Shown here: piece by piece, positions 1 through 64,000 of the stretch
How the letters are laid out: each line of letters begins with the position of its first letter
How positions within the stretch are numbered: the first letter of the stretch is position 1
DNA from: an uncultured Solirubrobacteraceae bacterium
Lineage (GTDB): Bacteria; Actinomycetota; Thermoleophilia; Solirubrobacterales; Solirubrobacteraceae
Direction of reading: 5' to 3'
DNA length: 64,000 bases
Assembly (NCBI GenBank): GCA_964588985.1
Contig: CAZPQW010000003.1
Location: 64,001-128,000, forward strand
Made by a program: the position numbers and the translations under genes
The notes under the pieces: model-generated
Databases searched by the model: none
What the model was told of the DNA's origin: nothing
Seen by the model: only the letters and a program-made list of their open reading frames with translations

Positions 1-19
1 GCAGGCGGCGCTCCACGCG

Positions 20-781
20 TTGGCGGGATCGATTCGCGAGCGCGGCGTCCTGCAACCATTGCTCGTGCGTCCCCGTCCGGGCGGCAGGTACCAGATCGTC
101 GCCGGGGAGCGGCGCTGGTTCGCCGCTCAGATCGCCGGCCTCGAGACGATCCCCGCTCTGCTGTGCCCATACGACGACGCCGCCACGCTCGAAGTGGCGC
201 TGATCGAGAACATGGCGCGCGAGAACCTCAACGCCGTGGAGCAGGCGCGCGCCTGCCAGACACTGGTGGAGCTCGGCCTCACACACCAGCAGATCGGAGA
301 GCGCGTCGGGCTGAGCGCCAGCGCGGTCGCGAACCTGAGGCGCCTGCTGAACCTGTCCGAGGAGATCCTTCGGCTCATCGAGCGGGACGAGTTGGGCGTG
401 GCCCACGGACGGGCGCTGCTGGTCGCGAAGGATGCCGGGGTACGGGAGGAATTGGCCGCCAAGGCCGTCAAAGAGAGATGGAGGGTGCTGAGGCTCGAAG
501 CTCGCGCCCGCGAAAGCAACGACGATGTCGCTCCCCCCGACGAGAAGCCGCAAGCGCAGCGGGAGCCTCGCATCGGATCCGATGAGGAGCAATACCTCGA
601 CGAGGCCACGCTCGCGGCTGCCACGGCATGGGGCGATCTGGTGGGGATCGAAGTTCGCGTCCGCCCGATGGCCCGCGGGCGGGTGCGCCTGGAGGTCCAG
701 TTCAACTCCCCACAGGCGGCGATCGAGGCGGCCGCACGGCTGGCCGAGGCGGTATCCGGCTCGGAGGGGCCATCTCGATGA
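20..781 (+). CDS. ParB/RepB/Spo0J family protein (5' end may lie outside the window)
   Basis: SIRERGVLQPLLVRP, YQIVAGERRW, ALIENMARENLN motifs plus HTH. Confidence 0.85.
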   Translation: MAGSIRERGVLQPLLVRPRPGGRYQIVAGERRWFAAQIAGLETIPALLCPYDDAATLEVALIENMARENLNAVEQARACQTLVELGLTHQQIGERVGLSASAVANLRRLLNLSEEILRLIERDELGVAHGRALLVAKDAGVREELAAKAVKERWRVLRLEARARESNDDVAPPDEKPQAQREPRIGSDEEQYLDEATLAAATAWGDLVGIEVRVRPMARGRVRLEVQFNSPQAAIEAAARLAEAVSGSEGPSR

Positions 782-1533
782 CGGCCGAATACGTACCCGC
801 ACACGCCATAGAGCGGGCACGAATGCTCGCATGGACCACCGCCGTGGGCGCGATCACAGCCGAGGCGTTGTCGAAGCGCGACGCGCTCAGTGTCGCCACA
901 GCCAAAGACCGCTTGGACGAGGCCGTCGGGTTGGGGCTGCTGGAGCGGCACGCGCTGCTCGTCGGCTACTCCGATCTCTACACCGTCACAGGCCCTGGAC
1001 GGACGGAGGCCCGCAGGCACTCCGACGCCGGTGGGTACACCTATCCGGAGGGGCTGCGCACGGCTCGGGCCACGATCAGGGATGCCCGACACACGATCGC
1101 GTGCGCAAGCGTGATGGCAGGCTTGGAACGCGCCTACCCCGACTGTCGCGTAATCGCCGAGCGCGAGCTCCATCGCGAGGAGCACGCTCAGCAACGTCGC
1201 CTGGGGAGTGTCAGCGTCCGACGTTACGGGCAGACGCGTTCCCACTACCCCGACATCGTGATCTGGCCGCCTCCCACGGCTGGAGGCCCGCCGCCGTTGC
1301 CGATCGCGGTGGAGGTCGAGCTGACGATGAAGTCCAAGGAGGAGCTGACCGCGATCTGCCTCGCGTTTGCCCGCAGCCGCGATATAGAGGCGGCCGTCTA
1401 CTTCGCCGAGACGACCAGGTTGAAGGAAAGACTCCTGCATACGGTCGAACGGTTGAATGCGGAGGAGATGATCGTGGTCGTTCCCCTGAGCGCGATCGTC
1501 GAGTCACTGCCCGGCTTTGAGCTCGGGGCGTAG
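778..1533 (+). CDS. wHTH + PD-(D/E)xK protein, replication-relaxation-like
   Basis: ATGA overlap with ParB stop; HYPDIVIW...IAVEVELTMKS nuclease-fold motif. Confidence 0.6.
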   Translation: MTAEYVPAHAIERARMLAWTTAVGAITAEALSKRDALSVATAKDRLDEAVGLGLLERHALLVGYSDLYTVTGPGRTEARRHSDAGGYTYPEGLRTARATIRDARHTIACASVMAGLERAYPDCRVIAERELHREEHAQQRRLGSVSVRRYGQTRSHYPDIVIWPPPTAGGPPPLPIAVEVELTMKSKEELTAICLAFARSRDIEAAVYFAETTRLKERLLHTVERLNAEEMIVVVPLSAIVESLPGFELGA

Positions 1534-1769
1534 CGGGAATGCCGACGCTCGCGTTGCCTTCCGCCTGACCCGTCGCGAGTTCGACAGCTTGATATCACAG
1601 GATGTGACATCAAGATCCCAGCATGGGGCTTTGGGCGCGTTTGGCGAGGGTCCTTCAGTTCGCGTAAAGCACCTAGGCGGCCTTGTAGTCGGCGATGATG
1701 CCCTGCAGCTCCCGGTCGCATCGCCGGGTGAGCGGGCCTCGTCGAACGCGACACTTTGTTGATGGGTGA

Positions 1770-2195
1770 CTATTGAGATGACCGTTGCAGGATCGTCTCG
1801 GCGAACTCGACCAGGTGTCGGGCTTGGCGCAATGAGCGCTTGAGCTCGGGAGCGGTGATGCTGATGAATCCGTAGTGCGCGGTGTCCTTGAGGTTCAACA
1901 TCTGGCGCAGATGGCTGGCGGCTCGCTTGCCGCCTGGGGTGATCTGCTCGATGAGTGTCTCGGCGTTATGGTGATCATCAGAGCGGGAGCGCCTGCCCAA
2001 CTCCTGGCAACAGGAGGCGTCGGCCGCAGCTATCCCGGCGAGGATTGCCACCGATGCGGCGACACTTGCGTATTCGAGCGAGAGGTCGTTAACGTCGGCT
2101 TGTGAGTTCGGCGACTTCGAGAAAGCTCTGTGCCTGAGTCGCTGGCGCGCCTGCGGTGCGCCGCAGGCCTGTGTCCTGTTACGTGCCTGCGACAT
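1770..2195 (-). CDS. HEPN-like protein (putative toxin of an MNT-HEPN pair)
   Basis: AILAGIAAADA...DDH...LNLKDTAHYG pattern; TGATG overlap with upstream nucleotidyltransferase. Confidence 0.6.
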   Translation of the reverse strand: MSQARNRTQACGAPQARQRLRHRAFSKSPNSQADVNDLSLEYASVAASVAILAGIAAADASCCQELGRRSRSDDHHNAETLIEQITPGGKRAASHLRQMLNLKDTAHYGFISITAPELKRSLRQARHLVEFAETILQRSSQ

Positions 2196-2812
2196 CACAC
2201 ATCTCGAAGCAGCACTTTGGTGGGCTCTCCGGCGAGATCGATCGCGTCCCGTCGGACCTGCTCGAGAATGGGTGGACCTTCGCTGTACTGGCGACGCATG
2301 TCTGCCTCGGGCACCTCGGCGATGCCCGCGTGGTTGCCGGTCCACTGTCTGACACGGTCGGCCAGGTCGTCGATCTGCCTTCGCCAGGTCTCGTCCTCAG
2401 CGCTGATGCCCATGGGGCGGATGATGAGCAGGTCGATGTCGCTGTCCGCGTCTCCGTCGCCGCGTGCTGTGCTGCCGAACAGCGAGGCGTGCATGGCGGG
2501 CGTTTCCCAGCTGCCGATCTGCTCTCGCAGACGACGGATGAGCTCCGTTCGTGCGCCTGCCATCTGTTCGACGGTGCCCGCGAGCAGGTGGCGGCGGTTG
2601 AGCGTGTAGAGCCGGGTGCGACCGCTGTATAGGCAATCCACGAGGCCATGGTCGACGAGGCGATCCAGCACGTGCTGCACACCGGTCTTCGAGCGTCCGG
2701 CGCGACGTGCGATCTCCCGGCCGCTGCGCGGCTCGCTGGATCCGGCGAGCACAGCCAGGACGTCGAGGTCCACGCTTGGGGAAAGGGCTATGAATGGCTT
2801 GGAGACGTTCAT
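2195..2812 (-). CDS. HTH + minimal nucleotidyltransferase (MNT)
   Basis: N-terminal HTH (SGREIARRAG); LFGSTARGDGDADSDIDLL pol-beta NTase motif. Confidence 0.85.
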   Translation of the reverse strand: MNVSKPFIALSPSVDLDVLAVLAGSSEPRSGREIARRAGRSKTGVQHVLDRLVDHGLVDCLYSGRTRLYTLNRRHLLAGTVEQMAGARTELIRRLREQIGSWETPAMHASLFGSTARGDGDADSDIDLLIIRPMGISAEDETWRRQIDDLADRVRQWTGNHAGIAEVPEADMRRQYSEGPPILEQVRRDAIDLAGEPTKVLLRDV

Positions 2813-2937
2813 CTGTAATGACATCCCGGGCGACGGTGCTTACGGTTGCCATATCATGGCCTAAATAAAGGCCAACTGGCCTAAATATAGTATATATCTC
2901 GCAGCCCCTCGGCAATACGCCCGCGCTCCGACTGAAG

Positions 2938-2951
2938 CGTACGTATGTTCG
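2938..2951. promoter_or_regulatory. LexA (SOS) box, one mismatch
   Basis: CGTAC-GTAT-GTTCG vs consensus CGAAC-N4-GTTCG, ~40 bp upstream of dinB. Confidence 0.65.
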
Positions 2952-2988
2952 TATCTGCCGCCGGTCGCGGCGCTAGATTCGGCGGGTC

Positions 2989-4101
2989 GTGTGCGCTGCC
3001 GAATCCGCTCTGAACGTGGCCCACCTGGACGCGGACGCGTTCTACGTGTCGGTCGAGCTGCGCCGCCATCCGGAGTTGCGCGGCAGGCCGGTGGTGGTGG
3101 CGGGCAGCGGACCGCGTGCTGTCGTGACGACCGCGAGCTACGAGGCACGGCGCTTCGGGGTCGGATCGGCGATGCCGGCGTCGCGCGCGCGGCGCCTGTG
3201 TCCGGAGGCGGTGTTCCTGCCGCCGGACTTCGCCACATACCGCGAAGCCTCAGCGCACGTGATGGGGATCGTGCGCGAGCACGTCGAGCGGGTGGAAGTG
3301 GTGGGCCTCGACGAGGCGTACCTCGACCTCACGGGCCTGTTCTCGCCGCGCGCGGCGATGCGGCGGCTGCTGGCGGAGATCAAGGCGGCGACCGACCTTA
3401 CGTGCTCGGTGGGCATCGGACCGAACAAGCTCGTCGCGAAGGTCGCCTCCGACGCGGAGAAGCCGGCGGGCTTCGTGGTGCTCGACCGCGAGCAGGCATG
3501 CGCGCGCTTCGCCGCCTCGCCACCGGGGCTGGTTCCGGGGATCGGCCCGAAGACCGCCGCGCGCCTGGCCGAGATGGGGCTCGAGACGCTCGCCGCGGTC
3601 GGCGCCGCCCCCGAGGAGCTGCTGATGCAGCGCTTCGGCCCGAACCTCGGGCGCGAGCTCGGTCGAAGGGCGCGCTTCGAACACGACGGAGAGATCGGCG
3701 CGGCGCGGAAGGTCGTGTCCGAGTCGCGCGAGCGGACGTTCGACACCGACATCAGCGACCCCACCGAGCTGAGAGCGCTGCTGAGAAGGATGTCCGTGGA
3801 GCTGTGCGAGAGCCTCGCGGCCCATGGGCGCCAGGGCCGCACGATCGGCATCAAGGTGCGCCTCAGCGATTTCACGACCGTCACAAGGGCGCGCACGCTG
3901 AAGGAGGCGACGAGCGACCCGCAGGTGGTGACCGCCGAGGCACTGCGGCTGTTGGATGGCTACGCCCCTCCGCGCCCTGTGCGGCTGCTCGGGGTGCGGG
4001 TGGCTGGGCTCGGCGGCGACTCGAAGGCCTCAGGGGACGGCCAGGAGTCGAACCTCGATTCAGATAGTGGAGAGCGCCTGCAGTTGGCGCTCCCGGTGTA
4101 G
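2989..4101 (+). CDS. dinB: DNA polymerase IV
   Basis: HLDADAFYVSVE, ASYEARRFGV, GLDEAYLD, PNKLVAKVASD, little-finger RLLGVRV. Confidence 0.95.
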   Translation: MCAAESALNVAHLDADAFYVSVELRRHPELRGRPVVVAGSGPRAVVTTASYEARRFGVGSAMPASRARRLCPEAVFLPPDFATYREASAHVMGIVREHVERVEVVGLDEAYLDLTGLFSPRAAMRRLLAEIKAATDLTCSVGIGPNKLVAKVASDAEKPAGFVVLDREQACARFAASPPGLVPGIGPKTAARLAEMGLETLAAVGAAPEELLMQRFGPNLGRELGRRARFEHDGEIGAARKVVSESRERTFDTDISDPTELRALLRRMSVELCESLAAHGRQGRTIGIKVRLSDFTTVTRARTLKEATSDPQVVTAEALRLLDGYAPPRPVRLLGVRVAGLGGDSKASGDGQESNLDSDSGERLQLALPV

Positions 4102-4273
4102 GGCGCCGATCGCCTCGCGATTGCCGGCGCCGCTTAAGTAACGGGTTGACTTCAGCACCATTTGCGGCTGGCTGTCTCTGACTTTTCGCCTCGCGAGTTG
4201 CGGAAAACCCCTGCTCTGGAGCCAGTTCCGGATATCGGACTTTCCCAAACTCTCGACTTTAGGGTTCTGACTG

Positions 4274-4303
4274 TTGCGAACCTGCGCAGTCGTTTGCTAG
4301 ACC
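4274..4303 (+). promoter_or_regulatory. putative sigma70-type promoter of secreted cassette 1
   Basis: TTGCGA-N18-TAGACC with extended -10 TG; same signature at 40236 and 50654. Confidence 0.5.
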
Positions 4304-4376
4304 GTGAAGTGTCCCGTTTGGCCGAGCTGGCCAGATGATGACATCCCTAGGCTCCGGAGCGCATGTCCTCGCGACT

Positions 4377-4447
4377 CCGCTCCGGAGCCGGAATCAAGAC
4401 CCCCTGGTATCGGCCAGGGGAACAACAACAGGAGCGTACAACGATGC
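4377..4447 (+). promoter_or_regulatory. conserved leader motif, copy 1
   Basis: CCGC..GGAGCCG..hairpin(CCCCTGG/CCAGGGG)..ACAACAACAGGAGC..ACGATGCG; related copies at 40354, 47111, 63541. Confidence 0.5.
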
Positions 4448-4646
4448 GAGTGTCGCGTCCAGGGTATGTGTCTGTCTTGTGGGGAGCGGGTTCGGCGACC
4501 GTCCGAGGACCGGAGTGCGCGCGAAAGCGATTATCGCGTGCACCAACCGGAAACGGGGGGTTGCGCCACCCGCGTCAATCAAACAGGATCAGTCGCATTG
4601 ATGGACTCTGTGCTCGCATCGTGCTCCGTAAGTCAAGGAGCATCAC

Positions 4647-5387
4647 ATGAATCGCATCAGAGTAATTGGGCTCGCACTGATCGCCGTGTTCGCGTTTGGC
4701 GCAGCCGCAGCCTACGCTACGGAAGGGCCGTGGTGGCAGGTTGGGGGCAAAAGACTTGCTGCGGGCGCAGAAGCCTTACTGTTAGCGTCAGCCAAGGAAA
4801 AGTTTGTCCTCAAATCTTCGTCTCCCACCAAAACGACAATCATTTGTACCAAGTTGACCCTGCCGGTCGCTAACGAGATGCAAATCATTGGGTTAGCGTC
4901 TGGGAATGGCGGCATAAGCCTAGAGGTTCTCGAATACAAAGAATGCGAAGTGGAAAACAACGGGACTGGATGTGAAGTCGAAAACAAATCGATCAAAACG
5001 TCCTTAATTCTGAACTTACTTGGATATGGAAACGAAGGCAAGACCGGCAACGTGTTAGTGCTTTTTGAGCCGGCGACTGGTAAAGTATTTACTACTATCA
5101 AATTTGTAGGGTCATGTACCGTGACTTCGCTTCCGGTGTTGGGAAGTACGATTGGCTTGGCTAGAGTAGGTGAAGAACCGGTTCCGATCGGTAATAAAAC
5201 CGAAACGCTACATGGGGAAGTTGCCTTCCCGCATGCTGAAACTATCTTTATTGAAAGAAATAAAATACTGAAAAGCGTGAAAGCAAAACTCGAAGCTGCC
5301 ACCTTCCCAGCCACGTTGAGTGGTGTGGCGTTATTGTTAGTAGATTTACTTGGTGGGCCCGCGAATCCTTGGGGTGTATTTAGCTAG
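4647..5387 (+). CDS. secreted Cys-containing beta-rich protein (small subunit of cassette 1)
   Basis: Signal peptide MNRIRVIGLALIAVFAFGAAAAYA, AAGGAG RBS, 4 Cys, AT-rich codon usage. Confidence 0.85.
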   Translation: MNRIRVIGLALIAVFAFGAAAAYATEGPWWQVGGKRLAAGAEALLLASAKEKFVLKSSSPTKTTIICTKLTLPVANEMQIIGLASGNGGISLEVLEYKECEVENNGTGCEVENKSIKTSLILNLLGYGNEGKTGNVLVLFEPATGKVFTTIKFVGSCTVTSLPVLGSTIGLARVGEEPVPIGNKTETLHGEVAFPHAETIFIERNKILKSVKAKLEAATFPATLSGVALLLVDLLGGPANPWGVFS

Positions 5388-5466
5388 TGGGATAGTCGGT
5401 GGTGTGGAGTCGTGGTATGCCGTGCGGCTCCGCACCCGTTTAGGTTCATGCGCAAGGGAGTGTGTG

Positions 5467-7710
5467 ATGAGGGGATCGCTTGCAGCGCTGCGTGGTGTAG
5501 TCGGTGTTTTGGCTTTGGCATTTGTGTTGGGATTGATGGGCGTCGTGGAGGAGAGAGCCGTGGCTTCGCCGGGCTGTGCGAACACCGGATATGAAGGGTT
5601 TGAGGAATTGCTTCCTGGGTGTGGAGCGTATGAGCGCGTCACCCCACCGTTCAAGGCTGGGTCTCAGGTGCTGACTCGCGCGATATCCGGAGACGGCTCT
5701 CGTGTTGTGACCGAATCGACTGGTATCTTCGCGGGAGAGGAAGGGGATAGCAGGACCGCGTTCTATGAAAATGTGCGGTCGGGGGCTGGATGGGTGACAG
5801 CGGCGCTCGATCCATCGTCGCTCTCGTACCCTGCTCAAGAACTGGAAGACGTGAGTGCGGATTTGAGTCGTAGCCTCTGGGTCCTGCGCAGTCCCGCGGA
5901 ATCGGCCGCGAGTGAGAATTTGGCTATACGTGAACCGGACGGATCGTTCGTGACTATCGGGCCTATGGTGCCGCCAGCGGAGGCAGCAGGCCCGGAGGCG
6001 GGGGAAACACAGGGGTTCGCCGATGCCACGGAGCTGCAATATGCGAGTGCTACGTCGAATTTGTCACGCGTGTTCTTTGAGATCCGGGGCGCCGGGCCAA
6101 AATGGCCCGGCGACACCACGCAAGCCAACAATGGCACGGAGTCGCTGTATGAGTACGTGGATAAAGGCGAAACGGAACCAAGACTCGTAGGCGTCAACGG
6201 GGAAGGGCTGCTGATCAGCAACTGTGGCTCGGCGCTTGGATCCATCGATCTCAGTGGCCTAGAAACGGCAGACGGATATAACGCAGTATCTGAAGACGGC
6301 GAAAGTGTTGCCTTCACGGCCGCGGGTCATCAGGGAGGGAACGGATGTAAAGCAACCAGTAATGCGCCTGAAGTAAATGAACTGTATGTGCGAGTGGGAC
6401 TTGATGCGGGGGCTCGTACGGTGGCGATCTCTGAGCCGACAGCGCTGGATTGCGTTGTGTGTCAGTCGTCCGCTACGCAGGCCAGCGCCGAATTTCAAGG
6501 TGCTTCAAAGGACGGGTCGGAGGTGTTCTTCCTCACAGAACAAGAACTATTTAAAGAAGCAACTGGCAAGAACTTGTATGAGTACGATTTTGATAATCGG
6601 CCGGGCCATAAGATCATCCGCGTGTCGGTTGGAGCCAAGGAACCTGAAGTTCTAGGTGTAGCGCGGGTTTCTGAGGACGGTTCGCATGTCTATTTTGTCG
6701 CGCAGGGTGCGTTGACAGTCGGTCCGAACGCGGAAGGAGCCGAACCCATACCAGGCGAGCCGAACTTGTACGTGTTTGAGCGCGATACTACCTACCCAAC
6801 AGGTCATCTAACCTATATCGCAACGCTATCCGCCGAAGATCATGCAGATTGGAGCGAAACGGATAACCGTCCAGTGCAAGCAACGCCGGATGGTCGGTTC
6901 GTGGTGTTTCAAAGCCTAGCGGATTTGACTTCAGGCGATGCGAGCTCCGTCACACAGGTGTTTGAGTACGATGCACTGAAAGAAGAACTAGTGAGGGTGT
7001 CGATAGGTGAGCCAGGGTACGCGGCAGGACAGCAAAGCGCAGAACAGAGCGCGTCAAGGATCCCTAGACAGCGGTTTTTCAAAGCAGTCTCTGTGGCACA
7101 AGCGACAAGTAACGTGGCGATCGCGGAAAATGGGTCGGTGGTGGTATTTGGGAGCAGAGGGGGGCTGACGGCACAGGCTGCGCCAGCAAGCGAAGCAGGT
7201 AGTGAAAGTCTGTATGAGTATCGGAGTAGCGGTGGTATGATCTCGCATGGAAAAGTGTACCTGCTCGACGGAAGTCCTGGATTCAATGCGATTGCGGTCG
7301 GAACAGATGCTTCGGGATCAGATGCATGGTTGTCGACGGAAGCGCCGTTGGTGCCTTCGGACAGTGATACTCAGGTTGATTTGTTCGATGTGCGAGATGA
7401 TGGCGGGTTTGCGCGCGTGATAGAAGGTGATTGCAGGAAGGCGCTGGGTGGGTGTCACGGTGTAGATGGGGAAATCCCGAGTTTTGGGGGAGTTGAAAGT
7501 CTGGGTGTGCCGGAAGGCGAAGCGCCAGTAATGCCTCTGCGGTCGGCGCCTACCTTGGGGCCGGTGTCGGGGTCGAGGAATGCGCGGAGGCTCGCTAGAG
7601 CCTTGAAGGCCTGTGGGAGAAGAAGGCCTGGTCGAGAGCGGCGCGCTTGCGAAGCATCTGCTCGGCGACGATTCAGAAGTGTGAAGGTGACGAAAGCGCG
7701 AGGTGAGTGA
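5467..7710 (+). CDS. secreted beta-propeller (TolB/PD40-like) protein with basic Cys-Cys tail
   Basis: Signal peptide; repeated S-x-DG-x-x-V-x-F blades; C-terminal LARALKAC...RACEASARRRF. Confidence 0.8.
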   Translation: MRGSLAALRGVVGVLALAFVLGLMGVVEERAVASPGCANTGYEGFEELLPGCGAYERVTPPFKAGSQVLTRAISGDGSRVVTESTGIFAGEEGDSRTAFYENVRSGAGWVTAALDPSSLSYPAQELEDVSADLSRSLWVLRSPAESAASENLAIREPDGSFVTIGPMVPPAEAAGPEAGETQGFADATELQYASATSNLSRVFFEIRGAGPKWPGDTTQANNGTESLYEYVDKGETEPRLVGVNGEGLLISNCGSALGSIDLSGLETADGYNAVSEDGESVAFTAAGHQGGNGCKATSNAPEVNELYVRVGLDAGARTVAISEPTALDCVVCQSSATQASAEFQGASKDGSEVFFLTEQELFKEATGKNLYEYDFDNRPGHKIIRVSVGAKEPEVLGVARVSEDGSHVYFVAQGALTVGPNAEGAEPIPGEPNLYVFERDTTYPTGHLTYIATLSAEDHADWSETDNRPVQATPDGRFVVFQSLADLTSGDASSVTQVFEYDALKEELVRVSIGEPGYAAGQQSAEQSASRIPRQRFFKAVSVAQATSNVAIAENGSVVVFGSRGGLTAQAAPASEAGSESLYEYRSSGGMISHGKVYLLDGSPGFNAIAVGTDASGSDAWLSTEAPLVPSDSDTQVDLFDVRDDGGFARVIEGDCRKALGGCHGVDGEIPSFGGVESLGVPEGEAPVMPLRSAPTLGPVSGSRNARRLARALKACGRRRPGRERRACEASARRRFRSVKVTKARGE

Positions 7711-10700
7711 TATGCAGCAACGCGTGAAGCGTCGCGGCTTGGGCTTTGGGGTGTTTGTGCTAGCGGGTTTTGCCCTTCTGGCCGTATCTCCGGTAAATTC
7801 GTGTGCATCGGGAGGGGTAGCGTGGGGGGTGCATGGTGTGGCGTTGCCATCTGAGTTTGTTGCGGGCCCAGGCGATAGATATGGGCTATTGGTAGCGAAC
7901 GTCGGTGACACGGGAGGGAGTGGTACGATAACTTTGCGAGATCATTTGCCTGAGGGGCTGGCCATGGTGAGTTTTGAATCGCGATCGGGGTTGGAAGGTG
8001 GGAGCTGGCTGTGCGGTGAAACCGAACCATCAGTCGTTACATGCACGTTTGAAGAACTGTTGCCGGCAGGTGTTTATGCGCCAGAGCTTGAGATAGAAGT
8101 ATCTGCGCCGAGTGAAGAAGGCGCTTCACTGGAAAACCAGGTCATCGTCAGTGGTGGAGGCGCAAGCATCCCGGTTTCGACGGTCGAGAGGACGCCGGTT
8201 GGCAACGCACAGCAGGCGTTTGGGATATTGGAGTTCAGCATGGAAGCCCGAAATGCAGACGGATCGGTAGCGGTGCAGGCTGGTGGGCATCCGTGGCAGG
8301 TAACGACGAGTATTGGGTTTCCGTGGACGGTCGCGACATCCACCGGGGAAGGCCTTCATTACTCGCAGGTGCAGAATATGAAGAAACTTGCAGTGGAACT
8401 ACCGGCGGGGATGGGGGGAAATCTGCTCGCGACACCGGAACGGTGTACTCAGGTTCAGCTGCATGGTGGCATATGTCCGGCATCGAGTCGTGTCGGCTCG
8501 ATCGCGTTGACCGCAGGGCAATATCCATACGCGGAATTTCGAGATTCTGGTGAAGGAGAACCGTCGCCTGTGTTCAATATGGTGCCCGAGCCGGGATATC
8601 CCGGGCAGCTTGGGTTTACCTATCTACAGCAGCCTGTCTATGTCGATGCGACGGTTGTGCACAGCAATGCCGGAGAGCGTGTTCGGCTAACGGTCGTCAG
8701 TGTGCCCGCCATCCTCGAAGCGGGGGATGTGGTACTCACCGTATGGGGTGAGCCTGGCATGCTGAACGGGAGTGATTCAGAGGAGGCTTTGATCACGAGC
8801 CCGACTACGTGTAGCGAAGGGACATTGACCGCACGCCTGGAAGCAGAATCTTGGGGTAGCCAAGGTCACCCAGCAGTGGCCGAAGCGCCCGTGTATAAGA
8901 AGATTACAGGGTGTGAATCGCTGTTGTCTCCGTTCACGCCACAGGTCGCGCTCTCTCCGCTAGCTAGCAGTGGGGAACCGTTGACGCAAATGGCTGCTGA
9001 CACTCCGTCAGGCGTCTTGGGCATAGCTAGTATTCCACAGACTACCGCGTTCGGCGAAAACGCCGTGGCGAACGTAAGAAATGTGAGCGTGACCCTACCC
9101 CAGGGCCTCTCGATATCGCCCGCGGTCGCACAGGGCCTCGTGGGCTGCCAGGAACGCGGCCCGCACGGCATCAACCTGGGCACCTCGCGCATAGGTCCCG
9201 GCGGAGTTGATGAAGGCAACTCGGAAGCAACGGAATTCGGTGCGGGCCACGTGGGCGGGAACGGCAGCCCCTACGACGACGGCCAGTACCACGCCGCGCC
9301 GGGGCACTGCCCGCAGGAATCGATCATCGGCACGGTCGAAGTGTTCACGCCGCTCCTGGAAAACCGCTGTGGCGGAGGAAGACGCGTGTGCGAACAAGGC
9401 GAATCGCCGGCGCCTCTTCAGGGTCGCGTGTTTGTTGCGCAGCCACAGTGTGGCGGAGCCGGACAAGCTGCGTGCACGGGCGCTGATGCCGAAGACGGCG
9501 TGCTGTTTTCCGGATACGTCGAACTGTCCGGCGACGGAGTGTTGATAAAGGAGCGTGCCACGATCTCAGTGAGTCAGGCTACCGGTCAGATGTCGCTGCA
9601 GTTGCGGGAACTCCCGCAGCTTCCATTCAGCGAAGTAAAGGTCAGTGTCGAAGGCGGCCCACGCGCTCCGCTCGCGACGCCACAGGCATGTGGGACGGCG
9701 ATGACGACCTCGGCGGTCACCTCGTGGAGCGCGAGCAGCGGCGAAGCGTTCGTCCCAGTGCCGAGCTTCTTTACCGTTGACGCTGACGGTGCAGGCCGTA
9801 GCTGTCCCGCTGTCTGGTCCTTCACGCCAGGGTTCACAGGCGGCAGCACCTCTAAGACGGCTGGCGGGTTCACACGCTTCATGACGACGTTCACGCGTCA
9901 GGACCGCGAACAGAACGTGACAGGCCTCTCGGCTAGCACGCCGCCCGGGCTCCTAGCGATGATCTCGAGCGTGACGCCATGCCAAGAACCACAGGCCTCC
10001 GCCGGGGAATGCCCCGAATCGAGTCTGATCGGGCACGACACCGTCGGCGCAGGCTCAGGCCCCGACCCGTACTACGTCGCCGGGAAGGTCTACCTGACAG
10101 GCTCCTACAAGGGCGCCCCGTTCGGGTTGGATGTCGTCACGCCTGCGGCCGCGGGACCATTCAATCTCGGGAACATCCTGGTCCGGGCGAAGATCGACGT
10201 GAACCCGAGCACCGCCCAGGTCACCATCACAGGAGATCCGATCCCGCAATCTCAACTGGGGGTTCCGCTGCGTCTGAAAGCGCTGAACGTAACGATCGAC
10301 AGAGAACACTTCGTGATCAACCCTACGAACTGCGCCCAGCAGCACGTGACCGCTGTCGCGACGGGCAATCAGGGCGCCACGGCCAGTCTGTCATCGCCCT
10401 TCGCGGTAACGGGCTGCCCAGCTCTGCCATCAAGCCCCGTCGTGAAGGTCTCCACTGTGGGGAAGGCAAGCAAACGCAGCGGCGCTCAGCTCACCTTCAC
10501 GCTGACCCACGCCGCGGGACAGGCGAACATAAAGTCGATCAAGACGGATCTGCCCAGGCAGTTGCCGTCGCGATTCTCGACGCTGCAGAAAGCGTGTCCG
10601 GACACCGTGTTCAACGCGAATCCCGCCAGCTGCCCGGCGGGATCGCTAGTCGGCACCTCGGTTGCCCACACGCCGATCCTCAAATCGCCGCTTACCGGCC

Positions 10701-11062
10701 CCGCCTACCTCGTGAGTCACGGGGGGGCGGCATTCCCGGACCTCGTCCTCGTGCTCCAGGGCGAAGGCGTCACCATCGAGGTGGTCGGCAACACCGCTGT
10801 CAAGCACGGCATCACGAGCGAGACCTTCAAAACGATCCCGGACGCTCCATTCACGAGCTTCACCGCGACGTTCCCGCAAGGGCCGCACTCGATCCTCGCG
10901 ACCTACCTTCCCGCCAAGGCCAAATACAACCTCTGTGGGCAGAACCTGAAGATGCCCATCCGCATAACTGCGCAGAACAACAAGCTCACCGCTGAGACCG
11001 TCAAGATCGGTATCGCGGGCTGCAAGCACAAAACGAAAGCCAAGAAGGCCAAGAAACACTGA
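7703..11062 (+). CDS. large secreted Cys-repeat protein with N-terminal DUF11-like Ig domain
   Basis: Signal peptide; ITLRDHLPEGL/N-x-V-x-VSGGG Ig motif; four LPxG...C...CPxxSxxG repeats; Lys-rich tail; paralogue of 43716-46961. Confidence 0.85.
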   Translation: MSDMQQRVKRRGLGFGVFVLAGFALLAVSPVNSCASGGVAWGVHGVALPSEFVAGPGDRYGLLVANVGDTGGSGTITLRDHLPEGLAMVSFESRSGLEGGSWLCGETEPSVVTCTFEELLPAGVYAPELEIEVSAPSEEGASLENQVIVSGGGASIPVSTVERTPVGNAQQAFGILEFSMEARNADGSVAVQAGGHPWQVTTSIGFPWTVATSTGEGLHYSQVQNMKKLAVELPAGMGGNLLATPERCTQVQLHGGICPASSRVGSIALTAGQYPYAEFRDSGEGEPSPVFNMVPEPGYPGQLGFTYLQQPVYVDATVVHSNAGERVRLTVVSVPAILEAGDVVLTVWGEPGMLNGSDSEEALITSPTTCSEGTLTARLEAESWGSQGHPAVAEAPVYKKITGCESLLSPFTPQVALSPLASSGEPLTQMAADTPSGVLGIASIPQTTAFGENAVANVRNVSVTLPQGLSISPAVAQGLVGCQERGPHGINLGTSRIGPGGVDEGNSEATEFGAGHVGGNGSPYDDGQYHAAPGHCPQESIIGTVEVFTPLLENRCGGGRRVCEQGESPAPLQGRVFVAQPQCGGAGQAACTGADAEDGVLFSGYVELSGDGVLIKERATISVSQATGQMSLQLRELPQLPFSEVKVSVEGGPRAPLATPQACGTAMTTSAVTSWSASSGEAFVPVPSFFTVDADGAGRSCPAVWSFTPGFTGGSTSKTAGGFTRFMTTFTRQDREQNVTGLSASTPPGLLAMISSVTPCQEPQASAGECPESSLIGHDTVGAGSGPDPYYVAGKVYLTGSYKGAPFGLDVVTPAAAGPFNLGNILVRAKIDVNPSTAQVTITGDPIPQSQLGVPLRLKALNVTIDREHFVINPTNCAQQHVTAVATGNQGATASLSSPFAVTGCPALPSSPVVKVSTVGKASKRSGAQLTFTLTHAAGQANIKSIKTDLPRQLPSRFSTLQKACPDTVFNANPASCPAGSLVGTSVAHTPILKSPLTGPAYLVSHGGAAFPDLVLVLQGEGVTIEVVGNTAVKHGITSETFKTIPDAPFTSFTATFPQGPHSILATYLPAKAKYNLCGQNLKMPIRITAQNNKLTAETVKIGIAGCKHKTKAKKAKKH

Positions 11063-11110
11063 GCCGCGCGACCGGGGAGCAACCTGGATCGACCAGCTAG
11101 CATCTCGCGC

Positions 11111-11914
11111 GTGACTCTCGTCCCGGTGGGCGACATCGAGCTGGACTACAAGCGCAGCGGCTCCGGGCCGCCGCTGCTCCTGATCATGGGCATGAGCGGC
11201 ACCCAGCTGCACTGGGGCGAGCCGTTCCTCGCACCGCTGCGCGAGCACTTCGAGACGATCGTCTACGACCACCGCGGAGTTGGAGCGAGCACACGGCTGG
11301 AGGGGCAGCTGTCGATCGCGCAGATGGCCGAGGACGCGGCCGGGCTGCTCGAGGCGCTCGAGATCGACTCGGCGCACGTGCTCGGTATCTCGATGGGCGG
11401 GATGATCGCCCAGGAGCTCGCGCTCGCGCATCCGGAGCGCATTCGCACGCTCACGCTTGGCTGCACCTACTGCGGCGGCGAGGGCAGCTCGCTGGCATCA
11501 GCCGAGGTCGGCCAGCGCCTGTTCGAAGCGATGAGCTCCGGCGACCGCAAGCTCGCTCTGCGCGTCGCGTGGGACATCAACGTGTCGTCCGCAATGGCCG
11601 AGGACGAGGCCGCGTTCGCGGAGTTCCTCGCAATCGCCGAGCGACGTGCGGTCGCGGTCCCTGTCGTGATGGCGCAGGCCCAGGCGATCGCCGCTCACAA
11701 CACCCAGGCGCGCCTGGCCGAGCTGAAGATGCCGACGCTCGTAGTCCACGGCACCGACGACCAGATGCTGCCGGTCTCAAACGGCCGCCTGATCGCCTCC
11801 GGGATACCGGACTCGCGCCTGGAGATCCTCGACGACGTGGGGCATCTGTTCTTCTGGGAGCGGCCCGATCTCTCCGCGGAGTTCCTCCGCGCGCACGCGG
11901 CAGTGCCCGCTTGA
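11111..11914 (+). CDS. alpha/beta hydrolase
   Basis: YDHRGVGAS, GISMGG nucleophile elbow, GH. Confidence 0.9.
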   Translation: MTLVPVGDIELDYKRSGSGPPLLLIMGMSGTQLHWGEPFLAPLREHFETIVYDHRGVGASTRLEGQLSIAQMAEDAAGLLEALEIDSAHVLGISMGGMIAQELALAHPERIRTLTLGCTYCGGEGSSLASAEVGQRLFEAMSSGDRKLALRVAWDINVSSAMAEDEAAFAEFLAIAERRAVAVPVVMAQAQAIAAHNTQARLAELKMPTLVVHGTDDQMLPVSNGRLIASGIPDSRLEILDDVGHLFFWERPDLSAEFLRAHAAVPA

Positions 11915-12759
11915 GCGAGATCGTCGTCCAGACGGACGGCGTCGCCCTGTCGGGCGACGACAGCGGTGAGGGCAGCGCCGTCGTCTTGCTGCATGGGCTG
12001 ACCGCCACGCGCCGCTACGTGACGATGGGCTCGCGCACCCTTGAGCGCGCCGGACACCGCGTGATCGCCTACGACGCCCGTGGACACGGGCGTTCCACTG
12101 CCGCGCCAGACCGCGCCTACGGCTACGAGCGCCTCTCGTGCGACCTCCGCGCGGTCCTCGACTCCACCGGCGTCGAGCGCGCGGTCCTCGCGGGCGTGTC
12201 GATGGGCGCACACACCGCCGTACGCTTCGCGCTCGAATCGCCGGAACGCGTGGCGGCGCTGGTGCTCATAACCCCCGCCTACGAACCGTCGTCATTGGGG
12301 GTCGAGTCGTATCTGGCCCGCTGGGACGAGCTCGCGCGAGGGTTGCGAGAGGAGGGGGTTGACGGGTTCGTGCGCGCCAACCACCTCGACACCCTGCCGG
12401 AGGCCTGGCGTGAGACGGTGGACGTGGCGCTGCGTCAGCGCATGTCCGGCCACGAGCACCTCGATGCGGTGGCAGATGCGCTGCAGGCGGTGCCGCGTTC
12501 GCGCCCATTCGAGGACATGGCGGAGCTCACGACCATCTCTGTGCCAACGGTGATCGTCGCAAGCCGCGACGAGGCGGATCCGCTGCACCCGCTCGCGGTC
12601 GGCGAACGCTACGCGCAGCTGATGCCCAATGCGGATCTCGTCGTCGAGGAGGCCGGCCCTCCGACGCACTCGCCGATCGCCTGGCAGGGCGGGCAGCTGT
12701 CGAGGCTGATCGCTGAGATCGCCTCGACAGCCGTAGGGAACCCCGACCAGCCGCTATGA
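11911..12759 (+). CDS. alpha/beta hydrolase
   Basis: LLHGL, YDARGHGRS, GVSMGA; TTG start overlapping upstream stop. Confidence 0.85.
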   Translation: MSEIVVQTDGVALSGDDSGEGSAVVLLHGLTATRRYVTMGSRTLERAGHRVIAYDARGHGRSTAAPDRAYGYERLSCDLRAVLDSTGVERAVLAGVSMGAHTAVRFALESPERVAALVLITPAYEPSSLGVESYLARWDELARGLREEGVDGFVRANHLDTLPEAWRETVDVALRQRMSGHEHLDAVADALQAVPRSRPFEDMAELTTISVPTVIVASRDEADPLHPLAVGERYAQLMPNADLVVEEAGPPTHSPIAWQGGQLSRLIAEIASTAVGNPDQPL

Positions 12760-14643
12760 GATGGCTTTGATCTCCAGGCTTTCCTGATTGGTGGCTTTGT
12801 CTGCCGCTTTGAGCCCCGTCCGTTCAGGCGCCGATGTCCCAATCGTCATACTGAGCAGCTCGGCTGTATCGCCTTCGAATGCTTCTGGTGTCTGTATGCC
12901 CGCTGTGGCTTTGAACGAGACAGTGAACGACGCCGCCATCTTGTTGAGCGTCGTGTAGGGGGCGATGACGCCGCCTGCGATGGATACCGGGACTTCGCCG
13001 CAGTGGAACCGGGCCATGTAGGGCTGCTCTAGCGGCGCGGGCGCAAGCGCCATGCCGACGGTCGGTTCGCTCCCTGCATTGATGAACCCGAGGCGCCCTT
13101 CGAGCGCGTTGAAGTTGACTTCACCGGCCTGCGCGCCTGCGCTCTGGCACTTGATGCCGAAGCGATTCACGGGTTCGCATCCAAGCAGTTTCAAATGCAC
13201 AGTTGCGGTTTTCGAGCCTGTGTATTTGCCGCTGTATGTGTTTTCGAGGCACTTGATCTTCACTTTGCCAACCGTTTCGAGCGTCGCCGCTCCGTTCTTG
13301 AACGTGAAGGAGCTCGCCGTGCCGGGTTCGAACCGCCATTCATAGGAGCCGGTGTCTTCTCCCGTGCTCTTGGTCGTGCAGTTGGCGCTCTGGTACTTGC
13401 CCGTCGGGCTTTTCAATTTGACGCATCTGCCGATTTCAGGCAGTTCTTCGACCGGCGGAGCGGTGGTGAAGCTCTGATCAAAGCCGGCGCTCACGCCCCC
13501 TTCGCTATCGGCCACGATGCGGAAGTGCTCTGTAGTGCCTGCTTTCAAGCCTGCTACCGCAGATGACACCATCACGGGGCTGGTGCCCGAGCCGGGTAGC
13601 GACGCGCACGGCGCGGTCGATCCGTAGGACGGTGACGTGCCGTATTCGAAGATGCACGAGGTCACGTTGCCACCTTCCGGGTTGACCGTCGCATTCAGGG
13701 TCGCGGACGATCGCGTCACGCCGCTCGCCGCTTCGGTCACAACGGCCGGAGGGTTGACCGACGGTTTGTAGGTGATCTGCACCTGTGGTTCGGTCGTCGG
13801 GGACGTAAGGGTCACGCTGCCGCCAGTCGGCACCAGCGACGAGCCGCCTCCACCTCCTCCACTGCTGGCGGCGGAGGCGCCGGAGCCGCCTCCGCCGCCA
13901 AAGTATCCTCCGCCTCCGCCTCCGCCGGTGTCGAGGTTGCAGGTTTCACCGTTGAAGCCGTTGCCGCCTCCGACGCCTCCCATTTCAAGCTGGCCAGCCT
14001 GACCAAAGCCGCATCCGATGGTACCGCCCGCGCCGCCGCTGCTCTGCGTGCCGGCACCGCCACCCTCGTTCTGACAGCTGCCCGCTTCGCCGGCTTGTTC
14101 CGCCGCTCCGCCGGCGCCCCCGACGCAGCCCCCGTTCTGTCCGCTGCCGCCGCCACCGCCCGCAACCAGCATCCTGTCGTCGGGCGAGAGGCCCTGCGCT
14201 CGCGGCGAGGTGCGTACGTCTGAGGCTCCTCCACCGCCGGCGCCGCCGGCGGCCCCGCCGTTGAAGCCGCCGCCACCGATGCCGCCACCGTCGGGGTTTC
14301 CGTTCTGCCCGTTACCACCGACCTCGACATAGAGTGTCTCGCCCGGGGTGACATGGATGGTGCCCGTCACCTGCGCCGCTGCGCCGCCGGCCCCTGCCGC
14401 ACTGCCTCCGTGGCCGCCGATCGCGGCGACTTCCAGGCTGGTAACGCCCGCCGGCACGGTGAACGTCTGCTCGGCGCCGGTATAGCTGAAGGCTTGGGTG
14501 GTCGCCTGCGCGCCAGAGGGCACGATCAGGAGACAGGCGAGCGCGCACAGTGCGCCCATGGCCGCGGTCGAGGGGTTGTGTGTCTTCCTGCGCTCTCTGG
14601 CCGCTACGGCCGAAGGACGTGCTGCAGTTCCCGAGACCTTCAT
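12754..14643 (-). CDS. secreted glycine-rich protein with Ig/FN3-like domain and C-terminal small-subunit-like domain
   Basis: GGAGG RBS; hydrophobic signal; TFTVPAGVT, GGGASDVR, GGGGGGGYFGGGGG; ATLNATVNP..FEYG domain. Confidence 0.8.
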   Translation of the reverse strand: MKVSGTAARPSAVAARERRKTHNPSTAAMGALCALACLLIVPSGAQATTQAFSYTGAEQTFTVPAGVTSLEVAAIGGHGGSAAGAGGAAAQVTGTIHVTPGETLYVEVGGNGQNGNPDGGGIGGGGFNGGAAGGAGGGGASDVRTSPRAQGLSPDDRMLVAGGGGGSGQNGGCVGGAGGAAEQAGEAGSCQNEGGGAGTQSSGGAGGTIGCGFGQAGQLEMGGVGGGNGFNGETCNLDTGGGGGGGYFGGGGGSGASAASSGGGGGGSSLVPTGGSVTLTSPTTEPQVQITYKPSVNPPAVVTEAASGVTRSSATLNATVNPEGGNVTSCIFEYGTSPSYGSTAPCASLPGSGTSPVMVSSAVAGLKAGTTEHFRIVADSEGGVSAGFDQSFTTAPPVEELPEIGRCVKLKSPTGKYQSANCTTKSTGEDTGSYEWRFEPGTASSFTFKNGAATLETVGKVKIKCLENTYSGKYTGSKTATVHLKLLGCEPVNRFGIKCQSAGAQAGEVNFNALEGRLGFINAGSEPTVGMALAPAPLEQPYMARFHCGEVPVSIAGGVIAPYTTLNKMAASFTVSFKATAGIQTPEAFEGDTAELLSMTIGTSAPERTGLKAADKATNQESLEIKAIS

Positions 14644-14824
14644 CTCCACCTCCGCTCTAGACAGACGATCCAGTGCCCGCGTCGTGCGGGTACGTAAAAT
14701 GATGCAGCAGGTTACAGGATCCATATACCAGTCTGATTTCAGCACGTGGATCTAACGGTTGTGGAGTCCTAACCCTTGAGCGGTGGGCGTGCGCGGGTCG
14801 TAATATGCGATAACATACGGTCGT

Positions 14825-15574
14825 ATGTCAATGCGCGAGTGGGACGGGAACAGCTACGACCGCATCTCCGGGACCATGGAGGCTCTCGGGCTGGCGGTGC
14901 TGGATCGGCTCGAGCTCGCGGGCGACGAGGTCGTTCTCGACGCCGGTTGCGGTTCCGGGCGGGTCACCGAGGTTCTCCTGCAACGGCTGCCGCGAGGACG
15001 CGTGATCGCGCTCGACGAGTCCGCGTCGATGGTCGACGTGGCCAGGCGGCGGCTCGGGCCCGATGTCGACGTACGAGTTATGGATCTGCTCGACCTGGAC
15101 CTGGAGGAGCCCGTCGACGCGATCCTCTCGACCGCCACGTTCCATTGGATCTCAGACCACGAGCGCCTGTTCGAGCGGCTGCGCCGCGCGCTGCGCCCCG
15201 GCGGGCGGCTGGTCGCGCAGTGCGGGGGAGAGGGCAACATCGACGTCCTGCGCGGCAAGGCGGGCGCGGTGCTCGCCCGCGACCCCTACGCCGAGCACTT
15301 CCGCGACTGGCACCCGCCGTGGAACTACGCCGGCGCGGAGCTCACCCGCGACCGCCTGCTCGCCGCCGGCTTCGCCACTGCCGAGTGCTGGCTCGAGCCG
15401 GCGCCGCGCGAGCCCGAGGAGCCGCGCGAGTTCCTCTCCACGATCGTCCTCGGCCCGCACTTCCAGCAGCTCCCGCCCGAGCTGCGCGAGCAGTTCATGG
15501 ACGACGTGCTGAGTGAGCTGGGGGAGCCGGTGATCGTCGACTACGTGCGTTTGAACATCGACGCGACCGCCTGA
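14825..15574 (+). CDS. class I SAM-dependent methyltransferase (Tam-like)
   Basis: VLDAGCGSG, STATFHWI, LRPGGRL. Confidence 0.9.
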   Translation: MSMREWDGNSYDRISGTMEALGLAVLDRLELAGDEVVLDAGCGSGRVTEVLLQRLPRGRVIALDESASMVDVARRRLGPDVDVRVMDLLDLDLEEPVDAILSTATFHWISDHERLFERLRRALRPGGRLVAQCGGEGNIDVLRGKAGAVLARDPYAEHFRDWHPPWNYAGAELTRDRLLAAGFATAECWLEPAPREPEEPREFLSTIVLGPHFQQLPPELREQFMDDVLSELGEPVIVDYVRLNIDATA

Positions 15575-15592
15575 GCGGGGTCGACGCCGAGC

Positions 15593-17437
15593 TCAGGCGA
15601 GCGCCGCGTCCGCAGCTGTTTCCGCGGCGGCCTGCGCGCCGCTCAGAAGCGCCGCATAGCGACCTCCCAGCGCCACCAGCTCGTCGTGCGTGCCGCGCTC
15701 CACGATCTGCCCCGCGTCGAGCACGAGGATCTGGTCCGCGTCGCGGATCGTCGACAGGCGGTGCGCGATCGCGATCGTCGTGCGCCCGCGCGCGAGATCG
15801 TCAAGCGCCTGCTGCACCGCCCGCTCGGTCTCGTTGTCGAGCGCCGAGGTCGCCTCGTCCAAGACGAGCACCGGAGGGTTGCGAAGCACCGTGCGCGCGA
15901 TCGCCATGCGCTGCTTCTCACCGCCCGAGAAGCGATACCCGCGCTCCCCGACCGGGGTGTCATAGCCCTCCGGCAGCGACGCGATCAACTCGTGGATCTG
16001 CGCCGCGCGAGCCGCATCTTCGATCTCCATATCTGTCGCCTCCGGGCACGCGAAGCGCAGGTTCTCGCGGATCGACGCGTGAAACAGGTAGGTCTCCTGG
16101 GACACCAGGCCGACTGTCGCCGCGAGCGACCCGAGCGTCACGTCGCGGATGTCCACGCCGTCGATGCTCACACAACCCTCCTGGGGCTCATACAGCCGCG
16201 CCACCAGGTACGCGAGCGTAGTCTTGCCCGAGCCCGTCTCGCCGACCAGCGCGGTCCGCGTCCCCGCGGGGATCTCCGCGCTGATGCCCTCCAGCGTCCA
16301 CGGCGCGTCCGGCGCGTAGCGGAAGTTCACGCTCTCCAGGCGCACGTCCCCGCGAACGTCCGCGAGCGTGCGCGCGTCGGGACGCTCGACGATGTCCACC
16401 GGCAGGTCGAGGTACTCGAAGATCCGTCCGAACAGCGCCAGCGACGTCTGCACTTCCAGGCCCACCGACAGCAGCGACTGGATCGGGAACAGCAGCCGCG
16501 TCTGCAGCGTCGTGAACGCGATCACAGTGCCGATCGAGATCACGTGCCGGGGGGAGACGCCCGCGAACAGGTACACCAGCGCGGGCATGATCGCGAAGCT
16601 CATCTGCACCGACGCCATCCGCCAGCGCCCCGCCATCCGCGCGCGCACCTCCAGGTCCGCCAGCTCCCCCGACTCCTCGCCGAAGCGCCGCACCAGCTCC
16701 GGCGAGCGCCCCATCGTCTTGCCCAGCAGAATCCCCGACACCGACAGCGACTCCTCCACCAGCGTCGACATGTCCGCCAGGCGGCTCTGGCGCACAGACT
16801 GGATCCGCCGGCGCTCCTCGCCCACGCGGCGCGTGAGCCACACGAAGAACGGCAGCAGCACCAGCGAGAACGCCGCCAGGCGCCAGTCGAGCAGCACCAT
16901 CGCCACCACCACCGCCACGACCGTCGTCACGTTCTGCACGATCGACGTGGCCGTCGAGGTCACCACGCTGTCCACGCCGCCGATGTCGTTCGCGATCCGC
17001 GACTGCACCTCGCCGGTGCGCGTGTGCGTGAAGAACGCCAGCGACATCCGCTGCAGGTGCGAGTACACGGCCGCGCGCAGGTCGTGCATCACCCGCTGGC
17101 CCACCTGGTTTGAGATCCACGTCTGCGCCACGCCGATCACGCTCGTGATCACCGACAGCGAGACCATCCCCGCGACCAGCTCGATCACCAGGGTCGTGTC
17201 GTGGCGCGGGTAGGCCTTGTTGATGAATTCCCGCAGCAGGAACGGGCTGATCACGCCGAGACCCGCCGACAGGAAGATCAGAGCCAGCAGCGAGCTGAGG
17301 CGCGCACGGTAGGGCGTGAACAGGCCGCGGATGCGCCGCAGCGAGACGGGCGTGGAGGGGATGTCCTCCGGGCGGAGATCCGGACGCTGGGACCGATGGC
17401 CCTCGCCGTGTCCCTGGGCGAATGGCTGGCTGCTCAC
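15593..17437 (-). CDS. ABC exporter, fused permease/ATPase
   Basis: TM domain; GETGSGKT Walker A; FSGGEKQR; LDEATSALD. Confidence 0.95.
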   Translation of the reverse strand: MSSQPFAQGHGEGHRSQRPDLRPEDIPSTPVSLRRIRGLFTPYRARLSSLLALIFLSAGLGVISPFLLREFINKAYPRHDTTLVIELVAGMVSLSVITSVIGVAQTWISNQVGQRVMHDLRAAVYSHLQRMSLAFFTHTRTGEVQSRIANDIGGVDSVVTSTATSIVQNVTTVVAVVVAMVLLDWRLAAFSLVLLPFFVWLTRRVGEERRRIQSVRQSRLADMSTLVEESLSVSGILLGKTMGRSPELVRRFGEESGELADLEVRARMAGRWRMASVQMSFAIMPALVYLFAGVSPRHVISIGTVIAFTTLQTRLLFPIQSLLSVGLEVQTSLALFGRIFEYLDLPVDIVERPDARTLADVRGDVRLESVNFRYAPDAPWTLEGISAEIPAGTRTALVGETGSGKTTLAYLVARLYEPQEGCVSIDGVDIRDVTLGSLAATVGLVSQETYLFHASIRENLRFACPEATDMEIEDAARAAQIHELIASLPEGYDTPVGERGYRFSGGEKQRMAIARTVLRNPPVLVLDEATSALDNETERAVQQALDDLARGRTTIAIAHRLSTIRDADQILVLDAGQIVERGTHDELVALGGRYAALLSGAQAAAETAADAALA

Positions 17438-17464
17438 GCCGTTGACTCTAATAGGCTGCGCGCA

Positions 17465-20400
17465 ATGCGCCGGCTCGTCATGGTCCTGGCCGCCCTAGCG
17501 GTTTCAGCGGTGATCGCTCCCGCGACCGCCGGCGCCGAAACGATCACGCTCGGCAACAGCCTCGCCGGCTCGGAAGTGACACTCGGGCTCTGCTTCGGCG
17601 AATGCACCGCCTTCCAGAAGGCAGAAGCGGGAACGGCCGTCATATCGCCGGTGAACGGCAAGGTCACGTCCTGGAGCTATCGCTCGGGCGACGTCAACGC
17701 GAAATACAGGTTGGAGATCCTGCACCCCACCGGCGGGGGCAGCTACGCGTTGAGCGGAGAGAGCCCGCCGATCACGGTCGAAGACAACGAACAGGCCGCC
17801 ATCCAGCACGTGACCCTCTCGACTCCGCTCGCGATCGCCGCGGGCGACAGCGTCGGACTGCACACCGAAAACGCTCCCGACGGCGTGCCGACCTCAGGCG
17901 TGAACAACGCCGGCGACGAATGGGGCGAAATCTCCCCGGACGCGCCCGGGAAAGCCAGCTTCTCCACCCAGCAGCAGATCCTCGTGCAGGCCACGATCTC
18001 GACGACCCCAACGTCCGAAGGCGGGGGCGGGGGAGGCGGCGGTGGCACGAGCGGGGGAGGCAGCGAACCTCCGGCGCCCCCGGTCCCGCACCTCGCCCAG
18101 GAAAGCGTCGCTCCCAAAGCGGGCCCCAGCCTGCTGCTGAGCGCCGCCGCGACCCAACTGCCGGCCGGAACGACCGCCGCCTCCTACACCTACCAGCTCG
18201 GCAGCGGCGGAGCGCCGATCCAATGTCCCGGCCAGGACCCGGTGCTCGACACGCTCGTCGCGAACACCGTCAGCACCACAGCCACCGTCACCGTCACCAC
18301 CTCGGCCGGCGGTACAGCGAGCACGAGCATCCCCGTCTCCACATCTCTCGGCGCTCTCTCCAAACTGAGGGTCGGGACCAGCTTCGCGAAAGCCGCCCGC
18401 GCTCACGCGGCGAGCGTCACGCTCGGACAGGTGCAGGCGCTGAGCTCTGAGTGCCTGCCCAGCACCGGCAACCCAGCGCAGCCGGGCCCCTCGCAGTCGG
18501 TGAGGAAAGTGCCGTTCGGCGAAAGCGCACCCACGATCGCGGGCTCGGCGGTCGCCAAAGTGGGGTGCTTCGACACCGTCAACGTGGGGATCGTCCAGGG
18601 CGTCGGCTGCTTCACCAAAGTCGACGCCGAACACCCGCTCCCAGCCAGCGAGGACGGCTTCATCTGCAAGCACTTCCGCTACAGCTGCGTGCTGGAACGC
18701 CTCCGCGAGCCGCCGCCCACGATCTTCATACCGGAAGGCGCCGGCGCCGCTCGTGTCGCGGCCAGCCCCGCCGAACTGGGCTACGACGGCGTCTACTTCT
18801 CAACCCAGCCGGTGCGCATCGACGGAGTGGAGATCGACCCGGTCAACGGCGGCGCGATCGTGCTCGCGCGCGCCGGACTCGTGCAGACCAGCTTCCTCAA
18901 GAAGGACTCCGCCTACCTCTACAGCTCCGACGCGGTCGTGAAGGTCGCCGGCATCCCCGTCAGCCTGCACGTGCCCGACTACTCCACGGCATACGGCAAC
19001 GCCAAGGGCGCCGTGGAATGCGCAAAGAAGACCGGCGAAGCGATCTCCGCGAACGAACTCGGCGCGGCCAACTGCCTCGGCTCGGTGAAAATCCCGAGCC
19101 TGGCCCAGGCCCAGAGCCTGATTCCCTCCACCGACGGGCCGATCGACCTGTCGGTGAGCCCCGAGGATCTCGGCATCGAGCTCGGCGAATTCACCATCCC
19201 GAGCGGCGTGCTGCCGATCCCCGCGATCCCCGAACTGCCGCTCAGCGGGTCGATCAAGGTCAACCTCACCGGCGTGGAATCCGCGTCGCTCGCCGTCCAC
19301 CTGGAGCTTCCCGGCGTGCTCAGCGACGGCAACGGCCACGGCCTCACCGGCGACACCACGCTCGAACTGAGCAACCGCCACGGGCTGGAACTGAACTACC
19401 TGCACATCAAGGTCCCGAGCCTCGCGCAGCTCGGGCTCTCGCGGTTGAAGAACCTCGAGTTCACCTACAGCAGGCCCACGTCGCTGTTCGAAGGCAAGGG
19501 CACACTCGACCTCAACGACGCGATCAACGGCGAAATCAACGTCGCGCTCACCTTCCAGCACGGCTCGTTCCAGCACGCGCACGTCGACTACACCGCGCCC
19601 TCCGGCGGCGGCTATCCGCTGTTCGGCCCCGTCTTCCTCACCTACGTCGGCGCCGACCTCACGCTCAACCCGACGAAGTTCGTCGGGCAGGCCAACCTCG
19701 GGATCGGCCCCGCGGTGATCGCCAGATGCGCCGCCTTCGGGGTGCAGGGCACGATCACGCTCGTGTTCGGCAACCCGTTCACGATCGACGAGCAGGGCAA
19801 CGAGCAGGCGCTGTGCGCCGACCTCGGCTACAGCCAGAGCTTCCACGCAGACAGCGACGGGCACGTCGGCTTCGGCCTCGGCGTCAACTACCCGATTCCG
19901 GGTCTCGGCAGCGTCGGCGGCCAGCTCTACGGCCAGGCCTACGCGGACCTCAACCGCAACGTGTACGAGGCGCAACTCGACGGCCAGGTGCAGGCCAACT
20001 TCGGCGTGAAGGAGTGCGTCTCGGTTGGTCCGTTCGAAGACTGCACGCCGAACGTCAACTTCTCGGCGGGCGCCACCGCCACGATCTCCCTCGGAGACCA
20101 GAACGGCAAGGCGGTCGGCGGGGCGGGCGTGTGCGTCCACTACAACTTCCCCGTGCTCGGCGGCTTCGACGTGGGAGCCGGCACCAACGACCTGCCGGGC
20201 GCGATCGCGAACTTCGCCACCTACAACCTCCCCGCGCTCGCCTCGCGCTTCCAGATCCTGCTGAGCAACTGCAACCTCACCCCGTTCCGGCTGCTGCCCC
20301 CGCCCGCCGGCATCTCGCGAGCGCGCGCGCATGGCGCCCAGGCCGCATACACCGTCCACGTGGCACCCGGAACAGGGGAGGAGGTCATCGGCCTGCAGGG

Positions 20401-21175
20401 ATCCGGGGGCGCACCGCAGGTGACCATCAGCGGTCCCGGCGGGCAGCAGCTGCAGACCACCGGCGAAGGCGTGAACGTCAACAAGTACGGCCTCTACGTC
20501 CGCCAGCCCTCGACAGGGCAGACGCTGATCGAGATCCCGCACGCGAACGCGGGCAGCTGGACGGTTCAGCCCGCGCCTGGCTCGCCGGCACTCGCCTCCG
20601 TGCAGGTCGCCAAGCAGCTGCCCGAACCGAAGATCACAGCGCGTGTAGGTGGCAGGAGCGCGAAGCGGGTGCTCAGCTACTCGTTCAAGCCCCAGCCCGG
20701 GCTCACGGTGAAGTTCCTCGAAGGAGTCGACCATGGCGCGAGCCCGATCGGCGCCGCGCGCGGATCGCACGGGCGAATCCGCTTCGTCCCGTCGCTCGGC
20801 TCGAGCGCGCCGCGCACGATCGTCGCCGAGCTCATCCGCGGAGGGCGGTTGGCGAGCAGCAAGGTCGTGGGCCGCTTCTCGCCGGGGAGGATCCGTCCCG
20901 GTCGCCCGTCTCACATCGCGGCGCGTCACGTCCACGGCGGTTGGAGAATCTCCTTCACCCCGGGCGCCAACACCACCGAGCACCAGATCACGATCCGCTT
21001 CGCCGACGGCGTTCAGGTGCTGCTCGACGCTCCGCGCGGACGTCGCGTGGTGACGGTCTCGAGCACGGTCGACCGCACGCGTCCCACGGCGATCCAGGTG
21101 GTGGGGCTGCGCGGCGCGACCCGAGGACCGGCGGCTACGCTGGTCGCACGCATCACCCGCCGCAGGCATCGCTGA
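17465..21175 (+). CDS. large secreted multidomain beta-rich protein
   Basis: Signal peptide MRRLVMVLAALAVSAVIAPATAGA; Gly/Pro linker; basic C-terminal Ig-like domains. Confidence 0.8.
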   Translation: MRRLVMVLAALAVSAVIAPATAGAETITLGNSLAGSEVTLGLCFGECTAFQKAEAGTAVISPVNGKVTSWSYRSGDVNAKYRLEILHPTGGGSYALSGESPPITVEDNEQAAIQHVTLSTPLAIAAGDSVGLHTENAPDGVPTSGVNNAGDEWGEISPDAPGKASFSTQQQILVQATISTTPTSEGGGGGGGGGTSGGGSEPPAPPVPHLAQESVAPKAGPSLLLSAAATQLPAGTTAASYTYQLGSGGAPIQCPGQDPVLDTLVANTVSTTATVTVTTSAGGTASTSIPVSTSLGALSKLRVGTSFAKAARAHAASVTLGQVQALSSECLPSTGNPAQPGPSQSVRKVPFGESAPTIAGSAVAKVGCFDTVNVGIVQGVGCFTKVDAEHPLPASEDGFICKHFRYSCVLERLREPPPTIFIPEGAGAARVAASPAELGYDGVYFSTQPVRIDGVEIDPVNGGAIVLARAGLVQTSFLKKDSAYLYSSDAVVKVAGIPVSLHVPDYSTAYGNAKGAVECAKKTGEAISANELGAANCLGSVKIPSLAQAQSLIPSTDGPIDLSVSPEDLGIELGEFTIPSGVLPIPAIPELPLSGSIKVNLTGVESASLAVHLELPGVLSDGNGHGLTGDTTLELSNRHGLELNYLHIKVPSLAQLGLSRLKNLEFTYSRPTSLFEGKGTLDLNDAINGEINVALTFQHGSFQHAHVDYTAPSGGGYPLFGPVFLTYVGADLTLNPTKFVGQANLGIGPAVIARCAAFGVQGTITLVFGNPFTIDEQGNEQALCADLGYSQSFHADSDGHVGFGLGVNYPIPGLGSVGGQLYGQAYADLNRNVYEAQLDGQVQANFGVKECVSVGPFEDCTPNVNFSAGATATISLGDQNGKAVGGAGVCVHYNFPVLGGFDVGAGTNDLPGAIANFATYNLPALASRFQILLSNCNLTPFRLLPPPAGISRARAHGAQAAYTVHVAPGTGEEVIGLQGSGGAPQVTISGPGGQQLQTTGEGVNVNKYGLYVRQPSTGQTLIEIPHANAGSWTVQPAPGSPALASVQVAKQLPEPKITARVGGRSAKRVLSYSFKPQPGLTVKFLEGVDHGASPIGAARGSHGRIRFVPSLGSSAPRTIVAELIRGGRLASSKVVGRFSPGRIRPGRPSHIAARHVHGGWRISFTPGANTTEHQITIRFADGVQVLLDAPRGRRVVTVSSTVDRTRPTAIQVVGLRGATRGPAATLVARITRRRHR

Positions 21176-21210
21176 GCGGCGGGTCGCGCTCGGCTACCCT
21201 CCCAGGTGTC

Positions 21211-21873
21211 GTGAAAGCCAATCTCACAGCCGCCGAGACGCGTGTGCTGGGGTGCCTGCTGGAAAAGCAGCGCACCACCCCCGACGTCTACCCGCTGTCG
21301 CTGAACTCGCTGCGGCTGGCGTGCAACCAGTCCACCAACCGCGACCCGGTGGTCGACTACGACGAGGCCACGATCCGTGACGCGCTGCACCGCTTGGAGC
21401 GCAAGGGCCTCACGCGTCTGGCGAGCGGCAACCGCGCCGCCAAGTACAGGCACCTGCTCGCCGAAGCGCTGCCGATGAACTCCGCCGAGCAGGCGGTCGT
21501 GTGCGTGCTGATGCTGCGCGGACCGCAGACCCCGGGCGAGCTCAAGCAGCGCAGCGAGCGGATGCACGCGTTCTCCGACCTAGCCGCGGTGCACGCCACG
21601 CTCGACGAGCTGATCGAGCGCGAGCTCGTCGCGCGCCTGGAGCGCCGCCCCGGCCACAAGGAGGAGCGCTACGCCCAGCTGCTGCAGGCCGACGCCGAGG
21701 ACGAGCCGGCTCCTCCAGCCCACGCACCCGCCACTGAGCACAGGCCCACGTTCACCGCCGGCGCCTCGCCCAGCGATCTGGAGGCTCTGCGTGAGCGCGT
21801 CGAGCGGCTCGAGCGGGAGGTCGCCGAGCTGCGAGCCGCCGTCCGCGCGCCGGTCCACGAGGTTCAGCTTTGA
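21211..21873 (+). CDS. YceH/DUF480 family protein
   Basis: RVLGCLLEKQRTTPDVYPLSLNSL..ACNQSTNRDP; LRGPQTPGEL. Confidence 0.9.
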   Translation: MKANLTAAETRVLGCLLEKQRTTPDVYPLSLNSLRLACNQSTNRDPVVDYDEATIRDALHRLERKGLTRLASGNRAAKYRHLLAEALPMNSAEQAVVCVLMLRGPQTPGELKQRSERMHAFSDLAAVHATLDELIERELVARLERRPGHKEERYAQLLQADAEDEPAPPAHAPATEHRPTFTAGASPSDLEALRERVERLEREVAELRAAVRAPVHEVQL

Positions 21874-22640
21874 TGCCTCTCCACGCGGTTCTCGCCTCCT
21901 CCGACACCGCCACGGGGGTCGGCATCCCGCTCGCGCTGGCGGCGGGACTGGTGTCGTTCCTCTCGCCGTGCGTCCTGCCGCTCGTCCCCGGCTACCTGTC
22001 CACGGTGATCGGGGTGACGCCCGCGGACCTCAAGGGCGGGGTGGGAGCACGGCGGGTGCTCGTGCCGAGCCTGCTGTTCATCGCGAGCTTCTCCTCGATC
22101 TTCATCCTGCTCGGGATGAGCGCCACGGTGATCGGATCGAGCCTCAACGCGCATAAACACCTGCTCGAGCAGGCCGGGGGAGTGGTGATCATCCTGATGG
22201 GGCTGATCTTCCTGTCGACCCCGTTCATCGCGATGTTCAACCGCGAGTGGCACTCCGAGAAGCTGTTGCGCCTAGCCGGCCGCGGCGGCCCGGTCGTCGC
22301 CGGAGCCGCGTTCGCGATCGCGTGGACGCCGTGCACGAGCATCACGCTCGGCGCGATCCTCACGCAGGCCGCGATCTCCAGCTCCGCCGCGCACGGCGCG
22401 CTGCTGCTCGCCTTCTACTCCGCCGGCCTCGCGATCCCGTTCCTCCTGATCGCGCTCGCGTTCGAGCGTATGACGTCCGCGCTGGTCGTCGTCAAGCGCC
22501 ACTTCCCGGTGATCATCGGGGTGGGCGGCGCGGTGATGATCGTGCTCGGGGTGCTGATCCTCACGGGCGAGTTCACGATCCTCAACGCCAAGGCCAATGC
22601 TTTGCTGCAGGGGACCGGGCTGGACGTGTCGAGCGTCTGA
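21870..22640 (+). CDS. ccdA: cytochrome c biogenesis protein CcdA
   Basis: AGLVSFLSPCVLPLVPGYL and WTPC motifs. Confidence 0.9.
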   Translation: MMPLHAVLASSDTATGVGIPLALAAGLVSFLSPCVLPLVPGYLSTVIGVTPADLKGGVGARRVLVPSLLFIASFSSIFILLGMSATVIGSSLNAHKHLLEQAGGVVIILMGLIFLSTPFIAMFNREWHSEKLLRLAGRGGPVVAGAAFAIAWTPCTSITLGAILTQAAISSSAAHGALLLAFYSAGLAIPFLLIALAFERMTSALVVVKRHFPVIIGVGGAVMIVLGVLILTGEFTILNAKANALLQGTGLDVSSV

Positions 22641-23260
22641 TGCGAGACGTGTCGGCGTGGCTTGGCAAGCGGGTCAGCTACGCGAACGTCGTGGCGAGCA
22701 TCGCGCTGTTCGTCAGCCTTGGAGGTGTGTCGTATGCGGCCTTCTCGCTGCCGACGCACAGCGTTGGCGCTCGCGCCCTCCAGCAGGGCGCGGTTGGGAC
22801 AACGGCGCTGGGCTTTCCCCTCGGCGCGAAGCTCGCTACCAACTTCACCGCTGCCGATTTGGGCAAAGGGGGGTGCAACGGCGGAGGCCGACCTGGAGAA
22901 ATTCCACCCCCGTGCCCACCGCCCGGCCCATTCGGTGGACCGTCGGCGACACACCTGCGAATCGACGCGCGTCATCCCGGACACCTGCTCATATCGGTGA
23001 TCGCGGGCATCGAAAACAGGGGCGCCGCTGATACGCATGCTGAAGTCTCCTACGCAGTGATCCTCGACGAACGTGCGGTGGCTCACGGCGAGATCACCGT
23101 AGCCGGTACTCAACGGGAGCAGACGCCGATCCAGGCGCTCGTGCACGTTGCGGCTGGTGCGCACACGGTGGGCTTTCAAGCCAGGGCCGAGTACTTCGGC
23201 TACGGGCCGGGTGACGTCGTCGTCTCACCCGTCTCGCTTGCGGCGCTCTCGCTTCCGTAG
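22640..23260 (+). CDS. hypothetical secreted protein
   Basis: N-terminus SYANVVASIALFVSLGGVSYAA signal-like segment; TGATG overlap with ccdA. Confidence 0.65.
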   Translation: MRDVSAWLGKRVSYANVVASIALFVSLGGVSYAAFSLPTHSVGARALQQGAVGTTALGFPLGAKLATNFTAADLGKGGCNGGGRPGEIPPPCPPPGPFGGPSATHLRIDARHPGHLLISVIAGIENRGAADTHAEVSYAVILDERAVAHGEITVAGTQREQTPIQALVHVAAGAHTVGFQARAEYFGYGPGDVVVSPVSLAALSLP

Positions 23261-23280
23261 CCCACCCGTAGACTGATCTG

Positions 23281-24120
23281 GTGCAGTTCCGCACCGTCTC
23301 GCACGAGCAGCAGCGTTTCGTTATCTCTCAGGCCGGAGAGGGCCCGGACATCGTGCTGTGGCACGGCTTCCCCGACACGCCGTACTCATGGTCGGAGATC
23401 CAAGAGGCGCTCGTCGACGAGGGCTGGCGCGTGACGGTTCCGTGGCTGCGCGGTTATCACCCCGACACGATCGTCCCCGGCCGCGACTACAAGCCGGAGA
23501 CGCTCGGCCGCGACGCGCTGGGGCTGCTGGACGCGATCGGCGTGCGGCGCGCGGTGCTGTTCGGCCACGACTGGGGCGCGCTGCTCACATACGTAGCTGC
23601 CGCGCTCCAGCCAGACCGTGTTCGCGCGATCGTGACCTCCGGGATCCCGCACCCGAGCGTCCTGCGGCGCACGCCCCAGGCGATGTGGTCGGTGCGCCAC
23701 TTCCTCGGGCTGAAGCTGCCGTGGGCCACCTGGAGCTGCAGACGCGACGACTTCGCGTATCTCGACCGCCTCTACCGCCGCTGGTCGCCGGACTGGTCGG
23801 GCCCCGAGCGCGAGGAGGCGCTGCGCCGGGCGCAGGAGGCGCTCGCCTCGTCGGTGACCCTCGATGCCTCGATCGACTACTACCGCGACCTACCGCTCGC
23901 CGGAGCGCCCGTGCTCGAGCGCGTCGGCGCCGTGCCTGGGCTGATCGTCGGCGGCGACCACACGCTCGGCGAACGGGAGCTCTACGGTCGCACCGCCGAT
24001 CTGCTTCCGGCCCCGAGCCGGGCGCTGATGGTGGATGGGGCGGGGCACTGGCCGCACCGCGAGAAAGCCGCCGTCGTCATCCCTGAGCTGCTGCGATATC
24101 TCGCTGAAGTTCCCGCATAG
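23281..24120 (+). CDS. alpha/beta hydrolase, epoxide hydrolase-like
   Basis: HGFPD, LRGY, GHDWGA, GAGHWP. Confidence 0.9.
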   Translation: MQFRTVSHEQQRFVISQAGEGPDIVLWHGFPDTPYSWSEIQEALVDEGWRVTVPWLRGYHPDTIVPGRDYKPETLGRDALGLLDAIGVRRAVLFGHDWGALLTYVAAALQPDRVRAIVTSGIPHPSVLRRTPQAMWSVRHFLGLKLPWATWSCRRDDFAYLDRLYRRWSPDWSGPEREEALRRAQEALASSVTLDASIDYYRDLPLAGAPVLERVGAVPGLIVGGDHTLGERELYGRTADLLPAPSRALMVDGAGHWPHREKAAVVIPELLRYLAEVPA

Positions 24121-24265
24121 CGAGCCACGGGCTGCTCCGCGCGCGTCGCATCAACGTGGCTTACGCCGCGAGGCCGCTACGTCGCCCAAGGCCGGTCGCG
24201 TCGAGGACGCGCTGGCTGGCCTTGCATGCATCATCGAGGGTTAGTAAGATGTTATCTTACACACT

Positions 24266-24499
24266 ATGCGTACCACCATCTCGACAAAGGGCCAGATCGT
24301 TCTCCCGGCGGAGCTTCGTGCTGCAGATGACATCAAAGCGGGAGAGGAGTTCGAGGTCGACCGAGTCGGCCCTGATGAGTACCGGCTCACCCGGCTAACA
24401 CCGCCGCCGAACCGCGGCTTGGTGGACTGGCTGCGGTCGTGTCCGGAGGAGGGTTGGTTCGTAGAGATCGAGTCGGAGTCGACGGACTCGCTTAGCTGA
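24266..24499 (+). CDS. AbrB/MazE family antitoxin
   Basis: TISTKGQIVLPAELR motif upstream of a PIN toxin. Confidence 0.85.
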   Translation: MRTTISTKGQIVLPAELRAADDIKAGEEFEVDRVGPDEYRLTRLTPPPNRGLVDWLRSCPEEGWFVEIESESTDSLS

Positions 24500-24504
24500 T
24501 CGCA

Positions 24505-24927
24505 TTGGCGCGCTTTCTGCTTGACGCGAACGTCCTCTCGGAGGCGACCAAGCCCGCCCCAGACGAGCGTGTTGTCGAGTGGCTTGGGCACAACGAGCCC
24601 GAGGTCGCCGTCGATCCGATCATCCTGGGGGAGATCCGTTTCGGCATCCTGCTGCTTCCGCGCGGTCGTCGCCGAAGCCGACTGGAGCGCTGGTTCGAGG
24701 ACGGAGTGCAGACGGTGCAGTGCATCCCGTGGGAGGCCTCGACGGGTCTGCGTTGGGCCGAGTTGCTCGCGACACTTCGCGCAGCGGGGCGCGCGATGCC
24801 GGTCAAGGACAGCCTTATCGCTGCGACCGCACTGGCTCACGATCTGGCGATTGTGACCCTAAACCGACGCGACTTCGATGCTGCAGGCGTGGTTATCGTC
24901 GATCCGGCGGTCGAACCCGGCCGCTGA
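24505..24927 (+). CDS. vapC: VapC PIN-domain toxin
   Basis: LLDANVLSE, DSLIAATA, VTLNRRDF. Confidence 0.9.
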   Translation: MARFLLDANVLSEATKPAPDERVVEWLGHNEPEVAVDPIILGEIRFGILLLPRGRRRSRLERWFEDGVQTVQCIPWEASTGLRWAELLATLRAAGRAMPVKDSLIAATALAHDLAIVTLNRRDFDAAGVVIVDPAVEPGR

Positions 24928-24961
24928 CACTTCCTCTACCACTGGCCTCGCTCGCTTCCTG

Positions 24962-25231
24962 TCAGGCCGCGAACCGCTGCGCGATGCGTTCGCGGTGCTT
25001 GGCCGCCTCGACCTCACGGTCCTTCGGCGGCTGCGATGTCACCAGATCGTCCAGCAGCCTCGCCGATATCGCCGCGATGTCCGCGACCGCACGGTCAAAG
25101 GCATCGGTGTTCGCCTGTGACGGTTTGGTGAAGCCGCTGATCTTGCGCACGTACTGCAGCGAAGCGGCCTGCACCTCATCGTCGGTGGCGGGCGGCTCGA
25201 AGTTGTAGAGCGTTCGGATGTTTCTGCACAT
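24962..25231 (-). CDS. DUF2277 family protein
   Basis: MCRNIRTLYNFEPPAT..AASLQYVRKISG. Confidence 0.9.
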   Translation of the reverse strand: MCRNIRTLYNFEPPATDDEVQAASLQYVRKISGFTKPSQANTDAFDRAVADIAAISARLLDDLVTSQPPKDREVEAAKHRERIAQRFAA

Positions 25232-25273
25232 GGAGCAGAGGTTAGCCGAGCGGAGACAGGCTGGGATCAGGCG

Positions 25274-25450
25274 CTAGTCGGAGAGTCCGAAAAGCTTGTC
25301 CTCCTCGTCCCATTCGGCGTACATCTCGTCCAGTTCCTCCTCGCTGAACTCGAAGTCATCGGACACCCAAATCTGGCTCGCCATTGAGCCGAATCCGGCG
25401 AGAAACCTCTCGCCTGGTGTCGTCTTGTCCTCGGTCACATTGACACTCAT
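25274..25450 (-). CDS. 58-aa acidic protein, antitoxin-tail-like
   Basis: Read by hand (below ORF-track cutoff): MSVNVTEDKTTPGERFLAGFGSMASQIWVSDDFEFSEEELDEMYAEWDEEDKLFGLSD. Confidence 0.55.
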   Translation of the reverse strand: MSVNVTEDKTTPGERFLAGFGSMASQIWVSDDFEFSEEELDEMYAEWDEEDKLFGLSD

Positions 25451-25506
25451 GAGGAATTAAACGGTAACAGCTATCTCCGACAGCTGTCTGCGCATGGGAC
25501 GCCCCG

Positions 25507-25548
25507 AAAAACACGACAGCCCCGGATGGGAGGTCCCAGCCGGGGCTG
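25507..25548 (-). terminator. intrinsic terminator of the sigma factor gene
   Basis: CAGCCCCGG...CCGGGGCTG stem followed by a T-rich run on the minus strand. Confidence 0.7.
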
Positions 25549-25580
25549 CGCGATCAACGGGTGATCTGTGGTGCTTGGCT

Positions 25581-26558
25581 CTACGCGGCCTCGCGCAGCG
25601 CCGCCAGCTCAGGCGACTCGGCGAGCTTCTTCAGCGCCCGCTGCTCGAGCTGTGAGGCCCGCTCCGCGGAGAACCCGAGTCGCTTGCCGATCGCGGTGAG
25701 CGTCTGAGGCTCCTCGCGGCCGGTGCCGAAGCGCAGGGTGAGCACCTTGCGCTCGGTGTCCGGCAGCTGAGAGATCGCCTCGTGGACGATGCGCTCGCGC
25801 TCGTTGTCCCATGCGGTCTCCTCCGGCACCTCTGCGTCGGAGGGGAGCAGGTCGCCGAGAGCGGTGTCGCCGTCTTCGCCGATCTGCTGGTCGAGGCTCA
25901 CCAAAGCGGCGCGCTGGTGGCGCACCTCTTCGACCTGCTCGATCGGCAGCCCGGTCTCCTCGGCCAGCTCCTCCAGCGTGGGCTCGCGTCCGAGGCGCAC
26001 CGACAGCTCGCGCTCCACGCGGCCGACCTTGCGCGAGCGCTGGGCCACGTGGACGGGCAGGCGGATCGTGCGTCCCGAGTTCTCCAGGCCGCGCTGGATC
26101 GCCTGACGGATCCACAGGGTCGCGTACGTGGAGAAGCGAAAGCCCTTGCGCCAGTCGAACTTCTCGCTCGCGCGGATCAATCCGAGCATGCCCTCCTGGA
26201 CGAGATCGCCGAGCGGCAGGCCCTGGTTCTGGTAGCGCCGCGCGTTGGACGCGACGAGACGCAGGTTGGAGTTGACGAGCAGTTCCTTCGCGTGCAGGTC
26301 GCCGCGCTCGATCCGCTTGGCCAGGTCGATCTCCTGGGCGGGTGTGAGCAGGGGGTAGCGGCGCGAGTGCGCGAGCAGCTGGTCGACCGCCTCGGGGATG
26401 AACGTGTCGCTGGTTGCGAGGTCGAGGCGCTCGATCGGGCTGTCGAGCCGGTCGGGTGCGACGGCGGGGGCGTCGTTGGTGGTCTCGGCCTCGAGCTCCG
26501 GGTCCTGCACGGGAGCGGTCGGGTCGAGCGTTAGAGTGGGGGTTGCTGTGTCTGACAT
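25581..26558 (-). CDS. RpoD-like (group 2-type) sigma-70 factor lacking region 1.1
   Basis: NLRLVAS, DLVQEG, KFDWRKGFRFSTYAT, RTIRLPVH, region 4 HTH. Confidence 0.92.
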   Translation of the reverse strand: MSDTATPTLTLDPTAPVQDPELEAETTNDAPAVAPDRLDSPIERLDLATSDTFIPEAVDQLLAHSRRYPLLTPAQEIDLAKRIERGDLHAKELLVNSNLRLVASNARRYQNQGLPLGDLVQEGMLGLIRASEKFDWRKGFRFSTYATLWIRQAIQRGLENSGRTIRLPVHVAQRSRKVGRVERELSVRLGREPTLEELAEETGLPIEQVEEVRHQRAALVSLDQQIGEDGDTALGDLLPSDAEVPEETAWDNERERIVHEAISQLPDTERKVLTLRFGTGREEPQTLTAIGKRLGFSAERASQLEQRALKKLAESPELAALREAA

Positions 26559-26823
26559 GAGGGGTGTCCTTCTAATCCGATGCTTGGAGTCGGAATTATA
26601 CGCCTCGATAGTTGCGTTGTCAATTACCCTGCTTTGAGGCGCTCCTGCGTGGGTCCTTCGACGCTCAATGCGCGTCTCCCTGCGTACTGCGTCAAAAATA
26701 TGGTGCCCGGCTGATCGGCAGATAAAACCGCGCGCGGGGCAAATGGAGCGATCGAGCGGTCCATTGTTGCTATCGACCGCTACGCCCGGGGGCTGAGGCG
26801 CAAACCGGGAAGCTCGGCGAATG

Positions 26824-27234
26824 TCAGGCGCCGGCGAGCAGATCGAGAAAGGCACGTGGCGAGAACACGGGGATTTCCCCCTCGAGAGCGAGAAGGTCTT
26901 TGTCGCCCGATACCAGAGCCGCGCGATGCGCCGATGCGAGGACGATCAGATAGTCATCGTCCGGATCACGCGAGTGCACCGGCGGGTCGGTATCCGGATC
27001 AACGACCATGCTGGCGGTGTCGGCGACCCACCGCACCAGGCCGGCTGCGTCTGACTCGCTGATATGTAGCCGCAGCTTGGGATAGGCAAGCGCTCGCTGA
27101 AGCTCGTCCAGCAGCGCCTGGGAAGCGATGAGCTCAAACTCGCCCCCGGCGAGCGATCGTAGGATGTCAGCCGGGGCGCCTCGTGGCGAGAGCGCGCCGG
27201 AGATGACCACGTTGGGGTCGAGGACCGCCCGCAC
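26824..27234 (-). CDS. PIN-domain putative toxin
   Basis: RAVLDPNVVIS, RDPDDDY, LVSGDKDLL. Confidence 0.9.
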   Translation of the reverse strand: MRAVLDPNVVISGALSPRGAPADILRSLAGGEFELIASQALLDELQRALAYPKLRLHISESDAAGLVRWVADTASMVVDPDTDPPVHSRDPDDDYLIVLASAHRAALVSGDKDLLALEGEIPVFSPRAFLDLLAGA

Positions 27235-27237
27235 CCG

Positions 27238-27474
27238 TCAGCGCCGACGAAGTCTCGTCTGGTGCTGCGCCTCAACGGCAAGCGCGGTGGCGTCGCCCTC
27301 GGAGAGGTCGTTGCGCTCCCATAGGCGCTCGAGTAGATCGAGCCCCAGGTCGCGACGCAGTGAATCCTCGATCACCTGGCTGTCGCCGCGGCCCGTACGG
27401 GCCGCGCGCATCTTCACCGCCCTCATGACCGACTCGTCGAGTGTGAGCGTGGTGCGAACTTTGGACATCATCAC
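27238..27474 (-). CDS. ribbon-helix-helix antitoxin
   Basis: RTTLTLDE...SQVIEDSLR, directly upstream of PIN gene. Confidence 0.8.
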   Translation of the reverse strand: MMMSKVRTTLTLDESVMRAVKMRAARTGRGDSQVIEDSLRRDLGLDLLERLWERNDLSEGDATALAVEAQHQTRLRRR

Positions 27475-27513
27475 CGCACTTTAGCATCGAGATGCGAGAG
27501 CATCAAGATGAAC

Positions 27514-28599
27514 TCAATGCCATTGCGTCGTGCGCCAGTTGTCGGTCGGCGACTCCGGCGCGAGCCACTGCGGCAGCGGCAGCTCCAGGCGCTGGCCGAG
27601 CGCGTTGATGTAGGGCTCGTAGATCGAGCGCATCTTCGTCAGGCGCTCTGCGATCGTCGCCTCGTCCGCTCCCGGCTCGACGCCCACCTCGTGCAGCTGG
27701 CGCAGTAGCTCGCGGAGATCCTCGATGGGCAGACGATCGACCTCCGGCGGGGACGGTTCGACGTGGAAGCTGTAGCTGAGGTCCACGACCGCGTGGCGGG
27801 CGATCGCGAACGTGAAGCGCGCCGAGTCGACCGTTCCGGGCGGCGCGGCCGACACGGTGAACGCGCACGCGTCGAGCAGCGCGCACATCGCCGATAGCCA
27901 GTTCTGGTTGACGTGCTGGGAGCGGAAGTAGGCGAGCACGGGGTAGGCGAGGTGGGTCTCCATCAGCTCCGCGACCCACGTCTCCCAGCCGCTCAGGTAG
28001 CGGTTGAGGGCGGGCCAGCCGTCGCGCTGGGTGGAGCGCAGCACGAGTCGCCCCGCACTGGGAGGCGAGCCCGCGCGCGCGTCGAGCTGCGAGACGGTCG
28101 CCTCGCGGCGGGAGAACGCCTGGTAGAGGGAGGGCAGGTAGCCGATCACGATCGCGATCACCGCGAGGCCGCTGCCCGCGTCGACCACCTGGACGATGCG
28201 CGCGAACGTGCTGTGCGCGCCCATCCCGTCGGGTGCGCTCGCGGCCATCGTCGCGGCGCTGAAGTACAGGTCGTTGCCGAAGCTCACCGCGTGTCCGACC
28301 GTGAGGTGCGAGCCGCCGGCCCACTGCAGGCACGCGTAGCCGAGCATCATCGCCGCGACCCACAGCACGAGGTTCAGCAGCAGCCCAAACGGGCCGTAGA
28401 TCCCGAGCATCGTGTCCGCCGCCTGGGCGGGCAGCCGGCGCGCCATCCACCGCCACGGACCCCACGCGAACGTGAAGATCGAGCGCACGATCTTCGGGTC
28501 GCGCTTGACCCGCCGGGGAAGCAGGAACGCGACGAAGATCTCCATCAGCATCGACAGCACCAGCGCGCCGCCGAACAGCCCCACGAGGACGCGGATCAC
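27514..28599 (-). CDS. potassium-channel-like membrane protein
   Basis: TM helices, LYFSAAT pore-helix-like segment, IGYLPSLYQAFSRRE, ETHLAYPVLAYFRSQH. Confidence 0.7.
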   Translation of the reverse strand: MIRVLVGLFGGALVLSMLMEIFVAFLLPRRVKRDPKIVRSIFTFAWGPWRWMARRLPAQAADTMLGIYGPFGLLLNLVLWVAAMMLGYACLQWAGGSHLTVGHAVSFGNDLYFSAATMAASAPDGMGAHSTFARIVQVVDAGSGLAVIAIVIGYLPSLYQAFSRREATVSQLDARAGSPPSAGRLVLRSTQRDGWPALNRYLSGWETWVAELMETHLAYPVLAYFRSQHVNQNWLSAMCALLDACAFTVSAAPPGTVDSARFTFAIARHAVVDLSYSFHVEPSPPEVDRLPIEDLRELLRQLHEVGVEPGADEATIAERLTKMRSIYEPYINALGQRLELPLPQWLAPESPTDNWRTTQWH

Positions 28600-29510
28600 G
28601 ATCCCATCCCCGCGATCTCGAGCAGCTCGCCCGTGGGCTCGTGGTCGACCTGCAGCGTCGTGTGGTCGAGCGCGAAGCGCTCCCGCAGCATCGCCTCGAG
28701 CGCCCGACGCACGAGGTGGCAGTCGTTCTCCGCGCCCACCAGCACGTGCGCGGAGAGCGCCGGAAAGCCGCTCGTGACCTCCCACACGTGCAGATCGTGC
28801 ACCTCCACCACGCCCGCCTGAGCGACGAACGCAGCGCCGATCGTCTCTGGGTCAAGGCCCTCGGGGGCGGCCTCGAGGAACACGCGAGCGGAGGCCTTCA
28901 CCAGCGATACGCCCGCGCGGAGCATCAGCGCGGCGATCAGCAGCGACACGATCGGGTCGGCGCGCTGGAAGCCGGTCGCGAGGATCACGCCCGCCGCGAT
29001 GGCCGTGCCGACGAACCCGTAGAGGTCGGTGAGGAGGTGCTGGAAGCTGCCCTCGACGTTCAGGCTGCGGCGGTTCGCGCTCGCGAGCATCCACACCGCG
29101 GCGAGGTTCACCACCACGCCGACCAGCGCGACGCCCAGGATCAGCCCCGCGCGGACGTGGGGAGGGTCGAACAGGCGCCGGATGGCCTCGTAGGAGATGA
29201 ACGCCGCGAGGATCAGCAGCGTCACGCCGTTGGCCTGCGCGGAGAGGATCTCCACACGCCGAAATCCGAACGTCATCGCGCCCGCCGCCGGACGTGCCGC
29301 GAGCCGCAGCGCCACGAGCGAGAGGGCGATCCCGCCGGCGTCGGTGAGCATGTGTCCCGCGTCGGAGAGCAGCGCGAGCGAGTGCGCGATCACGCCGACC
29401 GTCACCTCGACCGCCATGAACGCGAGGATCAGCCCGAGCGCGCCCGCGAGGCGGCCACGATCGGCCTCGGCGTCGATGGCGTGGCTGTGTCCGGCGTGGT
29501 CGTGTGTCAC
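28596..29510 (-). CDS. cation diffusion facilitator, CzcD-like
   Basis: His-rich N-terminus; SLALLSDAGHMLTD; VHDLHVW; HTTLQVD. Confidence 0.9.
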   Translation of the reverse strand: MTHDHAGHSHAIDAEADRGRLAGALGLILAFMAVEVTVGVIAHSLALLSDAGHMLTDAGGIALSLVALRLAARPAAGAMTFGFRRVEILSAQANGVTLLILAAFISYEAIRRLFDPPHVRAGLILGVALVGVVVNLAAVWMLASANRRSLNVEGSFQHLLTDLYGFVGTAIAAGVILATGFQRADPIVSLLIAALMLRAGVSLVKASARVFLEAAPEGLDPETIGAAFVAQAGVVEVHDLHVWEVTSGFPALSAHVLVGAENDCHLVRRALEAMLRERFALDHTTLQVDHEPTGELLEIAGMGS

Positions 29511-29585
29511 GGCTCCAAGATACGCCCCGCGCAGGACCGGCTCACCTGCGGCAATGCCGCCCGTCCGACGTTCTAGTCTCCAGCG

Positions 29586-30962
29586 ATGGCGCGGGTCCAC
29601 GACAGCGAGCGGGAGCTCGCACGGCGCACCACGCTCGTGTCGATCGCCGTCGCCGGCGTGCTCGTCGCGATCAAGCTCGGCGTGGGCCTCGCCACGCACA
29701 GCCTCGGCCTGATCTCCGCCGGCATCGAGTCCAGCGGCGACGTGGTCGCGGCGGTGCTGACGTTCTTCGCGGTGCGCCTCGGCGGGCGCCCGGCCGATCA
29801 CGGCCACCCCTACGGGCACCGGCGCGCGGAGAACCTCGGCGCGCTCGGAGAGGCGGCGATCCTGCTGATGGGTGGGCTGCTGGTGGCGGTCGACGCGGGT
29901 CGGCACCTGATCGAAGGCGGCGGGGCGCCCCGGATTCACTGGTACCAGTTCGCGGTGATCGCGCTCGCGGTGATCCTCGACCTCAGTCGCACCCGCGTGT
30001 CGCTCAACGCAGCTCGCCGCGTCGGCAGTCCCGCGTTGCGCTCCAACGCACTGCACTTCGCCGGCGACATGGCGGGGTCGCTGGCGGTGCTCGTCGGGCT
30101 GCTGACAGTGCACTGGGGCTTCCACCAGGGCGACGCGATCGCCGCGCTGCTCGTCGCCGCGATCATCTTCATCGCCGCCACGCGGCTGATCGCGGAGAAC
30201 GCGAACGTGCTGATGGACCGCACTCCGGCGCAGGCTCGAGCCGCGGCGGAGCTCGCGATCGCGGGCCTGGGGGAGGACGTGGAGCTGAGTCGGCTGCGGC
30301 TGCGCGAGTCCGCCGGTCGCTACTTCGCCGACGTGGTCGTGAGCGTCCCGCCCGGACAGGCGGTCGTCGAGGGCCACCGCACCGCCGATCTGATCGAGGG
30401 CGCCGTCGAGCAGGCGCTGCCGGGTAGCGACGTGGTGGTGCACGTGGAGCCGCGGCGCAGCGGGCTGGACCTGCGCGACCGGGTGCTCTCGATCGCGCTG
30501 TCCGAGCCGCTCGTCAGGGAGGCGCACGACATCTCCATCTTCGAGCAGCAGGGCACCACGAGCGTGTCGCTGCACCTGAAGTTCCCCGACGACCTCGACC
30601 TCCAGGAGGCGCACGAGATCGCCGAGCGCGTCGAGCAGGAGATCCGCTCGCGCCCCGGCGTCGACGACGTGCAGACCCACCTCGAGCCGCTCGAGCGCCC
30701 GCTCCACGCGCGGCGTCCCGACGAGGCCTCGGACCTGCTGGCGGTCAACGAGATCGAGGAGTACGTGTGCGAGCGCACCGGCGCGGACCCACATCGAGTG
30801 AGGCTCCTCTCCACCGACGCCGGGCGCGTGGTGTTCCTCACGCTCGGGTTGGGCGCCGGCGTGTCGCTGACCGACGCGCACAGGCTGGCGAGCGAGCTCG
30901 AGGACGAGCTGCACCAGCGGGTCGAGGGCATCGTCGAAGTGGTCGTGCACACCGAGCCGTAG
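29586..30962 (+). CDS. cation diffusion facilitator, FieF-like, with three C-terminal domains
   Basis: PADHGHPYGHRRAENL; ALHFAGD; three H-x-EP-ending domains. Confidence 0.88.
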   Translation: MARVHDSERELARRTTLVSIAVAGVLVAIKLGVGLATHSLGLISAGIESSGDVVAAVLTFFAVRLGGRPADHGHPYGHRRAENLGALGEAAILLMGGLLVAVDAGRHLIEGGGAPRIHWYQFAVIALAVILDLSRTRVSLNAARRVGSPALRSNALHFAGDMAGSLAVLVGLLTVHWGFHQGDAIAALLVAAIIFIAATRLIAENANVLMDRTPAQARAAAELAIAGLGEDVELSRLRLRESAGRYFADVVVSVPPGQAVVEGHRTADLIEGAVEQALPGSDVVVHVEPRRSGLDLRDRVLSIALSEPLVREAHDISIFEQQGTTSVSLHLKFPDDLDLQEAHEIAERVEQEIRSRPGVDDVQTHLEPLERPLHARRPDEASDLLAVNEIEEYVCERTGADPHRVRLLSTDAGRVVFLTLGLGAGVSLTDAHRLASELEDELHQRVEGIVEVVVHTEP

Positions 30963-31037
30963 AGACGGACGGGAAGGATCGCGCTCGCTTCGGCATCTAC
31001 ATGGCCGAGCACCCCGTCCAGCCATCAGGAGGTACAG

Positions 31038-31589
31038 GTGAAGAGTCCAGTCATGCTCGCCGGCGCCGCGGCCGCGCTCGCGCTGCTGTCCGGCTGCGGA
31101 AGCAGCAACAGCTACAGCTCGACCACGTCCAGTTCCAAGAGCGCGGCCGCCACGGGCGGCTCCGCCTACAGCCACGTAAGCTCGACCACCAAGAGCACGA
31201 CGGCAAGCACCCCCGCGGCGAGCGGAGTGGCGATCACGACGAAGCACTCCAAGCTCGGCACGGTGCTCGCGGCCGGCCCGAAGAAATTGACCGTGTACCT
31301 GTTCGAGGGCGACAGGGGCGGAGCATCCGCCTGCACGGGAGCGTGCGCGTCGGCGTGGCCGCCGGTGACCACCAGCGGCACGCCCACCAGCGGTGGCGCC
31401 GCGAAGTCAGCCGACCTCGGCACGATCGTGCGCGCCGACGGCACCACGCAGGTGACGTACAAGGGCCACCCGCTCTACTACTTCGTCCAGGACAAGGACG
31501 CAGGCGACGCCTACGGCGAGGGCTCCACCGCCTTCGGCGCCGGCTGGTACGTGCTCGCTCCGAGTGGAAGCAAGATCGACAACTCCTGA
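31038..31589 (+). CDS. lipoprotein with Yx(FWY)xxD repeats (COG4315-like)
   Basis: Lipobox LSGC; LTVYLFEGD, CASAWPPV, QVTYKGHPLYYFVQD. Confidence 0.88.
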   Translation: MKSPVMLAGAAAALALLSGCGSSNSYSSTTSSSKSAAATGGSAYSHVSSTTKSTTASTPAASGVAITTKHSKLGTVLAAGPKKLTVYLFEGDRGGASACTGACASAWPPVTTSGTPTSGGAAKSADLGTIVRADGTTQVTYKGHPLYYFVQDKDAGDAYGEGSTAFGAGWYVLAPSGSKIDNS

Positions 31590-31614
31590 GCACTCGATCG
31601 AGCGATAGATAAAA

Positions 31615-32295
31615 ATGACGGGCATGCGCGTCGAGTGGTTCGGGCAGTCGGCCTTTCACCTGAGCACCGCCGAGGCGGCGGTGGCGATCGACCCGTTCGC
31701 GGACATGTCCGCGTTGGCGAGCGCGCGCGGGATGCAGTTCGACTATCCGCCGATCGTGGACGTGAACGCGGACCTGCTGCTCGTGACGCACGAGCACCGC
31801 GACCACAACGGTGTCGATGCGGTCGGCGGGGAGCCGACGATCCTGCGCTCGACCGCGGGAACCCTCGCCTCGCCGCTCGGGGACGTCACCGCGATCGCCT
31901 CCGAGCACGACGAGCAGGCTGGCACCGCGCGAGGTCCCAACACGATCTTCGTGTTCGAGCTGGACGGGCTGCGCGTTTGCCACATGGGCGACTTCGGGCA
32001 GAGCTCGCTGCGCGCGGAGCAGGAGCAGGCGATCGGAGAGGTCGACCTGCTGATCGTGCCTGTGGGCGGCGGGCCGACGATCGGGGCCGAGCAGGCAGGC
32101 GCGATCGTCGCGCGCCTGTCGCCGCGCTGGGTCGTGCCGATGCACTACCGCACGCAGCGCGTCAACTTCCTCGAGACCGCGGACGAGTTCCTGGACGCCT
32201 CCGCGCACGTCGAGCGCCTCGAGGGGCCGGTCTTCGACACCTCCGGGCTCCCGGATGTTGACGGGCCGCTCGTGGTCGTGCCGGCCGCGCCGTAG
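31615..32295 (+). CDS. MBL-fold metallo-hydrolase
   Basis: THEHRDHN, CHMGD, VPMHY. Confidence 0.9.
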   Translation: MTGMRVEWFGQSAFHLSTAEAAVAIDPFADMSALASARGMQFDYPPIVDVNADLLLVTHEHRDHNGVDAVGGEPTILRSTAGTLASPLGDVTAIASEHDEQAGTARGPNTIFVFELDGLRVCHMGDFGQSSLRAEQEQAIGEVDLLIVPVGGGPTIGAEQAGAIVARLSPRWVVPMHYRTQRVNFLETADEFLDASAHVERLEGPVFDTSGLPDVDGPLVVVPAAP

Positions 32296-32364
32296 ACCTC
32301 GGGGAAGGTTCCATCCGCGGTGGCGTCCTAGCAGGGGAGACCCCCAATGCAGGAGGAGACGACC

Positions 32365-32859
32365 GTGATCCTGAAACAAGCAGCGAAGCGCCCACACTCG
32401 ATCTCGAAGACCACACCGGCCCTGCTGCTCGCGGGCCTGCTCCTGCTGGCGGGGTGCGGGAGCTCCTCCAGCACCACGAGCTCGTCGGCCACCACGCCGA
32501 GCGCCACCGAAGCCACGACCGCCAGCACCGCGACCACGGCCTCCACGCCCGCGCCCAGCACGGGCTCCGCCGGGCAGAAGCTGAGCCTCGAAGCCAACAG
32601 CGAAGGCCAGCTGTCCTACAACACGACCTCGCTGTCGGCGAAAGCCGGCTCGGTGTCGATCGACTTCACGAACATGTCCTCGCTCGGCCACAACGTGACG
32701 GTCGAGTCCGCCTCCGGTGAAACCGTCGGCTCGACGCCGACCTTCCAGGGCGAATCGAAGACGGTCGCGCTCAACCTCAAACCGGGGACCTACAAGTTCT
32801 TCTGCTCCGTGCCGGGCCACCGCCAGGCTGGGATGGAAGGCACGCTGACGGTCAAGTAG
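32365..32859 (+). CDS. cupredoxin (plastocyanin/azurin family) lipoprotein
   Basis: Lipobox LAGC; HNV and FFCSVPGHRQAGM type-1 copper ligands. Confidence 0.9.
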   Translation: MILKQAAKRPHSISKTTPALLLAGLLLLAGCGSSSSTTSSSATTPSATEATTASTATTASTPAPSTGSAGQKLSLEANSEGQLSYNTTSLSAKAGSVSIDFTNMSSLGHNVTVESASGETVGSTPTFQGESKTVALNLKPGTYKFFCSVPGHRQAGMEGTLTVK

Positions 32860-32877
32860 CGCCGCTCGGAGGCGGTC

Positions 32878-33945
32878 TCAGCCGCCGACGACGACGATGT
32901 CGCCGAGCGCGAGCATCCCGAAGACGGTGTGGGCCGCTTCGATCGGCAGCTCCACGCAGCCGTTTGACTGCGGGGTGCCATAGGACGCGCGGGGGTAGCC
33001 GTGGACGGCGTCGCCGCCGTTGAAGTAGTTCACCCACGGCACCCCCGGCACCACGTATTTGGTGCCGTCCACGTCGGTGCCGCTCATTGTGGTGGAGGTG
33101 AAGCGCGAGTAGATCGGGAAGATCCCGCGTTCGGTTTCGGCGCCAGGCACGCCCGTGTTGACCGGGGTGCTGAACACGACGTGGTGGCCACGGTGGACGT
33201 GCAGCGTCTCGGGTATCGACTCGGACACCGACACCCACGTGTAGGGGGTGCGGTTGTGCCTGTCGGCGGTCTCAGCGGACAGCAGTGACGCCCACGTGTC
33301 GTGGTTCGGTTCGCCCGTGGCCGATATGCCGTGGTCGTCCTGGTAGACGGTGAGCGCCCCGCGCGTGGTCGCGTCGAGGTGGCCGATGTCGACCGGAGGG
33401 GCATCGGAGGGGTCGGGCGCGAGCGCACCGCGCGGCGGGTGGAACGCGAGCGCGGCCGCTTCGCCGCGGGTCTCGCGCCCGCTGGGGATGTGGACGGTGT
33501 AGCGGGGGTGGAACTTCGCGCCGAGATAGCCGAGACGGGCGAGCGCCATCTGCACGCCCGCGATCGGCGGGCACGCCACGTTCAGGCCGACCGTGTGGCG
33601 ACGGCCGAGTTCGCGCCCGTTTGTGACATGGGTGTGCGCCCACACGGTCAGCGTGTAGCTCGAGCACGGTTCGAGCGTGGAGGTGGGGGTGAACACCTCC
33701 GCATTGCCCACGATGCTCCACGTGCCAGCCACCGTGGGGTGGAGCGTCGGTGGCGGCGAGTCTGGCGCCGGAGGACCGGACATCGTGACCTTCAGCGGGC
33801 TCGTGCCGTTGGAGATCGTGTGCGATGGAAGCGCGAGCAGTCGCGTGCCGGCAGGCGACGTTTCGGGCGCGGCCGGCGTGGCGGCGCTCGCCGGTAGCGC
33901 TCCCGCAAGCGCGAACAGAGCCTGTACGGCAACGGTCGCGAACAT
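32878..33945 (-). CDS. L,D-transpeptidase with peptidoglycan-binding domain
   Basis: DAVHG...SNGCVEL active site; signal peptide; start uncertain. Confidence 0.85.
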   Translation of the reverse strand: MFATVAVQALFALAGALPASAATPAAPETSPAGTRLLALPSHTISNGTSPLKVTMSGPPAPDSPPPTLHPTVAGTWSIVGNAEVFTPTSTLEPCSSYTLTVWAHTHVTNGRELGRRHTVGLNVACPPIAGVQMALARLGYLGAKFHPRYTVHIPSGRETRGEAAALAFHPPRGALAPDPSDAPPVDIGHLDATTRGALTVYQDDHGISATGEPNHDTWASLLSAETADRHNRTPYTWVSVSESIPETLHVHRGHHVVFSTPVNTGVPGAETERGIFPIYSRFTSTTMSGTDVDGTKYVVPGVPWVNYFNGGDAVHGYPRASYGTPQSNGCVELPIEAAHTVFGMLALGDIVVVGG

Positions 33946-33967
33946 CGGACAAAGGCTAACGCGCCGG

Positions 33968-34486
33968 TCAGTCAAGGTAGGTGACGAGCTCGGAGATCGG
34001 CGTTCGCTCCGGCACCCGCTGCTCCTGGACTGGCTCGCCCAGATACAGCAGCCCGACGGGCGTCTCGTCGGCTTGGATCTGGAGGATCTCGCGTCCGCGC
34101 GGGTCGTCGAGCAGCGAGACGGTGCGCCAGTAGCCGGCCAGCCCGCGCGCGTGCGCGCCGAGCAGCACGAGGTAGGCGGCCACGGCGGTCGCGAGCAGGT
34201 CCTCGCGGTCCTGAGCTGGATCTCCCGTGAGGTGTGCGCTGACGGCGACGAGTGTGGGGGCGCGGCGCAGCTTGACCGCCGAGCCGGGCTTCTCCTGCTC
34301 GGCCAGCTCCATCAGCCGCTCGCGCGCGTGCGGGCCGAGCACGCGGAAGCGCCAGGGGTTGGTGAGGTGGTGGTTGGGCGCCCAGCTCGCGAGCTCGAAC
34401 AGCTCGGCGAGCGTGTCGCGGTCGAGCGCGAGCGCTCCGAACGCCTTGTGGGTGCGGCGGGTGCGGATAGCCTTCTCGACGTCCAT
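33968..34486 (-). CDS. nitroreductase family protein
   Basis: IRTRRT, WAPNHHLTNPWRF, AHARGLAGYWRT. Confidence 0.9.
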   Translation of the reverse strand: MDVEKAIRTRRTHKAFGALALDRDTLAELFELASWAPNHHLTNPWRFRVLGPHARERLMELAEQEKPGSAVKLRRAPTLVAVSAHLTGDPAQDREDLLATAVAAYLVLLGAHARGLAGYWRTVSLLDDPRGREILQIQADETPVGLLYLGEPVQEQRVPERTPISELVTYLD

Positions 34487-34506
34487 CGCTCAACCCTAGC
34501 CAGAAG

Positions 34507-35307
34507 GTGTCCGTTGTCGTCCGCAGCACACTCGAACGTTGGCCTGAGTTGACCGCCGGCGAAATCGTCGCGATCGCCCTCGCGGGCCTCGCGGCGGGCA
34601 CGATCAACACCGTCGTCGGCAGCGGGACGCTGATCACCTTCCCCGTGCTGCTCGCGTTCGGCTACGCACCCGTCACAGCGAACGTGTCGAACACGATCGG
34701 CCTCGTGCCGGGCTCGGTCTCGGGTGCGATCGGCTATCGCCGCGAGCTCTCCGGCCAGGCGCGGCGCGCGCTGCGGTTCGGGACGATGTCGGTGGCGGGC
34801 GGCATCACCGGCGCGGTGCTGCTGCTGGTGCTGCCCTCGTCGGCGTTCAAGGACATCGTGCCGGTGTTCATCCTCGCCGCGCTCGCGCTCACGGTCGCGC
34901 AGCCGCGCATCGCGCGCTGGATGCTCAGGCGCGACATCGATCTCGATGGCAGGGACGGCGGCGTGCTCACGCTGCTCGCGGTCTACCTCACGGGCGTGTA
35001 TGGCGGCTACTTCGGCGCCGCGCAGGGGATCATGCTGCTCGCGATCCTCGGCGTGGCGCTGTCCCAGGACCTGCAGCGCACGAACGCGCTCAAGAACGTG
35101 CTCGCGGGGCTCGTCAACGGCGTGTCGGGCCTGTATTTCATCTTCGCCGCGCACGTCGACTGGGCGCCCGCGGGGATCATCGCGTGCACGTCGATCGCGG
35201 GCGCTCAGCTGGGTGCGCGCTACGGGCGACGTTTGCCGCCGGCGGCATTGCGGGCAACGATCGTGGCGGTGGGTGTGTTCGCGATCGTGCGCTTGGTGGT
35301 CTACTGA
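34507..35307 (+). CDS. TauE/SafE family membrane protein
   Basis: AGTINTVVGSGTLITFP; YGGYFGAAQG. Confidence 0.9.
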   Translation: MSVVVRSTLERWPELTAGEIVAIALAGLAAGTINTVVGSGTLITFPVLLAFGYAPVTANVSNTIGLVPGSVSGAIGYRRELSGQARRALRFGTMSVAGGITGAVLLLVLPSSAFKDIVPVFILAALALTVAQPRIARWMLRRDIDLDGRDGGVLTLLAVYLTGVYGGYFGAAQGIMLLAILGVALSQDLQRTNALKNVLAGLVNGVSGLYFIFAAHVDWAPAGIIACTSIAGAQLGARYGRRLPPAALRATIVAVGVFAIVRLVVY

Positions 35308-35349
35308 GCGAGGGCAATCGTCAACGCCAGCAAGCGAGGAACCAGACCA

Positions 35350-36756
35350 ATGAGCGAAGTGGAGCAGCATCGCAAGGCGGACGTGCTGGTCATATTCGGC
35401 ATCACCGGAGACCTCGCGAAGAAGATGACGCTGCGCTCGCTCTACCGCTTGGAGTCGCGCGGATTGCTCGACTGCCCGATCGTGGGCGTCGCCGTCGAGG
35501 ACTGGACCGTCGAGCGGCTGCGCGAGCACGCCCGCGAATCGATCGAGGCGGCGGGGGAGACGATCGACGAGACCGTGTTCGAGCGTCTCGCGGCTCGACT
35601 GTCCTACGTGAGCGGCGACTTCGCCGACGACGCCACCTACGGGCGCATCGCCGACGCGATCCGCGAGCACCACACCCGCGTCTTCTATCTGGAGATCCCG
35701 CCGTCGCTGTTCGCCACCGTCATCAAGGGCCTGTCCGAGGCGAAGCTGATCGAAGGCGGGCGCGTGGTGGTCGAGAAGCCGTTCGGCCACGACCTGGCCT
35801 CGGCACGGGCGCTCTCGGCCGAACTTCACAACTACCTGCAGGAGTCGCAGCTGTTCCGGATCGACCACTTCCTCGGGAAGATGGGCCTCGAAGAGATCCT
35901 CTACCTGCGCTTCGCCAACTCGATGCTCGAGCCGGTGTGGAACCGCAACTACCTCGCGTGCGTGCAGATCACCATGGCGGAGAGCTTCGGGGTCGAGGAC
36001 CGCGGGCACTTCTACGACCCGGTGGGCGCGCTGCGCGACGTCGTCGTAAATCACCTGCTTCAGCTGATGGCGGCCGCCGCGATGGAGCCGCCCGCGGGCG
36101 ACGACGTGGAAACGATCAAGGACGCGAAGTTCGCGGTCTTCCGCGCGACCGCCGACGCCGACCCGGCGCACCACGTACGCGGCCAGTACGACGGCTACCG
36201 GGCGATCGACGGCGTGGCGAGCGAGTCGGATACTGAGACCTATGCGGCGCTGCGCCTGGAGATCGACAACTGGCGCTGGGCGGGCGTGCCGTTTTACATC
36301 CGCACCGGCAAGCAACTGCCCGTCACGCAGACCGAGCTACGCCTCGTGTTCAAGCACCCGCCGCGGCTGGGGTTCATGGGCAAGGCGCATCGCCGGCCGC
36401 AGCCGAGCCAGATCGTGATCAAGATCGATCCCGCGACGGGCGTGCGGATCGTGCTCGACGCGCAGCGCGCCGACCGCTCCGGCCCGCAGGAGATCGAGCT
36501 CGACATGGAGTTCGCGCAGGAGGGAGGGGAGGGCGCGACCCCGTACGAGGTACTGCTCCACGCGGCGCTAGTCGGCGACAGCACGCACTTCACCCGCGAG
36601 GACAGCGTCGAGGCGTGCTGGCGGATCGTGCAGCCGCTGCTCGACTCGCCGGGGCCCGTGCACCCGTACGCGAAGGGAACGTGGGGTCCGGAGGAGGCTG
36701 AGCGGCTCACCGCGGGGCTTGGGGGGTGGCATGGTCCGTGGGTGCCGGCCGGGTGA
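35350..36756 (+). CDS. zwf: glucose-6-phosphate dehydrogenase
   Basis: IFGITGDLA, EKPFGHD, RIDHFLGK, WRWAGVPFYIRTGK. Confidence 0.95.
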   Translation: MSEVEQHRKADVLVIFGITGDLAKKMTLRSLYRLESRGLLDCPIVGVAVEDWTVERLREHARESIEAAGETIDETVFERLAARLSYVSGDFADDATYGRIADAIREHHTRVFYLEIPPSLFATVIKGLSEAKLIEGGRVVVEKPFGHDLASARALSAELHNYLQESQLFRIDHFLGKMGLEEILYLRFANSMLEPVWNRNYLACVQITMAESFGVEDRGHFYDPVGALRDVVVNHLLQLMAAAAMEPPAGDDVETIKDAKFAVFRATADADPAHHVRGQYDGYRAIDGVASESDTETYAALRLEIDNWRWAGVPFYIRTGKQLPVTQTELRLVFKHPPRLGFMGKAHRRPQPSQIVIKIDPATGVRIVLDAQRADRSGPQEIELDMEFAQEGGEGATPYEVLLHAALVGDSTHFTREDSVEACWRIVQPLLDSPGPVHPYAKGTWGPEEAERLTAGLGGWHGPWVPAG

Positions 36757-36807
36757 GCGGAGACGGTCACGGCTGACTGAACTGTGCGCTTGGTATTCTG
36801 ACACCGT

Positions 36808-37167
36808 ATGCGGTGTCAAGAGACAGATGCAGTCGCGCTGTTGCGCGAAGCGAGAAAACGCCAAGGCGTCAGCCAACGAGGGCTTGCGCTGCGCGCAGGG
36901 ACCAGTCAGGACGCGATCAGCCGCATCGAGCGTGGCGTCGAGTCGCCGACGCTCGAGCGGCTCGCCAACCTGCTGATGGTGCTCGGCGAGCGCCTCAAGC
37001 TCGACGCGACGCAAGTGCCCGACCTCGAGGGGACGGCCGTGCTGCCCACAGCGCGCGAGCGGCTGCGCGAGGCGGCATCCTGGAATCTGGTTGCCACCCA
37101 GCTGGAGATCGCGGGGGCAGAGGCACGAAGGGCCAGCCATCGGGCGACGCGTCGCGTGAGCTCGTGA
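36808..37167 (+). CDS. XRE-family HTH protein
   Basis: LREARKRQGVSQRGLA..TSQDAISRIERG..PT. Confidence 0.85.
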   Translation: MRCQETDAVALLREARKRQGVSQRGLALRAGTSQDAISRIERGVESPTLERLANLLMVLGERLKLDATQVPDLEGTAVLPTARERLREAASWNLVATQLEIAGAEARRASHRATRRVSS

Positions 37168-37670
37168 GCGACTCGCCCGAGCGCCCGCTGGATCTCCGAG
37201 AGCTGTTTCGGGCGCTCGCCGAGCACGGCGTGGACTACCTGGTGATCGGCGGGGTTGCAGCGCAGGTGCATGGACGCCGGCGCACAACCAAGGATCTGGA
37301 CGTCATACCCGCACCCGACCAGGAGAACTTCGAGCGACTGACAGCGGCACTCGTGACTCTCGACGCTCATCCCGCCGAGCTCGGGCCCGGCGCTCCGACG
37401 CCCACTGCGGAGCAGCTCCGCATCGCCCCGATCGTGCCGCCGCTCAGCACTCGACATGGGGATCTGCACATCCTCAACGAGGTCCCCGGTGCCACCGCAT
37501 ATGCCGGAATGCGCGCGCGTGCTCTTACGACCGATCTGGACGGGATCGTTCTGAGCATCGTCGGAGTGGACGATCTCATCCGCATGAAGTACGCCAGCGG
37601 GCGGCCGAGCGATATCGAGGACATCGAGGCCGTTACGACGATCGCGAGAGAAGAGCGCAGAGCCGATTAG
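37164..37670 (+). CDS. nucleotidyltransferase-like protein (putative TA partner)
   Basis: YLVIGGVAAQVHG..TKDLD..LIRMK..GRPSDIEDI; GTGA overlap with XRE gene. Confidence 0.8.
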   Translation: MSDSPERPLDLRELFRALAEHGVDYLVIGGVAAQVHGRRRTTKDLDVIPAPDQENFERLTAALVTLDAHPAELGPGAPTPTAEQLRIAPIVPPLSTRHGDLHILNEVPGATAYAGMRARALTTDLDGIVLSIVGVDDLIRMKYASGRPSDIEDIEAVTTIAREERRAD

Positions 37671-37684
37671 AAACAGGTTCTAAG

Positions 37685-37909
37685 TCAGTTCAGCCGGTCG
37701 ACGAACGTGTAGAGCACCATCGCGCTGACCGACACGCAGAAGATCCGCAGGGCCCACAGCCCGAAGAGCGCTCGTCGGCCGAGGACGGCCCGCGGCACCG
37801 GTCGGAAGGTCTCGTTGACAAGCTGATCGGGCTCCAGGTGCATGATCAGCTCCTGCTCGGGGTGCGGCGCGTGGTGGACGACCGCCTCGCGCCGTTCCTC
37901 CTCGCTCAT
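37685..37909 (-). CDS. small membrane protein downstream of NRAMP transporter
   Basis: 74 aa, C-terminal TM (LWALRIFCVSVSAMVLYTF); ATGA overlap. Confidence 0.65.
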   Translation of the reverse strand: MSEEERREAVVHHAPHPEQELIMHLEPDQLVNETFRPVPRAVLGRRALFGLWALRIFCVSVSAMVLYTFVDRLN

Positions 37910-39267
37910 GAGCCGATCAGCCCGACTGTCTGCAGGAACGAGTCGATCCCGTACGCGGCGCCGCAGCAGCCGACGAACGTGATCACGACGATCCCGATGA
38001 GGTTCGTGGATCGCTTGTTGACCCACGGCCCCATCAGCTCGCGGTCGTTGGCGAGCGTGAGCACGAACAGCAGGCTGACGGGCAGCAGCACGGTCGCGAG
38101 CACGTTCGCGTTGAGCGCGATCGACAGCAGCGGCGCTCCGGGGATGAGGATCACGGCGGCGGCGATCAGGGCGACACCGACGTTGACCGCATGGAAGACG
38201 GCGGCGTTGCGCGGCGAGGTGTTGAAGCTGTGCGACACGCCGACGCATTCGCCGGCCGCGTAGGCGGTGCTGGCGGAGATCGTGAGGATCGCGACAGCCC
38301 CCGCCTCGATGAGCCCGAGCGCGAAAAGCGTCCCGGCGGCGCTGCCGGCGACTTTCGAGAGCGCGGCGGGGAAGCCCGCGCCGGCGAAGCCCTGGATGCC
38401 GGAGCCGCTGTGCAGCAGCGCGGCTCCGGCGATCAGCGCCCCGATGCCGAAGATCGAGGCGAGCACGGCGCCGAGCGCGGTGTCGTAGCGGCCGTGGCGC
38501 ACGTCGGCTGGCGTCATGCCCTTGTCAGCCGAGGCGCTCTGCTGGAAGAAGATCATCCACGGGGTGACGGTCGCGCCGATCGTGGAGGCGAGGAGGAGCA
38601 GCAGGGTGTTGAGGCTCCCGTGTGGCAGCGGGCTGAACGACAGCGAGCTCGCGAGCGTGCCGAAATGGGGTTTGACGATGATCGCCACCACGAGGAACAG
38701 GCCGTTGAACGCGGCCAGGCCGAGCACGGTGCGCTCCCAGCGCCAGTAGCGCCCGCCGCTGAGCGTGAACAGCACGAGTGTCAGGCCGAGCGCCACCGCG
38801 ACGCCCGAGCCGAGGTGGAAGTACGCGAGGCCGACGCGAATGGCGACGAACTCCGCGACGAGCGTGACGAGGTTCGTCAGGCACAGGTCCCCGGCGCCGA
38901 ACCATCCCCAGACCTTGCCGTAGCGCTGCAGCACGAGCTCGCCGTAGCCGCGATGGGTGACCGCGCCGATGCGCATGCACATCTCCTGGCATACGAACGC
39001 CATCGCGAACAGCACTGGGATGAACGGCACGAAGAAGCCGAGCCCGTACTGCGCGCCATCGGAGGCGTAGCCGATCATGCTCGGCCCGTCGTTCTCGCCG
39101 AGCATCGCCAGCAGGCCCGGGCCGACGAGCAGCCACAGCAGTCGCCCGCGCTTGTTGGCGGCCCGCGCGTGGTGCACGCGAGAGCGGTCGTGCGCTCGCG
39201 CGATGTCCTCGTCGGTGAGTTGGCGCTGTCCGAGGAGGGGGGATGCGGTGATCTCGGGGGCGGCCAT
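37906..39267 (-). CDS. NRAMP family divalent metal transporter
   Basis: GPGLLAMLGENDG, QEMCMRIGAVT, GATVTPWMIFFQQS; multiple TMs. Confidence 0.88.
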   Translation of the reverse strand: MAAPEITASPLLGQRQLTDEDIARAHDRSRVHHARAANKRGRLLWLLVGPGLLAMLGENDGPSMIGYASDGAQYGLGFFVPFIPVLFAMAFVCQEMCMRIGAVTHRGYGELVLQRYGKVWGWFGAGDLCLTNLVTLVAEFVAIRVGLAYFHLGSGVAVALGLTLVLFTLSGGRYWRWERTVLGLAAFNGLFLVVAIIVKPHFGTLASSLSFSPLPHGSLNTLLLLLASTIGATVTPWMIFFQQSASADKGMTPADVRHGRYDTALGAVLASIFGIGALIAGAALLHSGSGIQGFAGAGFPAALSKVAGSAAGTLFALGLIEAGAVAILTISASTAYAAGECVGVSHSFNTSPRNAAVFHAVNVGVALIAAAVILIPGAPLLSIALNANVLATVLLPVSLLFVLTLANDRELMGPWVNKRSTNLIGIVVITFVGCCGAAYGIDSFLQTVGLIGS

Positions 39268-39269
39268 CC

Positions 39270-39986
39270 TCAGCGCTTGCTCTCCCGCAGCTCGCGTGCC
39301 CTTCCGGGCGGGCCGTCGACCTGCACGCGCATTGCCCCCGCAAGCTCGCCACCGATGGCGTGCTCGCGCTCGCCGAAGATCACGAACAGCGGGCCCCCGA
39401 ACGGCTGCCGCTCGCGCACCAGGAACCGTTCTCCCGGCGAGATCCCGCGGTCGGCGAGATAGCGCAGCATCCCGGGATCGGAATCCGAGACTCGCACGAA
39501 CAGGCCTTCGTCGCCGGGCATCATGCTCTCCATGTCGTGGGTCAAGGGCTCGTTGAGCTCGAGCTCCGCAGTCGGAATCGGGTCGCCGTGAGGATCGACG
39601 GCGGGGTGCCCCAGCTTCGCCGCGATCAGCGCCTCCAGGTCCTCCGAGAGAACGTGCTCGAGCACCTCCGCCTCGGCGTGCACGCGATCCCACGGCATGC
39701 CGAGCGCCTCGGCCAGGTAGCTCTCGAGCAATCGGTGGTGGCGGATGACCTCGAGCGCGATCCTCCGGCCGTCGTCGGTCAGGCGCACGCCGCGGTAGGG
39801 GACGTGGTTGATGAGACCGAGCTCGTCAAGGCGTTTGAGCATCGCCGAGACCGAGCCCGAGGTGATGCCGAGTCGATCGGCGAGCGCCGTCGTCGAGACC
39901 GGCTCCTCGCCGCGCGATTCGAGCGAGAAGATCGCCTTGGAGTAGTCCTCCACAGCGGGCGTGCGAAGCAGTTCCTTGCCTGTCAT
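39270..39986 (-). CDS. DtxR/MntR family metal-dependent repressor with FeoA domain
   Basis: EDYSKAIF, RHHRLLESYL, EAEVLEH, DPHGDPIP. Confidence 0.93.
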   Translation of the reverse strand: MTGKELLRTPAVEDYSKAIFSLESRGEEPVSTTALADRLGITSGSVSAMLKRLDELGLINHVPYRGVRLTDDGRRIALEVIRHHRLLESYLAEALGMPWDRVHAEAEVLEHVLSEDLEALIAAKLGHPAVDPHGDPIPTAELELNEPLTHDMESMMPGDEGLFVRVSDSDPGMLRYLADRGISPGERFLVRERQPFGGPLFVIFGEREHAIGGELAGAMRVQVDGPPGRARELRESKR

Positions 39987-39993
39987 GAGCTGA

Positions 39994-40012
39994 GATTATG
40001 GCATACCAAATC
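39994..40012. promoter_or_regulatory. putative DtxR/MntR operator
   Basis: Imperfect AT-rich palindrome GATTATGGCATACCAAATC 8 bp upstream of the regulator start codon. Confidence 0.5.
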
Positions 40013-40034
40013 ATTAGTCGAGGCGACTCGACAA

Positions 40035-40056
40035 GATGATGACGGCCGTCATCATC
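40035..40056. repeat. perfect 22-bp palindrome
   Basis: GATGATGACGG|CCGTCATCATC. Confidence 0.85.
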
Positions 40057-40235
40057 GGCCTGCATCTGCTCTCCGTCGATCCCATCTGTGGTCCGCGATG
40101 GCAACCCTCAAGCGAGTCGCACGTTCATCATGTTTCCCATTCGCAGCCCGGCTGCTAAAGCGCCTAAATCCCTGCTAATACGCTGCGTCTCCATAGGAGG
40201 GAATAAGAGCGTTGTCTGTCTACTACTGACAACTA

Positions 40236-40264
40236 TTGCAACTCTTCGGCATGTCTGTTAGACA
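40236..40264 (+). promoter_or_regulatory. putative sigma70-type promoter of secreted cassette 2
   Basis: TTGCAA-N17-TAGACA with extended -10 TG. Confidence 0.5.
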
Positions 40265-40353
40265 ACGTGCTGTCCCCAAAGTGTCTGGCTACATCCAGGC
40301 GCAGGGGATAGAAGCGACGGCCCCGAGCGTACCGTCCCATAAACGGGGATATA

Positions 40354-40426
40354 CCGCACGGAGTCGAGTCGAACCATAGTCACGATCTGGCCGTACGGCC
40401 AGCTCACAACAACGGGAGCACGATGC
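40354..40426 (+). promoter_or_regulatory. conserved leader motif, copy 2
   Basis: CCGCACGGAG..CGAACCATAGTCACGA-CTGGCCGTACGGCCAG-CTCACAACAACGGGAGCACGATG. Confidence 0.5.
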
Positions 40427-40623
40427 GCAAGACTCTCTACGGTCGGGGAACTGTCCCTACGGGGCTCTGCACGACGGATGTCGGCATGTCTGAATTCGCG
40501 GTCGGACGATTACCGCAGCGCGAATCAGCGATCGGCGCCTGCGGGAGAAGTCCGTACACAGGGCTCGGCGAGCTAGATATCGACTTGCGTCCTCATGCTC
40601 CTCATACAAAGGAGCGGTAAGCA

Positions 40624-41193
40624 ATGCAACGCATCAAGCTCGTAGGACTCGCCCTCGTGGCCGTGTGCGCCATTGGCGTCACGTCGGTTGCGAGCGCGGG
40701 AGCAAGCAACTTCTTAGCATCCGCGACCGGTGCACTGACCGGCAAAGCATTACAGAACCAGAAATTCGTGACCAAAGCGGGCGAAGTCGTCTGCACCACG
40801 ATCGCAGTCAGCGGCACAGTGAAAACAACGAAAGCCACAACGCAGGTCGCCACGGTGAACTACACCGGCTGCAAAGCCTTCGGGCTCGCAGCGACGATCA
40901 CGCCGGCCGAATATGAATTCAACGCCAATGGCTCGGTCAAGATCCTCAACAACATCATCATCACCGCGACGGCATGTGAAGTGAAAGTCCTCGCGGCGAA
41001 CAACACCTCGCTGAACACCGTCAAATACGTAAACAACGGTGGTGGCCAGCTCGGAATCAACCCCGCTGTCAAGGGCATCACGTCAGAAGGCGTTGGCGCC
41101 GGGTGCACCTACGCACTGGAAAGCAAAGGCACGTACGAAGGTAACTCCGACTCCGGCCTCAAAGCCGGCGGAACCCTAAGCTGGGACGCGTAG
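40624..41193 (+). CDS. secreted Cys-containing beta-rich protein (small subunit of cassette 2)
   Basis: AAAGGAG RBS; signal peptide; YTGCKAFGLAATITPAEYEFNANGSV motif shared with three paralogues. Confidence 0.88.
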   Translation: MQRIKLVGLALVAVCAIGVTSVASAGASNFLASATGALTGKALQNQKFVTKAGEVVCTTIAVSGTVKTTKATTQVATVNYTGCKAFGLAATITPAEYEFNANGSVKILNNIIITATACEVKVLAANNTSLNTVKYVNNGGGQLGINPAVKGITSEGVGAGCTYALESKGTYEGNSDSGLKAGGTLSWDA

Positions 41194-41231
41194 TCCCTTG
41201 TCGTAACGACGCGCCATGTTGTTACATGGTC

Positions 41232-41257
41232 ACGTCATGTAGTGACGTCATGTAGTG
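41232..41257 (+). repeat. 13-bp tandem direct repeat
   Basis: ACGTCATGTAGTG x2. Confidence 0.8.
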
Positions 41258-41364
41258 TTTGCTGTTAGTGTACGGACGGTGGCTGCCTTCTCGGTGGTCA
41301 CCGTCCGCATTTCAGAGTCTTAGTCGTCAAGGGGAATAAATTGAAGACATGTCGGGAGACTGCA

Positions 41365-43719
41365 ATGCGCGGTTGGACGGTGTCGATTCGTGGCGCTCTC
41401 ACCGGCATCGCCATGGCCATAGCATTGTCCGCGCTGCTCGCTGCGACGCTGCTGTTTGAGTCCGGCGACGCCTTCGCCCTCTCGTCCTGTCCAAATGCCG
41501 CCGAGATCACGGGGGCATCGACCTCGCTTCCCGATTGCCGCGCCTACGAGAAGGTCTCCCCGACAGAAAAGGGTGGCTTCGCATCAATCACGGCGGGGCT
41601 CACACCCGTTCAGCTTTCCCCCGAAGGCGAACGAATCGCCTATTTCGGAAATGAGGCCTTCCCTGGAGCGCTGGGTAACACCGCGTTGTTGGCTGCGCAC
41701 GTCAGCGCTCGATCCGAAACCGGCTGGGAAACAACCGAGCTAACGCCAGAAGTGCCCATCGCCGAAGCGGCGAAGGCCTACGTGGTCGGCTATGACTTCT
41801 CGAAGGACGTTTCACAGGCGGTCATCCGCGTACCGCTGGTCGCACTGACGCCGAAAGCGACACCGGGGGTCTTCAACCTCTTCCTGCGCGATCCGAGCGG
41901 AGCCTACTCGCTGGTGAACAACGCGCAGCCAACGGTCTCGGCCGAAGCACAGTGCCCCGTGGCGCTGCTTGCGATCTGCTTCTTCATCGCCGACTTCTCG
42001 GCATACGCCGGCGCGTCTGAAGACGAGTCGCACATCCTCTTCGAGTCGACCTCGCAGCTCACGCCCGAAGCGCCCCCGCCAGTAGAAGAAATTCCCGTCG
42101 AAAGCCTCTACGAAAGCTCCGGCGGGCACGTTCGGCTTGTCGGCATCCTGCCCAGCGGCAGCCCCGCCACCAGCGCGACGGCCGGCGCTGGCAGCAAGGC
42201 CGCGTACACCACTGGCGAATACATCGACAGGCGCGTGGAAAACGCGATCTCGAAAGACGGCTCGCAGGTCGTCTTCCAGGCACCCGCCGGTGGCGGCGAA
42301 GGCGAACCGGACATCGAACAAGCCGGCCTCCCGGAGGTCTACGATCGGATCGACGCTGAAACGACCGTCGAGCTGTCGGCCCCTGCGCCAGGGCCAGCGC
42401 CGGCCGTCACGACCCCTGAGCCGGCAACGTTCTGGGCTGCCTCCCAAGATGGGTCGCACGTCTTCTTCACAAGCAGCGCCGAGCTGACCGCACAGTCGAA
42501 CACGGGCAGCGAAAACAACGGCGCCGACCTATACGAATACAACGTCGACAGCCGGTCGCTGAAAGACATCACCGTCGACACGAACGGCGCGGACGCCACG
42601 ACGGGGCCGATGGTTCAGGGTGTCGTCGGCGCGTCGAGCGACGGCTCGTACATCTATTTCGTGGCGCTGGGTCAGCTGGTCCCCGGCAAAGGCGTCGACG
42701 GCCAGCCGAACCTCTACATGGAGCACAACGGCGGCAACCCGGTGTTCATCGCCACGCTGAGCAGCTCCGGAACGTGTTCGCTGCGCTCGGAAAAAAGCAG
42801 CGCGGATTCCTGCGACTGGACCGCCTCTCCAGCAGAACTCGAGGCGTACGTCGGGCTCGACGGAAGGCATATGGCATTCATGTCGACGATGAGCCTGCCG
42901 ACGGCGAACTTCGAATCGGGATACGACAACACCGACCAGATCACGGGCGAAGCCGACAGCGAGGTTTACGAGTTCAGCGCCCCGAGCGAATCCGAAGAAT
43001 CGGGGAGGCTGATATGCGTATCGTGCGATCTCAGCGGCGCCCGACCGGTCGGCAACGCTCTGATAGGCGGCATCACGCAGCTGGTCGAATCAAAACCCGG
43101 TAAGCAGCCGTTTGCGGGGATGAGCACACCGTTTGCGCGCGTGCGCGCCCTGAACGAAGCCGGCACTCGAGTGTTCTACAGCGCTCCGGGTAGGCAGGGT
43201 CATCCATTCAGTCAGGTCTTCGAGTACGAGCAGGACGGAGAAGGCAGCTGCGAAACCGTTGGCGGTTGTCAATATCTCATCTCCGACCCCACCGGCGGCG
43301 CAAACGACCAGTTCCTGGGTACGAGCTTGGATGGTCGCGACGCTCTTATCGCCACGTCGAGCCGACTCACCGCGGACGACATCGACAATCTCTCCGATGT
43401 CTACGATGCTCGTGCTGGGGGAGGCTTCACGGTGCCAGTCGCCCCTGCCACGTGTGAAAACACGTGCCGCGAACCAGGCGCGACGCCCAGTGCTGGTCCG
43501 CCGTTGCTGAGCGCCTCGACAGGACCTTCCAGAAACCTGACGATCACCACGGCGAAGCCTCTGACGAGAGCACAGAAGCTGGCAAAGGCCCTGAAGGCAT
43601 GTCGCGCGAAACGCAGCAGACGCAAGCGCGCGAGCTGCGAGTCCGCGGCACGACGGCACTACGGCGAGAGGAAAGGGATGGCCACGAGGTCCGCGACCCA
43701 TCGGGGGGCGAAGCGATGA
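41365..43719 (+). CDS. secreted beta-propeller protein with basic Cys-Cys tail
   Basis: LPDCRAYEKVSP; S-x-DGS-x-VFF blades; tail AQKLAKALKAC...SCESAARRHYG; paralogue of 5467-7710. Confidence 0.85.
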   Translation: MRGWTVSIRGALTGIAMAIALSALLAATLLFESGDAFALSSCPNAAEITGASTSLPDCRAYEKVSPTEKGGFASITAGLTPVQLSPEGERIAYFGNEAFPGALGNTALLAAHVSARSETGWETTELTPEVPIAEAAKAYVVGYDFSKDVSQAVIRVPLVALTPKATPGVFNLFLRDPSGAYSLVNNAQPTVSAEAQCPVALLAICFFIADFSAYAGASEDESHILFESTSQLTPEAPPPVEEIPVESLYESSGGHVRLVGILPSGSPATSATAGAGSKAAYTTGEYIDRRVENAISKDGSQVVFQAPAGGGEGEPDIEQAGLPEVYDRIDAETTVELSAPAPGPAPAVTTPEPATFWAASQDGSHVFFTSSAELTAQSNTGSENNGADLYEYNVDSRSLKDITVDTNGADATTGPMVQGVVGASSDGSYIYFVALGQLVPGKGVDGQPNLYMEHNGGNPVFIATLSSSGTCSLRSEKSSADSCDWTASPAELEAYVGLDGRHMAFMSTMSLPTANFESGYDNTDQITGEADSEVYEFSAPSESEESGRLICVSCDLSGARPVGNALIGGITQLVESKPGKQPFAGMSTPFARVRALNEAGTRVFYSAPGRQGHPFSQVFEYEQDGEGSCETVGGCQYLISDPTGGANDQFLGTSLDGRDALIATSSRLTADDIDNLSDVYDARAGGGFTVPVAPATCENTCREPGATPSAGPPLLSASTGPSRNLTITTAKPLTRAQKLAKALKACRAKRSRRKRASCESAARRHYGERKGMATRSATHRGAKR

Positions 43720-46700
43720 CGCCACTGGGACCAGGTCGCATGCGAGCAACGAGGCGCGGTCGCCGAGGGGCGTGCCTGACGGTCATGGCAATGGTGCTGT
43801 GCATAGCGCCGAGGGCCGCGACGGCCGCAACGCCAGCGGCACATTGGACCGCGATCACCCAGGCAGCGCCTACATACCTCCATCCGGGTGATACCAGCGA
43901 TTTCTTCGAAATCATCGCCGATAACGACGGTTCGGCAACGGCGGGAGGACCGATCGTCATCACCGATCAGCTTCCGGCTGGTCTGGCTGTGAACGCTGCC
44001 ACCGCCTACGCGGAAATCCTCGGTGTGCGAGAGACATCGTTCGAAGAATTCCTCGAACCCTGCACGCAGGAAAGCAAAGCAGGCGCCGTGACGCTGACAT
44101 GCACGATCAACGCGAACGTGCCGATCGGCCGCGCGGTCGTGCTGAACATCAACGTCCAAGTGCCCGAAGGCGCAGCGGGAGCGCTTACGAACACGGCGAC
44201 GATCTCGGGGGGTGGCGCGCCGCAAGCCACGACCACCGTGACGGCACCCGTAAAACCGGCCTCAGAAGAAGCCGTGCCATTTGGAGCCGCGCTCACGGCC
44301 GACGCGACCGACGCGAGTGGGGGAGTCGCATCGCAAGCTGGAGCGCATCCCTTCATGTTCACCACGCTTTTGGACTTCAATGTCGCAAAGGTGAACCCGA
44401 TAGAGGAATGCAACGAAGGTCTCACGCACAGCTGCGCTGAACTGAACGCACAGGCCAAGGACATCGAAGTGGCCCTGCCGGCAGGTTTCGTGGTCAACCC
44501 CACGGCGATCCCCTACTGCACGCAGGCGCAGTTCGAACTCAGCCGAGAAAGCTGTCCGGCGGCATCACAGGTCGGCAGCATCTATCTGTACTTCTATTCG
44601 AACCAAACAGCCGTCCAGTATGCGCCTGTCTACAACATCGAACCGCCTCCGGGAGAGCCCGGCGAGCTCGGCTTCACCATCAGCACCACGGCTCATATCT
44701 CCATGTACGGCCACGTGCGCAGTGACGGAGACTACGGACTTACCGCCGACATCTCAGGCATAAATCAATTCGACCCGGTGCGAGCCGCGGCCCTATCACT
44801 CTGGGGCAACCCATCCGATGAAGCCCACAACGTGCTTCGCCTGACCGAACTCCAGACCTGCGAACCGGGCGAAGGCTGCTCGAGCGGCGTCATCTTGCCG
44901 AAACCGTTCCTGACGATGCCGACGAGCTGTTCGGCGGAACCGCTGGCCATTCCGATAGCGGGCGACTCCTGGCAGGAACGCAAGCCGGCGCCTTACCCGC
45001 ACCTTGGGGAAGCGAGCATCCCCGGAATGACCGGCTGCGATCAGCTCAGGTTCAACCCATCCCTAACGGCGCAACCAAGCAGTCATCGGGCCGGCGCGCC
45101 GACCGGATATGAGCTCGACCTGAAGGTGCCGCAGAACGAAGAACTCAACGGGCTCGCGACACCATCCGTCCGCAACGTCGAAGTGACACTGCCGGAAGGC
45201 ACGGTCGTCTCGCCGTCGGGGGCCAACGGGCTGGTGGCGTGCAGCGCAGCGCAGTTCGAACTGACGCAGCGCGCAAAGGGCCACTGTCCGAGCGCGTCCA
45301 AGATCGGATCGGTGGAAATAACGACGCCGCTCTTGAAGGACAAGGTCAACGGGGCGCTGTACGTCGGCGAACCAGAATGCTCGCCCTGCAGCCCCAGTCA
45401 AGCCGAATCTGGGCAGATGGTGCACCTCCTGCTCGAAGCCGAAGGCTCCGGTGTCGTCATCAAGCGCGAAGGACACACACGCATCAGCCAGGCGGGGGGA
45501 CAGCTGACGGCGGTCTTCACCGAAAACCCGCAGCTTCCGTTCAGCGATCTGCACGTCTCGCTCGAACAGGGACCAGGTGCTCCGCTTGTCAACTCGAGCA
45601 CATGTGGATCGACGATCACGACTGCCGCGATCACCCCGTGGAGCACGACGACAGCGTCGAAAATCGCGGCGCCGGAAGCGTCGATCGAAGGCTGTGCTCC
45701 TGAAGGCTTCGCGCCATCGTTCCGGGCCGGCGCGACCACCAGCGCCAAGTCCGGTGCGTTCACGGGCTTCTCGGTCACCATGTCGCGTGCGGACGGCGAA
45801 CAGAAGCTCGGGCGGGTCAGTGTGACCACGCCGCCCGGGATGCTGGGCGTGCTCAAGAGCGTCGAACAGTGCTCCGAAGCAGCGGCTAACGCGGGAACGT
45901 GCTCGGGAGCCTCGCAGATCGGGACGGGCTCGTTCACGCTTGGCGCAGGCTCAACGCCACTGACGATCAACGGCGGAAAGGTCTACCTCACCGGCCCATA
46001 CGAGGGCAAGCCATTCGGTCTCTCGATCGTCGCACCCGCGCAGGCAGGACCGTTCGTCCTGGCGGGGAACGCGGGGAACGGCACAGAGGTCGTGAGGGCG
46101 TCGATTGCTATCGATCCACACACCTCCGCGCTTACCGTAACGAGCGATCCGCTGCCACAGCAGCTCAACGGCGTGCCATTGAGCATCCGGACGATCAACA
46201 TCGACATCAATCGCGAAGGCTTTACATTCAACCCCACCAACTGCGACGCGATGTCTGTCAACGGAGTGATCGTGAGCGCGACCGGGACCATCAGCAACGC
46301 GTCGTTCCCGTTCCAGGCGACTGACTGCGGGATCCTCCCGTTCAGGCCAAGGTTCACGGCGACCACACAGGGCAAGACGAGCAAAAAAAACGGAGCGTCC
46401 CTGCACGTGAGAGTCACCTCGGGTCACGGGCAGGCGAACATCGGGAAAGTCAAGGTGAGTCTGCCGATCCAGCTGCCGTCGAGGTTGGCGACGCTGCAGA
46501 AAGCGTGCATCGACAGCGTCTTCGAAGCCAACCCAGCCTCGTGCCCCGCTGCGTCTGCGGTCGGACAAGCCACGGCGATCACGCCGCTGCTGAAGCGCCC
46601 GCTGACCGGGCCGGCATATCTTGTGTCGCACGCTGGTAGGGCGTTCCCCGACCTGCAGATCGTCCTGCAGGGAGAAGGCATCAACCTGGTCCTCACCGGC

Positions 46701-46961
46701 AACACGGACATCAAGAAAGGCGTGACCTCGAGCACCTTCAAAGCCGTTCCCGATGCACCGATCACGAGCTTCGACCTCGTGTTGCCCGAGGGTCCTCATT
46801 CGGTGTTCGCGGCATTCGGCAACCTCTGCACCAGCACGCTGAACATGCCAACGATCATCACCGGGCAAAACGGCGCGGTGATCAAACAGACGACGAAGAT
46901 CGCCGCGACCGGCTGCCCGAAGCGCAAGACCAGCAAGCACTCGACCACGAAGAAAGGCTGA
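43716..46961 (+). CDS. large secreted Cys-repeat protein with DUF11-like Ig domain
   Basis: ATGA overlap; ITDQLPAGL/NTATISGGG; QAGAHP; four Cys repeats; basic tail; paralogue of 7703-11062. Confidence 0.85.
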   Translation: MTPLGPGRMRATRRGRRGACLTVMAMVLCIAPRAATAATPAAHWTAITQAAPTYLHPGDTSDFFEIIADNDGSATAGGPIVITDQLPAGLAVNAATAYAEILGVRETSFEEFLEPCTQESKAGAVTLTCTINANVPIGRAVVLNINVQVPEGAAGALTNTATISGGGAPQATTTVTAPVKPASEEAVPFGAALTADATDASGGVASQAGAHPFMFTTLLDFNVAKVNPIEECNEGLTHSCAELNAQAKDIEVALPAGFVVNPTAIPYCTQAQFELSRESCPAASQVGSIYLYFYSNQTAVQYAPVYNIEPPPGEPGELGFTISTTAHISMYGHVRSDGDYGLTADISGINQFDPVRAAALSLWGNPSDEAHNVLRLTELQTCEPGEGCSSGVILPKPFLTMPTSCSAEPLAIPIAGDSWQERKPAPYPHLGEASIPGMTGCDQLRFNPSLTAQPSSHRAGAPTGYELDLKVPQNEELNGLATPSVRNVEVTLPEGTVVSPSGANGLVACSAAQFELTQRAKGHCPSASKIGSVEITTPLLKDKVNGALYVGEPECSPCSPSQAESGQMVHLLLEAEGSGVVIKREGHTRISQAGGQLTAVFTENPQLPFSDLHVSLEQGPGAPLVNSSTCGSTITTAAITPWSTTTASKIAAPEASIEGCAPEGFAPSFRAGATTSAKSGAFTGFSVTMSRADGEQKLGRVSVTTPPGMLGVLKSVEQCSEAAANAGTCSGASQIGTGSFTLGAGSTPLTINGGKVYLTGPYEGKPFGLSIVAPAQAGPFVLAGNAGNGTEVVRASIAIDPHTSALTVTSDPLPQQLNGVPLSIRTINIDINREGFTFNPTNCDAMSVNGVIVSATGTISNASFPFQATDCGILPFRPRFTATTQGKTSKKNGASLHVRVTSGHGQANIGKVKVSLPIQLPSRLATLQKACIDSVFEANPASCPAASAVGQATAITPLLKRPLTGPAYLVSHAGRAFPDLQIVLQGEGINLVLTGNTDIKKGVTSSTFKAVPDAPITSFDLVLPEGPHSVFAAFGNLCTSTLNMPTIITGQNGAVIKQTTKIAATGCPKRKTSKHSTTKKG

Positions 46962-47110
46962 CGAGGACCGGAGCCCGCAAGTTCCTCGAAGCGTTTCTAA
47001 CTAGCGCGAAGTTGTAGCGCTCGGGCACGCATGGCCCCGATCGAATGAGCCGGGCTGGGGGTAGTAGGCCTCAAATGGCTCCGAGGTACGCTCCATCTCT
47101 TGCGGAAGTG

Positions 47111-47177
47111 CGCACCTCGGAGCCGAACCATAGTCACGACCTCGGCCAACGGGCCTAGATCACAACGACCTAGAGCG
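47111..47177 (+). promoter_or_regulatory. conserved leader motif, copy 3 (orphaned)
   Basis: CGAACCATAGTCACGA identical to 40370-40385, preceded by GGAGC and followed by GGCC..GGCC and TCACAAC. Confidence 0.5.
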
Positions 47178-47275
47178 TAAAGCCATTTCGGGACCGCGGC
47201 TGCGATTAGTTTCGAAGTCTGGGCACGAGCTGACCCTGAGCACCCGGTCCCCGGCCCCGCGGCAACTGATGCACT

Positions 47276-47367
47276 CCCGGCCAATTGGAACTGCGGACCC
47301 CAGCGACCCTAGACCTTGCGACGGTCTCCGTGGGGCTCAAAACCAAACTGATGCACTACCCCCATAC
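47276..47367 (+). repeat. diverged copy of the IS right end (direct repeat of 50413-50503)
   Basis: ~90-bp direct repeat with about 7 differences counted by eye; ends in AAACTGATGCACTACCC-CCATAC. Confidence 0.9.
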
Positions 47368-47430
47368 GGGTAGTGCATCAGTTTGAGATTGGCCCACTAC
47401 TGGCCTGCATCTCGGGCTACGTTTCGGAGC

Positions 47431-47670
47431 ATGCAAGCCGACGAGACGCAACGCCAGATTGTCCGCCTGGTGCTCGAACGCGAGCGCGAGCTGGCGGGTC
47501 TTGAGCGGCTTCTCGGCTCGGGCGCTGTAACTGCGGTCAAGCTGCTCGCGGCCGATGGTGTCGTGATCCGGCATGGCGAGCGGCTATGGGCCTCCCCGTG
47601 CCTGTCTCGGCTGGATGGCTTGGGGCTTGTGGCTCCGCATAGCGATGTTCATGCGGATGCTGTCCAGTAG
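47431..47670 (+). CDS. small winged-helix-like passenger protein
   Basis: AVKLLAADGVVIRHGERLWAS pattern resembles 50091-50360. Confidence 0.55.
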   Translation: MQADETQRQIVRLVLERERELAGLERLLGSGAVTAVKLLAADGVVIRHGERLWASPCLSRLDGLGLVAPHSDVHADAVQ

Positions 47671-47701
47671 TGGCATGAAGATGGCTCGCTACTATCAGGC
47701 T

Positions 47702-47941
47702 ATGCCCGACCGCTCACGCAAGCGCCCACGCGACCCGAGCCAGCTCGGGAAGCTGATTGTGGACATCGCCACGGGCGACGTCGAGGACACCGCGCCGGAC
47801 GACGGCAAGAACCCCGCCGCCGTCGAGCTGGGCCGCAAAGGCGGCCTCAAGGGCGGCAGGGCTAGAGCTGAGAGGATGACAGCTGAGGAACGAAGCAAAG
47901 CTGCTCAGCGCGCGGCACGTGCTCGCTGGACGAAAGGCTAG
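47702..47941 (+). CDS. small basic KGG-like protein
   Basis: RPRDPSQLGKLIVDIATG..KNPAAVELGRKGGLKGGRARA..AARARW. Confidence 0.8.
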   Translation: MPDRSRKRPRDPSQLGKLIVDIATGDVEDTAPDDGKNPAAVELGRKGGLKGGRARAERMTAEERSKAAQRAARARWTKG

Positions 47942-48132
47942 ACAGGCGTTTGCGCCGTTTCCTGGCTGCTCGAAACGATTGCCTTGTCTTCGGCCGGCTC
48001 CCAACGGGGTCGTCCAGGGAAGGCGTCAGTTGCCCCGTCCCACGACGTGATGTCACGCGAGACAATGGCGGCGTGGGAGACGAACTCACTCGATGTCATT
48101 TGCTCAATCGGCGTGATCTTCCCAGCCATCAT
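47938..48132 (-). CDS. hypothetical 64-aa protein coupled to the SDH protease
   Basis: AAGGAGG RBS in protease 3' end; ATGA overlap. Confidence 0.5.
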   Translation of the reverse strand: MMAGKITPIEQMTSSEFVSHAAIVSRDITSWDGATDAFPGRPRWEPAEDKAIVSSSQETAQTPV

Positions 48133-49163
48133 TCCTCCTTTAGTCGGCCGAAGGCCGTAATCCTGCTTGCCAATAGTGCTCTCTCGACTGCCTTCACGCG
48201 CTCGTTCAATGAATCCGTGGCATCAACAAGCGGCAGAAACCCGCCCGATTCGACCTCCTGTCGATCGATCACGAACCCATGCTCAGGATACCGGTTCACA
48301 AGCCAATCGGCGATCTTATTCGCCCGCTCCTCGGGAGCGCCGGCCAACAGGAGGAGTCGCACTGCGTAGTGCTGCGCGACGGCCAGAATGCGGGCTTGCT
48401 TAGCATAATGCACAGCGTCGATCTTGTTGAGCATTGGACACATCATGTCGCTCACGAACTTGGCGGCGATCGGGAGCAGGACGTCTGTTTTTTTGTGGGT
48501 CGCGCCTACCATCGTGACCATCGTCTGGTCTAGGTGTTGGAGCGCCACAGAGTGGAGCTGTTCGAGCGCTTGAACCTCGTTGAGGGCGCTACCCGGCTCC
48601 TCGCGCTCCTCGTCCCACAACTGAGCGTCGAGAGGGCCGATCTCAGCGTCCTCTCCCATGAGCGCGCGTGTTGCCCCAAGCGAAAGCAGCGTGGCAGCGC
48701 TCTTGGCATACCGCGGAATCACCACCGTAAAGCCGCCATCTCGTTGCAGAACGCGAGCAAGGCGGTAGGCAACCTCTGCAAGGCCGCCGGGCGAGTCGAT
48801 CAGAAGGGCTACGTGGCCGTCGGATGCCAGTTCGTCTCGTGCATCGAGGAATTTCGTGAGAAGCGGCTCGTAGAGGCCAATTGGTCGTTGGGCGCCAGAC
48901 TGCACAAGCATCCATACAGGCACACCTAGTGCTGTCTCCAGCTCCTTGACGGCTTTGCCGAAGTCATCCGGTAGAGGACCATGCGGCGCCAAGCTCCCGC
49001 TATAGAAGGTTCGTTTCGGGGTTGCCGCTGGTTTGCTGGCCTTTGACGCGGCAGCGACCGCCGCCTTCGCCGTCGCCCGCGGTGCTCGACCGTTGCTCTT
49101 CCGTCCGTTCGCTGATCGGGACGGGACAGCTGCAGGCGATTCGGCCACCGCCCGAGTGTACAT
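48129..49163 (-). CDS. SDH family Clp-fold serine protease
   Basis: LLIDSPGG, PRYAKSAATLL, IGPLDAQ, YPEHGFVID; start uncertain. Confidence 0.85.
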   Translation of the reverse strand: MYTRAVAESPAAVPSRSANGRKSNGRAPRATAKAAVAAASKASKPAATPKRTFYSGSLAPHGPLPDDFGKAVKELETALGVPVWMLVQSGAQRPIGLYEPLLTKFLDARDELASDGHVALLIDSPGGLAEVAYRLARVLQRDGGFTVVIPRYAKSAATLLSLGATRALMGEDAEIGPLDAQLWDEEREEPGSALNEVQALEQLHSVALQHLDQTMVTMVGATHKKTDVLLPIAAKFVSDMMCPMLNKIDAVHYAKQARILAVAQHYAVRLLLLAGAPEERANKIADWLVNRYPEHGFVIDRQEVESGGFLPLVDATDSLNERVKAVERALLASRITAFGRLKEE

Positions 49164-49266
49164 AGACTCCAGGCGGAGTTCCAAAAATCTTGACGATTGT
49201 TGTCGATTGACCCAGCCTAGGGGCCTTAGACGATCTGCCGTTCTGTCCGACCGCTCACGCATAAGG

Positions 49267-50094
49267 TTGAGCATCGAGCGGCGCGCGCAGATCCTCGCGA
49301 TGCTCACGGAGGGGAACAGCATGAGGGCGACGGCCCGTATGGCGGGCTGCTCGTTCAACACGGTGTCGAAGCTGCTGCTGGACGTGGGCGGGGTCTGCAC
49401 GGAGTTTCAGGACCGCACGCTGCGCGATCTGCGCTGCACGGAGGTCCAGTGCGATGAGATCTGGAGCTTCGTCGGCTCGAAGGCCAAGAACGTGCCCGAG
49501 GATCGCAAGGACGAGTTCGGCGTCGGGGACGTGTGGTGCTGGGTCGCGATCGACGCCGAGTCCAAGCTGGTCCCGTCATGGCTGCTCGGGGAGCGCAAGA
49601 TCGGCGACTGCACCACGTTCCTCAACGACCTACGCGACCGGCTCCGCTATCGCATCCAGCTCTCCACGGACGCGCACGCGAGCTACAAGGGCGCTGTGGG
49701 CCTCGTGTTCGGAGGCGACATCGACTGGGCGCAGATCATCAAGGACTACAAGGCTACGAACATCCCTCCGGGCCGCTACAGCCCGCCAGCCTGCACGGGC
49801 GTCCGAGTCAAGGCGCAGCTCGGAGACCCGGATCTCGCCAAGGCCAGCACCAGCTACATCGAGCGTCAGAACCTCACGATGAGGATGAACATGCGCCGGT
49901 ACACGAGGCTGACCAACGCGTTCTCGAAGAAACTGGAGAGCCACGCGGCGGCGGTGGCGCTGCACTTCATGGCCTACAACTTCGTGCGTCTGCACCGGAC
50001 GCTCGCTAGCCCGTATCCACGTACCCCGGCTATGGCAGCCGGGGTAGCAGACCACATCTGGACGCTGCAAGAGGTTGCAGCGCTACTTGACTAA
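49267..50094 (+). CDS. IS1-family DDE transposase (single ORF)
   Basis: HTH EGNSMRATAR; CDEIWSFVG, LSTD, TSYIERQNLTMR..RRYTRLTNAFSKK; start probably TTG. Confidence 0.9.
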   Translation: MSIERRAQILAMLTEGNSMRATARMAGCSFNTVSKLLLDVGGVCTEFQDRTLRDLRCTEVQCDEIWSFVGSKAKNVPEDRKDEFGVGDVWCWVAIDAESKLVPSWLLGERKIGDCTTFLNDLRDRLRYRIQLSTDAHASYKGAVGLVFGGDIDWAQIIKDYKATNIPPGRYSPPACTGVRVKAQLGDPDLAKASTSYIERQNLTMRMNMRRYTRLTNAFSKKLESHAAAVALHFMAYNFVRLHRTLASPYPRTPAMAAGVADHIWTLQEVAALLD

Positions 50095-50360
50095 AGGACC
50101 TGGCCGACGATCTGCACCAGCCGGAACGCTGGCCGCGTAGCGAACACGTAGCCGTCGGACGTTTTGTTGACCAGTCCCGCGCGGTGCAGGCCGTTGACGT
50201 AGTCGATCACGTCGGTGCGGTCCATCTCGCGGTTGAGATCGGCTATCGACCACAACGGCTGCCCGTCAGGGTCGGTCAGCGCGTAGAGGGTGTCGCGTTC
50301 GACCGCCTCGAACCTCTCCACGCGTTCCTCGACAGTCTCAAAGGTATCCTCATCGGGCAT
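50091..50360 (-). CDS. small winged-helix-like passenger protein
   Basis: WSIADLNREM..VNGLHRAGLVNKTSDGYVFATRPA. Confidence 0.7.
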   Translation of the reverse strand: MPDEDTFETVEERVERFEAVERDTLYALTDPDGQPLWSIADLNREMDRTDVIDYVNGLHRAGLVNKTSDGYVFATRPAFRLVQIVGQVL

Positions 50361-50653
50361 CGGAAGGTCCAGCCTTTCGGTGTCACGGCCGGGGGGCCGT
50401 TGTCGCGGTCGCCCCGGCCAATTGGAACTGCGGACCCAGCGACCCTAGACCGTGCGACGGCCTCCGTGGGGCGCAATTTCAAACTGATGCACTACCCCCA
50501 TACACCCGATAATGCATGTTATGTCAACCAGGCATTGCACTTGAGCGGTCGTCCTACGTCCATTATCGCTTTCAGTGTTTCCGTCTTGAGCTGGTCGAAC
50601 CCTAGTTGCTACTGGCGTATTGACACCGGCCGCATTAATCGAGCTAGCTGCAC

Positions 50654-50682
50654 TTGCGTGCGTGTCGCACGTCTGCTAGACC
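50654..50682 (+). promoter_or_regulatory. putative promoter with the cassette signature
   Basis: TTGCGT-N17-TAGACC with extended -10 TG. Confidence 0.5.
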
Positions 50683-50767
50683 AATGATGCTGCTGTCAAC
50701 TCATCAGTCGGAGATCCCCGCCCAGAAGCCGGGCCAGACACGTGTAACTTTGAAAGGATGACGTGGA

Positions 50768-51319
50768 ATGAGGCTTGCCAACAAAGCTATGCTCATGCTT
50801 GTAGCGATTGGCGCACTCAATGCCGCTACGGTCACGGGCGTCAGTGCTCACACCTTCTCAGCGAGCACGGTGGCTGCATTGAAAGGCAAAGCTCTACAAA
50901 CGCAGGTGTTTAAAACCAAAGCCGGTAGTGTTGAATGTTCGACGCTGGCCATCACATCCGGGACGAGCTCGCTTTCGTCGTTAACACTGAGCGACACTGT
51001 CCAGTACTCAGGATGCAAAGCATTCGGCCTGACGGCGACCGTTTCGCCAGCTGACTACGAATTGAATGCCGATGGCTCTGTGGATCTCGTTGCTGAAGTG
51101 GCGATCAAAGCCATAGGGTGCGTCGTGATGATCCCACCTCAAACCCTGGGAGGGCTTGCGTATAAAGACTCAGGTAGTGAAGTCGTGATTGAACCGAAAG
51201 TGACTGGCATCACGTCGGAAGGCTTAGGTGCTGCGTGCGCCTACTTAAAAGAAAGTAAAGGAACGTATACGGGGAACTCATCTCTTTCGATCGCGGGTGG
51301 CAGTATTGGATGGAGTTAG
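50768..51319 (+). CDS. secreted small-subunit paralogue
   Basis: Signal peptide; YSGCKAFGLTATVSPADYELNADGSV; CAYLKESKGTY. Confidence 0.88.
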   Translation: MRLANKAMLMLVAIGALNAATVTGVSAHTFSASTVAALKGKALQTQVFKTKAGSVECSTLAITSGTSSLSSLTLSDTVQYSGCKAFGLTATVSPADYELNADGSVDLVAEVAIKAIGCVVMIPPQTLGGLAYKDSGSEVVIEPKVTGITSEGLGAACAYLKESKGTYTGNSSLSIAGGSIGWS

Positions 51320-51323
51320 GTGA

Positions 51324-51389
51324 AGACGTGGGTGGCCGCCTCTCTGCCTACCCACGTCTGTAACCACATGGCTAGGCAGCTGCCTAGCC
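51324..51389. terminator. paired hairpins between convergent genes
   Basis: AGACGTGGGT..ACCCACGTCT stem and perfect palindrome GGCTAGGCAGCTGCCTAGCC. Confidence 0.55.
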
Positions 51390-51398
51390 CAGACTGCC

Positions 51399-52646
51399 CT
51401 ATAGGCCGTCCACCGGCCGCACATCCTGCAACCGATCCACCCTCGCGAGCGCCGGGAACAGCCTCCCCCATCCGATCGCCAGCGCGATCGTGATCGCTCC
51501 GCCCGCCACCACCGCCGGCACCGCGCCCAGCAGGAACGCCGCCACCCCCGACTCGAACGCGCCGAGCTGGTTGGACGCGCTGATGAACACCATCTCCACC
51601 GCCAGCACGCGCCCGCGCAGATGGTCGGGCGTGGCGAGCGCGACGGTCGTGGAGCGGATGTTCATCGAGAACATGTCCACGAAGCCGCTCACGCCGAGGG
51701 CGAGCAGCGACAGCCAGAAGGAGTGCGAGAGACCGAACACCACGATGCTCGCCCCGAACGCGCCGACGACCACGAGCAGCTTGCGTCCCGCCCTGCCACC
51801 GAGCGGCCTGCGCGTGAGGACCGCCGCGGCGAGCAGCGCCCCCACCGCCGGCGCGCTGCGCAGCACCCCCAGCCCCGTCGGCCCGACGTGCAGGATCGAG
51901 CGAGCGAACAGCGGCAGCAGCGCGACCGCGCCCCCGAACAGCACAGCCATCAGGTCGAGCAGGATCGCGCCGAGCAGGATCTGGGTGTGGCGCACGAAGC
52001 GGATCCCCGCGAGCACGCTGTCGAGCCCCGGCGCCGTGCCCCCCGCCCCAGCCTGCGCCCCGGCCGCCGCCGCGGTCCTCATCCTCGCCACGCACCCCGC
52101 CGCCGCAAGGCACATCCCCGCCGCCACGCCGTAGGTGACTCCCGGAGAGATCGGGTAGAGCAGGCCTCCGAGCGCCGGGCCGACCACCTGGGCGCCCTGC
52201 ACGGCTACTCCCCGTAGTGTCATCGCGCTTTCCAACAGCTCAGCCGGCACGAGCGTCGGCGGCAGCGCACGCGCGGCCGGAGTGCCGAGCGACATCGCCG
52301 TGCCGGCGCCGAGCGCGAGCGCGAGGAACGGCAGCACGCTCGTCACGCCCGAGCTGCTCAGCGCGACCAGCCCGCCCGCGACCGCTGCGCTGAGCAACAA
52401 CGAGCAGCCGAACACCAGCCGGCGCGGGAAGCGATCCGCGAGCTGGCCCGCGGGCAGCGCGAGCACGAACATCGGGATGAACTCCGCGAGGCCGATCCAG
52501 CCGAGGTCGAGGGCGCTGCGGTGGAAGCTGTAGACCTCCCAGCCGATCGCCACCTCGAGCATCTGCACGCTCACTCCCATCCCCAGCAGCGCGAGCCACA
52601 GGAGCGCGAAGTCGCGCTCCGCGAGCGCCGGGCCGAGCCTCCTCAT
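51399..52646 (-). CDS. MFS transporter
   Basis: GQLADRFPRR motif A; multiple TMs; PDHLRGRV. Confidence 0.92.
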   Translation of the reverse strand: MRRLGPALAERDFALLWLALLGMGVSVQMLEVAIGWEVYSFHRSALDLGWIGLAEFIPMFVLALPAGQLADRFPRRLVFGCSLLLSAAVAGGLVALSSSGVTSVLPFLALALGAGTAMSLGTPAARALPPTLVPAELLESAMTLRGVAVQGAQVVGPALGGLLYPISPGVTYGVAAGMCLAAAGCVARMRTAAAAGAQAGAGGTAPGLDSVLAGIRFVRHTQILLGAILLDLMAVLFGGAVALLPLFARSILHVGPTGLGVLRSAPAVGALLAAAVLTRRPLGGRAGRKLLVVVGAFGASIVVFGLSHSFWLSLLALGVSGFVDMFSMNIRSTTVALATPDHLRGRVLAVEMVFISASNQLGAFESGVAAFLLGAVPAVVAGGAITIALAIGWGRLFPALARVDRLQDVRPVDGL

Positions 52647-52785
52647 CGCCCTCCCCCACGAGCAGTCGCGCCCCGCTCGGCGCCTCGAGAAACCGCTCCC
52701 ATTGGAGTCATCCTCGCAGGGCATCGCCGCACTCGCGGTCTAGCATTCGGACCACGCACTGCAACCGACGACGGGGAGACACCGG

Positions 52786-53223
52786 ATGGCGAACACGCTC
52801 TACACAGCCAAGGCACACGTGACCGGAGGCCGCACCGAAGGTCACGGTCGCACGAGCGACGGGGCGCTCGAGGTCGACCTGCGCCTACCCGCGGAGATGG
52901 GCGGCACCGGTGACGGCACGAACCCCGAGCAGCTGTTCGCCGTCGGCTACGCCGCCTGCTTCGAGGGCGCGCTCGGCGTGGCCGCCCGTCGCGCGAAGGT
53001 CGACCCTGGCGAGGTGGCGATCGACTCAGAGGTCTCGCTCTCCCCGGACGGCAAGGGTGGTTTCGTGATCGGGGTCGCACTCGACGTCAGGCTCCCCGGG
53101 GTCGTCGACTCCGCCACCGCGATCGACGTGGTTCGTAAGGCTCACGATGTGTGCCCGTACTCGAACGCCACACGCGGCAACATCGAGGTGGCGCTCACCG
53201 CCAATGGCGAGCAGGTCGACTAG
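52786..53223 (+). CDS. ohr: organic hydroperoxide resistance protein
   Basis: TNPEQLFAVGYAACF; VCPYSNATRGN. Confidence 0.95.
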   Translation: MANTLYTAKAHVTGGRTEGHGRTSDGALEVDLRLPAEMGGTGDGTNPEQLFAVGYAACFEGALGVAARRAKVDPGEVAIDSEVSLSPDGKGGFVIGVALDVRLPGVVDSATAIDVVRKAHDVCPYSNATRGNIEVALTANGEQVD

Positions 53224-53279
53224 AGCACGACTAGAGCCGAACCGCCCGAGATTCGGAGGCCTTCGCAACGCCCAGCGCA

Positions 53280-54386
53280 TCAGTCCGCGCTCTGCTCGGC
53301 CTCGCTCTCGCTGATCTCCGACGCGCGACGCGCGACACGGTCGACGAGCCTCGTGCGTACCTCCTCCAGCTCAGAGAGATCCTCTGGCACGTCGTCGGTG
53401 GCCTCGACCGGCGGCAGCTCGGCGCGGGCATCGATCTGCCAGGTTGAAACGGCAATCGGCGCATAGACCCGATGCAGGGCGAGCTTTGCAACGGTCTCGT
53501 TGCGCTCGGTGCAGAGGATGATGCCCACGCTCTCGCGGTCATCCCCGACGCGCAACTGCTCGTCCACGGCGTTCAGATAGAAGTTCATCTTGCTCACGTA
53601 CTCAACCTGGAAGGCGCCGACCTTCAACTCGATCACGACGAAGCGCCGCAACGCGTGGTGGTAGAAAAGCAAGTCCGGGAAGAACTCCTGATCACCGACC
53701 AGCAGAGAGCGCTGGCGCCCGTAGAACGCGAAGCCCGTACCCAACTCCAACAAGAAGCTCTGGATATCGTCGAGCAGAGCCTGTTCGAGGTGGCGCTCCC
53801 GAGCATCCTCGGTCAACTCGAGGAAGTCGAATACGTATGGATCCTTGATCGCTTGCAACGCCCGATCGGCGTCGACGGGTGCCAACGCGCGCGGGAAGTT
53901 GGTCAGCGCCGCGCCCTGGCGCTCGTGCAGACGCAGATTGATCTGGCCCTTTAGGTAGCGCCGCGACCAGCGGTTCTCCGCCGCCTTCCCGGCGTACCAT
54001 GCGTAGACGTCTGGGTTCTCACCGAATGCGTCGATCAACACCTGATGGTGAGACCAGCCGATTTGTGCAGCCAGTGGCTGCACTTTCTCGGAATCGGGCC
54101 ACAACACCGCGAACCGTCGCATGTAGAACAGGTTGCGCCGGGAAAACCCTCGCGCCGAACCTGTATCCGCGCCAAGGTCCTGTGCGATCCTCCCGACGAC
54201 GTCATCGCCCCAGCCGCCGGCCTGCTGCTGCGTGAGGATCTCACGCCCGATCGACCAGTAGAGCATGACCAGCTCCGAGTTCAGGGTGCGGGCGGCGCGA
54301 GCCTGAGACTCGCGGATCTGGACGCGGAGGCGCTCGATCAGTTCACGGTAGGTAGTGCTCGCGGCGACAGCGTCCACATCGGACAC
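53280..54386 (-). CDS. YhcG/DUF1016 PD-(D/E)xK nuclease domain protein
   Basis: LYWSIGREI, GFSRRNLFYMRRF, KDPYVFDFL, DLLFYH..VVIELK; frame open upstream to 54575. Confidence 0.92.
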   Translation of the reverse strand: MSDVDAVAASTTYRELIERLRVQIRESQARAARTLNSELVMLYWSIGREILTQQQAGGWGDDVVGRIAQDLGADTGSARGFSRRNLFYMRRFAVLWPDSEKVQPLAAQIGWSHHQVLIDAFGENPDVYAWYAGKAAENRWSRRYLKGQINLRLHERQGAALTNFPRALAPVDADRALQAIKDPYVFDFLELTEDARERHLEQALLDDIQSFLLELGTGFAFYGRQRSLLVGDQEFFPDLLFYHHALRRFVVIELKVGAFQVEYVSKMNFYLNAVDEQLRVGDDRESVGIILCTERNETVAKLALHRVYAPIAVSTWQIDARAELPPVEATDDVPEDLSELEEVRTRLVDRVARRASEISESEAEQSAD

Positions 54387-54585
54387 GCCATACCGCACGG
54401 GATGCCGGCTCATAGAACGACGAGCGTGCCAACGTAGCGACCGTCGGAGCCGTACGCTTTCTTGCCTTTGAGCTTCGCTACGTGCGTGCCAGAGCGTGAG
54501 AACAGGTCGTCGCCGGACTGGCGGAGGGGCCGTCCTTGCTTCGTGTACAGCGGTGTCATTTAATGATCGTTGCACCCCGCTCGGA

Positions 54586-54599
54586 CGAACACTTGTTCG
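54586..54599. promoter_or_regulatory. LexA (SOS) box
   Basis: Perfect CGAAC-ACTT-GTTCG. Confidence 0.7.
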
Positions 54600-54737
54600 T
54601 GCCTATGCGGTACTGTCGAACCCTCCGAGATTTGAAGCGCACGAACATCAACCTTCCCCGTCCTCACGCCAGAAGCCCTAGAAGAGATGCGACGTCGACG
54701 ACAGCTCGCCTAGATGGAGCTGGCGGACCGGCGCCCC

Positions 54738-55196
54738 TCAACGCCCAAGCGTGCGCACGAACTCATGCGCGCGCCTGCGCAGGTGGTCCAACTGCGCGCG
54801 CACCTGCTCCAGCCCCGCGCGCACCTCGGCATCCCCCACCTCGACCGGGAGCATCGAGTCCTGGAGCGTGGCGAGCGTTAGGTCCGCTTCGGTGACCGCC
54901 CGCACGGCGGCGTCTACGAACCCCTTGACCCCCCGCGCCGGTGCGACGATCGCGGCGGGCTCGAACGTGCGACCCGGGAGGTCGTGGCGCGCGGCGAACT
55001 CCGCGTGCGTGCGCTTCGCGCGACCGTAGGCGGCCTGCACGGGACGGAACAACTGTTCCTCGATGCGGTCGGCGCTGCTTTCGTCGAGCTGCTCGTATGC
55101 CTCGCTCAGCAGCGCGATCGCGCTCGCGAGCTGGTCAACGGCCTGCGCGATCGAGTCGAGCAGCTGCTGTTGGGCGTCGGCGGTCTTGTAAGCCAC
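54738..55196 (-). CDS. hypothetical helical protein
   Basis: Host-like codon usage; AYEQLDE..LFRPVQAAYG..LQDSMLPVEVGD. Confidence 0.7.
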   Translation of the reverse strand: MAYKTADAQQQLLDSIAQAVDQLASAIALLSEAYEQLDESSADRIEEQLFRPVQAAYGRAKRTHAEFAARHDLPGRTFEPAAIVAPARGVKGFVDAAVRAVTEADLTLATLQDSMLPVEVGDAEVRAGLEQVRAQLDHLRRRAHEFVRTLGR

Positions 55197-55218
55197 CCGA
55201 GGAAGGTTAGTGCGGTAC

Positions 55219-56466
55219 TCAGCTGTTCTCGCCGATTGGCGCGACGCTGCCTGCCGGCACGGCACTCGCCGCAGTCTCGGGGGTGCGGTAGAGGCGCACG
55301 CAATCGCGCCCCTCGGCCTTGCCCCGGTAGAGCGCGGTGTCGGCCTGGTTGATGAGGTCTTCCGCGTCCTGGCCGACCCAGCACGACACGCCGATCGTGA
55401 CCGTCAGCACGCACGATTCCGCCGCGGAGATGTCCAGGTCGCTCGAGGCGATGTGCGCGCGCAGGCGCTCGGCGACCATCGCGGCGCATTCGGCGTCGGC
55501 GCCGGGGAGCACCACGATGAACTCCTCCCCGCCCCACCGTCCGAGCACGTCCTCGATGCGCAGCGAGTCCGCGAGCCTCGCGGCCACGTGACGCAGCGCG
55601 CGATCGCCCGCCAGATGCCCGCGGCTGTCGTTGAACTCCTTGAAGCGATCGATGTCGACGAGCAGCAGCGCGAGATCGGCGTCGTGGCGCCGGGCCGCTC
55701 CGAGCGCCGCTCGCAGCGCCTCCTCGACGTGCCGGCGATTGTGGATCTCGGTCAGCGAGTCGATCCGGGCGACGCGGTCGAGCTCGCGGTTGAGTCTCGT
55801 CAGGCGCTGGCGGCTCGCGATCAGGCGGTCGAACATCGCAAGCGCCGCGAGCCCCAGCATCGCGAAGGCCGCGAACAGGATCCACGGCACCCACTGGGAC
55901 GGTCCTCGAATCGCCTGGAACACCAGGCTCGAGGGCGCCGTGAGCACCACGCGCCAGGGAGTGCCCGCGATCGGCCTGCTCGCAAACCACGATTCGCCAC
56001 GCGTGCGCGAGCTCACCGTGCCTTCGCTCGAGTGTCCCGCGGCGCGCGCGAGATCGGGGTCGATCGCCAGCAGGGCGCGCGCGGGCGTCTGCCCGGGGGC
56101 GTTGCTCACGATCACCGTCCCCGAGCGGTCGACGATGTAAGCGCCGGCACCCGAGAGCGGCACGACGCTCGCGAGATACCGCCCCAGTGGGGCCACCGCG
56201 CCGAGGACATCCGCCCGCGAGAGGGGATCGGCGTGCTGCCCGCCTTCTCGATGGGTGTGTTCCTGCAGGAAAGCGCCCGCGAAGCTCGCGGCGATCGAGG
56301 CGCGCAGCCCGAAGCGCTGCTCCACGCCGCGCTCGTTGTGAGACTGCGATTGCGCCAGCAGTAACGCCGGGGCGACCACGCACACCGCCCACAGGGCCAC
56401 GAGCGCGACGTTGCGCGTCCTTCTGGCCGTGAGAAGCCAGGCGCGTACGCCAGTGCTCGAGGTCAT
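55219..56466 (-). CDS. membrane sensor diguanylate cyclase
   Basis: Two TMs with an extracellular domain; DIDRFKEFND..GH..GD; RIED I-site; RWGGEEF. Confidence 0.92.
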   Translation of the reverse strand: MTSSTGVRAWLLTARRTRNVALVALWAVCVVAPALLLAQSQSHNERGVEQRFGLRASIAASFAGAFLQEHTHREGGQHADPLSRADVLGAVAPLGRYLASVVPLSGAGAYIVDRSGTVIVSNAPGQTPARALLAIDPDLARAAGHSSEGTVSSRTRGESWFASRPIAGTPWRVVLTAPSSLVFQAIRGPSQWVPWILFAAFAMLGLAALAMFDRLIASRQRLTRLNRELDRVARIDSLTEIHNRRHVEEALRAALGAARRHDADLALLLVDIDRFKEFNDSRGHLAGDRALRHVAARLADSLRIEDVLGRWGGEEFIVVLPGADAECAAMVAERLRAHIASSDLDISAAESCVLTVTIGVSCWVGQDAEDLINQADTALYRGKAEGRDCVRLYRTPETAASAVPAGSVAPIGENS

Positions 56467-56535
56467 GTCGAACCGCACGTGTTCATATCGGTCCAGGTAA
56501 TACCCACCTTGAGTCCGAAATCCGTGCAAAGTCGA

Positions 56536-57237
56536 CTAAATGGCCAGTTCTCGAGCGCGTGTGAGGACCGCGTCGATCATCTCCTCGGTGAGCCTGCCGG
56601 TGAACGTGTTCTGCTGGCTCGGGTGGTAGCAGCCGATCAGCCGGTAGCGCCCGAGGTCGAGCTCCGCTCCGTGACCGAAGCGCGGGCGCGGCCTCGGAAG
56701 CGCGCACTCCGGCCCGCCGATCTCCGCGACGAGGCGCAGCGCGGCGTCCCACGCGAACGCGCCGAGGCACACGATCGCCCGGACCTCGCTCAGCAGGCGC
56801 AGCTCGCGCACGCTCCACGGCAGGCAGGCGTCGCGCTCGGACGGCGCGGGCCGGTTCTGCGGCGGCGCGCAGCGGACCGCCGCGCTGATCCACGCGCCGC
56901 TCAGCTCGAGGCCGTCGTCGCGGTCGCGGGAGCTGGGCTGGTTGGCGAGACCCGCCCGCCACAGCGCTGCGTACAGGAAGTCCCCCGAGCGGTCGCCGGT
57001 GAACATCCGTCCGGTGCGGTTCGCGCCGTGGGCCGCCGGCGCGAGCCCCAGCAGCAGCAGTCGCGCGCGCGGGTCGCCGAACCCCGGGACGGGGCGGCCC
57101 CAGTAGCGCTCGTGCGCGAACGCCGCGCGTCGCTCGCGCGCCACCTGCTCGCGCCACTCGACCAGGCGCGGGCATTGTCGGCACGCTCCGATCTCCTCCG
57201 CTAGCGCCTGCAGTTCGGAACCGGCTTGCGATTGCAC
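56536..57237 (-). CDS. udgB: uracil-DNA glycosylase, family 5
   Basis: CRQCPRL Fe-S ligands; [19 protein letters not shown]; YHPSQQN. Confidence 0.92.
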
Positions 57238-57263
57238 ACCGCAGTAGTACCATCGCGCGAACT

Positions 57264-57566
57264 ATGTCGCTGTGGGTGTGGATCCTGTTGCTGGCCGCCC
57301 TGATCAAGCTTCCGCTCGCCGGGCTGATGCTTTGGATCCCCTACCGCTACGACGAATCGACGATCCCGCCGGAGCCGACGGACTCCTCCGAAGAGGACGG
57401 CGGATCGAAGGCGCTCCCCGGAGGACCGCTCGACCCTCACCCGCGCGCGCCGCTGCCCCGCAAACCGCGGCGCGGGCCGCACGGCTCCCCCAGCCTGCCG
57501 CCTCCCGCGCGGGTGCGCACGACGGCGCGCAGCCGCAGCCGGCTCCCGGTGCGCGTCTCCCACTAG
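57264..57566 (+). CDS. small membrane protein with Pro/Arg-rich tail
   Basis: N-terminal TM (IKLPLAGLMLWIP) then acidic and Pro/Arg-rich segments. Confidence 0.6.
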   Translation: MSLWVWILLLAALIKLPLAGLMLWIPYRYDESTIPPEPTDSSEEDGGSKALPGGPLDPHPRAPLPRKPRRGPHGSPSLPPPARVRTTARSRSRLPVRVSH

Positions 57567-57590
57567 CGCTCGCCGCCCGACGCGCTCTGC

Positions 57591-58112
57591 TCAGCGCTTG
57601 GCGCGGCTGGTGTTGCGCTTGCGCGACTGGCGTGCGGCCTTGGCTTTGGCGCGTCGCTTCTGGAGCAGCAGGGCGCGCTCCTTCGCCGCACGGATCTCCC
57701 GCTCTTCGCTTTCGCCCTCCGTCGCCGGCGCCACCCTGCGCGCGTCGCGCGCGATCACGAAGCCGATGCCCAGGAGCAGCAGGATCGCCGCCCCGCCGGC
57801 GAGCAGGATCGTGCTTTTCGAGTTGGTCGTTTCGGTGGTTTTCGTCACACCGGTCGCGGTGGAGGCGGTCGAAGCCGTGCTGGACGTCGATTCGGGGGTT
57901 TCCGAGGACCCTTTGAGCGCTTCGCTGAACGCGCCCGGGTTGGGCGTGGCCGCCGTACCCGTGGTGCTCGTCGTGATGCTCGGCTTGCTCGCGGCGGCGG
58001 CGCTCGCGCTCGACGCGACGGACATCGCGAGCAGCAGCACGGCCACCGTCAGAGACAGCAGACGCAGTCCCGCGCGCGACCCCGACGATGCCAATGGCGA
58101 CGAACCCCTCAC
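57591..58112 (-). CDS. hypothetical membrane-anchored Ser/Thr-rich protein
   Basis: Signal-like segment, S/T linker, TM, IARDARRVAP, basic tail KAARQSRKRN; start uncertain. Confidence 0.65.
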   Translation of the reverse strand: MRGSSPLASSGSRAGLRLLSLTVAVLLLAMSVASSASAAAASKPSITTSTTGTAATPNPGAFSEALKGSSETPESTSSTASTASTATGVTKTTETTNSKSTILLAGGAAILLLLGIGFVIARDARRVAPATEGESEEREIRAAKERALLLQKRRAKAKAARQSRKRNTSRAKR

Positions 58113-58211
58113 GCGGCGAGCATACCGGCTGGGCGGTCTCGGTTCGAACGCGCGCACGCCGCATTCGCGAGCATCCGCGCCGCGGGCGCTCAAACCATAG
58201 AATGGCCGCCG

Positions 58212-58805
58212 ATGGCACCCAAACAACGTCAGGTCAAGATGGAGCAGCGCGGCGCCTTCGAGGCGATCCAGGCGCTGGAGCAGCGCAGCGACGAGGAGCT
58301 GGAGGCCGAGACCAAGTTCAAGTCCGCCGCGATGGCGATCCTCGGCGCGCGCGCGTCGGAGCGCTTCGACGCGGAGGCCGCACGCGGCTACTTCCAGCGC
58401 GCGATCGCGGCCGCCCGCCCGCAGGAGCGGATGCAGATCAGGCGCATGGCGGACGCCTCGCTCGCGCTCGCCGAACGGCGCGCCGGAGACCTCAAGCAGG
58501 CGGTCGAGCGCCTCGGTCAGGCGCCGCCGAGCGGGCGCCAGATGTTCGCGCTGCGCGCGATGGGCCTGCTCATCCCTCCCTCCTCCGCTGGCATCCTCGT
58601 GCGGATCCGCGGCGTGCTGCTGATCATCGCGCTGATCCTCGTGCTGCTCGCGATCGGCCTCGGCGTCGTCGAGCTCGTGTCGCTGCCGTTCGGCGGCCTC
58701 GGCCTCGCGCCCGGCATCCTGCTGGGACTGTTCGTGATGATCGCCGCGCTCGCGATCGTCGCCGCGATCGGCCGACGCCGGCGCGACAAAGCCCGCGCTG
58801 GCTGA
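58212..58805 (+). CDS. hypothetical membrane protein
   Basis: Helical N-terminus, two C-terminal TMs, host codon usage. Confidence 0.7.
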   Translation: MAPKQRQVKMEQRGAFEAIQALEQRSDEELEAETKFKSAAMAILGARASERFDAEAARGYFQRAIAAARPQERMQIRRMADASLALAERRAGDLKQAVERLGQAPPSGRQMFALRAMGLLIPPSSAGILVRIRGVLLIIALILVLLAIGLGVVELVSLPFGGLGLAPGILLGLFVMIAALAIVAAIGRRRRDKARAG

Positions 58806-58865
58806 AGACGGCGCAAGCCCGCGAGCAGACCAGCTGATCCCCGCCCTCGCGACTAGGCTAGGCGC

Positions 58866-59819
58866 ATGCCAGCGCCCGTGTGTCTGATAGTGAACCCCGC
58901 CGCCGGAGGCGGTAAGGCCGGCCGGCTCGCGCCCGCCGTGGAGAGCGAGCTGCGCAGGCTCGGGCTGACGGTGCGCCGCGAGGACACCACGCACCTCGAG
59001 CACGCCCGCGAGCTGGGGCTCGAAGCGGCTCAGGCCGGTGAGACGGTGGTGGCGCTGAGCGGCGACGGCATGCTCGGAGTGCTCGCGGACGCGCTGCGCG
59101 CCGTGCCGGGGGCGACGCTGGGCGTGCTGCCGGGCGGGCGCGGCAACGACTTCGCGCGCGTGCTCGGCATCCCCGACGACGCGGTCGCGGCGTGCGCCAC
59201 GGTCGCGGCGGGCGTGGCGCGAGAGGTCGACCTGGGCCTCGTCACGACCGGCGCGGACCACGATGCGGGCGGCGTGGCGTTCGTGGGGATCGCGTCGTGC
59301 GGCTTCGACAGCGACGCCAACCGGATCGCCAACGAAGCGCCGGCGTGGCTGGGTGGGCTGGTGTATGCGTACGGGGCTCTGCGCGCGCTGATCTCCTGGC
59401 GCCCGGCGCGCTTCGAGATCGAGCTGCAGCCGCAGGGCGAGCGCCACTCCTTCAGCGGCTACACCGTCGCGGCGGCGAACTCGAAGGCCTACGGCGGCGG
59501 GATGCACATGGCGCCCGACGCGCTGCTCGACGACGGGCTGCTCGAGGTGGTGGTGGTCGAGCGGGTGGGCAAGCTGCGCTTCGTGGCGAACCTGCCGAAG
59601 GTGTTCAAGGGAGATCACGTCAAGCAGCCGTCGGTGCGGGTGTTCCGCGCGCGGGAGATCGCGGTGAGCGCGGACCGGCCGTTCACGATGTACGCGGACG
59701 GCGACCCGATCGGCGAGCTGCCGCTGCGGGTGAGCGCCCTGCCGGGCGCGGTGCGGATGCTCGTGCCGGCCGGCGGCGAGGCCGACGGGGCGTTCGCGAC
59801 GCCGACGGGCGCGAGCTGA
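58866..59819 (+). CDS. diacylglycerol kinase family lipid kinase
   Basis: IVNPAAG, SGDG, PGGRGNDFAR, YGGGM, DDGLLE, DGD. Confidence 0.92.
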   Translation: MPAPVCLIVNPAAGGGKAGRLAPAVESELRRLGLTVRREDTTHLEHARELGLEAAQAGETVVALSGDGMLGVLADALRAVPGATLGVLPGGRGNDFARVLGIPDDAVAACATVAAGVAREVDLGLVTTGADHDAGGVAFVGIASCGFDSDANRIANEAPAWLGGLVYAYGALRALISWRPARFEIELQPQGERHSFSGYTVAAANSKAYGGGMHMAPDALLDDGLLEVVVVERVGKLRFVANLPKVFKGDHVKQPSVRVFRAREIAVSADRPFTMYADGDPIGELPLRVSALPGAVRMLVPAGGEADGAFATPTGAS

Positions 59820-61192
59820 TGGCGGGCACGCTCGCGGTGAGGCTCGCGCGCGGCGTGGGCGCGCTCTCGCGGATGCGCGGCGGCGGCGCGACGAGCGCCC
59901 CGGGGAAGGTGCTGATGCGCCTCGCTCCCGATGCGATCGGCGATCTCGGCGGACGGCTGGAGCGCGGCAGCGTGCTGATCTCGGCGACGAACGGCAAGAC
60001 GACCACCGCGGCGCTCACCGCGTCGATCCTGCGGCACGCGGGCATACCGCTGGTGCACAACCAGGCGGGCGCGAACATGGCGGGCGGGATCGCGACGAGC
60101 CTGCTCGATGCGGCTCGCCCCCACGGGCGGATGGCGGGCGAGCTGGGGCTGTTCGAGGTCGACGAGCTGTGGCTGTCATCGCTCGCCGCCCAGCTGCGCC
60201 CCCGCGCGATCCTGCTGGGGAACCTGTTCCGCGACCAGCTCGACCGCTACGGCGAGCTCGACACGATCGCCGAGAGCTGGGAGCGCGTGCTGGGCGAGCG
60301 CGACACGCAGCTGGTGCTCAACGCGGACGACCCGCTGCTGGCGGACCTCGGACGCGAGCACCCGGGCGCGGTGTTCTTCGGCGTGGAGGACGACACGCTC
60401 GCGCTGGCGGGGATGGCGCACGCGGCCGACGCGAAGCACTGCCGCCGCTGCGGAGCGCCGTATGTGTTCGACGCGGTGTACCTCGGACACCTCGGGCACT
60501 ACCACTGCGACAGCTGCGGCCAGGCCCGTCCCCTCCCCTCCGTGACGGCGACCGACTTGAAGCTCGAAGGCGTGCGCTCGGCGCGCTTCACGCTCCACAC
60601 CCCCGCGGGCGAGTCGGTCGTGTCGCTGGCGCTGCCGGGCCTCTACAACGTCTACAACGCGCTCGCCGCGGCCGCCCTCGCGACGGCGCTGGAGATCCCG
60701 CTCGAGACGATCGCGGCGGGCCTCACCGCGACGCAGGCGGCGTTCGGGCGCGCGGAGGCAGTGACGCTGTCAGGCGGTCGCGAGCTGCGGATCCTGCTGG
60801 TGAAGAACCCTGCGGGCGCGAACGAGGTGCTGCGCACGCTCGCGCTCGAGCCGGGCGAGCACGACCTGCTGGGGGTGCTCAACGACCAGATCGCGGACGG
60901 GCGCGACGTGTCGTGGATCTGGGACGCGGACTTCGAGCTGCTGGCGGGGCGCGTGCGCGTGGCGACGTGCAGCGGCAGCCGCGCGGCGGATCTGGCGACG
61001 CGCCTGAAGTACGCGGGGATCGACCCGGCGCGCATCCGCGTGGAGCCCAACCTCGAGATGGCGCTGCAAGAGGCGAGCGCCGACCGGCCCGAGGACGGCG
61101 CGCCGCTTTACGCGCTGCCGACGTACACGGCAATGCTCGCGCTGCGCGAGCTGCTCGTGGCGCGCGGGGAGGCGAGCAGCGCATGGGCCTAG
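59819..61192 (+). CDS. murT: lipid II isoglutaminyl synthase subunit MurT
   Basis: ATNGKTTT, NLFRDQLDRYGE, Cys4 Zn finger, LVKNPAG, DVSWIWD, PTYTAML. Confidence 0.92.
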   Translation: MAGTLAVRLARGVGALSRMRGGGATSAPGKVLMRLAPDAIGDLGGRLERGSVLISATNGKTTTAALTASILRHAGIPLVHNQAGANMAGGIATSLLDAARPHGRMAGELGLFEVDELWLSSLAAQLRPRAILLGNLFRDQLDRYGELDTIAESWERVLGERDTQLVLNADDPLLADLGREHPGAVFFGVEDDTLALAGMAHAADAKHCRRCGAPYVFDAVYLGHLGHYHCDSCGQARPLPSVTATDLKLEGVRSARFTLHTPAGESVVSLALPGLYNVYNALAAAALATALEIPLETIAAGLTATQAAFGRAEAVTLSGGRELRILLVKNPAGANEVLRTLALEPGEHDLLGVLNDQIADGRDVSWIWDADFELLAGRVRVATCSGSRAADLATRLKYAGIDPARIRVEPNLEMALQEASADRPEDGAPLYALPTYTAMLALRELLVARGEASSAWA

Positions 61193-62001
61193 CGACCCGG
61201 GTCGAGCCCGCCGAAGGCGCTCCCGCGGCGGCGGTCGTGTGGCACGACCTCGAGTGCGGCCACTACCTCGCCGACCAGCCGCTGTGGCGCGAGCTGGCCG
61301 AACACGCGCGCGTCGATGCGCCGGGCGCACGAATCCTGGACGTGGGCGCGGGCACCGGCCGGGTGGCGCTCGACCTCGCGCGCGCGGGCCACGCGGTGAC
61401 GGCGCTCGACCTCGACGCGGAGCTGCTCGGGGCCCTCGACCAGCGCTCCGCCTCCGAGACGCTGACGATCGAGACGGTATGCGCGGATGCGCGCAGCTTC
61501 GCTCTGGGCGGCGATGGCTTCGCGCTGTGCATCGCACCGATGCAGACGGTGCAGCTGCTCGGCGGCTCGGCCGGACGCGTCGCGTTCCTCGAACGCGCAC
61601 GCGCCCACCTGCTGCCGGGCGCGCTGGTGGCGTGCGCGATCGTCACCGAGATCGAGCCGTTCGACTGCGCCGCCGGTGACCTCGGGCCGTCCCCCGAGGT
61701 GGCACGGATCGACGACGTCGAATACGTCAGTCACGCGGTGCGCGTGGAGCTGCACGGACGTGGCTTTCGCATCGAACGCGAGCGGACAATCACGCAGATC
61801 GATAGATCCTCCCGAGTGGCCACGCCCAAGCGAGCCGTCCACGCACCCGAACGGGAGCGCGATGTGATCGATCTCGACCACGTGAGCGCGCGGGAGCTGA
61901 AGCGCGAGGGACTCGAGGCGGGACTGTCGTATGTGGGCGTTCGCGAGATTCCGGCGACCGATGACCACGTGGGCAGCGCCGTGGTGATGCTGGGTGCCTG
62001 A
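61183..62001 (+). CDS. class I SAM-dependent methyltransferase
   Basis: WHDLECG; ILDVGAGTGRV; overlaps murT and gatD. Confidence 0.85.
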   Translation: MGLATRVEPAEGAPAAAVVWHDLECGHYLADQPLWRELAEHARVDAPGARILDVGAGTGRVALDLARAGHAVTALDLDAELLGALDQRSASETLTIETVCADARSFALGGDGFALCIAPMQTVQLLGGSAGRVAFLERARAHLLPGALVACAIVTEIEPFDCAAGDLGPSPEVARIDDVEYVSHAVRVELHGRGFRIERERTITQIDRSSRVATPKRAVHAPERERDVIDLDHVSARELKREGLEAGLSYVGVREIPATDDHVGSAVVMLGA

Positions 62002-62779
62002 GCGGATTGCCGACGTGTCCGCGGCGCTCCCCCGCCCCAGAGCGCTGCGCGTGTGCGCGCTGTACCCGGACCTGATGAACATCTACGCCGACCGCGGCAA
62101 CCTGCTCGTGCTGGAGCGGCGCTGCGCGTGGCGCGGGATCCCCTTCGAGCTGTCCTCCAGCGGTCTCGGCGAGCATCTCGACGCTGACGCGCACGACCTG
62201 TTCTACATCGGCGGCGGGCAGGACCGCGACCAGGAGCTGTGCGCGGAGGACCTGATCGCGACCAAGCGCGCGGGCCTGCACGCGGCGGCGGCGCGCGGCG
62301 CGACGATCCTCGGCGTGTGCGGCGGCTACCAGCTGCTCGGCCACTCCTACACGCTCGGCGAGGAGGAGATCCCCGGCGTTGGGCTGCTCGACGTGCGCAC
62401 CGTGCGCGAGGACGGGTCGCGGCTGATCGGCAACGTCGCCATCGAGGTGTCACTGGACGGGGACGCCGAGCGGCCGCGGGTGCTGGCGGGCTTCGAGAAC
62501 CACGGCGGGCGCACCCAGCTCGGCGACGGACAGGCTCCGCTTGGGCGTGTGCTGAAGGGGTACGGCAACGACGGGCGCAGCGGACAGGAGGGCGCGATCA
62601 CGGCGAACACGATCGGCACCTACCTCCACGGCCCGCTGCTGCCGAAGAACGTGTGGTTCGCAGATTGGCTGATCGCGCGGGCGCTCGGCACCGGGGCCGG
62701 CGAGCTGGCGCCGCTGGATGACGAGCTCGAGCGCGAGACGCACGCGAGCGCGCGCCAGGCGGCGGGGCTGTCCGCCTGA
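61994..62779 (+). CDS. gatD: glutamine amidotransferase subunit GatD
   Basis: LYPDLMNIYADRGN, GGGQD, VCGGYQLLG, GFENHGG, TYLHGPLLPKN. Confidence 0.92.
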   Translation: MPERIADVSAALPRPRALRVCALYPDLMNIYADRGNLLVLERRCAWRGIPFELSSSGLGEHLDADAHDLFYIGGGQDRDQELCAEDLIATKRAGLHAAAARGATILGVCGGYQLLGHSYTLGEEEIPGVGLLDVRTVREDGSRLIGNVAIEVSLDGDAERPRVLAGFENHGGRTQLGDGQAPLGRVLKGYGNDGRSGQEGAITANTIGTYLHGPLLPKNVWFADWLIARALGTGAGELAPLDDELERETHASARQAAGLSA

Positions 62780-62805
62780 CGCGCACGCTGCTCACGGCAT
62801 GAGCG

Positions 62806-63375
62806 TCATTTCCATTCGACCGATCCGGCTCCACTGGCGAGTGCGAGCCACCACACGTCTTCGACCGTGCCTTTGCTTTCTTCCGCGTATTCGCAGGTTG
62901 CGCCCGTGCCAAAAGACGTCATGCTCGTCACAAACCACGTCATCGCGACCGCATTGCCCATCTGTGTGTATTTCATCGACGAAAGGTGCTGGTTTTTCGA
63001 CGACGGCCATGTCATCAAGCACCCGGTGGCTTTCAGCGTCATCGTACGCACGAGGCTGACGCTGCCTTCGGCGTTGAACTCGTATTGCGCCGGCGAGAGC
63101 GTGGCGGCGAGGCCGAAGGCTTTGCAGCCGGAGTACTGCACGGTAAAAGCGGTCGTTTTGGCGGATAACGCCGCTTCCCCCGCGGTCAACTTTTGAACCG
63201 AGCATTCGATCGTGCCAGATTTGTTCACGAGCCTGAGGTTGATTAACGGTTTCAGCGTGAGTAAGCCCATCGCCGTGGCGCTGAATTCGTGCGCACCGGC
63301 CACGGGCATGGTCGTCGAGACGATCGCGCACACCATGACCGCGATGGTGGTAAGTGTTAGCCTGACGTGTGTCAC
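62806..63375 (-). CDS. secreted small-subunit paralogue
   Basis: AAAGGA RBS; signal peptide; YSGCKAFGLAATLSPAQYEFNAEGSV; CEYAEESKGT; ends GSVEWK. Confidence 0.85.
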   Translation of the reverse strand: MTHVRLTLTTIAVMVCAIVSTTMPVAGAHEFSATAMGLLTLKPLINLRLVNKSGTIECSVQKLTAGEAALSAKTTAFTVQYSGCKAFGLAATLSPAQYEFNAEGSVSLVRTMTLKATGCLMTWPSSKNQHLSSMKYTQMGNAVAMTWFVTSMTSFGTGATCEYAEESKGTVEDVWWLALASGAGSVEWK

Positions 63376-63624
63376 TGCTCATTGTCCTTTGTGAGGGGAT
63401 AGGAACAGCGTGTATAACATCCGACAACGGATGCGTACAGCACGCCGCGACCCGCCGGTCCACAGCCTCGCGTTCACGACGGCCAATCCGCTCGGTACAA
63501 GGGCTTTCACGGCGTGGGCGAGCGAGGACGCAATGCGTCGCGATTGGGAAACGTTCCCAACTGACTCCTATGTACGATCCCGGCTCCAGACGTCCTCCAG
63601 CGTGAGGCCCACACGAACGCGCGG

Positions 63625-63657
63625 CGGGCCGCGAGGATCCAACCCCGCGGCCCGCGC
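63625..63657 (-). terminator. GC-rich hairpin between tandem paralogues
   Basis: GCGGGCCGCG..CGCGGCCCGC just downstream of the 63664 stop. Confidence 0.5.
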
Positions 63658-63663
63658 GATGCG

Positions 63664-64000
63664 CTATTTCCATTCGACCGATCCGACTCCGCTCGCGAGA
63701 CCCAGTAAAGCGGTGTCTAAGAACGTACCTTTGCTTTCTTCGGCGTATGAGCAGGATGCACCTTCGCCTAACGACGTGATTGCGGCGAGATTCTCTTCCT
63801 CCACGATTTCTTTGCCCCTCTGTGAATATTTCACAGTTCCGAGATTTTGGTTTTTCGACGACGGGAAGGTGACAAGACACCCAATCGCTTTGGCTGTGGT
63901 GGTGTGCACGAGGCTTGCGGTTCCGTCGGCGTTGAGTTCATATCTCGCTGGCGACAGCGTCGCCGACAGGCCAAAAGCCTTGCATCCCGAGTATTCGACA
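63664..64000 (-). CDS. secreted small-subunit paralogue (5' end outside the window)
   Basis: Frame open to the window edge: VEYSGCKAFGLSATLSPARYELNADGTA...CSYAEESKGT..GSVEWK. Confidence 0.85.
   Translation of the reverse strand, partial: VEYSGCKAFGLSATLSPARYELNADGTASLVHTTTAKAIGCLVTFPSSKNQNLGTVKYSQRGKEIVEEENLAAITSLGEGASCSYAEESKGTFLDTALLGLASGVGSVEWK

Follow-up and report, generated by a model that had tools for sequence, protein, structure and literature searches.

Translational control by upstream ORFs and by hairpins that mask a Shine-Dalgarno (SD) site is already well known. In hok/mok mRNAs long-range 5′–3′ pairing controls access to the SD, and translation of an overlapping upstream frame is coupled to that of the main one; the motif of ErmDL is Arg-Leu-Arg. 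Published work also describes an Arg/Lys-X-Arg/Lys stalling motif (PMC8298421), arrest-peptide members from actinobacteria (PMC10987492; PMC7897499) and upstream RBSs that act by translational coupling and by ribosome-mediated RBS occlusion (PMC13285730). No riboswitch, upstream ORF or leader peptide is described for Solirubrobacter or the Solirubrobacterales in the open-access literature that we searched.

In the window (the whole stretch of 64 000 nt that was analyzed) a motif is repeated ahead of two ‘subunit’ genes; the original prediction took it for an undescribed cis-regulatory RNA or operator dedicated to this system. We found the repeated motif to be the 5′ portion of a conserved mRNA leader of ∼280 nt, with a small upstream ORF and two competing hairpins (Table 1); the motif had been drawn over the first 70 nt, whereas the conserved unit reaches the gene start. 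The sequences themselves are as described: the motif starts with CCGC at 4377 and 40354 and has hairpins that change and still pair, copy 3 (47111–47177) has an exact 16-mer, CGAACCATAGTCACGA, in common with copy 2, and the looser copy 4 is present on the minus strand. The ‘exact’ 270 nt to the subunit ATGs (4647 and 40624) holds for both leaders, but it is partly a coincidence, since the internal spacings differ (203 versus 201 nt from upstream ATG to gene ATG; 7 versus 2 nt from GGAGC to GATGCG). Two parts had been overlooked: GGAGC..ATG as a putative ribosome site and start of an upstream ORF, and the anti-SD/SD hairpin at the 3′-end.

Table 1. Coordinates of leader parts and partial copies in the window
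Feature	Position	Strand	Details
Predicted promoter, leader 1	4274..4303	+	−35 TTGCGA (4274-4279), 18-nt spacer ending TGC, −10 TAGACC (4298-4303)
Upstream module CCGCTCCGGAGCCGGAATCAAGA, leader 1	4377..4399	+	start of the originally predicted motif; holds palindrome GCTCCGGAGC
Hairpin P0, leader 1 (CCCCTGG/CCAGGGG)	4401..4420	+	arms 4401-4407 / 4414-4420
A/C-rich spacer, putative SD1 and predicted upstream start, leader 1	4421..4450	+	spacer 4421-4430, SD1 GGAGC 4431-4435, upstream ATG 4444-4446
Predicted upstream ORF, leader 1	4444..4650	+	68 codons; TGA stop overlaps gene ATG as ATGA
CGA-TTA-TCG, leader 1	4528..4536	+	Arg29-Leu30-Ser31 of upstream ORF; also small palindrome P2
Island CAACCGGAAACGGGGGGTTG, leader 1	4544..4563	+	probable hairpin P3 with A-rich loop (alignments)
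P1 3′ strand and anti-SD, leader 1	4613..4627	+	CTCGCATCG (4613-4621), anti-SD TGCTCC (4622-4627); duplex −18.7 kcal/mol
Main SD and gene start, leader 1	4635..4649	+	SD AAGGAGC (4635-4641) pairs with anti-SD as local hairpin P4; subunit ATG (4647-4649)
Predicted promoter, leader 2	40236..40264	+	−35 TTGCAA (40236-40241), 17-nt spacer, −10 TAGACA (40259-40264)
Leader 2, 5′ part	40354..40430	+	upstream module, P0, A/C-rich spacer, SD1 GGAGC (40415-40419), upstream ATG (40423-40425)
Predicted upstream ORF, leader 2	40423..40620	+	65 codons; Arg-Leu-Pro 40507-40515; TAA ends 3 nt before gene ATG
Leader 2, 3′ part	40583..40626	+	P1 3′ strand, anti-SD TGCTCC (40597-40602), SD AAGGAGC (40609-40615), ATG (40624-40626); duplex −21.2 kcal/mol
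Copy 3, relic of 5′ module	47111..47177	+	upstream module, weakened hairpin, CACAACGAC; without SD1 or ATG; no leader after it
Copy 4	63541..63589	-	GGAGCCG..CATAGGAGTCA and hairpin TTGGGAA/TTCCCAA

A profile built from the five genomic leaders found five full copies genome-wide (E from 1.7e-54 to 3.2e-64). It also found a 3′ half-copy at E 2.4e-4, whereas copy 3 scored no better than E 0.64; the resemblance goes far beyond chance. Across the whole genome the pattern TGCTCC-N7-8-AAGGAGC-N4-12-ATG finds these five leaders and nothing else, and the control gave 0 matches. Every full leader precedes a signal-peptide ‘subunit’ gene, in agreement with an element tied to this gene family. ‘Dedicated’ is too strong a word, however, as only 5 of the 21 subunit paralogues in this genome carry the leader, and profile search found none at 29 loci of subunit homologues chosen in other genomes for their protein similarity, where the genes are preceded by a different conserved upstream sequence.

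Pattern search in 300 other genomes of the genus produced verified leaders in 11; there, 21 of 27 matches passed verification, i.e. had a signal-peptide gene downstream. Among 20 metagenome loci found by pattern, 12 were verified (9 distinct sequences) and 8 were false. A strict three-island pattern, CGATGCG..CGATTAYCG..TGCTCC, had 0 matches in 100 relatives because it was too strict; looser patterns later found homologues. The seven pattern matches in 118 genomes of other genera were all within long open frames. The architecture persists in other genomes of very different base composition, and ‘mini’ leaders (n = 4) keep SD1, ATG, anti-SD and SD, with the whole central region absent. As 13 leaders came from patterns requiring CGATTAYCG, the apparent invariance of that island is inflated. 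The motif had been expected to be new to Rfam, and so it is: Rfam 15 had 0 matches at gathering thresholds across the whole window, and E-value scans of both leaders returned noise only (best E 0.68 and 0.75; 12–16 bits against thresholds of 39–90).

Predicted promoters lie ahead of both leaders, and transcription of leader 1 would start near 4310. The underlying pattern, TTGNNN-N16-18-(C/T)TGNTAGA(C/T), precedes 18 of the 35 leader loci at one of two fixed distances and also stands 83–95 nt ahead of two leaderless paralogues; a sigma-70 consensus scan found no promoter because a −10 of the form TAGAC(A/C) is excluded by that scan. Being downstream of a conserved promoter-like element, the leader is probably transcribed. 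From the original pair ‘cis-regulatory RNA or operator’ we keep the RNA; a classic ligand riboswitch is the weaker reading of it, and ‘operator’ suits at most the module upstream of hairpin P0. Copies 2, 3 and 4 have relatives of this module, as do leaders from other genomes. No link to c-di-GMP or c-di-AMP, the ligands that had been suggested, was found.

The P0 hairpins of copies 1 and 2 (arms CTGGCC/GGCCAG in leader 2, 40387–40392 and 40397–40402) are followed by ACAACAACAGGAGC and ACAACAACGGGAGC, then by ACGATGCG. P0 stem sequences differ throughout 28 leaders; the 48 nt ahead of SD1 in these leaders have a mean folding z of −2.33, with z < −2 in 17 of the 28. Copies 3 and 4 consist of upstream module and hairpin only, the SD-ATG and all downstream parts being missing. 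Immediately after copy 3 comes a 3.1-kb insert with 69-nt direct repeats on either side; copy 4, without upstream ORF or anti-SD, is 214 nt ahead of the subunit gene starting at 63375.

Judged from its letters, the string ACAACAAC-R-GGAGC..ACGATGCG is an A/C-rich spacer followed by a putative SD site and the predicted start codon of an upstream ORF of 45–90 codons. SD1, AGGAGC, is located 5–10 nt ahead of a conserved upstream ATG (GTG in one leader), and although the flanking bases differ between leaders (CGATGCG, CGATGGG, CAATGCG, GATGCA), the ATG itself stays. The frame is open for at least 45 codons in 24 of 30 leaders; in 24 of 30, too, Arg-Leu is present in frame at codons 21–38, which is 80–86 nt ahead of the anti-SD. 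In seven genomic leaders the ORF frame has two stops in total, both in one copy, so that six of the seven are stop-free; the other frames have 11 and 10. The distances from ATG to Arg (60, 75, 78, 81, 84, 87, 90 and 111 nt) are all multiples of 3: ∼80 inner nt vary freely, with length changing in 3-nt steps only. Codons of the motif vary synonymously (Arg CGA/CGG/AGG; Leu TTA/TTG/CTA; Gly GGG/GGA/GGC/GGT; Ser TCG/TCT, with TCC in L088). Among leaders found without requiring CGATTA, 10 of the 15 full-length ones have an in-frame Arg-Leu, including CGG-TTG, AGG-CTA and CGA-TTG.

What is conserved in the upstream ORF is the frame and (Gly/Lys/Arg)-Arg-Leu-(Ser/Pro) at about codon 28–30, nothing else. 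The N-terminal 26 codons have no third-position excess of substitutions, therefore only frame and motif look selected; conservation of the frame stops right after Arg-Leu, and the frames diverge beyond it. The position of the upstream stop differs between leaders: about eight have it roughly 30 nt before the anti-SD and six beyond the gene ATG, and in several it overlaps or abuts the gene ATG, as ATGA (L1, G313), as TAATG (L059, L107) or as TAA 3 nt before it (L2). Arg-Leu is not read in six of the 30 leaders, owing to an 8-nt insertion (C24), a frameshift (L107, L099), a stop at the Arg codon (L096) or a short ORF (L087, L080). Together with the four mini leaders, these six indicate that the motif is dispensable or that those copies are decaying.

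The five upstream peptides of this genome are Arg/Pro/Gly-rich, and hydrophobic N-terminal parts are confined to a G/T-rich subgroup of upstream peptides (G126, L062; judged by eye). We rejected the idea that the upstream ORF encodes a conserved protein, given the divergent frames, the lack of third-position excess and the absence of Pfam or NCBIfam matches to the peptides. In this genome's five copies CGA-TTA is invariant, though both codons should be rare at 68% G+C. Sensing of a rare TTA codon (bldA-like) was rejected too: a tRNA-Leu(UAA) gene exists, but the variants CGG-TTG, AGG-CTA and CGA-TTG argue against a strict need for TTA. Invariance of CGA-TTA also fits a constraint at RNA level; CGAUUAUCG is a palindrome, and in 15 of 22 leaders the pairing extends by one position into its flanks. 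P2 and P3 did not pass as strong structures: pairing past the palindromic core is near background, and P3, an island read in all three frames across different leaders, is matched in stability by shuffled sequence (mean z −0.02; z < −1.5 in 2 of 29).

The two competing hairpins share one strand. P1 spans ∼170 nt: its 5′ segment (GGAGC plus CGATGCGAG, 4442–4450, in leader 1) pairs with a stretch that ends in UGCUCC, and UGCUCC can alternatively pair with AAGGAGC to form P4. Thus the 3′ strand of P1, with the anti-SD at its end, overlaps the expression platform. When RNAalifold is given the five genomic leaders, GGAGCAU is paired with AUGCUCC, and the bases preceding AUGCUCC are paired with GAUGCG... 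Predicted energies of the P1 duplex lie between −15.7 and −29.6 kcal/mol in all 27 leaders; when the GGAGC:GCUCC core is disregarded, own flanks reach −10.8 kcal/mol versus −7.9 kcal/mol for flanks of other subfamilies (632 pairs). The P1 strands co-vary: the observed mean was reached in none of 5000 permutations over 11 subfamily representatives. Co-variation had been named beforehand as a check of the element, and both RNAalifold and the permutations come out in its favor. P4 is present in all five genomic leaders and in 0 of 16 upstream regions of other paralogues.

We modelled the effect of a ribosome by equilibrium folding of 12 leaders with a 28-nt footprint. With the footprint on SD1 and the upstream ATG, the unpaired probability of the main SD was 0.00 in 12 of 12; with the footprint on the anti-SD it rose to 0.2–0.97. 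The baseline without ribosome was 0.01–0.92, which in such a model is a balanced two-state system. A footprint on the Arg-Leu codons left the main SD at baseline in 12 of 12, therefore the equilibrium model does not explain the role of the most conserved peptide motif. With ∼85 nt between this motif and the anti-SD, a ribosome stalled on the motif would be too distant to open the anti-SD directly.

The reading that we favor, with somewhat better than even confidence, is that the leader acts as a translational switch with two states, and that ribosomes on the upstream ORF decide between them by their occupancy. Some ‘subunit’ cassettes would carry the switch in the mRNA leader of their first gene, with the repeated motif as the 5′ strand of the switch. 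Its putative parts would follow each other in this order: promoter-like element, ∼70 nt of transcript, GC-rich P0, A/C-rich spacer, SD1, upstream ATG and ORF, a small hairpin with A-rich loop, a variable stretch, anti-SD UGCUCC, SD AAGGAGC and gene ATG. UGCUCC and the preceding 10–16 nt would have two possible partners. In the P1 state they would pair with SD1, spacer and upstream ATG, hiding the upstream ribosome site and leaving the main SD free; in the P4 state they would pair with the main SD, hiding it and leaving SD1 free. A ribosome at the upstream start, or queued back to it, would occupy the 5′ strand of P1, the anti-SD would close the main SD and the gene would be off; with an empty upstream start P1 would form and the gene would be on. 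A ribosome running through to the anti-SD might open P4 briefly and, in leaders whose upstream stop overlaps the ATG or lies next to it, couple into the gene. The Arg-Leu motif would then most likely be a programmed pause or arrest point setting the time for which the upstream ORF is occupied. The analysis itself shows the parts, how they are conserved, the coding signature and the co-variation of P1; transcription start, translation of the upstream ORF, pausing and the direction of control are predictions.

One could instead take the ∼170 nt within P1 for the sensor of a ligand- or protein-binding riboswitch; occupancy would stabilize P1, tie up the anti-SD and turn translation on, and the open frame would be secondary. 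Such a closing helix, with the anti-SD as its 3′ strand, has the geometry of a translational ON riboswitch, and the predicted baseline is a balanced two-state mixture. The enclosed island RAACCRAAAACNGG..UUGYG is read as PKTGGC, NQKL or SQKH, and islands read in different frames would therefore be kept at the RNA level; the CGAUUAYCG palindrome is, moreover, invariant in all five copies of this genome. We nevertheless regard a riboswitch as unlikely. The 60–111 nt from the upstream ATG to the Arg codon have no common sequence, vary from GC-rich to G/U-rich and change length by 3-nt steps, Gly-Arg-Leu-Ser varies synonymously, mini leaders do without the entire central region, and P2 and P3 have little thermodynamic or pairing support; no Rfam family matches, nothing points to a ligand, and we found no conserved, co-varying, non-coding multi-helix aptamer core in the leader. 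If the islands were DNA-level signals only, promoter or operator sites for a transcription factor with hairpins and open frame as by-products, then the upstream promoter-like element with extended −10, the palindromic module GCTCCGGAGCC and the retention of just this module and hairpin in copies 3 and 4 would be accounted for. But the promoter-like element is 70–100 nt upstream, therefore the motif is downstream of the likely transcription start; and co-variation of strands 170 nt apart, compensating stems and conservation of frame with synonymous codons are signatures of RNA and translation, not of an operator, which makes this account very improbable. Most improbable of all is that leaders merely share ancestry, or are kept alike by gene conversion, among recently duplicated cassettes, without function: they do precede paralogous genes, and C24 is a close duplicate of copy 2 (proteins 77% identical), yet the subunit proteins of copies 1 and 2 are only 21–23% identical while invariant islands stand at fixed spacing, P1 co-varies, and genomes of very different base composition keep the architecture.

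A nascent-peptide arrest sensor is a sharpened form of the two-state switch, and we judged it separately: the ribosome would stall at Gly-Arg-Leu-Ser/Pro until released by a signal, and the stall, with its queue back to the start, would be the regulated step. It would account for a short conserved motif with synonymously varying codons in an otherwise free peptide, for the end of frame conservation right after the motif, and for a hairpin 11–16 nt past the Leu codon, roughly the point at which a ribosome holding Leu in its P site would be expected to run into it; the known arrest motifs RAPP, RAPG and RAGP (PMC10987492) are likewise short, Arg-containing and upstream of SD-masking stems. However, the motif here is away from the C terminus and 85 nt from the masked SD, a footprint on it has no effect in the folding model, no Sec or YidC component is encoded downstream, most upstream peptides lack a signal or membrane segment, and the motif is missing in 6 of 30 leaders; we rank this sensor slightly below the riboswitch, as a rather doubtful possibility. 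We give no better chance to its extension into a new kind of sensor of ribosome occupancy. Arrest ∼84 nt into the ORF would queue ribosomes onto the start; since the queue would cover the 5′ strand of P1, the anti-SD would shut the main gene, and release of the arrest by some signal would let P1 form or ribosomes run through, switching on the secreted-protein cassette. The distances of 60, 78–90 and 111 nt are close to two, three and four ribosome footprints of 28–30 nt. If this were true, arrest would repress rather than induce, at a new motif and outside the Sec/YidC context, with queue length as a ruler.

The two-state switch, if confirmed, would provide a handle on the timing of cassette expression and would add a compact two-state element and a candidate pause or arrest motif, Gly-Arg-Leu-Ser/Pro. 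The proteins under its control would be secreted and belong to a large, multi-copy family of uncultured Solirubrobacterales, one of the major soil lineages, for which experimental genetics hardly exists. We did not find described elsewhere the combination of an upstream ribosome site as a switch arm, a long ORF that keeps its frame and a four-residue motif, and a secreted-protein target.

Among known systems, erm/cat attenuators (ermC, ermB, ermD, cat, cmlA) also combine a short upstream ORF, equipped with an SD, with a main SD locked in a hairpin, as found here in all five genomic leaders; there, too, the position of a ribosome on the leader selects the pairing, and what counts is a short motif, not the peptide as a whole. 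They differ in length of the upstream ORF (8–36 codons versus 45–90 here), in the competing partner of the anti-SD (a neighbouring segment versus the upstream ORF's ribosome site 170 nt away) and in the distance of the motif from the masked SD, 85 nt here. In the equilibrium folding model a ribosome stalled at the conserved codons does not free the main SD. Resistance genes follow erm/cat leaders, whereas here the downstream genes encode secreted proteins of unknown function and family (183–248 aa), with no antibiotic link and no resistance-family match; their family matches in Pfam and NCBIfam, if any, are to PD40 and DUF11 alone.

Arrest peptides that serve as ‘monitoring substrates’ (SecM, MifM, VemP, ApdA, ApcA, ApdP) resemble the leader in having an upstream ORF, a short Arg-containing motif and an SD-masking stem. 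Their motif is C-terminal and the stalled ribosome melts the stem, neither of which applies here; their design has an N-terminal signal or membrane segment, which is not a general feature of the peptides here, and they regulate secA, secDF or yidC, whereas no Sec/YidC component is regulated here. Translational ON riboswitches and RNA thermometers are alike in that a closing helix competes with an anti-SD/SD hairpin, the two states having similar predicted stability; they differ from the leader, which has no conserved aptamer core and no Rfam match and carries a coding signature through the would-be aptamer. The leader also has features in common with hok/mok-type mRNAs and systems with upstream-RBS occlusion or coupling, where long-range 5′/3′ pairing gates the SD and an upstream frame couples into the gene. 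Unlike hok/mok, the leader has no evident antisense RNA, toxin or 3′-end processing, and the upstream RBS itself would form one arm of the switch.

The motif found ahead of the two cassette subunit genes (small signal-peptide protein genes) belongs to a real, conserved and undescribed cis-regulatory leader of ∼280 nt, which confirms and extends the original observation. Read again from the window, copies 1 and 2 have the sequences first written down, the motif stands 270 nt before an ATG in both, each ATG opens a signal-peptide protein, and the two hairpins differ in sequence yet pair. Copy 3 does share an exact 16-mer, CGAACCATAGTCACGA, with copy 2, and the looser fourth copy is present. As had been anticipated, Rfam 15 gave no match anywhere in the window at gathering thresholds; with E up to 10 the two leaders yielded only noise. 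The GGDEF protein pointed out earlier is real (GGDEF plus a weak Cache domain); it lies 9–50 kb from the leaders, and no link to them was found.

The source genome (3.41 Mb, 48 contigs, ∼68% G+C) has as its nearest named relative among those found an uncultured Solirubrobacteraceae MAG. No fewer than 10 of its loci contain the pair of large genes that in the window come after the subunit gene: one of ∼790 aa bearing a PD40 repeat, the other of ∼1140 aa bearing DUF11. Neither the subunit nor the large genes were assigned to a named family, their database relatives all being ‘hypothetical protein’. The idea that the motif is dedicated to this system stood in part: it precedes subunit genes, but only 5 of the ∼21 paralogues in the genome. 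Four of these five start three-gene cassettes; the one on contig C24 has no large genes behind it.

Alignment of the five upstream regions revealed conserved islands with near-fixed spacing reaching the gene start: a hairpin, CAACAAC-R-GGAGC, GATGCG (2–7 nt further), ACGATTAYCG (after 73–87 nt), TGCTCC (after 80–85 nt) and AAGGAGC (after 7 nt), followed by the gene ATG at 5–8 nt. A profile of the five retrieved them from the genome with E-values of 1.7e-54 to 3.2e-64, then a 3′ half-copy (E 2.4e-4) and copy 3 (E 0.64). As the subunit proteins of copies 1 and 2 are only 21–23% identical, the leader is better preserved than its gene. The half-leader retains the A-rich island, the anti-Shine-Dalgarno (anti-SD) and the SD; the 49-codon frame behind it begins like a subunit signal peptide, then meets a stop, and probably represents a truncated gene. 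A 3.1-kb segment with 69-nt direct repeats (91% identical) on either side looks like an insertion; it is located after the relic copy 3 and ahead of the third subunit gene. Copy 4, together with a terminator-like hairpin, separates two tandem subunit paralogues.

Coordinates of the leaders and neighbouring features (window positions unless a contig is named; the window is C3:64001–128000)
Feature	Position	Strand	Remark
Motif copy 1, start	4377		
Motif copy 2, start	40354		
Motif copy 3	47111–47177		
Motif copy 4	63541–63589	minus	
Subunit gene after copy 1	4647–5387		246 aa
Subunit gene after copy 2	40624–41193		189 aa
Cassettes	4647–11062; 40624–46961		
Promoter-like hexamers, leader 1	4274–4279; 4298–4303		
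Promoter-like hexamers, leader 2	40236–40241; 40259–40264		
TGN extended −10 form	4294–4302; 40255–40263; ∼50668–50680		
Direct repeats	47299–47367; 50435–50503		flank 3.1-kb segment
SDH-type serine-protease-like frame	48129–49400		in 3.1-kb segment, opposite to transposase
IS1-like transposase frame	49033–50094		in 3.1-kb segment
GGDEF protein	55219–56529	minus	
Tandem subunit paralogues	62806–63375; 63664 to beyond 64000	minus	
Other leader-bearing paralogue	C5:42154	minus	
Other leader-bearing paralogue	C6:15452	plus	
Other leader-bearing paralogue	C24:15174	minus	
3′ half-copy, profile match	C3:44356–44485		
3′ half-leader	C3:44356–44488 (L004:557–689)		outside window
tRNA-Leu(UAA)	C1:258520–258606		
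tRNA-Leu(UAA)	C5:104171–104243		73 nt

The subunit family is present in 149 of 201 sampled genus genomes (one of those counted, G190, is flagged as unpublished). No leader was seen at 29 homologue loci chosen by protein similarity, and a strict three-island pattern found none in 100 relatives; a looser one led to true leader homologues in genomes G313 and G126, the latter G/T-rich and strongly divergent with all islands retained. In metagenomes, CGATTAYCG..TGCTCC..AAGGAGC matched at 20 loci; at 12 of them (9 distinct sequences) a subunit-like signal peptide comes next, and 8 are false. So that the CGATTA island would not skew the sample, 300 genus genomes were then searched with TGCTCC-N7-8-AAGGAGC-N4-12-ATG alone. 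Its matches in the source genome were exactly the five leaders; elsewhere in the genus it occurred at 27 places in 15 genomes (reversed control pattern, 14), of which 21, in 11 genomes, precede a subunit-like signal peptide and 6 are false. Applied to 118 genomes from the order's other genera, the pattern matched 7 times, each time inside a long open frame; among the genomes searched, the leader thus turned up in no other genus. Many leaderless homologues at loci L018–L033 in other genus genomes share another pre-start sequence, (T/C)CAATCGACAAAGGAGC(G/A)G..ATG, which may be a second leader type. One leader subgroup (L052, L060, L062, L063, L068, L074, L077, L101) is strikingly G/T-rich and C-poor between upstream ATG and anti-SD; its upstream peptides are hydrophobic as a consequence of composition, and GUUGCC occurs twice, in inner element P3 and directly before the anti-SD.

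Eighteen of 35 leader loci (at 5 of the 35 the upstream DNA is too short to judge) have on their upstream side a conserved element, TTGNNN-N16-18-(C/T)TGNTAGA(C/T), which looks like an extended −10 promoter. It lies ∼375 or ∼250 nt before the gene ATG, and 83–95 nt before two leaderless paralogues; given this element, the motif would be ∼70 nt inside the transcript. The form TTGNNN-N16-18-(C/T)TGNTAGAC(A/C) is also seen at L084, L086, L088, L101 and others; in the source genome and elsewhere it precedes subunit genes that have the leader and some that lack it.

Within the leader, GGAGC (SD1) stands 5–10 nt ahead of an ATG and resembles a ribosome-binding site, a view backed by five observations. 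This ATG is retained amid changing neighbours (CGATGCG, CGATGGG, CAATGCG, CGATGTG, GATGCA), with GTG in its place in L084. Up to the anti-SD its frame has no stops in six of 7 genomic leaders and two in C24, the remaining frames totalling 11 and 10; in mononucleotide shuffles the chance of such an open frame is 0.09–0.17 per leader. Between the ATG and the CGA that opens CGATTAYCG, distances of 60, 75, 78, 81, 84, 87, 90 and 111 nt occur; all are divisible by 3, and the island is therefore read as Arg-Leu-Ser/Pro. Arg-Leu stands in frame at codons 21–38 in 24 of 30 leaders with a definable start, after Gly in 15 of the 24. Codons vary synonymously: CGA, CGG, AGG for Arg; TTA, TTG, CTA for Leu; GGG, GGA, GGC, GGT for the preceding Gly; TCG, TCT and, in L088 (GGA CGA TTA TCC by eye), TCC for the following Ser. 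In the set found without CGATTA in the pattern, 10 of 15 full-length leaders keep in-frame Arg-Leu, with variants CGG-TTG (L084, L086), AGG-CTA (L082) and CGA-TTG (L092). Six leaders do not read Arg-Leu: C24 (8-nt insertion), L107 and L099 (frameshifts), L096 (stop at the Arg codon), and L087 and L080 (short ORFs); in four ‘mini’ leaders (L095, L098, L103, L105) SD1-ATG leads nearly directly to the anti-SD.

The peptide before Arg-Leu shows no conservation; close-pair substitutions have no third-position excess, and the two window peptides matched no family in Pfam or NCBIfam. Past Arg-Leu, frames vary relative to the next island, RAACCRAAAACNGG..UUGYG; it is translated as PKTGGC, NQKL or SQKH and so is preserved at RNA level. 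Stop positions vary: many fall between anti-SD and gene ATG, for example ATGA (leader 1, G313), TAATG (L059, L107) and TAA 3 nt before ATG (leader 2), ∼8 lie about 30 nt ahead of the anti-SD, and 6 frames continue past the gene ATG. ARAGORN reported two tRNA-Leu(UAA) genes in the source genome, the second short for a leucine tRNA.

The anti-SD has two partners. In hairpin P4, UGCUCC pairs with GGAGC(A) of the main SD across a 7–8-nt loop; all five leaders have it, as against 0 of the 16 other paralogue upstream regions. RNAalifold on the five genomic leaders paired upstream GGAGCAU with AUGCUCC, and GAUGCG.. with the stretch directly before it, closing the whole leader (helix P1, often containing the upstream AUG). 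The P1 duplex (18 nt from SD1 plus 21 nt ending in GCUCC) forms in all 27 leaders examined, at −15.7 to −29.6 kcal/mol. When the GGAGC:GCUCC core, whose complementarity is trivial, was taken out, own flanks averaged −10.8 kcal/mol versus −7.9 for other-subfamily flanks (632 pairs), and for 11 subfamily representatives none of 5000 permutations attained the observed mean. By eye, GGAGCAGAC pairs with GUCUGCUCC in L085, and GGGC:GCCU becomes AGGC:GCUU in the G/T-rich group. A further hairpin, P0, precedes the A/C-rich spacer before SD1 (mean fold z −2.33 over 28 leaders, 17 with z < −2), its stems unrelated in sequence between leaders. P2, the palindrome CGAUUAUCG with slight pairing outside its core, and P3, no more stable than shuffled sequence, are tentative as structures.

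We mimicked a ribosome by holding 28 nt unpaired in an equilibrium model of 12 leaders. Without a footprint the main SD was unpaired with probability 0.01–0.92, two states having similar weight. A footprint on SD1 and the upstream AUG brought this to 0.00 in all 12 leaders, whereas one on the Arg-Leu codons left it at the baseline; 50–78 nt further on (P1 3′ strand) it gave ∼0, and on the anti-SD 0.2–0.97. On balance, the leader is probably an upstream-ORF-controlled two-state translational switch. In the simplest reading, which beyond the sequence features we infer from the model, occupancy of the upstream start would choose the partner of the anti-SD: occupied, P4 would form and the gene be off; free, P1 would form and the gene be on. 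A ribosome running through could briefly open P4, and coupling into the gene may occur where the stop abuts the ATG.

The role of the Arg-Leu motif falls outside what the equilibrium model accounts for; it may be a pause or arrest lengthening occupancy, perhaps via a ribosome queue. A true arrest-peptide sensor would be a sharper variant of the switch and is quite unlikely, a stall at Arg-Leu leaving the main SD at its baseline in the model. The main rival, a ligand riboswitch, would use the same closing helix; the coding signature crosses the would-be aptamer, and we consider this reading unlikely.

In the part of the open-access literature that was searched, we found no relevant riboswitch, uORF or leader peptide for Solirubrobacter/Solirubrobacterales. 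The nearest systems are erm/cat-type leader-peptide attenuators, arrest-peptide monitoring substrates such as SecM, MifM, VemP and ApdA (PMC10987492, PMC7897499), translational ON riboswitches, and upstream-RBS coupling or occlusion (PMC13285730). Unlike the attenuators, the leader has no resistance gene downstream, and unlike the monitoring peptides no Sec/YidC gene; in contrast to both, its Arg-Leu motif is distant from the masked SD, which a modelled stall there does not open. It differs from riboswitches in lacking Rfam membership and in its coding signature. In principle the leader works like all four system types, but it departs from defining features of each.
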